32,000 nucleotides of DNA. Source: Chitinimonas arctica. Lineage in GTDB: Bacteria; Pseudomonadota; Gammaproteobacteria; Burkholderiales; Chitinimonadaceae. Both the position numbers and the translations under genes were made by a program. The notes beneath the pieces were generated by a model that had not been told where the DNA came from, ran no database searches, and worked only from the letters and a program-made list of their open reading frames with translations. The number at the start of each line of letters is the position of its first letter. Within the stretch, counting starts at the first letter, position 1. Below, one piece after another: positions 1 to 32,000 of this stretch. The DNA is taken from NCBI RefSeq assembly GCF_007431345.1, contig NZ_CP041730.1, positions 1,061,715-1,093,714 on the forward strand, in the 5' to 3' direction.

Positions 1-1152
1 ATCTACGCCTACGCGATGGGATTCCATCTGACCGGCGATATCAAGCTGCTGCGCCTGGCCCAAGCCGGCGTTGCCGATCTGCGCGAACGCGCTTTGGACC
101 GCAAGACCGGCAGCGCCGCCAGCTGGTACGAGAAGGGCAAACCCATGCCCGCCATCGGCTTGCGTACGGCACAGGATCTTTCCTACGCCGGCCTCGGCCT
201 GGCCAGTATGTATTACCTCACCCGCGACCCCCTGGTATTGGTCGACCTGATCAAGCTCAAGCAGCATATCTTCGCCAGCTACCGCGATGCCAAGACCGGC
301 CTGATCCGCTGGCAAGCCAAGGGCGGTAGCGAAGCCCAGCGCGAGGAACTGGTCGCCACCCTCGATCAGCTCAACGCCTATATGGTCCTGGTGGCCCCCA
401 TCCTGCCCGAGGGACCACTCAAGCAGCAGTGGCTGCAGGATATCGCCACGCTATCCAAGGCCATGGTCAGCCGCTTCCACGATGCGGAGCAAAGCCGTTT
501 CTGGGGAACACGCGGCCAGGCCGACAGCGAATCGGCCGACGGTCGTCACAATGACTTCGGCCATACGGTCAAGGCGTACTGGATGCTCTATCTGGGCGCC
601 CGCCTCAATCGCGACCAGTCATTGTCGGCTTTCGCCCGCGACGGCATGCGCAAGACGCTGGACCGGGCCTGGCTGAAAGACAGCGGCAGCTGGGGCGAAA
701 AGCTGCTCCCGGACGGGCGTACCGACCCGAACAAGAGCTGGTGGAGCTACGCCGAACTGGACCAAGCCGCCGCCACCCTCGCCATGCTGGAGGGCGATAA
801 GGCCGATCGCTGGAAAGCCGCCGGGGATTGGTGGTTGACGCATTTCGTGGATAGCGCGCGCGGCGAAGTCTGGGGCAGCCTACCCGCCGACGGGAAGGCT
901 GATACAACTCAACTGAAGCAGCATCATTGGAAGAACGGCTTCCATTCGATGGAACATGCGCTGGTGAACTACATCGCCTCCCAGGCCCTGGCCGACCAGC
1001 CTGCCACGCTCTATTTCGCACTGCCCAACAGCAAGCTCGCCAGAAACCTGACAGCCTATATGTTCGGCGGCCGCGAGATCAGCCGGCAGAATCTGAAGTC
1101 CGATGCAGGGGTGGTACAGCGGGTGGAATTTTCGCTGAAAACGGAGAAGTAA
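1..1152 (+). CDS. AGE (N-acylglucosamine 2-epimerase)-like / alpha-alpha-barrel sugar epimerase family protein, 5' truncated by window edge
   Basis: The frame is open from base 1 (IYAYAMGFHL...), so the Met at 16 need not be the true start. Protein has repeated helical segments and motifs such as HNDFGHTVKAYWML, KSWWSYAELDQAAATL and HHWKNGFHSMEHALV, typical of AGE-like barrels. Confidence 0.6.
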   Translation: MYAYAMGFHLTGDIKLLRLAQAGVADLRERALDRKTGSAASWYEKGKPMPAIGLRTAQDLSYAGLGLASMYYLTRDPLVLVDLIKLKQHIFASYRDAKTGLIRWQAKGGSEAQREELVATLDQLNAYMVLVAPILPEGPLKQQWLQDIATLSKAMVSRFHDAEQSRFWGTRGQADSESADGRHNDFGHTVKAYWMLYLGARLNRDQSLSAFARDGMRKTLDRAWLKDSGSWGEKLLPDGRTDPNKSWWSYAELDQAAATLAMLEGDKADRWKAAGDWWLTHFVDSARGEVWGSLPADGKADTTQLKQHHWKNGFHSMEHALVNYIASQALADQPATLYFALPNSKLARNLTAYMFGGREISRQNLKSDAGVVQRVEFSLKTEK

Positions 1153-1364
1153 AACTTGGCATATCCATGGGTATCCCGGTTTCCACCGGGGTGCTCATGC
1201 AGCCCTGCAAGCCGCGCCACTGACCGATCTCGCAACAAGCCAGCGCATTTGCTTCCATTTCTTCAGGCACATCTGCAATACTGGCTCCCCAGGTTGCCGA
1301 TCCCAAAAGCGCGGTCTAACATGCGATAGGGAATGTTTTCAATTGTTTACCGGAGGGTTTACCA

Positions 1365-1619
1365 ATGAAATACACGCTTCTTGTCGCTACGCTGCTCGCT
1401 GCCACCGTGCCATCGGTCTATGCCGCTGAAGCCGCCGCAGCATCCACTACCGGAACGACCGCAGGTACCACCGCCGCAGGCGCGGGTGCAACGGCCGGCG
1501 CCACCGCCGCAGTCACCACTTCCACCCTGGTTGCCGTAGGCGCGGGCGTTGCCGCAACGGTAGCCGCCACATCCAATTCGAACGACTCGTCGACGACCCA
1601 CAGCACGCCCACTCACTGA
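1365..1619 (+). CDS. Small secreted Ala/Thr/Gly-rich protein, YjbE-like (exopolysaccharide-associated)
   Basis: 84 aa with signal peptide (MKYTLLVATLLAATVPSVYAAEA) then low-complexity A/T/G sequence and a TSNSNDSSTTHSTPTH tail, resembling E. coli YjbE. GGAGG Shine-Dalgarno just upstream; located before a YjbH-like gene. Confidence 0.6.
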   Translation: MKYTLLVATLLAATVPSVYAAEAAAASTTGTTAGTTAAGAGATAGATAAVTTSTLVAVGAGVAATVAATSNSNDSSTTHSTPTH

Positions 1620-1650
1620 GTCGGGCGATGGCCGGTGTAACGTATCTGTG

Positions 1651-1688
1651 AACGAAATAGCCACGATATCGTGGCTATTTCGTTTTCT
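1651..1688 (+). terminator. Intrinsic terminator between the yjbE-like and yjbH-like genes
   Basis: Perfect 17-bp inverted repeat aacgaaatagccacgat/atcgtggctatttcgtt (1651-1684), with TTTTCT running from 1683. Confidence 0.8.
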
Positions 1689-1729
1689 CCGCTTGCGATA
1701 TCCCCCCACCCCTTCGCTACAGTCGACTA

Positions 1730-4534
1730 ATGCCCAAACGCCCCCGCTCCGCATTACTCCTCCCTTTATTGATTTCCAGTCTTTTTGCCCAGGCCGACAG
1801 CAGCCTAGGCGGCCAAAGCGGCCTGATCCAGATGCCGGATGCGCGTATCGGGCCGGATGGCACCTGGCGTTTAGGCTACAACCAGCAATCGCCTTACCGG
1901 GCGATCTGGAGCAGTATTTCACTGATGCCCTGGCTGGAAGCGTCGGGCCGATTTACCCGGGTTTCGGGCGTGAAAGGCTTCGCGGTGGATCAGGGCTATG
2001 GCGACTACGGCGACAAAGCCTTTGCCGCCAAACTCAAGCTGCACGAAGAAGAGGGTTGGCTTCCCAGCGTGGTGCTTGGTATCGACGACTTCGAGGGTAC
2101 CGGCTTGTTCAGTTCCCAGTACCTGGTTGCCAGCAAGCAGATCGGACCGCTGGACGTCAGCCTTGGCTATGGCAAGAAGCGTATCGACGGCGCTTTTGGC
2201 GGGGTACGCTATGCGCTGCCGTTTGCGGAGAATGTGCGATTGGTGGCCGAATATGAGGCAAACAATTACGCCAATGCCCAAGGCAAGGCCGCCAATCGAA
2301 AGAAAGGCGTGAATGTCGGCGTCGAATACAAATGGGGCTGGCTGAACGGCCAGCTGAGTCGCCTGAACGATGGGACGGTCGGCGCCAATCTGTTTGTCTC
2401 GGTACCGTTGAATCAAAAGGAATTCATTCCCAAATTCGACGAGCCGGCGGTCATGGCCAGCCTGCCGCCGCGGCCGACCGAGCAACAATGGCACAACGAT
2501 ACGCAATACCGTCGCAATCTACTGCGCGCGCTCAGCAAGCAGGACTTTCGCGATATCCGTTTCAATCTTTCCGGTACCACCCTGCAGCTCAGCCTGACCA
2601 ATACGCGCATCTCCAAACCCAGCCGCATCGCCGGGCGCGCGGCGCGCATCGCACTCGCCCATGCGCCATTCGGCACCCGCGAAATCGTCGTCACCATCGA
2701 GCAGAACGGTAGCAGCATCCAGAGCTATGAGTTCACCGATACCGATGCCTTGTCGAACTACTTCAACGGCTCCCTATCGCGTGAAAAGCTCGCCCGCACC
2801 ATCACCATTCGGCAACCCAGCCCAAACGAACAACTGCAAAAGGACGAAGCGGCCGAATTGCTGACAGCGCTGGACGATATGCGTTACAGCACCGAGCTGC
2901 AAGCTGGCGGCGGCAGCGGCGAACTGGGGCAACTGACGATACGCGATACCGGTTTGAGCAATCTGCGGATCTCACCCAAGATAGGTACCTACTTCAATGA
3001 CCCCAGCGGGGTACTGAAATACGATCTGTACCTGCATAGCGGCCTGACCGCGCGACTGGCACGCAATACCTTCGTCGAGCTGGCGGCCACGGCGACCGTA
3101 CTGGAAAACGTCTCCACGGTTACCCAGGCCTCCAACAGCGAGTTGCCGCATGTGCGTTCCGATATCGCCGACTACAAGCGCGACGGCCGGTATACCTTGT
3201 CGCGCGCAGTAGTGAATCAGTATTTCCATCTGGACAAGGGGCTCTATGGCCGCGCCAGTGCCGGGCTATACGAAGAAATGTACGGCGGCGTGGGTGGGCA
3301 GGTGCTGTACCAGCCGGACGGCGCCCCGGTGTCGTTCGACTTGGCCGTCGATTGGCTGAAACAGCGCGGTACCGCGGGTGATTTCCGCTTCCGCGACTAC
3401 AAAACCACCACGGCCATTGCGTCGCTGCACTATCGCATCCCCAGCCAAGGGATTACCGCCACGGTGCGGGCCGGCCGCTTCCTGGCCCGCGATGAAGGCG
3501 CCCGCTTTGAAATGTCGCGCCGCTTTCAATCCGGTGTCGAGGTGGGCGCTTGGTATACCGTTACCAACGGACATGACATCACCTCTCCCGGCACCCCGTC
3601 CAAGCCCTATCGCGACAAGGGTATTTTCATGACCGTGCCGCTCAATATCATGCTAACCCGCGATACCGCCGCCACCGGCAGCTACGGCCTGAGTCCGTGG
3701 ACGCGCGATGTGGGGCAGATGGTCAACTCGCCCGGCGACATCTATTCGCATGTCTCGCGCTATTTCAGCAACCGCGAAGATCATGACGGCCTGGTCGAGC
3801 TGGGCGACCATGACGACAACTACCCCATGCAGCGCCCCACCAGCCTGTTCTTCCGACGCCCCTTGCATGACTTCGGCGCCCTGTTGGCCAGTGGTGCGGC
3901 GGATACGGCCAGCATTAGCGCGCTCAAGAAAGGGGCGGTGGCCGGCGGGATGATCTGGTTGGCCAGCCGCCTGGACGATAAGGTGGATCGCAGGACCAGC
4001 AGGGCCGAGCCAAGCAAGCGGGAGCGTTCCACGATCAAGCTGGGTAACGCCCTGCCGTGGGCAGGCTTAGCCGTTTCCGGCGCGCTGGCCACCTACGAGG
4101 GCGACGATAGATTGAGTAGAACCGCCTACTCGGCGCTGCAGGCTGGCCTTGCCGCCGGCGCCTTGTCGGAAGCCGGCAAATGGGCTTTCGGGCGCGCCCG
4201 GCCCAGCACCGAAAAGGGCCATGGCAACTTCGACGGTTTCAATACCAAGCGGGCGCAACATAGCTTCCCCTCCAGCCATGTGGCCGTCGCGACCGCCGTC
4301 GTCACGCCTTTTGCCCAGGAATACAATCTGCCGGGCCTCTATGTACTTCCCGGCCTCACGCAATATGCCCGCCTGCGGGGTAGGGAACATTGGTTTTCGG
4401 ATGTGATGGCAGGCAGCATGCTGGGTTATGCGGTAGGCAATTACGCTTGGGAATGGAATCGCAAGCGTAGCAAAAACCAACCGTCGATCCAGATCGGTGC
4501 GCAATCGGTCAATCTAAGCTGGGATCTGCCATGA
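1730..4534 (+). CDS. YjbH-like outer-membrane exopolysaccharide protein with C-terminal PAP2 phosphatase domain
   Basis: 934 aa with signal peptide. The N-terminus, GQSGLIQMPDARIGPDGTWRLGYNQQSPYRAIWSSISLMPWLEASGRFT, is typical of YjbH (DUF940). The C-terminus has PAP2 motifs KWAFGRARP, SFPSSH and ARLRGREHWFSD. Confidence 0.8.
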   Translation: MPKRPRSALLLPLLISSLFAQADSSLGGQSGLIQMPDARIGPDGTWRLGYNQQSPYRAIWSSISLMPWLEASGRFTRVSGVKGFAVDQGYGDYGDKAFAAKLKLHEEEGWLPSVVLGIDDFEGTGLFSSQYLVASKQIGPLDVSLGYGKKRIDGAFGGVRYALPFAENVRLVAEYEANNYANAQGKAANRKKGVNVGVEYKWGWLNGQLSRLNDGTVGANLFVSVPLNQKEFIPKFDEPAVMASLPPRPTEQQWHNDTQYRRNLLRALSKQDFRDIRFNLSGTTLQLSLTNTRISKPSRIAGRAARIALAHAPFGTREIVVTIEQNGSSIQSYEFTDTDALSNYFNGSLSREKLARTITIRQPSPNEQLQKDEAAELLTALDDMRYSTELQAGGGSGELGQLTIRDTGLSNLRISPKIGTYFNDPSGVLKYDLYLHSGLTARLARNTFVELAATATVLENVSTVTQASNSELPHVRSDIADYKRDGRYTLSRAVVNQYFHLDKGLYGRASAGLYEEMYGGVGGQVLYQPDGAPVSFDLAVDWLKQRGTAGDFRFRDYKTTTAIASLHYRIPSQGITATVRAGRFLARDEGARFEMSRRFQSGVEVGAWYTVTNGHDITSPGTPSKPYRDKGIFMTVPLNIMLTRDTAATGSYGLSPWTRDVGQMVNSPGDIYSHVSRYFSNREDHDGLVELGDHDDNYPMQRPTSLFFRRPLHDFGALLASGAADTASISALKKGAVAGGMIWLASRLDDKVDRRTSRAEPSKRERSTIKLGNALPWAGLAVSGALATYEGDDRLSRTAYSALQAGLAAGALSEAGKWAFGRARPSTEKGHGNFDGFNTKRAQHSFPSSHVAVATAVVTPFAQEYNLPGLYVLPGLTQYARLRGREHWFSDVMAGSMLGYAVGNYAWEWNRKRSKNQPSIQIGAQSVNLSWDLP

Positions 4535-5217
4535 AACAGCTATTCATTGTATTGGCCTTCGCCTTGCCTTCCGCATTCGCCAATGCGGCGGATAGCTGCA
4601 AGGTACTGGACCCGGAACTGCACGGAAGCTACCAGGGGCCGTGCGACAGCGATGGCTATGCCAGTGGGCAAGGCCGGGCAAAAGGCCTGGCCGAGTATGA
4701 GGGCATGTTCAAGGCGGGAAAGAAGCATGGGAAGGGCGTGAAGACCTGGCCTGCGGTGGGGGACCGCTATGAGGGTGACTTCAGCGAGGATTTTCGCCAT
4801 GGCTGGGGTAAATACAGTTGGGGGGCTAAAAGCCAGTGGGCGGGGGAGCGGTATGAAGGGGGCTATCTACGTGACCGCAGGCAAGGCCAGGGAGCCTATT
4901 TCTGGCCTAATGGTGATAATTTCTCGGGCGAATGGCGAGACGACCTGCGCTATGGACAGACCGTGATGGAAATCCGCCGGAAGTTCAGCAAGGACTTGGC
5001 ACTCGCCGCCAGCCAGACTCCGGGAATGCAGCTTTGCCGAGAAGCGCGCTATGGTATTGCCAACAGGGTATTGCTGCGGGCGACCCTGGATCAAGCGGAC
5101 GCTACGCACCGAATCGTGCAATTGAGCAAGGAAAGCGCTCAAACCGGTTTGTACCCCGATGGCAGTGTGGATATCGCAAAGGAAATTGAGCTTTGGGCGC
5201 CTTGTTCGGCAGCTTGA
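4531..5217 (+). CDS. MORN-repeat secreted protein
   Basis: Signal peptide MKQLFIVLAFALPSAFANA, then MORN-type units YEGMFKAGKKHGKGVKTW, YEGDFSEDFRHGWGKYSW, YEGGYLRDRRQGQGAYFWPNGDNFSGEW. ATGA overlap with the upstream gene. Confidence 0.8.
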   Translation: MKQLFIVLAFALPSAFANAADSCKVLDPELHGSYQGPCDSDGYASGQGRAKGLAEYEGMFKAGKKHGKGVKTWPAVGDRYEGDFSEDFRHGWGKYSWGAKSQWAGERYEGGYLRDRRQGQGAYFWPNGDNFSGEWRDDLRYGQTVMEIRRKFSKDLALAASQTPGMQLCREARYGIANRVLLRATLDQADATHRIVQLSKESAQTGLYPDGSVDIAKEIELWAPCSAA

Positions 5218-5281
5218 TCACCACCAGCTTAGCGGCAGCAGCGGCAAGATCCCCGCTGCCGCATGCATCCCGATCAATGCG

Positions 5282-7264
5282 CTAAGCGCTACCGCGCGCG
5301 GCGGCGGCGGTCGCAACAATCGTGGGCCTCGTCCGTAAAGCATCCATCATGATCACCGACGACGGTACGGGATCACATCCCGCGCAAAGGTAATCGTTCA
5401 TCTCACCCGATGGCTGAAACCCGGAGACACAATCCTTCAGTACTTCAAAGATGGTCTTTTGATCATGCAGACTGCAAGCGACCCGAAGCGTCTCAAGCGC
5501 CTTTTCCAGTTCTAACCATTCGATGAATCGCTCCTGCGCCTTCATGATCTTGGGGTGTTCAGTGCCGATCACATCGTCGCCGATCAGCAATTCCTCGTAC
5601 AGCTTTTCGCCTGGCCTTAGGCCCGTGAATACGATATCGATTCCCGCGCGCATGCCACTCTTGGTGGGCAGCACATCGAAACCACTGAGATGGATCATTC
5701 TTCGGGCGAGATCGATAATCCTTACCGGCTCCCCCATATCCAACACAAATACTTCGCCGCTCTTACCCATCGCTCCGGCCTGAATAACCAATTGAGCCGC
5801 TTCCGGAATAGTCATGAAATAGCGGGTGATTTCGGCATGGGTCACGGTAACCGGGCCGCCTTCCGCAATCTGTCGCCGGAAAAGCGGTACAACCGAGCCG
5901 GACGATCCAAGTACATTGCCGAAACGTACCATCGCAAAGCGAGTACGTACCTTCGGATCCGCGGTCATGGCTTGAAGGACCAATTCAGCCATGCGTTTGC
6001 TGGCTCCCATGACATTGGTAGGGCGCACCGCCTTATCCGTGGAAATCAGCACAAAGGTGGCCACACCTGCCGCAACCGCCGCCCGCGCGGTCGAAAGCGT
6101 ACCAAACGTATTGTTCAGGATACCTTCCGTAATATTGAATTCGACTATGGGAACATGTTTATAGGCGGCCGCGTGATAAACCGTATTGACGCCGTAGCGG
6201 CGCATAATACGTTCCACCCTATCTTGTATCTGCACCGAACCGAGTACCGATACCACTTCGACCGACAAGTCCAGGTCACGAATGGATCGCTTCAACTCAG
6301 CATCAATACTGTACAGTGCAAATTCGCAAATCTCGTACAGGACCAGACACTTTGGTCCTTGAGCCAGTATCTGACGGCACAGCTCCGAGCCTATCGACCC
6401 ACCAGCTCCTGTCACCATCACCACACGTTCATGAATATCCGCCTGCAATAAGGCAACGTCGGGCGGCACCGCTTCCCGAGCCAGCAACTCATCGACGCTG
6501 ACTTCGCGAACATCGGCCAAGCTGATCTCGCCATTGACCAGATCCGCAACGCCGGGAATGGCCCGCACCTCCACCCTGAGATGTTCCAGGCGATCAATAA
6601 TGTTCAATCGCTGGGCATAGGGCGCAGACGGCATGGCCAATAACACCCTCGTTGCGCCGGTAAGCTTGACCACCGCCGAGATATCCTTGCTGGGATAGAC
6701 CTTGATACCCACGATGGACAAGCCTTGCTTGGACTTGTCGTCGTCCATAAAGGCAACCGGGTCGAACTCGGTACCGGCCCGTAAGGCTACCGCCAATTGC
6801 CGCCCCGCGTCACCGGCACCGTAAATCAGGATTTTGCGCCGATGATTGCGTGGATTCACGGCAGAGCGCAGCAGGGCTCGAACCATGTAGCGGCTGGCGC
6901 AGACATAAGACACACATAGGCACCAAAAAATGGGAAAAGCGGCCAGCGTAAAGAAATGGAAATCAAGCAGGCGCGCCAGGACCGCATACACAATCAGTGC
7001 AAACGACACGGCCCTGATAGCCGTTGCAACCGCTCGCTCATCCAAATAACGTATTACCGCACGGTAGAGCCCGGATTTAATAAACACGGGCAGGCTCACT
7101 ACCGACAACATAACCAGCTCGGACACTATACCCGTATCAAACCCCCAACTACCGGCATGCATGCAAACTGCAAGCCATAAACAAAGCGGCAGTAGGAAAA
7201 AATCCGCCAGCACCATAATAATGCTTTTTGCATAACGCGGGAGTCCAGCAATTCTTCTTAGCAT
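5282..7264 (-). CDS. pglF: Membrane-anchored UDP-N-acetylglucosamine 4,6-dehydratase, PglF/WbpM/FlaA1-like
   Basis: 660 aa with N-terminal TM segments, CoA-binding-like region, VTGAGGSIGSELCRQI Rossmann motif, and VLISTDKAVRPTNVMGASKRMAEL SDR signature. Confidence 0.85.
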   Translation of the reverse strand: MLRRIAGLPRYAKSIIMVLADFFLLPLCLWLAVCMHAGSWGFDTGIVSELVMLSVVSLPVFIKSGLYRAVIRYLDERAVATAIRAVSFALIVYAVLARLLDFHFFTLAAFPIFWCLCVSYVCASRYMVRALLRSAVNPRNHRRKILIYGAGDAGRQLAVALRAGTEFDPVAFMDDDKSKQGLSIVGIKVYPSKDISAVVKLTGATRVLLAMPSAPYAQRLNIIDRLEHLRVEVRAIPGVADLVNGEISLADVREVSVDELLAREAVPPDVALLQADIHERVVMVTGAGGSIGSELCRQILAQGPKCLVLYEICEFALYSIDAELKRSIRDLDLSVEVVSVLGSVQIQDRVERIMRRYGVNTVYHAAAYKHVPIVEFNITEGILNNTFGTLSTARAAVAAGVATFVLISTDKAVRPTNVMGASKRMAELVLQAMTADPKVRTRFAMVRFGNVLGSSGSVVPLFRRQIAEGGPVTVTHAEITRYFMTIPEAAQLVIQAGAMGKSGEVFVLDMGEPVRIIDLARRMIHLSGFDVLPTKSGMRAGIDIVFTGLRPGEKLYEELLIGDDVIGTEHPKIMKAQERFIEWLELEKALETLRVACSLHDQKTIFEVLKDCVSGFQPSGEMNDYLCAGCDPVPSSVIMMDALRTRPTIVATAAAARGSA

Positions 7265-7384
7265 TGGTTGCCGCCTACCTATACAGGTTTAGTTATCGAT
7301 CAAATTCCCCCAAACAACTTCGCCTTCAATATAGAGCAGATCAAAGAAGTATCAACCTAGCATGCTTCACTGCAGAAAATTATC

Positions 7385-8851
7385 TCACCGAGTTAAGTAA
7401 TTACTAATAAGCTCCACTACACGCTCTTGCTGATCGGCAGACATATTCGAACCGGATGGCAAGCAGATACCACGGTTAAACAACGCCGCACACACCGATG
7501 ATTCAAAATGATCGAATGAAGGACAGCTTGCAAAGATCGGCTGCATATGCATGGGTTTCCACAGCGGCCGGGCCTCGATGCTGTCTGCCGCCAGGCGCCT
7601 GATCAGGTCCGTACTGGATACCGTCGCATCTTCACTCAAGGTACAGGCAGTCAACCAATGCGTGGAGCGACTCCACTCCGGCTCCGGCATCCATTTCAGC
7701 AAGGGAAGATGCGCCAATTTCTCCTTATAGACTTGAAAGACATTACGCCTGGCCTCGACCCTTTCATCCAATACACGTATCTGACCACGCCCCACCCCGG
7801 CCAATATATTGCTCATGCGATAGTTATAGCCAATTTCGGTATGTTCATAATGCGGTGCCGCATCGCGAGCCTGGGTTGCCAAGAAGCGTGCTTTCTTGAT
7901 CAAATCCTCATTTTCCGACACCAGCATGCCCCCACCCGAGGTGGTAATGATCTTATTGCCATTAAAAGAATAAATACCCATCACACCGAAGGTACCGCTC
8001 CATTTACCCTTATATTTCGCACCTAAGGACTCGGCAGCATCCTCCACCATGGGCACGCCGTATTTTTGACATAGATCCATAATGGGATCCATATCCGCAC
8101 TTTGCCCATATAAGTTGACTACAATTACCGCCTTGGGCAATTTTCCTTCCCGCTTTGCCCAGACAAAAGCCTTTTCCAAAGCAATAGGCGACATATTCCA
8201 GCTTTGCGGCTCGGAATCGATAAATACCGGCTGCGCGCCCTGATAAATAATCGGATTTGCACTTGCGACAAATGTCAGCGAGGAACAAAACACCCAATCG
8301 CCTTTGCCAACACCTAATATACGCAAGGCCAAATGGATGGCGGCGGTTCCCGAACTCAACGCTGCCGCATGGGAAATACCAACATACTCTGCCAACTCCT
8401 TCTCGAAAGCATCTACATTGGGCCCCAGCGGGGCGATCCAATTGGTCCGAAATGCTTGATCGACGAACTCCCGCTCCCACGAACCCAGATGCGGTGTCGA
8501 CAACAATATCTGCTCGTCGAGATCTCGCCGTTCGATTACCTTGATGACGCATCCTGCCTCATCCAGTACCGGTAGATGATTGATCATATGTTGATTCATC
8601 AATGCCAGGGCGACTTCGCGCGTGATGCCTTCCTGCACGACGATGGACTCGATACGAGGTAGCCCCATCAAGTTGTCCTGCAGTTGCACCCCATCGAGCA
8701 ATAGGCGCCGGATATCGCCATCCGTGATCGTGCGCTCGAAAACCCTTTGCTCATTCTGCAGCAGCAGGATGCCGGATGCCTGTACGTCCAGGATAGCCAG
8801 CGCATCAAAAAGTGTAGTGGACCGACCGACGCTGATTTCAGCAATATTCAT
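7385..8851 (-). CDS. pglE: CBS-domain pair fused to DegT/DnrJ/EryC1/StrS (PglE/LegC-like) PLP aminotransferase
   Basis: Likely start MNIAEISVGRSTTLFD at 8851 (the ORF track starts 13 codons earlier). CBS-like N-terminus (TLFDALAILDVQASGILLLQNEQRVFERTITDGDIRR...MNQHMINHLPVLDEAGCVIKVIERRDL), then the aminotransferase with YSFNGNKIITTSGGGM PLP-lysine motif. Confidence 0.8.
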   Translation of the reverse strand: MNIAEISVGRSTTLFDALAILDVQASGILLLQNEQRVFERTITDGDIRRLLLDGVQLQDNLMGLPRIESIVVQEGITREVALALMNQHMINHLPVLDEAGCVIKVIERRDLDEQILLSTPHLGSWEREFVDQAFRTNWIAPLGPNVDAFEKELAEYVGISHAAALSSGTAAIHLALRILGVGKGDWVFCSSLTFVASANPIIYQGAQPVFIDSEPQSWNMSPIALEKAFVWAKREGKLPKAVIVVNLYGQSADMDPIMDLCQKYGVPMVEDAAESLGAKYKGKWSGTFGVMGIYSFNGNKIITTSGGGMLVSENEDLIKKARFLATQARDAAPHYEHTEIGYNYRMSNILAGVGRGQIRVLDERVEARRNVFQVYKEKLAHLPLLKWMPEPEWSRSTHWLTACTLSEDATVSSTDLIRRLAADSIEARPLWKPMHMQPIFASCPSFDHFESSVCAALFNRGICLPSGSNMSADQQERVVELISNYLTR

Positions 8852-8852
8852 T

Positions 8853-9488
8853 TTAGTTTTCCCGAACACATCGAGCCGGCGTACCCACATAGGTCCGCCC
8901 CGCTATTAAATCGTTTAACACCACCGCGCCTGCACCGACAATGCAGCCGTCTCCAATTTTTACACCGGGTAAAACATTCGCACCTGCGCCGATTAAAACC
9001 CGCTCCCCAAGCGTCACGCCGCCCGCCAAGGTAGCATTCGGTGCGATATGCGAAAAAGCGCCTATCCGGCAATCATGATCCACAACGGCGCCGTGGTTGA
9101 TAATGCAGGCAAGTCCAATATCGGCATCCGGCGCCAGGATTGCGCCGGCGGCGACAAAGGAACCTCCGCCCACTTTCGCTGAATTTGCCACAATCGCACG
9201 CGGATGGACCAGGGAATGACTTTCCATACCCGCCTCTTGGCAAAGACCATTGAGTTGGGCACGTGCTTGGTTATTCCCTATCGCGACGTGGAAACGTCCG
9301 CCTTTTGCCAATGCAAGTGCTATCGGCGCGATGATTGCCAGTCCCATTAAACGCGTGCCGGCCAGCGCAAGATTATCGTCGGCAAGCCGCAGGGAATAAC
9401 GATGCGAATCAGCCTGTAGCTTGGCTACATCCATCACCACTTTGGCATGGCCACCGCCACCCACGATCAGCAGGGAATCAGTATGCAT
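8853..9488 (-). CDS. pglD: NeuD/PglD-family sugar O/N-acetyltransferase (left-handed beta helix)
   Basis: N-terminal LLIVGGGGHAKVVMDVA and hexapeptide repeats ending VKIGDGCIVGAGAVVLNDLIAGRTYVGTPAR. Confidence 0.85.
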   Translation of the reverse strand: MHTDSLLIVGGGGHAKVVMDVAKLQADSHRYSLRLADDNLALAGTRLMGLAIIAPIALALAKGGRFHVAIGNNQARAQLNGLCQEAGMESHSLVHPRAIVANSAKVGGGSFVAAGAILAPDADIGLACIINHGAVVDHDCRIGAFSHIAPNATLAGGVTLGERVLIGAGANVLPGVKIGDGCIVGAGAVVLNDLIAGRTYVGTPARCVREN

Positions 9489-10620
9489 TCGCCTTCCTCA
9501 ATACTGCCGGGGAAATATCCAATGCAGACAGCAACTCGGCCATCCTGCCTGCAGCCCCGCCGGCATCGTAAACATTACGGGGAGCATAAGGCCCATGCGC
9601 CAGTATGCGGCCAAGCGCTGCTGTCATATCGCATTCCTGCGCATCGACATCGATCACGTTGCTATTGCGCTCCCGTAAATGCTGGCGGGCACCAATATTC
9701 ATGACCGGCGTACCAAAGCTGCCCGCCTCTATGATCCCGCTGCTGGAGTTGCCAACCATGACATCGCAGTGTGCCATCCAGGAGACAAATTCTTCGCGGG
9801 GAAGATGGGTAAAAATGCGGACATCGGCCCGATCTTCGTATTTCTCAAGAACCGACCGTATCTCGTCCCCACCCGCGTCGGAATTCGGCCGCAAGGCAAT
9901 GAGCTGTAAATTGTGTGCCAAACAGGCATCCAACAGTCCTTTTACTTCCAGGGAAGCTTGGTCGGACTGCTGTAACACCGGGTGATAGACCAGCAAGGCA
10001 ATCCCCCTGTCGCGGTCAAAGCCGACGCGATGGCACAAGCCAGACCGATCGAATGCTGCCAGGTCCGCCAGGCCATCCAACCCGGGCGCGCCGGTCAGAA
10101 AGACAGCCTCCGCTTGTTCGCCCATCCGTACCAGCCGCGCTTGCGCCTGTTCGGTCGCCACGAAATGGAAATGCGACAACTTGGAGATAGCATGCCGAAC
10201 CGGTTCATCCACGGTGCCGGAGCGCTCGCCGCCATGGATATGCACGATCGGGATATTCAGATGTATGGCTGCCAGCGCCCCAGCCAACATTTCGCCGCGA
10301 TCCCCCAGCAGCAACATCAGGTCGGGCTTGATGCGTGCCAGGGTGAGCACGCATTTATCAAGGGTATGCGCCATATTTCTCGCCATCGCGACGCCAGTGC
10401 CCGCCTCGTCCACCAAGGGTATGCGTTCTACTATCCTCAATCCCGCCTTTGAGATTTCATCCACCGTCATGCCGAATTTCGGCGACAAGTGCATACCGCA
10501 AGCAATGATATCCAACGACAAACCGGGCGAGGCGGCAATCGCCTGCAAGGCATTTTGCATCAATCCAAAATCGGCGCGGGTACCGCTTAGGTAACAGACA
10601 CGGCGAACCGTCGCCCTCAT
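9478..10620 (-). CDS. neuC: NeuC/LegG-like UDP-sugar hydrolysing 2-epimerase
   Basis: SGTRADFGLMQNAL, LLLGDRGEMLAGALAAIHLNIPIVHIHGGERSGTVDEPVRHAISKLSH and VGNSSSGIIEAGSFGTPVMNIGARQ are characteristic of NeuC. Confidence 0.88.
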   Translation of the reverse strand: MRATVRRVCYLSGTRADFGLMQNALQAIAASPGLSLDIIACGMHLSPKFGMTVDEISKAGLRIVERIPLVDEAGTGVAMARNMAHTLDKCVLTLARIKPDLMLLLGDRGEMLAGALAAIHLNIPIVHIHGGERSGTVDEPVRHAISKLSHFHFVATEQAQARLVRMGEQAEAVFLTGAPGLDGLADLAAFDRSGLCHRVGFDRDRGIALLVYHPVLQQSDQASLEVKGLLDACLAHNLQLIALRPNSDAGGDEIRSVLEKYEDRADVRIFTHLPREEFVSWMAHCDVMVGNSSSGIIEAGSFGTPVMNIGARQHLRERNSNVIDVDAQECDMTAALGRILAHGPYAPRNVYDAGGAAGRMAELLSALDISPAVLRKANAY

Positions 10621-11648
10621 ATGACATCACTCCATTGCAGGGTGACCCCCGGCTCGATATCGCGCGACGCTTTCCTGCCAATCAACGAGAGGATTTCCTT
10701 GGGGGCAATGCCATTACCTGGGCGCATCAAACCGATATCTTCCCGCGCCAGTATCTGGCCGGCCGAGACGCCACGCAGCAAGGTCACACTGCGGCGCACC
10801 AACTCCCGTACCGGCAATTCGCTATTGCTTGGTTCCTTGATTGCGGAGCCCAAGGCTTGCTCCACCTCGCGAACCCGCGAGATCAGATCCGCAAGCCCGG
10901 CAGGCTCGAGCGAAGCCGTATGATCGGGACCGGGCAATTCGCGATCGAGCGTAAAGTGCTTTTCAATCACCCTGGCCCCCATGGCCACCGCGGCAACCGA
11001 CACGGTCGATCCGTCGGTATGATCGGAATAGCCAACCGGTAAGCCGGTGGCCTGCGCAATGGTGACCATGGCGCGTAGATTTACATCAACCAGGGCAGCA
11101 GGATAATTCGAAGTACAGTGCAGAATCGTGAGCACTTCCTCCAGCGGTGCCATAAAGCCCAATGATGTCCGCACTGAACGAATGGTCCCCAGTGCCTCCA
11201 TGATCTCCGCCAAGGTCGCCATGCCGGTAGAAAGAATCAGTGGCACATTCTTTGCGGTCAGATGCGCGAGAAAGGGCAGATTGGTGATTTCCCCCGATGC
11301 GACCTTGATACGGCGCATACCCAACTCGATCAGGAAATCCGCCGCTTCCTCATCAAATGGCGTGGACATGAACTCAATACCAAGCGCCTTGCACTGCTCC
11401 ACCAGCTTTCGATGCAGCGAGTCGGACATTTCCAATTGTTTGAGCATGGCATGCTGATCGCCGTCACCCGTTTCGCGAGCCTGGTACTCTGCCTTGGCCG
11501 CCCCCTTCCGGACCAATTTATCCGCGGAAAAAGTTTGGAACTTGACGGCATCGGCGCCACAGTCGGCGGCAATTCGCACCAACTGCAAGGCTAGCGCCTC
11601 ATCGCCATTGTGATTGACACCCGCTTCGGCAATAAAAAATGTACTCAT
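10617..11648 (-). CDS. neuB: NeuB/LegI-like nonulosonic acid synthase with C-terminal SAF domain
   Basis: FFIAEAGVNHNGD, DAVKFQTF, MSTPFDEE, HCTSNYP, GYSDHT and EKHFTLDRELPGPDH. Likely start at 11648, overlapping the neuA stop; the ORF track has 11663. Confidence 0.92.
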   Translation of the reverse strand: MSTFFIAEAGVNHNGDEALALQLVRIAADCGADAVKFQTFSADKLVRKGAAKAEYQARETGDGDQHAMLKQLEMSDSLHRKLVEQCKALGIEFMSTPFDEEAADFLIELGMRRIKVASGEITNLPFLAHLTAKNVPLILSTGMATLAEIMEALGTIRSVRTSLGFMAPLEEVLTILHCTSNYPAALVDVNLRAMVTIAQATGLPVGYSDHTDGSTVSVAAVAMGARVIEKHFTLDRELPGPDHTASLEPAGLADLISRVREVEQALGSAIKEPSNSELPVRELVRRSVTLLRGVSAGQILAREDIGLMRPGNGIAPKEILSLIGRKASRDIEPGVTLQWSDVI

Positions 11649-12346
11649 TTTGTCTTCATCCAATCGTCAATCAACAATTCCGCTACACGCCAATCGAACA
11701 GGGTATCTATATCGATGTTCTCGACGGCTTCGGAACAGAGAACCGAGCGGCAGCGCTTTGGGGTGAATGTGCCTTGCTCCCGTAGCGTCCGCACCTTGGT
11801 GAGATATAGCGCGCCATTGACTGCGTATGCGGGTGGATAGTCCTGCGAACGCGTGATGCCTGTGGAGTTATCCACCCACGCCTCCAGGCAACCGCTCGTG
11901 CCCTCCCTATATGCGAGATACGGATGGGTACTGGCCATGGAAACGCCGATGACGCCGTCGCAATCTTCTTCCGCAAGTAAATCGAACGCGCTTTGCCAGC
12001 GTGTTTGAAACCGAACCGGCGTGGTAGGTTGCAACAGTGCGACCGCATCGAATTCGCGTCCGACCTTGCTCAGGTAGTCCAGCAACTCCAATACCACGTC
12101 GAGGGATGCGGTCTTGTCCTGCGCCAATTCGGCCGGCCGTAATCGACTCACGTCCAGGCCTGCATGACGTCCCACTTCGGCAATTTCCGCACTATCGGTG
12201 GAAAGCTGTATGTCGCTAAACCAGGGGATGGTTTGCGCGAACGAAATCGTCCAGGCAATCAGCGGCTTATCGAATAGCGGCCGCGTATTCTTTCCGGGCA
12301 GCCGCTTCGAGCCGCCTCGCGCAGGGATAACCGCAAGAACGCGCAT
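11645..12346 (-). CDS. neuA: NeuA/LegF-like CMP-nonulosonic acid cytidylyltransferase
   Basis: MRVLAVIPARGGSKRLPGKNTRPLFDKPLIAWTI start at 12346, with FDAVALLQPTTPVR. The ORF track's 34-residue N-terminal extension overlaps hisH. Confidence 0.9.
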   Translation of the reverse strand: MRVLAVIPARGGSKRLPGKNTRPLFDKPLIAWTISFAQTIPWFSDIQLSTDSAEIAEVGRHAGLDVSRLRPAELAQDKTASLDVVLELLDYLSKVGREFDAVALLQPTTPVRFQTRWQSAFDLLAEEDCDGVIGVSMASTHPYLAYREGTSGCLEAWVDNSTGITRSQDYPPAYAVNGALYLTKVRTLREQGTFTPKRCRSVLCSEAVENIDIDTLFDWRVAELLIDDWMKTK

Positions 12347-12993
12347 CAGATTTGGATAAAACTGCGCAATATGCTCAATCCCACCTTCCCGCTGCGCTCG
12401 GGGTGGAACTGCGTCGCCATGACATTGGCCTGCTGAACCGCCGCGCATAAGCGGTGGCCACCATACAGGGTATCGGCCAGGCGAATGGAAGGATCCGACG
12501 GCACCGCAGCGTAGGAATGCACGAAATAAACCGCCGCACGTTTGGCTTCAAGTCCTTCCAATACGCCACCGCGCCAATGCTCGCACCCTTCCGCAGGGAT
12601 CAGATAGTTCCATCCGATCTGCGGCACGCGTTGCTGAATATTCTGGGTATTCCGGCTGGGTATTCCTCGTACCCTCCCTTCGAGAATGCCCAAGCCGCGA
12701 TGCTCGCCAAACTCTTCGCTACCTTCGAACAACATTTGCATGCCAACACAAATCCCCAGAAAGGGGCGCTCAGTGGCAACAAAACGGTGGATGACTTCGT
12801 CGAAACCGCGACTTGCCAACTCCGAAATACAATCGCGGAACGCCCCCACCCCCGGTACCACCAACCTTTCCGCCGCCAGGGCCAAGGACGCATCCTCGGT
12901 AATGGTGACATCGGCCCCGCAATGCTCGAAAGCACGCGCCACGTTGAGCAAATTACCCATTCCGTAATCCAGCAAGGTGATTTTGCTACACAT
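12346..12993 (-). CDS. hisH: HisH-like glutamine amidotransferase subunit, module A
   Basis: LLDYGMGNLLNV, LGICVGMQMLF nucleophile Cys, and QFHPERSG His/Glu. Sits in a polysaccharide operon next to HisF1 and WbpG1. Confidence 0.9.
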   Translation of the reverse strand: MCSKITLLDYGMGNLLNVARAFEHCGADVTITEDASLALAAERLVVPGVGAFRDCISELASRGFDEVIHRFVATERPFLGICVGMQMLFEGSEEFGEHRGLGILEGRVRGIPSRNTQNIQQRVPQIGWNYLIPAEGCEHWRGGVLEGLEAKRAAVYFVHSYAAVPSDPSIRLADTLYGGHRLCAAVQQANVMATQFHPERSGKVGLSILRSFIQI

Positions 12994-13759
12994 CCACCAG
13001 CTCCCTTACGAAGAGACCTGCGTCCAATGCGGTTTGTCGAATAGTCATCAAGTCCATTCGATTGTAATGAAGGACATCCGCCATCGCGATGGCATCAGCC
13101 AACCCTTCGTTCGCCGCCAAGACAAAGTCTTCCGGGCTGCCCATCCCGCCACTGGCGATAACCGGCACCGACACGGCCTGGCTTATCTGGCGTATAAGCG
13201 GAATATCGAATCCCTTGCGGGTCCCTTCCCGATCAACGGAGGTCAACAAAATCTCCCCCGCACCCAATGCCACGCCTCGAACCGCCCACTCAAGTACGTC
13301 CAGGCCGGTACGCTCTCGCCCATTGTCGGTGTAGACCTCCCAGCGATCGGATGTCGTCTGCTTCGCTTCAATGGACAGCACCATGGCCTGGGAACCAAAA
13401 CGATAGGCAACCTCCGAAATCAAATCCGGCCGCGCCACGGCGGCGGTATTGATGGCCACCTTATCCGCGCCGGAACGGAGAATATGTTTCGCATCTTCAG
13501 GCGAGCGTATGCCGCCACCCACGGTAATGGGAATAAACACCCTATCAGCGGCACGACGGATGATATCGCTCAGATTGTTGCGGCCATACAAGCTGGCGAC
13601 AACATCCATGTAGACCAATTCGTCCGCACCCGCTTCGTAATATTTAAGCGCGTACTCCTGCGGATCGCCGATCACGCGCAATCCTTCGAGATGCACCCCT
13701 TTAATCAAGTTCGGTCCCTTGATATCCAGGCGAGGAATGATGCGAACGTTTCTCATCAT
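12986..13759 (-). CDS. hisF: HisF-like subunit, module A (acetamidino-modification type)
   Basis: HisF barrel sequence VRIIPRLDIKGPNLIKGVHLEGLR, TVGGGIRS, VIASGGMGS. The residue equivalent to T. maritima D11 is present (D12); the D130 equivalent is Glu (E131). Confidence 0.88.
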   Translation of the reverse strand: MMRNVRIIPRLDIKGPNLIKGVHLEGLRVIGDPQEYALKYYEAGADELVYMDVVASLYGRNNLSDIIRRAADRVFIPITVGGGIRSPEDAKHILRSGADKVAINTAAVARPDLISEVAYRFGSQAMVLSIEAKQTTSDRWEVYTDNGRERTGLDVLEWAVRGVALGAGEILLTSVDREGTRKGFDIPLIRQISQAVSVPVIASGGMGSPEDFVLAANEGLADAIAMADVLHYNRMDLMTIRQTALDAGLFVRELVDV

Positions 13760-14937
13760 TTTTCTTTGTCGGTTAAATGGTTCTCATGCCAGGCAGCATG
13801 CCGGAGGATCCACTCATCCCCCTCTTTTTTCCATAGATGATCGGAACGCCAGCTGTCAATCACCTCCTCGAATTGTTCCTGCCCGATTGAGCAATACTCC
13901 AGAAACTCCTGCAAATGACGCTTTGGAAATTCGCCGTCGTAGCGTCTTACCAACGCCACCGCTTCCTCGCGGGTTATCTTACCGTCGCGCACTTCATGCG
14001 CCGCATCCGACGTCGTACGACCGATACCGAACTTGATATACCCCAGGTAATAATGAAAGCCGTCGATCCGATCATCCAGGCTGGCATATTTCGAATAGGT
14101 CCCTTCCGAACGCTCCGTATTCGGCGAAAAACCGGTGTGCTCACGGCAATAATAGTAATTTTCCTGGGGGTCCCAAAATTTGTAATAGCCCAGAAAATGG
14201 ATTTCGGTCTTGTTATTCTTTATTTCATCGAACTTTGGCGCCATAAATGGCTTCAAATCCGACAAGGTCAGACCATGCTCCAGCCAGAACTCCGGCGGCA
14301 ATCCAGAAAAATAATGCGTATCGTGATCCTGAATTTCCCTATCCGGACGATGCGCATTCTTCATATCGCCGCCATACTCGACCTCGCCGTTCTCCCCATA
14401 CATGATCAGTGACACATTATGCTTGATGGCCATGCTAAGCGGAAAGTTGGTCTGCCCATAGATAAATGGCTGAAATGGATCGCCAAGATGGGCGAAGGAG
14501 AGTTGCGTCAACTTCCTGGTCACCACGCCATTAGGCGTGCCGAGCACATTATCAAAGCCGGCGCGAATAAAAGCGTCCAGGTTACGGCGACCGATTTCAG
14601 TTGCCCATAGTGGCGCCCATGTCACCGTCAATGGATTCATGCCATATTTGTATTTAAGCTGATGGGCGACAAAACTACCATCCTTCCCTCCGCTGCAAGG
14701 AACGATTACGTCATATTCCCCATTGCCTTTACGGTGTTTGTCGCACAATGCAAGCAATTCCCGTTCTCGCTCCGTCCAATCGATTTTATTGCGCTTGTAC
14801 TCTGCAAAATTGCAAGCCGAGCAAACACCCTTTTCATCGAAAGTGATCCGGGGACGTTGATTCGAAATCGTACATTTCCTGCAGTAACGAACTTCGCTCG
14901 GAAGCTTGTACTTGGCAATCACGTCAACTTTCTGCAC
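13756..14937 (-). CDS. wbpG: N-acetyl sugar amidotransferase, WbpG/PseA/PtmG-like, module A
   Basis: Cys pairs CRKC...CSAC, PP-loop PCSGGKDGSF, and GENGEVEYGGDMKNA. Adjacent to hisF/hisH homologs. Confidence 0.82.
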   Translation of the reverse strand: MQKVDVIAKYKLPSEVRYCRKCTISNQRPRITFDEKGVCSACNFAEYKRNKIDWTERERELLALCDKHRKGNGEYDVIVPCSGGKDGSFVAHQLKYKYGMNPLTVTWAPLWATEIGRRNLDAFIRAGFDNVLGTPNGVVTRKLTQLSFAHLGDPFQPFIYGQTNFPLSMAIKHNVSLIMYGENGEVEYGGDMKNAHRPDREIQDHDTHYFSGLPPEFWLEHGLTLSDLKPFMAPKFDEIKNNKTEIHFLGYYKFWDPQENYYYCREHTGFSPNTERSEGTYSKYASLDDRIDGFHYYLGYIKFGIGRTTSDAAHEVRDGKITREEAVALVRRYDGEFPKRHLQEFLEYCSIGQEQFEEVIDSWRSDHLWKKEGDEWILRHAAWHENHLTDKEK

Positions 14938-14954
14938 AAAGCGCTCCTATAGGC

Positions 14955-15518
14955 CTAATGAGAAACGCCATCGCGTTTCATGACTTTGATAAAAGTACGC
15001 CACAATACCAACAAATCGAACACCAGCGACCTTCTATGTAGGTACTCGGTATCCAATTTGACCTTTTCTGGTATGGACAGCTCATCCCTTCCATTGATCT
15101 GAGCCCAGCCCGTGAGCCCGGGAATAAGCGTATGCACTCCCTCCCTGGTACGTAGTTCTATCAAATCATACTGATTATAAAGCGCCGGTCGCGGTCCAAC
15201 GAAGCTCATATCGCCCCGCAGTATGCACCAAAGTTGCGGCAATTCATCCAAACTGCTTTTGCGCAAAAAACCTCCTATAGGCGTGAGATAAGCCCCAGGA
15301 TCCTCCATAAGATGCGTAGCCACGACAGGCGCATCCTGCCGCATGCTACGGAATTTTGGCATTTTGAAAATAGTATTATTATGCCCCACCCTGTCCGACC
15401 AATAAACCAGCGGGCCTTTAGAGGTCAGTTTTATCGCGATCGCCACCAATATTGCCGGCGCAAATAAAATTATCGCGGCAACGATGGACAACAATATATC
15501 AATGGTTCTTTTTATCAA
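14955..15518 (-). CDS. Initiating sugar-1-phosphate transferase (PglC/WcaJ C-terminal type)
   Basis: MIKRTIDILLSIVAAIILF, KFRSMR, RKSSLDELPQLWCILRGDMSFVGPRP and PGLTGWAQINGRDELS are hallmark motifs. Confidence 0.92.
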   Translation of the reverse strand: MIKRTIDILLSIVAAIILFAPAILVAIAIKLTSKGPLVYWSDRVGHNNTIFKMPKFRSMRQDAPVVATHLMEDPGAYLTPIGGFLRKSSLDELPQLWCILRGDMSFVGPRPALYNQYDLIELRTREGVHTLIPGLTGWAQINGRDELSIPEKVKLDTEYLHRRSLVFDLLVLWRTFIKVMKRDGVSH

Positions 15519-16678
15519 TTATTTGCACCCGCCAATATCAATTTCGCAGCACCTTCCGCATAAGCTTCCCGCGTGTGCATGACCCGAACGCCACGGCATG
15601 CCTCCTGCATAGCCGAATATAAATCAGCATCATCTTTCAGCCGTAAAATTGCGCTGTATATCTGCTCTACATCCCCAGCATTGTACTGCGCGCCGCAGCG
15701 ACTTAATTCCAAAAACTCTCCCGCATCGCACGGCGGTGTCACGATAGTCGGTATGGCCAATCCCAGGTATTCCCAGACCTTTACCGGAAAGGCATCCTTG
15801 GAAATGTCCTCGTCCAGTCGCAAGCACAAGCCAACATGACACTTCGATACTTCCTGAATCGTCTCTTCAAAAGATTTCCTGCCTAGATACCTTAGATTTT
15901 CGTTTTGGTTATCTTCCAGTAAGTTTGACTTCCGACCATACCCGACCACCACCACATCGATATCATGCATAGCCAATCGATCAGCTAAAATCACGATGGA
16001 CTCAACATCCTGAAAAAACCCCAGCACACCGTGAAAGCACACGGTAAATCTAGCATGTTTTTCCGACTGCACATTCAACAGCAAGGACGGAAACCCATTC
16101 GCAATATGGACAACCGATGGTTTGCCCGGATATTTTTCCACTTCATTCTTCAAGCCAGCCGTTGCTGTAAAGATCAAAGCGGCTCGCTTATACATATAGG
16201 CACTGAATTTATCCAAGATACGATGCAACACACCATCCTTGGCGATTAAATTGCTTGCTACATATGCTTGAGGGTAGATATCCCTGATATCCAATATAAA
16301 TGGCATCCTACGTAACATCGCCGCTAGGCATATAATGCAAGCAGCAATGTACGATGGCGATGAAACCAATAAAGTCGTAGATTTAGGATTCGCTCTAAAT
16401 ACCTGCCGCCCCACACGAATGCCTAAAACCCCTTCCCGCCATACTCTGCGCAACAATCCCCCTTCTTCCGACCCCGTCCCGCTTGGTAGCGATTTGATTT
16501 CGACTCCGTCAATTGGATGAGGATCGGGCGTTGCGGTGTAAAAACGCAAATCCACGGGTGTTGCACCTCTGAATTTCACCAATGCTTCGGCGATCGAGTG
16601 GCCACGCAGGGCTGCACCACCACCTCCCGAAGGTGGTAAGCTCTCAAAGAAACAAGCGATACGTTTATTCTGATTCAT
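15515..16678 (-). CDS. GT4-like glycosyltransferase (WbuB-like)
   Basis: Two-domain GT-B pattern: GGAALRGHSIAEAL, LDIRDIYPQAYVASNLI, VCFHGVLGFFQDVE, FPVKVWEYLGLAIPTIVTP. Confidence 0.8.
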   Translation of the reverse strand: MNQNKRIACFFESLPPSGGGGAALRGHSIAEALVKFRGATPVDLRFYTATPDPHPIDGVEIKSLPSGTGSEEGGLLRRVWREGVLGIRVGRQVFRANPKSTTLLVSSPSYIAACIICLAAMLRRMPFILDIRDIYPQAYVASNLIAKDGVLHRILDKFSAYMYKRAALIFTATAGLKNEVEKYPGKPSVVHIANGFPSLLLNVQSEKHARFTVCFHGVLGFFQDVESIVILADRLAMHDIDVVVVGYGRKSNLLEDNQNENLRYLGRKSFEETIQEVSKCHVGLCLRLDEDISKDAFPVKVWEYLGLAIPTIVTPPCDAGEFLELSRCGAQYNAGDVEQIYSAILRLKDDADLYSAMQEACRGVRVMHTREAYAEGAAKLILAGANN

Positions 16679-17967
16679 TATGCCGCCTTTTTGACATAGA
16701 CAAATCCGCGCTTCGACATACCGGGCTGCAGAATAAAGTAAGTCACCCCCATCGATATCAGCATCAGCGGGTGGACCAACTGCACAATGCCTGCGCTATT
16801 CAACCAGCTCAACAATACAAAAACAAAATAAGTTATCGTCATAGCTCCCAAATCATAGCGCCGCTTGGCGACGGATTTTTTTATATAGTCAAGCACCACG
16901 GCAACGAAATATCCGGCAATCAACCCAAAAACAATGAAGCCATATAAACCAAAAAACAACAATCCTTCCACAAAAATATTTGGCGTCATGTTCCATTCGC
17001 CAGAGCTTACCGCCGAGACCATATCTGGATACTGAGCAGCCGAAACCGCCATCGAAAACCCATACTGATACACTTCGTCCATTCCAACAAACAGTTTTAT
17101 ATTACTTTTGCCAAAAATCTCCATCAGAGTAGGCAAATAGCTAAACTGCATCTCATCATCTATCAACTGCAACGGGACCGCATACGGCAATTCCGCAGTC
17201 AAGATAAAAGCACGATACAATATATACAAAACAGCGTCAAACAAATCACCTTCCAGGAAGGAATCGAACATTAGCCCTGCCACCACCACAAGACAAAATG
17301 ATATCAACACCAGTCTCAAAAAAGCCCAAAAATTCATGCGGTCCCAATATAGGGCGATTACCCCAGGCAATACGATCTGAATCGCGGAAGCTTTTCCACC
17401 CGTCGCGGCTCCAATCAACAGGACTGAAACGATACTGAATATGACAGCATTTCTTGATTCCTTATTCGGGTGAAATCGGTGCCATAAGCATACGTATGCC
17501 AATAAGGAAGGCGATAAATACTTCGTAAAAAATGCGTGGAATGGACCCATTTGCCGCACATGCTCTTTTGTCACTTCCCCGCCCAACACCCATAACCCTT
17601 GAAATGGCACCATAACAATCAACAAAATCACAAATATGGCAAACGTCACATATCGCAGATTCGGGCTATAGGCGGCAACGTCAAGCTTCGTCCCTTCTGT
17701 TATCGGCTTTCTTTGCCGAATAAAAAAAGCAGAAAAGAATGCCACCAGGAAAACCGTATATAGCATGAAAGGAATAAGCGAATAATTCCCATTCACCAAC
17801 CACTCATACTCTTCCTGTAAAAAATACAGCAGTACAATGCCTGTATAAGGCAGCATTAACACCAGCAGAACGAGTACAATTAGCATTTGCAGAGCCCGGT
17901 GCGATAAACCATCAGTTATATTGCACTTTTCGATATATTTTAACCAGTGCCATTGCAATCTTCGCAT
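16678..17967 (-). CDS. wzy: Multi-pass membrane protein, probable Wzy-like O-antigen/polysaccharide polymerase
   Basis: About 12 hydrophobic segments, AT-rich, located between glycosyltransferase and amidotransferase genes. The start may instead be 17886 (MLIVLVLLV...), which would remove the 56-nt overlap with the next gene. Confidence 0.6.
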   Translation of the reverse strand: MRRLQWHWLKYIEKCNITDGLSHRALQMLIVLVLLVLMLPYTGIVLLYFLQEEYEWLVNGNYSLIPFMLYTVFLVAFFSAFFIRQRKPITEGTKLDVAAYSPNLRYVTFAIFVILLIVMVPFQGLWVLGGEVTKEHVRQMGPFHAFFTKYLSPSLLAYVCLWHRFHPNKESRNAVIFSIVSVLLIGAATGGKASAIQIVLPGVIALYWDRMNFWAFLRLVLISFCLVVVAGLMFDSFLEGDLFDAVLYILYRAFILTAELPYAVPLQLIDDEMQFSYLPTLMEIFGKSNIKLFVGMDEVYQYGFSMAVSAAQYPDMVSAVSSGEWNMTPNIFVEGLLFFGLYGFIVFGLIAGYFVAVVLDYIKKSVAKRRYDLGAMTITYFVFVLLSWLNSAGIVQLVHPLMLISMGVTYFILQPGMSKRGFVYVKKAA

Positions 17968-19015
17968 AGGAAGGATAGTCGAAGTGACTAACCGCCGATG
18001 CGTTCAAATAAGCATCGTGCTCCACCTGCGAAAACCCCAGCTTCTTGCAGATATACTCCCGATCCGATGCCAGCGCAGATTCGGTATAAGGTGGCTTTTC
18101 CAGCTCCTTCAATGCAAGTTCGCGCGTCACTTCCCCATTCATAATGAGGTCAGACAAGTGCACCTTGCGCTTATCCACGCCAAATTTCTTGGGGAGGATA
18201 TGAGCCTGGTAGTATTTTGTAAATAAAGATTCGTAATGCTTACCGCCATAATATTCCCAGCCCAGCTCCGCTTTCAATGTAGCGATGGCTTCTTCTTTCT
18301 TATAAGGGAGATAATTCAATATCGGCACGGATTGAAAACCAGACATATACTTGTTCCAAGCCATATGCCAAATACTGATGGTAGGATAGCTACGCACTTT
18401 CAATTGGCCAAATTTCTTTTGAATAGCCATCAAGTTAAGTAAATCAAACTTGAAATGCTGCCATGCTTTCGGCATAATCGACTCGGTGGCCACGTTTGTG
18501 CCCGACAGGATATATCGAATTTTATGCTGCTTGGCCAGTTTGAAGAGCGCAGCAAAGATAGCGTGATCGGTAACCATCTCGATATCGATAACATTTGCTT
18601 TAAAGAAAGATCGCTGGATATCGCGAAACTCCTCCCAATCGATGACATAGGTAATCAAGTCCAAATTTAACTTCTTCACCATCCTTTCGATATTCTTCAC
18701 CGCCAACTCGGAGTTCCAGCCATTATCGAAATGTACCGCAAGGGGTTTCAACCCCAACTGGATGGCTTGATAGGCTACATAGGAGCTATCTACTCCACCG
18801 CTCAGGCCAATAATGCAATCATATTCGCCCTTCGCACGCGCCTTTATCCGAGCGACCAAGGCAGCCAACTTCTCACCCGCATCAGACTGACTGAAAGGAG
18901 CTTGTGCAACACGCGCTTCGTGTGACTTGCAATGACTGCACACACCGGACTCATCGAATGAGATCTCCGCATCGGTCGTATCCATCACACAACGAACACA
19001 TATTTGATAGTGCAC
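17912..19015 (-). CDS. wbpG: N-acetyl sugar amidotransferase, WbpG/WbuX-like, module B
   Basis: Cys pairs CVRC...CSHC, PP-loop IGLSGGVDSSY, and GTNVATESIMP. Directly followed by HisF2/HisH2 homologs. Confidence 0.85.
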   Translation of the reverse strand: MHYQICVRCVMDTTDAEISFDESGVCSHCKSHEARVAQAPFSQSDAGEKLAALVARIKARAKGEYDCIIGLSGGVDSSYVAYQAIQLGLKPLAVHFDNGWNSELAVKNIERMVKKLNLDLITYVIDWEEFRDIQRSFFKANVIDIEMVTDHAIFAALFKLAKQHKIRYILSGTNVATESIMPKAWQHFKFDLLNLMAIQKKFGQLKVRSYPTISIWHMAWNKYMSGFQSVPILNYLPYKKEEAIATLKAELGWEYYGGKHYESLFTKYYQAHILPKKFGVDKRKVHLSDLIMNGEVTRELALKELEKPPYTESALASDREYICKKLGFSQVEHDAYLNASAVSHFDYPSYAKIAMALVKIYRKVQYN

Positions 19016-19043
19016 CGTACGCTCTCCTTCGCGTCTACCGCGC

Positions 19044-19805
19044 TTATAAAAATGCCTGTTTCAGGGCATCTGCTTCCGGGTAGGTAATCAGGACGCCTCT
19101 ATGCTTGCCATGGAAAACAAACATTGCGCCGGCAGCCACCGCCGAAGCACCGCCACAGTGGGTTGCTTCTCGAAAGTCTCCGATTTTGCCGGCCCCACCG
19201 GACGCAATAACCGGGATGGGTACTGCACGCGCGATCTGCTTGATCAATTCAAGATCGTAGCCTTCCATCGTTCCGTCACGATCAATCGCAGTCAAAAAAA
19301 TCTCACCGGCTCCCAGCTTGGAAACCGTCAAGGCGAACGCCACAGGATCCAGCCCTGTCGACTTCGTTCCCCTGGCACGATAGACCTCATATTTTCCAAA
19401 TAGCTTTCGTTTGACATCCATCGAAACCACGATTGATTGGGAGCCAAACTCGGCCGCTGCGGCACTGATTAATTCCGGATGCTGAAAGGCTGCCTCGTTC
19501 AAAACGACTTTCTCAATTCCCAATTTCAGTATCTTCCGTATCTGCTCTAAATTTGTTATGCCGCCTCCATATGCAACAGGCATAAAACATTCATTGGCAA
19601 TTTCTTCGATAACCTCGAAGTTCGGCCCTTTCCCTTCCACCGAAGCAAGTACATCCAAAAGAACCAACTCGTCCACTTCCTTGTCATTAAATATCTTTAT
19701 CGCATTGATAGGATCGCCGATATATTGTGGATCCTTAAACCTTGTTGTCTTCACAAGGCCTCTTCCCTTTAATAGCAAGCAAGGAATCACGCGGATACGT
19801 AACAT
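19044..19805 (-). CDS. AglZ/HisF2/WbuZ-like acetamidino-modification protein, module B
   Basis: RVIPCLLLKGRGLVKTTRFKDPQYIGDPINAIKIFNDKEVDELVLLDV. CLLLK replaces canonical CLDVK, while SMDVK keeps the D130 equivalent. Confidence 0.9.
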   Translation of the reverse strand: MLRIRVIPCLLLKGRGLVKTTRFKDPQYIGDPINAIKIFNDKEVDELVLLDVLASVEGKGPNFEVIEEIANECFMPVAYGGGITNLEQIRKILKLGIEKVVLNEAAFQHPELISAAAAEFGSQSIVVSMDVKRKLFGKYEVYRARGTKSTGLDPVAFALTVSKLGAGEIFLTAIDRDGTMEGYDLELIKQIARAVPIPVIASGGAGKIGDFREATHCGGASAVAAGAMFVFHGKHRGVLITYPEADALKQAFL

Positions 19806-19807
19806 AC

Positions 19808-20434
19808 TTAATACTCGCTTACAAAGTTGCTTAGTAATTGCATACCAAACCTGTGGCTCTTTTCCGGATGAAATTGCACTCCCATTATATTCCCCACTTC
19901 GAAGGCGGCATCGAATTCGTGGCCATGTTCCGATTTGAGCAAACTATCACCCGTCGCATGACATTTAACATAGTAGGAATGCACGAAATAGAATCTCGCC
20001 TCCTCATCCGCCGCCTTCATCAATCTTGATTCCTTGCAGGGCTTTACTCTGTTCCAGCCCATATGGGGTACTTTGAGCGTGCTATCCTCGGGGAGGGTGA
20101 AACGTATCGTGTCTGCTTGAACCCAGCCTAATCCCCGCAGCTTCCCTTCTTCGCTACCTTGCGTCATTAAATGCATGCCGAGGCAAATTCCCAGAACGGG
20201 GACTTTCTTTTCCAATACCAATTCATTCAATAGCGAGGACAACCCGGATTGTTCCAAACTCGACATCCCCGCATCAAATGCACCAACGCCTGGTAGTATC
20301 AATTTTCCGGCTTGCCGCAGGCAGGCGGGATCGGCCGATATTTCACTTTCCGCCCCCACCTTCTTCAGCATATTCCGAATGGAGCCAAGATTGCCCATTC
20401 CGTAATCAACAATAGTAATCATTGGCTTACTCAT
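19808..20434 (-). CDS. hisH: HisH-like glutamine amidotransferase subunit, module B
   Basis: MSKPMITIVDYGMGNLGSI start (20434), LGICLGMHLM, GVQFHPEKSH. The ORF track start at 20509 is probably a 25-codon over-extension. Confidence 0.9.
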   Translation of the reverse strand: MSKPMITIVDYGMGNLGSIRNMLKKVGAESEISADPACLRQAGKLILPGVGAFDAGMSSLEQSGLSSLLNELVLEKKVPVLGICLGMHLMTQGSEEGKLRGLGWVQADTIRFTLPEDSTLKVPHMGWNRVKPCKESRLMKAADEEARFYFVHSYYVKCHATGDSLLKSEHGHEFDAAFEVGNIMGVQFHPEKSHRFGMQLLSNFVSEY

Positions 20435-21884
20435 GGTGTTTTCTTGCCCGATCGACGAAATCGAGATAATTGGCGCGCCAATTCGGCGCCCAAATAGCAT
20501 CAGTTTCAATCGAATCCGACGGTTTTTCGCATTCCTGCGACATCATATCCACAAGGGTTTCGATGCAATCGAATCCAAAAAAAGGATGCTTTGGCAATGA
20601 AAACCGCGAAACCGCCGTTTCCCACACGAATATCTTTTCGACAATGCCTACTGCTTCAAAAAGCACAGTCGACAGTTCGGAGACGATTGCATTCACACTG
20701 CTCAAAGAGCGATAGAGGTCGCTATGCGTATCGATTTGCACGCCAGCAACCAACCCGGACGCCATTCTCATGTTGATGGCCGCACGCTCCAGTGGGTGGG
20801 GACGAAAACTGATCGTCCATACATCGCTAAGTTTTTCGGTCAACTCTCTAGCCAAAGCCAGATATTTTTCAGTCTGCACGCCATCGCCGATAACCAAAAG
20901 CGCTTTGGCTCCTTTTTTTTCCACAGGTTGGTTGACTGCCAGTCGTTCGCTACGGTATGGATTTCCAATTACCAGCTTGGTCACCGGGAGATTAATTTGA
21001 TCATTCCACCAACTTCCGTAGGCAAGAAAATAGTTCGGTAGTGTCCGACGCAACAAAGTACTGTTCCGAAGCGTTTCCGCATAATTATATGCATCATGCC
21101 CGGCAGAAATAAATCCATGCTGATATTCCGCGGTCACCATACCCAAGCTGTGCGCAGCGGCATTCACCACCGCAGACTGGCCATAGCAGCCTTCTTCTTT
21201 TAAAAGTAGCTTAGCCCCACACTTTTTGAGCATCTTCATATAGGAGGCATGTAAGTTCGGCAAGGCCGCAATTTTTGTGGCCAGGATATTTTCCAGCAGA
21301 CTGGCTTGACTATCTTCAAGATCAAAATCAATGAATTGTTTGGATCTTTGCCGTGCCAGATCAATAAGCTCGGCAGCAATTTTCCGATGTCGGCTTCGAA
21401 CCAGAAGATGCCCTAAAACAATGCCCTTGGCTTGCAAAGGTGCTTGCCAAAGTACGTTTTTAAACTCGCGCGGATATTTCCACTCCCAACCAAACTGCCC
21501 TTCAATCACAACCGTTTGCTCCGGCAAGGCCATCGCAAAATGATCACTCAGACGATTGAACCACCGGCCTTGCTGCCTGGCGGAACCTACCGCCGTCGCC
21601 ATGATGCAGATATCGCCCTTTGTCGATTCAGACTTGCGCAGATTATGCATAGCCGAGCGAGCCAAGGTGCTGAAAGCGCCGGCTTTCAATCCCTGTATAT
21701 TGCTCGAACGATACAAGGGGTATCGATAAAGTTGGGACGACATGATCGTACGGATAAACATCAGCCTAATAATTGGCCATAGCAATATATCCGTCTCCCG
21801 GCATTGAAAACTCAAATACTCCGGAGTGTCTTCAATCTGCAGAATGCTTTGCAGTGTAAGGTCTTGCCCTGGTTTCATTTTCAT
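20427..21884 (-). CDS. Putative GT-B-like surface carbohydrate biosynthesis protein; candidate nonulosonic acid transferase
   Basis: Soluble protein of about 485 aa. C-terminal half has a Rossmann-like segment ALLVIGDGVQT, an HP-type motif SFRPHPLE and VSELSTVLFEAV. Likely start at 21884 overlaps the upstream flippase stop. Confidence 0.5.
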   Translation of the reverse strand: MKMKPGQDLTLQSILQIEDTPEYLSFQCRETDILLWPIIRLMFIRTIMSSQLYRYPLYRSSNIQGLKAGAFSTLARSAMHNLRKSESTKGDICIMATAVGSARQQGRWFNRLSDHFAMALPEQTVVIEGQFGWEWKYPREFKNVLWQAPLQAKGIVLGHLLVRSRHRKIAAELIDLARQRSKQFIDFDLEDSQASLLENILATKIAALPNLHASYMKMLKKCGAKLLLKEEGCYGQSAVVNAAAHSLGMVTAEYQHGFISAGHDAYNYAETLRNSTLLRRTLPNYFLAYGSWWNDQINLPVTKLVIGNPYRSERLAVNQPVEKKGAKALLVIGDGVQTEKYLALARELTEKLSDVWTISFRPHPLERAAINMRMASGLVAGVQIDTHSDLYRSLSSVNAIVSELSTVLFEAVGIVEKIFVWETAVSRFSLPKHPFFGFDCIETLVDMMSQECEKPSDSIETDAIWAPNWRANYLDFVDRARKHHE

Positions 21885-23146
21885 GCCGCCCTCGCCGCTT
21901 CCATCCATGGCATTCCGCGCGACCGCTGCGCCAACCACCAGGTACAGATAAATATCGCAAGCTGCGAGAGCATAAAGGCTTGTGCTGCTCCGACTATCCC
22001 ATTCACCTTCAAGAGATAAAAGTTCGCCATAATGTTAAACATACCGGCCGCACACGTAATAATCGCCAATCCTGCGGTTTTTCCCGCGAAAAAAACATAA
22101 TTCGTCACCATCAGATACATACCGCTGAACGCGAAGCCCAGCGTGATGTAAACCACCGAACTCGCCGCGGATTGGTATTCCGCGCCGACCAGCCAACTTA
22201 ATAATATGGGTGCAATCGCACCAATCAATAATGCAGCAACTACTACAATAATAAAGTACAGATAGGTAAATCGAACTATTTGGCGGTCTCTTTCCGCATC
22301 CTGGCTTTTCAGCGATTCCAATAGCCATGGGGCGAATGCACGATTGAAAGAGTCAATCAACAATCCCAGCACCATGCCAACCTGCATGGCAACCATGTAG
22401 ATCCCCGCGCTTGCCACACCGAGCATATTGCTGATCATCACCCGATCAACCATCACAATCAGCATTCCGCCTATTACATGCGGAATCAAGGGCACACCAA
22501 ATCGCATTGCATCCAGGGCATAGGTTCTATTGTATGGAAACTTTATCCAAGCTCCGTGCCTAAGACAAAATAAAGCAACCAACATCAGTAGCACACTTGC
22601 CATCGAAATACCGATCAACCTTCCCTCCCAGGTCAATCCCAACGCAAATATAAGCACGAGAGAAAATGCAGCATCCATTGCCGTCTGGGCAAACTTCATC
22701 GCACCATAGCGTATTGGTTTACGTGCCGCTTGCCATAGCGCCAGCTGTGTCTGTACTACAAACTGCGCGCCAGACACCAATACGGCAATTAATATCCACA
22801 GTCTCGGGATTTTCGCGAAATCCTCCAAGATCGGCATTAAAACCATGACCGCTATCAGTACCACCGTGGTACTGATCAACAATATCACCAAACAGCTGGC
22901 GACATAGGTTGGCAGGTTGAAATTTTCCTGCTCAAAATAGCGCACCCCTATCGCCCCATGAACGCTTAAACCTGTAAAGGCCCCCAATGCCGTTACCGTC
23001 AGCGTAAACATGGTGACGATCCCATACTCTTCCGGTGTCAGCACGCGCGTGAGTATGGGTAGTAATAGAAAAGGAAGTCCGGCACTCAGCGCGTTCGCCA
23101 GTGCATAGATCAACGCAGAACCGAATAGTCCTTTTCTGCCCGTCAT
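21881..23146 (-). CDS. wzx: Polysaccharide flippase, Wzx/MOP family
   Basis: 421 aa, about 12 TM, with SALIYALANALSAGLPFLLLPILTRVLTPEEYG typical of Wzx/RfbX proteins. Confidence 0.88.
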   Translation of the reverse strand: MTGRKGLFGSALIYALANALSAGLPFLLLPILTRVLTPEEYGIVTMFTLTVTALGAFTGLSVHGAIGVRYFEQENFNLPTYVASCLVILLISTTVVLIAVMVLMPILEDFAKIPRLWILIAVLVSGAQFVVQTQLALWQAARKPIRYGAMKFAQTAMDAAFSLVLIFALGLTWEGRLIGISMASVLLMLVALFCLRHGAWIKFPYNRTYALDAMRFGVPLIPHVIGGMLIVMVDRVMISNMLGVASAGIYMVAMQVGMVLGLLIDSFNRAFAPWLLESLKSQDAERDRQIVRFTYLYFIIVVVAALLIGAIAPILLSWLVGAEYQSAASSVVYITLGFAFSGMYLMVTNYVFFAGKTAGLAIITCAAGMFNIMANFYLLKVNGIVGAAQAFMLSQLAIFICTWWLAQRSRGMPWMEAARAA

Positions 23147-24243
23147 TGACTAAAAAACTCGCGCACTAGATTCACGACATGCGCCGCATCCTTCATTTCC
23201 ATATGCTCACCTATCGGTAAGCTAAGCAATGTCGAATCGGTCCGATTATAAAAGGCTTGCTGATCAACCTCACCCAGATAAGCGTAAGCTAGCAATTTTG
23301 GCAGTGCGATGGGATAGTGCACACCACTCTCCACCCCATGGGCACCGAGATAGTCCTTCAGCTCGTCGCGACGCGTACTGCGTATTACAAATAGATGGTA
23401 TACCTGGCGCGCCCACGCTTTCCGGACGGGTAGGATCAAATTATCGATACCAGCCAAATAGCGAAGATAGTAATCCGCGATCTCGATGCGACGTGCCGTC
23501 CATTCCTCCAGATGAGGGAGCTTGGCACTCAGGATGGCGGCCTGCATACCGTCCAATCGTGAATTACGCCCTTCGAACTGATGGTCATACTTCGAAATAC
23601 GTCCATGGTTGGCAATCATGCGGACTCGTGTCGCCAACGCATCATCTTCGGTAGTGATCGCGCCGGCGTCCCCATACGCACCCAAATTCTTGCCCGGGTA
23701 GAAACTGAAGGTAGCGAGATTGCCCAGCGAGCCGACACGCCGCCCTTTGTATTCCGCGCCATGTGCTTGGGCACAATCCTCGATGAGGATCATGTCATGC
23801 TCTTTACACACTTCCGCAAGTGCATCCAGGTCGCAAGGATGCCCATACAGATGAACCGCGATTATCGCCTTGGTACGTTCGGTCAGCTTGCTGCGCACCC
23901 CTTCGGCGTTTAGCGTGTAACTGTCTTCATCTACATCCGCGAAAACGACTTTATGCCCGCAACGGGTAATCGCTTCCGCACTCGCTATAAAACTGTTCCC
24001 AGGAACGATGATTTCCGATCCCGCAGGCAAGCCCGCTGCTTCTATGGCGATTTCGAGCGCATCCGTACCATTGGCAACGCCTATGCAATGCTTCGCCTGG
24101 GTAAATTCCGCGAATTGCTGCTCGAATTCCTTTACATACTTTCCGCCGATAAAAGCGGAGTCCCGGATCACGTTGGCAATTGCAGCATCGATTTCCGGTT
24201 TGATCGATTCGTACTGGGCAGCCAGATCAAGAAATTTAATCAT
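23143..24243 (-). CDS. DegT/DnrJ/EryC1/StrS aminotransferase, WbpE-like
   Basis: IKFLDLAAQYESIKPEIDAAI, GVANGTDALEIAI, EDCAQAHGAEYKG, and FSFYPGKNLGAYGDAGAI PLP-lysine motif. Confidence 0.9.
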   Translation of the reverse strand: MIKFLDLAAQYESIKPEIDAAIANVIRDSAFIGGKYVKEFEQQFAEFTQAKHCIGVANGTDALEIAIEAAGLPAGSEIIVPGNSFIASAEAITRCGHKVVFADVDEDSYTLNAEGVRSKLTERTKAIIAVHLYGHPCDLDALAEVCKEHDMILIEDCAQAHGAEYKGRRVGSLGNLATFSFYPGKNLGAYGDAGAITTEDDALATRVRMIANHGRISKYDHQFEGRNSRLDGMQAAILSAKLPHLEEWTARRIEIADYYLRYLAGIDNLILPVRKAWARQVYHLFVIRSTRRDELKDYLGAHGVESGVHYPIALPKLLAYAYLGEVDQQAFYNRTDSTLLSLPIGEHMEMKDAAHVVNLVREFFSQ

Positions 24244-24707
24244 GCCAGGTTCCTGATTTTACGAGCCGGGTTTCCCGCATAGACGCCAGGCTCATTGATA
24301 TCACGCGTTACCACGGCTCCCGCCCCGATGACCACACCATCGCAAATCTTTACAGGAAGAATCGTGGCATTGCTACCGATGGATACATAGTTCCCGACAT
24401 GCGTGGGTCGCCAGCATGTCTTGTCACCACGGGCCGGCCCGCCCTTGATGAATGGGTCGTTAATGAACATGACGCCGTGGCCTATAAAGCAATCCGTGCC
24501 TACCGTTACCAGTTCGCAGATAAATGCATGAGACTGCACACGTGTACGCGCACCAATACCGACACCTTTTTGTATTTCTACAAAAGGGCCGACAAATACG
24601 TTGTCCGCCAATGTACAGCCATACAGATTCGCCGGTTCAACCACCGTCACGTCTTCACCAAACTGCACATTGGTGATGGCAACCTGCCTGATATTCGGGC
24701 TGCTCAT
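24240..24707 (-). CDS. Hexapeptide-repeat N-acetyltransferase, WbpD-like
   Basis: LbH repeats (VFVGPFVEIQKGVGIG, HAFICELVTVGTDCFIGHGVMFIND, VVIGAGAVVTRDINEPGVYAGNPARKI). Start MSSPNIR at 24707 overlaps the preceding stop. Confidence 0.85.
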   Translation of the reverse strand: MSSPNIRQVAITNVQFGEDVTVVEPANLYGCTLADNVFVGPFVEIQKGVGIGARTRVQSHAFICELVTVGTDCFIGHGVMFINDPFIKGGPARGDKTCWRPTHVGNYVSIGSNATILPVKICDGVVIGAGAVVTRDINEPGVYAGNPARKIRNLA

Positions 24708-25765
24708 CAATGCCCACCCAAGCGACAAAGTTTCGGGCGAAACCTGAGCGCCACCTCTTTGCCGGTCTCGATGGACTCATAGATTGCACTGATCAACTCA
24801 AGACTGCGGCGGCCGACCAAACCATCGACTAGGTGCTGCCTTTTATTGGCAATACAATCAACAACATGCTCGTAGTAGGCTTGGTGGCCAAAACCGTAAA
24901 CATTCGGCGGATTGACCGAATATTTTTCCATCACTTCTTCATCACCCTGCACGGGTTCGACGAAATTCCAGACTTTCATCTTATTAACGGCAAACCCACC
25001 GATTTCGACAGATCCATGCTCGCCCATGATGGAAAGCGAACCTTCCAGGTCCTTGGGACGCACCGCGGTGGTCGCCTCAATGATGCCCAGCGCGCCATTC
25101 TTGAATCGCAGCGTCACAACCGCGGTATCTTCCGCCTCGATATTGGCGAGTGCCTTGGTGCTCATGGCAAAGACGCTATCCACGTCCCCAAGCATCCACT
25201 CCAGCAAGTCGACATGATGGCTCGCCTGGTTGGTCAATACGCCGCCATCCAGGGCCCAGGTACCTCGCCACGGGTCCTGATCGTAGTAGGATTGCGGGCG
25301 ACACCACCGCACTCGAACAGTACCCATGACAAGCTTACCGAAGCGTCCCGCTTCCAGGGCTTCGCGGGTTTTGACGACCGGTACATTGAAGCGGTTTTGC
25401 TTGACGACGAAGAGTTTGACGCCCGCTCTGTCGCAGGCGCGAATCATTGCGTCCGCATCGTCCAATGTCAGCGCCATCGGCTTTTCGACGACGATATGCT
25501 TACCATACTGTGCTAAAGCCACTACATGCTCGGCATGTCTGCCACTTTCCGTCAGGACCACGACAACGTCGATTTTTTCCTGGCGCATCATTTCATGCAT
25601 ATCCAGATAATGCGGAACAGAAAATTCAACACCGATCTTTCGTGCTTTCGATTCAACGATATCGCAAACAGCCGCCAGACGCGCATTGGGAATCTGCTCA
25701 TAACCCAATAGTTCCGAGTGGCGCTTGGCAATCCGGCCACAACCTACCAGTGCAAAATTCAACAT
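24707..25765 (-). CDS. Gfo/Idh/MocA-family NAD-dependent oxidoreductase, possibly WbpB-like
   Basis: FALVGCGRIAKRHSELL nucleotide-binding motif, GKHIVVEKPMALT, and GGVLTNQASHHVDLLEWMLG. Immediately precedes the acetyltransferase and aminotransferase genes. Confidence 0.82.
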   Translation of the reverse strand: MLNFALVGCGRIAKRHSELLGYEQIPNARLAAVCDIVESKARKIGVEFSVPHYLDMHEMMRQEKIDVVVVLTESGRHAEHVVALAQYGKHIVVEKPMALTLDDADAMIRACDRAGVKLFVVKQNRFNVPVVKTREALEAGRFGKLVMGTVRVRWCRPQSYYDQDPWRGTWALDGGVLTNQASHHVDLLEWMLGDVDSVFAMSTKALANIEAEDTAVVTLRFKNGALGIIEATTAVRPKDLEGSLSIMGEHGSVEIGGFAVNKMKVWNFVEPVQGDEEVMEKYSVNPPNVYGFGHQAYYEHVVDCIANKRQHLVDGLVGRRSLELISAIYESIETGKEVALRFRPKLCRLGGH

Positions 25766-25912
25766 GTACGAAGCCTTTCCTTGGCGAGACAGACCGTCTT
25801 AAAATTCGGACACACCTGGCAATCATAGTCACGGCTGACCGATAAAAAAAAGCGCTCGCATTTTTATTTATCGATCCAATACAAAAGCATTTGCAAATCG
25901 AGCGTGTTCCGT

Positions 25913-27127
25913 TCAACGGCTCCAAAGATGCTGGCGCAATACCATCCACCGCGCGGCATCGGACTCATTCTTTTTCGATTTTTCTACCCAATCTCGAACA
26001 AAAACAAACACCACACCCAACAACGCGCCGATCGCTAGCGCAAACATGCAAATCAACGCCCTTTTTGGCGAGCTTTTTCTTTCAGGCTCCAGGGCCTTAT
26101 CCAATACCTGAATCAAGGCGGCGTTCTTTCCTTCTTCCACCTTGGCAATTTCAAATTGCTTCGCCAACACTTCGAATATGGTTTCTCTATACTTTACTTC
26201 CCGCAACATACGAACAAACTCCAGACCCGCGCGGGGAATTTTTTTCGTGGCGATGAATACCTCATCGGTACTCTCCGGCGTCTGTAGTTTTTCCAACTGC
26301 TTCTTTAACCCTTCCAGCTCGCTGGTGGCAAACTGCACATCGGGATTCTTCTCCGTGGCAAAAGTGGCCATCGTCTGGATCTGAAGTTCCTTTGCGGAAA
26401 TTTGCCCGCGTAAATTGGCAATCGTTTCGATACTTGCCCGGCTTTGGTCATCCAGTCGTATCAGGCCGGTTCTCTCCTGCAGATCCCGCATCTGCACTTC
26501 TGCCTTCGCCAGCTGATCTTTTGCCAGACCCATTTGGCGCTCAAAGAAAACCCGCTTTTGGGAAGCTTCCGTCACCGCGATACGCTGGGTAAGCTTATAT
26601 AGCTCATCGATATAGCCATTTGCCAACGCGGCCGCGAACTTGGGATCCCTATCCTCGACATCGATGGTAATCAAACCGTCTTTCCCCGTGCCTATGGTTG
26701 TGCGGGTCTTCAGGACCGCACGTGCTTCAACCCATTTTTTCTTCTCGTACCTTTTGATCAGATCAAATCGCCGAATCATTTCATCGGCAACCGTTCTGCT
26801 TCTCAGCATCCCCACGTATAAATCGTTTGGATTCTTGATGCCGGCAATGCCGCCTGCGGCGCCTCCCAGCAAGCCGCCCAGCTGAGCAGCCATGGCTGCA
26901 GCACCGCTTTGTCCCTGCTGGGGCGGAAGGATCTTCGTCGTCGCCATATAGCTATTTGGAATCAGCAGCGAAACAAGGGTCGCGAGCAAGCCCACGGATA
27001 GCGAAAGGCCCACGATCAATCGCTTGTTTCTGGCAAGCAATATCAACGCATCCAGGATACCCAACGGCGCAGATGCCTTGGATTGGCCTTCTTCAAAATT
27101 CCCCACCATGACCGATTCCGTCATCAC
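25913..27127 (-). CDS. wzz: Wzz/PCP-family polysaccharide chain-length determinant / co-polymerase
   Basis: Two terminal TM segments (LIVGLSLSVGLLATLVSLLI; LICMFALAIGALLGVVFVFV), coiled-coil centre, and SSPKRA next to the C-terminal TM. Confidence 0.85.
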   Translation of the reverse strand: MMTESVMVGNFEEGQSKASAPLGILDALILLARNKRLIVGLSLSVGLLATLVSLLIPNSYMATTKILPPQQGQSGAAAMAAQLGGLLGGAAGGIAGIKNPNDLYVGMLRSRTVADEMIRRFDLIKRYEKKKWVEARAVLKTRTTIGTGKDGLITIDVEDRDPKFAAALANGYIDELYKLTQRIAVTEASQKRVFFERQMGLAKDQLAKAEVQMRDLQERTGLIRLDDQSRASIETIANLRGQISAKELQIQTMATFATEKNPDVQFATSELEGLKKQLEKLQTPESTDEVFIATKKIPRAGLEFVRMLREVKYRETIFEVLAKQFEIAKVEEGKNAALIQVLDKALEPERKSSPKRALICMFALAIGALLGVVFVFVRDWVEKSKKNESDAARWMVLRQHLWSR

Positions 27128-29583
27128 AGTCCTTTCAACACCTTAAGACCCGCAACACCGGTCGCAAACTGGAAGAATATCTGGGACCAATCCTTCAGTT
27201 CCTTGGTCAAATTGAATCGTTCCTCCAGCCTTTCGGGCATAACGATTGCATCGCCAGGCATCAATTTTTGTCCACCCAGGCTACTTAGCCAGCCACTTTG
27301 CCGCTTGCTTAATACCGTACCGTCCGCACGCAATACGAACATACTGGATTCGTCAGCATCGCGAGTCGGCCCGCCCGACTGGCGTAGATAGTCTTCGAAT
27401 CGCTTCTCGGATTTGAAGATAAATGCGCCGGGGTTGAAAACCGCACCGAACACGCTAATGGAGCCAGACGCATTGGGGATGACTATCTTATCGCCGTCCT
27501 CCAAAGCGATATCCGGCAGTTGTTTTACATCCGGAGGAAGCAGCTCGGCCGGCATCTCAAGCGATACGCGACCGGTTGCCTTGATCTGGCGCAATTTATT
27601 CAAAAGCCCGCGCTGCTGCTCAGCTTCTACCTTGGCACTTTGAGCTTCTTCTGCATTCATTGCCTTTTGGCTTTTATTTACTGCCGTACGCTCCAGATCA
27701 CGCTCCAGCCTATCCACCGAATCATCCAACTGCTTTTGTTGTAGTACGCGGACGGACTCCCGACTGAACTCGGTGCCGAACAAATAGGCATTCGATGTCA
27801 AACCGCCAATACGCGTTACCAGCTTTTGCAATGTTTCACCTTGCTCCAGCTTATATATACCAGGCGTAACGAACTCACCTTCCAGGCGAATGTACTTCGA
27901 CTGCTTTTCTACCGGAACACGAATATCATCCTTGGAGAAGATCGTTACTACGTCATTTGGCTGAAGGAGCAAATTGTGCTGTACGTCGCCCTTCAAAGCC
28001 AACCCCAGACTAAATGGCAACAGGTCGCTACTGCCGTCATCGGCAACGCGTTCAATCACGGCATAATCCAGATTGACCGCTTCTGCGCGCTGAATGCTGG
28101 CGAAGGCATTTTCGTCTTTTGGATCTACTCCCTGCAGCGGAGTGAAATTCCTGTTGGGTGGATTTATTCCATTGATTTTTCGAGGACCATTCCTTGGCGT
28201 GATCTTGCCTCCTCCCCGATACATTGCCTGCACCATCGCATTTTGCGCATCCACGGAATCGTCTTGCGCATCCATCCGATTACGATCCGTCCAATAGCTA
28301 CGCGATATCAGGGATTCCATGCTGGGGACGATATCGCTTATACGAATCCCCTTACGCCAGGTAAAACGTTCCGGCTGGTTCACAAAACCGCGCAGCGTGA
28401 TTGAATTGGCAAACTTGGGCGCGATGGGATAAACGGTCACCACATCACCATCCTTGACGGCACCTGACTGGCCTGCCGCATCGAGCTTCAATTCCTCTAC
28501 CTTGCGGGTCTTACGGTTATCGATTCGTTCAATCGTCACCTTCAATCCATCGGCAAGGCTACTCAAGCCGCCACTCCAGGCAATCAGATCCTTGAGCGAA
28601 GCTTCGCCTTCAGGCAACTCATAGATGCCGGCCGTGTTGATACTGCCGCTGATTGCAGCCACCTTGCCCACCGGTGGGATATAGATGACATCGCCGGGCA
28701 GGAGCGGACGATCCTTGGTCTTGTCGCCACGCAGCAAGAGGTCATACAGATCCATTTCACTGATGACCTTGTCGCCACGCTTAAGCTGGATTTTACGCAT
28801 CGACCCTCTGGTGGACGGACCACCGGCGGCGAAGATCGCATTGACCAGGGTACTGAGGGAGCTCACCGTGTAGACACCCGGACGCTGTGCCTGTCCCACC
28901 ACGAAGACCTGGATGGAGCGCAACTGCCCCAAGGTAACCGACAGCTCGAAGTTCTTGAAGGTGCGGCTGAAGGCGGTGGAAAGATAGCCTTGCAGTTCCT
29001 GGTAGCGAATGCCCGCGACATTGAACACGCCAACCCGTGGGATATTCACCGTGCCATTTCGATCGACCACCGCCCGAATATCGATATCAATCTGTCCCCA
29101 GGCACGTATCCAGATCTCGTCGCCCGGTCCGATCGTGTAATCGGAGGTAACCGGCACATTGTCTACCGGGGCGAAGGTATCCGGCGAATTGCGAAATAAC
29201 TGGTAGCCGAACAGGGGCAGCAATTTGCCGGTCGAATCGTAGACAAAGCGCTGGAACTCGGTCTGCTCCGGTAATTGCTGGCGAATCGGCTGGCCCATGC
29301 GTTGCTCATCGCCGCCAAGCGCGTCGCCGAGCGGCCGCTGCGCACCCTTATTGGTGCGCGTACCACGCATGGGATCATTGCCGGCCCCCTGGATATCGAT
29401 GGTGGGTCTGGCTGATGATTCTTGACCAAAAGATTTGCCTACAATCCCAAGCCGCTGTTCTCGCATTGCCGGGTCCGCCGCCAGATCGATATCGTCCGCG
29501 CTTACCGCAAAAGAAACACACACTGCGAGCAAGGAAACGAAGCGGCTTGCCCAACTGCATAAAGCATTCTTGGTCAATGTCAT
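27124..29583 (-). CDS. wza: Large polysaccharide export protein with several SLBB domains (Wza/OtnA-like)
   Basis: 819 aa with signal peptide, YTIGPGDEIWIRAWGQIDIDIRAVVDRNGTVNIPRVG (poly_export domain), then repeated SLBB-like units (VFVVGQAQRPGVYTVSSLSTLVNAIFAAGG; IRLEGEFVTPGIYKLEQGETLQKLVTRIGG; SVFGAVFNPGAF). Confidence 0.9.
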   Translation of the reverse strand: MTLTKNALCSWASRFVSLLAVCVSFAVSADDIDLAADPAMREQRLGIVGKSFGQESSARPTIDIQGAGNDPMRGTRTNKGAQRPLGDALGGDEQRMGQPIRQQLPEQTEFQRFVYDSTGKLLPLFGYQLFRNSPDTFAPVDNVPVTSDYTIGPGDEIWIRAWGQIDIDIRAVVDRNGTVNIPRVGVFNVAGIRYQELQGYLSTAFSRTFKNFELSVTLGQLRSIQVFVVGQAQRPGVYTVSSLSTLVNAIFAAGGPSTRGSMRKIQLKRGDKVISEMDLYDLLLRGDKTKDRPLLPGDVIYIPPVGKVAAISGSINTAGIYELPEGEASLKDLIAWSGGLSSLADGLKVTIERIDNRKTRKVEELKLDAAGQSGAVKDGDVVTVYPIAPKFANSITLRGFVNQPERFTWRKGIRISDIVPSMESLISRSYWTDRNRMDAQDDSVDAQNAMVQAMYRGGGKITPRNGPRKINGINPPNRNFTPLQGVDPKDENAFASIQRAEAVNLDYAVIERVADDGSSDLLPFSLGLALKGDVQHNLLLQPNDVVTIFSKDDIRVPVEKQSKYIRLEGEFVTPGIYKLEQGETLQKLVTRIGGLTSNAYLFGTEFSRESVRVLQQKQLDDSVDRLERDLERTAVNKSQKAMNAEEAQSAKVEAEQQRGLLNKLRQIKATGRVSLEMPAELLPPDVKQLPDIALEDGDKIVIPNASGSISVFGAVFNPGAFIFKSEKRFEDYLRQSGGPTRDADESSMFVLRADGTVLSKRQSGWLSSLGGQKLMPGDAIVMPERLEERFNLTKELKDWSQIFFQFATGVAGLKVLKGL

Positions 29584-29997
29584 CTATCCACAGCCTCAAG
29601 ACTCAAATCGGTGACGAATACCGCGTCACCTCCAAAGATCGACGGTCGTTCCTGTCTACGCAACTTCGTTCCTGCAAGCGAGGCGGCAACTGCCCTGTAG
29701 GCCGCATTCAGCATGACTATAGCAAGCATATGTTGCCGGAATGCACTGGAAAATTTGGCGGTTGCACTCGCTTGTAAGTCCATGCACTGGCAAAAATAGC
29801 GTTAGAAAACACTGATTTATGTCAGTCTGCAGCTGTCATATCTCGTGCTTTCAACGGTTTAACCGCCCTACCCCGCCCCACCTCCGCCACCAAAAGCCAG
29901 TCTTCAGGCCGATTGGGCCCCGGCGCGGCGCGTATCGCTTATCCAACAACCCCGCTAAACTTCCCGCCTGATTCCGCAAGACACAGGACTTTCCACC

Positions 29998-31299
29998 ATG
30001 ACTCTGCGCGTACTGACCGGTATCACCACCACCGGCACGCCCCACCTCGGCAACTATGTCGGGGCCATTCGCCCAGCCATCGCCGCCAGCCGCCTGCCCG
30101 CTAGCGATTGCTTCTTTTTCCTGGCCGACTACCACGCACTGATCAAATGCGACGATCCGGCCCGCATCGAGCGTTCGCGCCTGGAAATCGCCGCAACCTG
30201 GCTGGCCGCCGGGCTCGATGCCGAGCGGGTCACCTTCTATCGCCAGAGCGATGTCCCGGAAGTCACCGAGCTCAACTGGCTGCTGACCTGCGTGACCGCC
30301 AAGGGCCAGATGAACCGCGCGCATGCCTACAAGGCATCGGCCGATGCCAACGAGGCGGCCGGCGAGGAGACCGATGCCGGCATCAGCATGGGCCTGTTCT
30401 GCTACCCCATCCTGATGGCGGCCGATATCCTGCTGTTCAATGCGCACAAGGTGCCGGTGGGCCGCGACCAGATCCAGCATATCGAGATGGCCCGCGACGT
30501 GGCGCAGCGTTTCAACCATCTGTTCGGGCAAGGCCGCGAACTGTTCGTGCTGCCCGAGGCGGTGATCGAGGAACATGTCGCCACCCTGCCCGGCCTGGAT
30601 GGCCGCAAGATGTCCAAGAGCTACGACAACACCATTCCGCTATTCGAAGGCGGCGCCCGTGGCTTGAAGGACGCCATTGCCCGTATCGTGACCGACTCGC
30701 GGCTGCCCGGTGAGCCCAAGGACCCCGAAGGCAACGCCCTGGTTGCCATCTACGAAGCCTTCGGCAGCCCCGAGGAAACCGCCGCCTTCCGCGCCGACCT
30801 GCTGGCCGGCCTGGGCTGGGGCGAAGCCAAGCAAAGACTGTTCGAGCGGGTCGAGCGCGATATTGCCCCGATGCGTGCGCATTACGCCGAGCTGATGGCC
30901 CACCCGGAACGGATCGAGGAAGCCCTCCAGATCGGTGCCCGTAAAGCCCGCGTGCAGGCTTCCCAGCTGCTCGCCACTCTGCGCGAAGCGGTGGGCCTGC
31001 GCAGCTTGCGCGCGGTGCAGACCGCCGCGCCGGCGGCCGATGCCGCCAAGCCGCAACTGGCCGTGTTCAAGCAATATCGCGAAGCCGATGGCCGCTTCTA
31101 TTTCAAGCTGACCGCCCACGACGGACGCGTACTGCTGCAGAGCCAGGGCTTCGAGCAAGGCCGCGAGGCGGGGCAATGGGTGGGCAAGCTCAAGCAAAGC
31201 GGCGCCGCGGTGCTGGCGGAAGCACCGGTCCAGCTGGGCACGGGTATCGATGCCGAGGAAGTCACGGCTGCGCTGGCGCTGTTGGCTGCAACGGAGTAA
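29998..31299 (+). CDS. trpS: Tryptophanyl-tRNA synthetase with C-terminal extension
   Basis: [24 protein letters not shown]-like motif, [21 protein letters not shown] motif. C-terminal [43 protein letters not shown] appended. Confidence 0.93.
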
Positions 31300-31366
31300 G
31301 GCGAAGCCCACTTATGCTGGCGCTGGCCAGGATCGAAGTGCGGGGGCGTAGATCCCTACCGTAAGG

Positions 31367-31393
31367 AATCCCGGCCTGCGCCGGGATTTTTTT
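31367..31393 (+). terminator. Intrinsic terminator after trpS
   Basis: aatcccggc-ctgc-gccgggatt (9-bp perfect stem, 4-nt loop) with a continuous T run at 31387-31393. Confidence 0.9.
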
Positions 31394-31398
31394 GTCCG

Positions 31399-31470
31399 CT
31401 GTTAATTTATTTCATTTAAAAACAAACATTTAAATAAATTTATAAAAATATTTTTAGATATCGCTAAACA
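31399..31470. promoter_or_regulatory. Extremely AT-rich upstream tract with short inverted/direct repeats
   Basis: gttaatttatttcatttaaaaacaaacatttaaataaatttataaaaatatttttagatatc in otherwise GC-rich DNA. AATTTATTT (31404-31412) pairs with AAATAAATT (31432-31440); CATTTAAA occurs twice. Confidence 0.4.
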
Positions 31471-31548
31471 TTCTGAGTTCCCGAACGGAGCCATTGTCTT
31501 AACCAGTCGCCCGGCAACCGGCGACCAACCGTTCATGGAATCAGCAAG

Positions 31549-32000
31549 ATGGTCACTATCGTCGCAGGTCAAGACACCGCTTTGTTCAACGGCACCGTTG
31601 CGCGCTTGGGCGCAGGCTCGGGCATTGAAGCAATAGGGCAAGCCGGAGAGGGGGTCGCGATCAATATCGCCCGCGGCAACCTGGTGGTGCAGCGCCGCGA
31701 CGAAATCCTCCAAGGCAAGGGGCTGGCCAGCGATGTGCTGCGGACCTACAACAGCCAGGCCAAGTTCAGCGACGACAACGCCGATGCCTGGTGGCTGGGC
31801 GGCTATCGGCTGCTGCGCAACCTGACCGGCACGGTCAATACCATCGGGAGCAAGATCGAGCGGATCACGGCCGACGGGAGCGTGCAGGCTTTCGGCTATG
31901 TGGCCGCCGCCGGTGGCCAGCCGGCGCGCTATGTCAGCCAGGATGGCGACGGCGCGCACGACAGCCTCAGTTACGATGGCAGCACCTGGACCTGGCAGGA
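31549..32000 (+). CDS. N-terminus of a large Rhs/YD-repeat-like or related surface/secreted protein, truncated by window end
   Basis: Open frame from ATG 31549 to the window edge: MVTIVAGQDTALFNGTVARLGAGSGIEAIGQAGEGVAINIARGNLVVQRRDEILQGKGLASDVLRTYNSQAKFSDDNADAWWLGGYRLLRNLTGTVN... The GNLVVQRRD...LRTYNSQ pattern resembles N-termini before YD/Rhs repeats. Not in the supplied ORF track because no stop is reached. Confidence 0.65.
   Translation, partial: MVTIVAGQDTALFNGTVARLGAGSGIEAIGQAGEGVAINIARGNLVVQRRDEILQGKGLASDVLRTYNSQAKFSDDNADAWWLGGYRLLRNLTGTVNTIGSKIERITADGSVQAFGYVAAAGGQPARYVSQDGDGAHDSLSYDGSTWTWQ

Follow-up and report, generated by a model that had tools for sequence, protein, structure and literature searches.

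The N-acetyl sugar amidotransferase (NASAT) of Legionella pneumophila, LpNASAT, has a PP-loop and a Zn site and is described as turning an N-acetyl into an acetamidino group as ATP yields AMP and PPi (PMC10607449). A polysaccharide locus of Chitinimonas arctica encodes two such proteins, WbpG1 and WbpG2, each with HisH- and HisF-like partners (modules A and B). WbpG1 is homologous over its full length to LpNASAT (crystal structure 8WEX), which comes from an organism with a poly-Leg5Am7Ac O-antigen, and the Zn tetracysteine and the PP-loop domain are common to both; however, a Legionella-specific insertion of ~15 residues is missing from WbpG1, and its PP-loop reads SGGKDG instead of SGGKDS. 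Unlike LpNASAT, WbpG1 is encoded alongside a second module in a Wzx/Wzy locus for a heteropolymer. PseA and PtmG of Campylobacter jejuni, which amidinate Pse and Leg, also belong to the NASAT family, PtmG being cited as the source of the acetimidoylamino form; their likeness to WbpG1 is at the family level.

Module B resembles the HisH2-HisF2-WbpG set of Pseudomonas aeruginosa O5 (ManNAc3NAmA) in its H-F-G order followed by a GT4 gene, in its linkage to wbpB/D/E and in the NF038364 score of HisF2, on which three features the comparison rests, but the window, by which we mean the whole 32,000-nucleotide stretch analysed, is without wbpA and wbpI. Methanococcus maripaludis, an archaeon, has a NASAT/HisH/HisF trio as well (AglX/AglY/AglZ), which acts in N-glycosylation and places the acetamidino group on the N-glycan sugar ManNAc3NAmA6Thr; we liken it to module B by its make-up and because HisF2 passes the model named after AglZ. 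In E. coli O145, WbuX/WbuY/WbuZ are assigned to L-FucNAm, the function of WbuX having been deduced from genetics only. Both NASATs pass the WbuX model (TIGR03573) and HisF2 the WbuZ model (TIGR03572), yet there is no L-FucNAc pathway in the window, and a blastn search against E. coli genomes gave no match.

The partner proteins have the same folds as HisH and HisF of imidazole glycerol phosphate synthase, with the HisH triad intact and the DEL, GxxKV and GAGEI segments conserved; R5, E46, K99 and E167 are presumably the gate residues in HisF. In contrast to that enzyme, each barrel has lost one cyclase aspartate: HisF2, aligned to 4EVZ, carries D11L and retains the D130 equivalent, and HisF1 carries D130E and retains the D11 equivalent. 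Moreover, the HisF-like genes lie in a glycan operon rather than a his operon, and HisF1 scores slightly below the cut-offs of TIGR00735 (284.5 versus 294.55) and TIGR03572 (280 versus 300).

Organization of the locus

The locus occupies 24 kb (5282–29583); its 22 genes are all encoded on the minus strand, and most of them overlap their neighbours or are separated by very short gaps. At its head are a Wza-type exporter (27124–29583) and a Wzz/GNVR co-polymerase (25913–27127), followed by a WbpB/WlbA-like 3-dehydrogenase (24707–25765), a WbpD-like acetyltransferase (24240–24728, matching PDB 3mqg and QdtC), a WbpE-like aminotransferase (23143–24243), a Wzx flippase (21881–23146; PF01943, PF13440) and a 485-residue protein, Unk503 (20427–21884). 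Module B comprises HisH2 (19808–20434), HisF2 (19044–19805) and WbpG2 (17912–19015), and module A comprises WbpG1 (13756–14937), HisF1 (12986–13759) and HisH1 (12346–12993). Between them are a Wzy-like polymerase (16678–17967), a GT4 glycosyltransferase (15515–16678) and a small PglC-type phosphoglycosyl transferase, PGT187 (14955–15518). Downstream of module A, NCBIfam and Pfam models identify a legionaminic-acid pathway (5282–12346): CMP-NulO synthetase (11645–12346), NeuB (10617–11663), hydrolysing NeuC (9478–10620), a PglD-like N-acetyltransferase (8853–9488), a CBS-LegC aminotransferase (7385–8890) and a WbpM/PglF-like 4,6-dehydratase (5282–7264). The locus has three candidate transferases (PGT187, GT4 and Unk503) for three sugar pathways.

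Every part of the two modules is a member of a known family. Both NASATs exceed the TIGR03573 cut-off of 203 (364 bits for WbpG1 and 296 bits for WbpG2) and are already annotated by NCBI, in entries 100% identical to them, as 'N-acetyl sugar amidotransferase [Chitinimonas arctica]'. Both glutaminases are of class I and pass TIGR01855, HisH1 (GICVGMQ ... FHPE) with 197 bits and HisH2 (GICLGMH ... FHPE) with 229 bits. The HisH triads, the Zn tetracysteines (C19/C22/C39/C42 in WbpG1 and C6/C9/C26/C29 in WbpG2) and the PP-loops are all present, and none of the six ORFs contains a frameshift or stop codon. These data bear out the preliminary description, made from the sequence, of two complete modules transcribed as G-F-H (A) and H-F-G (B), with PP-loops that it quoted correctly as PCSGGKDGSF (WbpG1) and IGLSGGVDSS (WbpG2).

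Sugar targets of the two modules

Translational coupling links module A to a full set of legionaminic-acid genes, with start and stop codons overlapping through WbpG1, HisF1, HisH1, NeuA, NeuB and NeuC (by 4 nt between WbpG1 and HisF1 and by 8 nt between HisF1 and HisH1). The match of WbpG1 to 8WEX runs to 47% identity over 411 columns (E 3e-110). A WbpG1-type gene was examined in 80 species-level genomes: genes of the HisF1 and HisH1 types adjoin it, with HisF1 downstream, in 69, NeuB is no more than 10 kb away in 67, and NeuB is accompanied by NeuC in 61. The legionaminic-acid cassette is also present in loci L006, L024, L027, L041, L069 and L089. The 8WEX match and the proximity of NeuB uphold the earlier assignment of module A to a legionaminic-type sugar, and its product would very likely be Leg5Am7Ac.

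Module B can be assigned, by its family scores and gene order, to the Pseudomonas O5/archaeal AglXYZ type. HisF2 exceeds both the AglZ/HisF2 equivalog NF038364 (372 versus 310), which HisF1 fails with 195, and TIGR03572 (305 versus 300). WbpG2 has the canonical PP-loop SGGVDS, conserved as SGGVDSS in 119/120 of its relatives, and matches 8WEX at the N-terminus only (E 1.6e-6). The cassette around it, WbpB-WbpD-WbpE-Wzx-GT-B protein-HisH-HisF-NASAT-GT4, recurs in Brucella sp. IR073 (L081) and, with WbpA, in a Herminiimonas MAG (L164). The WbpB, WbpD and WbpE homologues are predicted to form a pathway to a 2-acetamido-3-acetamido-2,3-dideoxy sugar. The closest PDB matches of WbpB are 3q2k (E 4e-92) and 3q2i (E 3e-86), which we take to be WlbA of Bordetella/Chromobacterium, and that search returned no match labelled as the P. 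aeruginosa enzyme. Profile searches of the locus ORFs detected neither wbpA nor wbpI; the diamino sugar could therefore be gluco or manno, uronic or not, and UDP-ManNAc3NAcA, suggested earlier as the test substrate for module B, is a doubtful choice for the same reason.

Our best guess for the target of module B is this 2,3-diacetamido sugar, as the preliminary description had proposed. That proposal is favoured by the enrichment of WbpG2-type genes beside WbpB (7/9 versus 3/71, Fisher p 1.3e-6) and by contiguous HisH-HisF-WbpG-WbpB-WbpD-WbpE operons in L102, L111, L116 and L145; in L081, WbpB/D/E form the sole dedicated sugar pathway adjoining the module, and P. aeruginosa O5 carries its amidino group on ManNAc3NAmA itself. 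It is weakened by the scarcity of WbpB on long contigs anchored by WbpG2 (7 of 36), and by L082 and L085, whose WbpG2 relatives are 60–66% identical and where WbpB/D/E were not found in the sequence available. It is possible, at odds well short of even, that module B amidinates another sugar and the WbpB/D/E product stays diacetylated; the target would then be a 2-N-acetyl (or 4-N-acetyl) group on the initiating or a neighbouring residue, e.g. diNAcBac or a sugar of the QuiNAc/FucNAc/HexNAc type. Such repeat units have precedent, since in the glycans of V. vulnificus YJ016, P. rubra and P. shigelloides O51, GlcNAc3N(acyl)A is paired with L-GalNAmA or L-FucNAm and the amidino group sits on that adjacent GalNAcA/FucNAc sugar (PMC3210612), and L164 has FnlABC-like genes beside the module-B cassette. 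Yet N3 carries a malyl or 3-hydroxybutyryl group rather than acetyl in these published examples (PMC3210612), and genes for making L-FucNAc or L-GalNAcA are lacking from the window.

Unk503 has no Pfam or NCBIfam match and no known domain, and its 302 homologues are annotated as 'hypothetical'. Its AF2 model (pLDDT 91.7) gave GT-B proteins as Foldseek matches, and in the loci examined the gene always adjoins HisH/HisF/NASAT genes of the module-B type, making it a candidate glycosyltransferase (or epimerase) of the cassette. Since some of its homologues lie in loci devoid of NulO genes, Unk503 need not be a Leg transferase.

A proposed polysaccharide with two acetamidino groups

We infer from gene content, protein families, motifs, synteny and pairing that the locus may produce one Wzx/Wzy-dependent surface polysaccharide with two acetamidino groups per repeat unit, introduced by two separate complexes, A on Leg5Ac7Ac and B on the 2,3-diacetamido sugar; we give this reading of chemistry, substrates and shared polymer a probability of roughly 55%. 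In each complex the HisH-like glutaminase would free ammonia from glutamine, and the HisF-like barrel, with one of its two cyclase aspartates lost, would serve as glutaminase activator and ammonia conduit. The Zn-containing PP-loop ATP pyrophosphatase (NASAT) would then use ATP to activate the N-acetyl carbonyl, whose oxygen would be replaced by NH, to give a positively charged acetamidino (amidinium) group. Module A, which precedes the complete UDP-diNAcBac-based legionaminic acid pathway in the operon, would convert Leg5Ac7Ac, probably as the CMP-sugar, to Leg5Am7Ac as in Legionella pneumophila, and module B would most likely act on the N-acetyl group at N3 of the 2,3-diacetamido-2,3-dideoxy sugar that the WbpB/WbpD/WbpE homologues are predicted to supply.

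That two cassettes have merged here and serve two glycoconjugates, so that no single glycan carries both groups, is improbable. In that reading the upper half, which runs from Wza to GT4 and includes module B, would make the polymer; the lower half, from PGT187 to WbpM and including module A, would supply CMP-Leg5Am7Ac to another acceptor. The halves do occur alone, the upper in L081 and L164 and the lower in L006, L024, L027, L041 and L069; GC content steps from 44–49% to 55–57% near 13.8 kb, and the Unk503 homologues in NulO-free loci point the same way. Against this, the 22 closely joined genes share one strand, Wzx and Wzy are each encoded once, and neither a further set of transferases nor a gene for flagellin glycosylation is present. 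Furthermore, the combined architecture is seen again in L002, L003, L007, L021, L072, L078, L089 and L091. The arrangement is thus not rare, and the view of the preliminary description that a glycan with two such groups from one locus would be unusual is not supported: both complete modules occur together in eight other sampled loci, and multi-NASAT loci are common.

That one module is redundant or inactive, leaving one amidino group or none, is very improbable. The non-canonical WbpG1 PP-loop (SGGKDG versus SGGxDS) and the HisF1 scores under the curated HisF and WbuZ cut-offs might point that way, but SGGKDG[S/G] is kept in 119/120 WbpG1 relatives, clade members at least 72% identical and spread across phyla, all catalytic motifs are there in uninterrupted reading frames, and both modules retain clade-typical order and partners.

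Divergence and cognate pairing of the modules

A recent tandem duplication inside the locus, which three shared protein families on one strand with 3 kb between the modules might suggest, is refuted by pairwise identities of 32–43% and the NASAT clade bit scores (between-clade median 59 bits versus at least 452 bits within clades), and thousands of sequences elsewhere are closer to each module than the modules are to one another. WbpG1 and WbpG2 are 32% identical over 110 N-terminal residues only, their C-terminal two thirds being unalignable; HisF1 and HisF2 share 43% and HisH1 and HisH2 35% identity, with E-values far beyond chance. The gene orders also differ, each being typical of its clade (G-F-H in 60/69 for the WbpG1 type and H-F-G in 40/48 for the WbpG2 type). 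Because the modules are so divergent and each keeps its clade's order, they did not arise by tandem duplication. Together with module-specific HisF/HisH types and a difference in GC content (56–57% in HisF1/HisH1, 46–49% in module B), this agrees with the earlier proposal of independent systems.

The matching of HisF/HisH type to NASAT type is a new point. The type of the nearest NASAT is matched by that of HisF in 135 of 136 cases and by that of HisH in 124 of 125. NASATs of different clades never have a HisF/HisH pair in common, whereas same-clade paralogues do share one; two pairs are found in the eight cross-clade loci and never in same-clade multi-NASAT loci. This pattern suggests that each NASAT forms an obligate cognate complex with its own HisF/HisH, and two glutaminase/barrel pairs would be needed if the NASATs of a clade function exclusively with the HisF/HisH type that co-evolved with them.

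Gene content and the two amidotransferase modules

The chromosomal locus consists of 22 genes arranged head to tail on the minus strand (window 29583 to 5282), with start and stop codons that mostly overlap or lie a few bases apart. In the direction of transcription they encode Wza, Wzz, WbpB-, WbpD- and WbpE-like proteins, Wzx, the 485-residue protein Unk503, HisH2, HisF2 and WbpG2, followed by Wzy, a GT4 glycosyltransferase, a small PglC-type phosphoglycosyl transferase, WbpG1, HisF1 and HisH1, and then a CMP-nonulosonate synthetase, NeuB, a hydrolysing NeuC, a PglD-like acetyltransferase, a CBS-LegC aminotransferase and a WbpM/PglF-like dehydratase. All components of a Wzx/Wzy-dependent polysaccharide locus are present, i.e. 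flippase (Wzx, PF01943), polymerase (Wzy, TIGR04370, marginal at 40.5 against a cut-off of 40), initiating phosphoglycosyl transferase (PF02397), co-polymerase (Wzz/GNVR) and exporter (Poly_export/SLBB). The G+C content falls from 60–62% in the flanks to 43–49% at about 14–23 kb of the window (14000–23000); the legionaminic acid genes have 55–57%, and WbpG1, at 49%, lies below its partners HisF1 and HisH1 (56–57%). Such a pattern is typical of glycan loci put together as mosaics by horizontal transfer. A promoter and terminator scan gave counts equal to those of shuffled sequence and is thus uninformative on operon structure, and a tRNA scan of the window found none. Public annotation already names each gene correctly, and in other respects the locus is an ordinary set of known gene families from an environmental bacterium. 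Our literature search found no paper on the glycans of C. arctica, a member of the Neisseriales in the Betaproteobacteria.

Both WbpG proteins, 100% identical in sequence to NCBI entries for C. arctica, belong to the N-acetyl sugar amidotransferase (NASAT) family, scoring 364 (WbpG1) and 296 bits (WbpG2) against a cut-off of 203.2 for TIGR03573 (WbuX/NASAT). The structure paper on the Legionella pneumophila enzyme, LpNASAT, defines the family by a zinc-binding tetracysteine motif together with a PP-loop (PMC10607449). The tetracysteine motif, CxxC...[GN]xCxxC, is found in both proteins (CRKC...GVCSAC in WbpG1, CVRC...GVCSHC in WbpG2). The PP-loop, SGGxDS, reads SGGVDS in WbpG2, SGGKDG followed by S in WbpG1, and SGGKDS in LpNASAT. 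Family membership predicts that both would convert an N-acetyl to an acetamidino group. The WbpG1 clade (WbpG1 at 13756–14937, minus strand; 120 members, P0001–P0120) is unusually conserved, with at least 72% identity across Leptospira, Proteobacteria, Paenibacillaceae, Acidobacteriota and Bdellovibrionota; its non-canonical loop, SGGKDG followed by S or G, is found in 119 of the 120. The L. pneumophila enzyme, in contrast, is a 47% outlier to this clade with the canonical loop.

The preliminary description had given coordinates, gene orders and PP-loops of both modules correctly, and its view that they are two separate systems is borne out. WbpG1 and WbpG2 can be aligned only over 110 N-terminal residues, at 32% identity, while HisF1 and HisF2 share 43% and HisH1 and HisH2 35%. 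Scored against one another, 120 relatives per NASAT give 452 bits or more within a clade and a median of 59 bits between clades, which excludes a recent tandem duplication. A blastn search with module B found no match in any complete E. coli genome.

Both HisH proteins keep the Cys-His-Glu triad, with GIC(V/L)GM and FHPE segments, and score 197 and 229 bits against a cut-off of 105 for TIGR01855; since both pass this model, annotation pipelines can be expected to give them histidine-biosynthesis labels. HisF2 exceeds the equivalog cut-off of NF038364, the AglZ/HisF2 acetamidino modification protein (372.1 versus 310), a model that takes its name from archaeal AglZ and P. aeruginosa HisF2. HisF1 falls under NF038364 (195.2 versus 310), WbuZ (280 versus 300) and HisF (284.5 versus 294.55), and represents a separate HisF-like clade linked to nonulosonic acid (NulO) genes. 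Neither has the hallmarks of the housekeeping cyclase of IGP synthase: each has lost a different catalytic aspartate (T. maritima HisF numbering), D11 being replaced by L in HisF2 and D130 by E in HisF1, and both genes lie within the glycan operon, outside any his-operon context. The DEL, GxxKV and GAGEI segments, which house the ammonia-gate residues of T. maritima HisF, are retained in both. The simplest reading of these sequences is that the barrels would no longer cyclise, and would instead activate the glutaminase and conduct ammonia to one particular NASAT.

Pairing of amidotransferases with HisF and HisH partners

The comparison took in 162 related loci, chosen and classed by their similarity to proteins of the window. 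In 135 of 136 cases the HisF-like protein is of the same type as the NASAT nearest to it, and for HisH this holds in 124 of 125. Where a locus joins both NASAT clades it carries two HisH/HisF pairs; where it has several NASATs of one clade it never does, and 8 of 11 such loci have exactly one. This clade-matched pairing is the one new regularity. The mirrored order of the two modules is simply two canonical orders side by side. Among the 80 best WbpG1-type loci, taken from a scan of one genome per species that recovered the close WbpG1 clade only, HisF1- and HisH1-type genes adjoin the NASAT in 69, with the order NASAT–HisF–HisH in 60 of these; the order HisH–HisF–NASAT is found in 40 of 48 WbpG2-type loci.

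The most far-reaching reading, to which we give a probability of roughly 0.35, is that NASATs would form obligate, clade-specific complexes, each working only with the HisH glutaminase that co-evolved with it and with a HisF barrel that has become an ammonia conduit; that the repeat unit would bear two amidinium groups, on legionaminic acid as Leg5Am7Ac and on an amidinated 2,3-diamino sugar, which would make the polymer densely zwitterionic; and that Unk503 would act on the amidinated sugar as its own transferase or as the epimerase otherwise missing. If the complexes are indeed obligate and clade specific, this would explain why a cross-clade locus carries two full sets. Acetamidino groups turn acidic sugars into zwitterions and alter the recognition of surface glycans by antibodies, phages and immune receptors, and to our knowledge no study has established how ammonia gets to the amidotransferase. 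The locus studied here and some ten relatives offer a natural experiment, with two NASAT clades and their own glutaminase/barrel pairs in one operon. Partner swaps between the modules would directly test specific ammonia-channelling HisF–NASAT complexes; for the study of how sugar amidination may channel ammonia between cognate partners, the locus is a useful natural test system.

It is common for a locus to hold two or three NASATs of a single clade. Tandem same-clade paralogues with a single HisH/HisF pair occur in L110, which has three NASATs (6235–11095), and in the loci L037 and L064 (10001–12500), and may yield sugars with amidino groups at several positions or on several residues. In six Lachnospiraceae/Roseburia NulO clusters with WbpG1-type NASATs (L059, L065, L070, L073, L075 and L076), no HisH- or HisF-like gene was found within 10 kb; these enzymes may draw on free ammonia or a distant glutaminase.

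Probable sugar targets and recurrence of the two-module layout

WbpG1 matches the LpNASAT crystal structure (PDB 8WEX; sequence rebuilt from the HMMER alignment) over its whole length at 47% identity (E 3e-110); WbpG2 matches only the N-terminal 80 residues of that structure. L. pneumophila polymerises Leg5Am7Ac. NeuB is encoded in 67 of the 80 WbpG1-type loci, and NeuB together with NeuC in 61. Enzymes for all steps from UDP-diNAcBac to legionaminic acid and of the route to UDP-diNAcBac itself are encoded in the window, as judged by gene content, which reads Leg, 4eLeg and 8eLeg alike: a WbpM-like dehydratase, a LegC-family aminotransferase (378 bits, cut-off 420), NeuD/PglB family (207 versus 161), NeuC (389 versus 236), NeuB (424 versus 400) and CTP_transf_3. 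The full-length structural match, the NeuB/NeuC neighbourhood and the complete pathway therefore assign module A to a legionaminic-type sugar, as first suggested, and it very probably forms Leg5Am7Ac; N5 as the position and a CMP-sugar as the substrate form would follow by analogy. The LegC-family aminotransferase (window 7385–8890, minus strand; 501 residues) bears an N-terminal CBS domain, and this long form, 54–65% identical, also occurs in the legionaminic cassettes of six compared loci (L001, L006, L024, L027, L041 and L069).

For module B, the proposed 2,3-diamino sugar is somewhat favoured. Within the WbpG1-anchored set, a WbpB homologue accompanies a WbpG2-type gene in 7 of 9 loci versus 3 of 71 (Fisher p 1.3e-6), and contiguous HisH-HisF-WbpG-WbpB-WbpD-WbpE operons occur in four metagenomic contigs. 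A WbpB-D-E-Wzx-Unk-HisH-HisF-NASAT-GT4 block is found without legionaminic genes in Brucella sp. IR073 (L081), and with WbpA in front in a Herminiimonas MAG (L164). Against this, WbpB is present in only 7 of 36 long WbpG2-anchored contigs, and WbpB, WbpD and WbpE are missing near two WbpG2 relatives (60–66% identical) within the sequence compared. That another sugar of the repeat is the target is the less probable alternative. A review of marine O-antigens describes repeat units in which GlcNAc3N(acyl)A stands beside L-GalNAmA or L-FucNAm, the amidino group thus sitting on the neighbour sugar (PMC3210612).

The test substrate UDP-ManNAc3NAcA named in the preliminary description is too narrow. 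Of the WbpA/B/E/D/I pathway to this sugar, the locus encodes only WbpB-, WbpD- and WbpE-like proteins, and a search of the locus for UDPG_MGDP_dh and a non-hydrolysing Epimerase_2 (wbpA, wbpI) found neither, which also weakens the case for the diamino sugar as target; gluco and non-uronic forms are also candidates. WbpB resembles the 3q2k/3q2i dehydrogenases (E 4e-92), WlbA enzymes acting on UDP-GlcNAcA. In two metagenome contigs, L102 and L111, the HisH-HisF-WbpG-WbpB-WbpD-WbpE operon is compact and has neither a UDP-GlcNAc 6-dehydrogenase nor a 2-epimerase gene in its vicinity (neither wbpA nor wbpI was found in them), a hint of a non-uronic, GlcNAc3NAc-type amidinated sugar.

The arrangement had been called unusual, but both complete modules occur in eight further loci (L002, L003, L007, L021, L072, L078, L089 and L091), from Roseateles asaccharophilus, two Methylibium MAGs, a Noviherbaspirillum MAG, a Steroidobacteraceae MAG, a Burkholderiales MAG and two metagenomic contigs. 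Two more candidates run past the end of their sequence, and a further locus, L165, is likely to have two HisH/HisF pairs. The two-module layout thus recurs as a minority architecture and is not unique; overall, the preliminary observation is confirmed and its interpretation supported in part. Phrase searches of the literature for glycans with two acetamidino groups returned nothing relevant; Salmonella arizonae O61 may combine 8eLeg5Am7Ac with FucNAm, which we do not count as evidence.

Because each half of the locus occurs alone elsewhere, it could represent two fused cassettes, each serving a different glycoconjugate, but this is improbable in view of the one Wzx and one Wzy, the close packing of the genes and the recurrence of the combined layout. 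That one module is inactive is very improbable, given that the SGGKDG loop of WbpG1 is kept in 119 of 120 clade members, at least 72% identical, from several phyla.

Unk503 and the adjoining genes

Unk503 (FNU76_04820, 'hypothetical protein'; window 20427–21884, minus strand), for which the most far-reaching reading proposes a role as transferase or epimerase, has no Pfam or NCBIfam match, and its 302 homologues are all unnamed. The confident AlphaFold model (pLDDT 91.7) predicts a GT-B fold, and the structures nearest to it, each at a low TM-score, comprise glycosyltransferases, a polysialyltransferase and UDP-sugar 2-epimerases. EEG is part of the alignment consensus, in which R-P-H-P and S-T vary little or not at all. 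The homologues without exception adjoin module-B-type HisH/HisF/NASAT genes (L016, L021, L081, L117, L143 and L163–L165), with NulO genes present or absent at these loci. Unk503 flags an unannotated GT-B family tied to module-B-type genes.

Directly adjoining the polysaccharide locus are a 934-residue fusion protein that joins a YjbH exopolysaccharide-biosynthesis domain to a PAP2 phosphatase domain at the C terminus (window 1730–4534, plus strand) and, after it, a secreted MORN-repeat protein (window 4531–5217).
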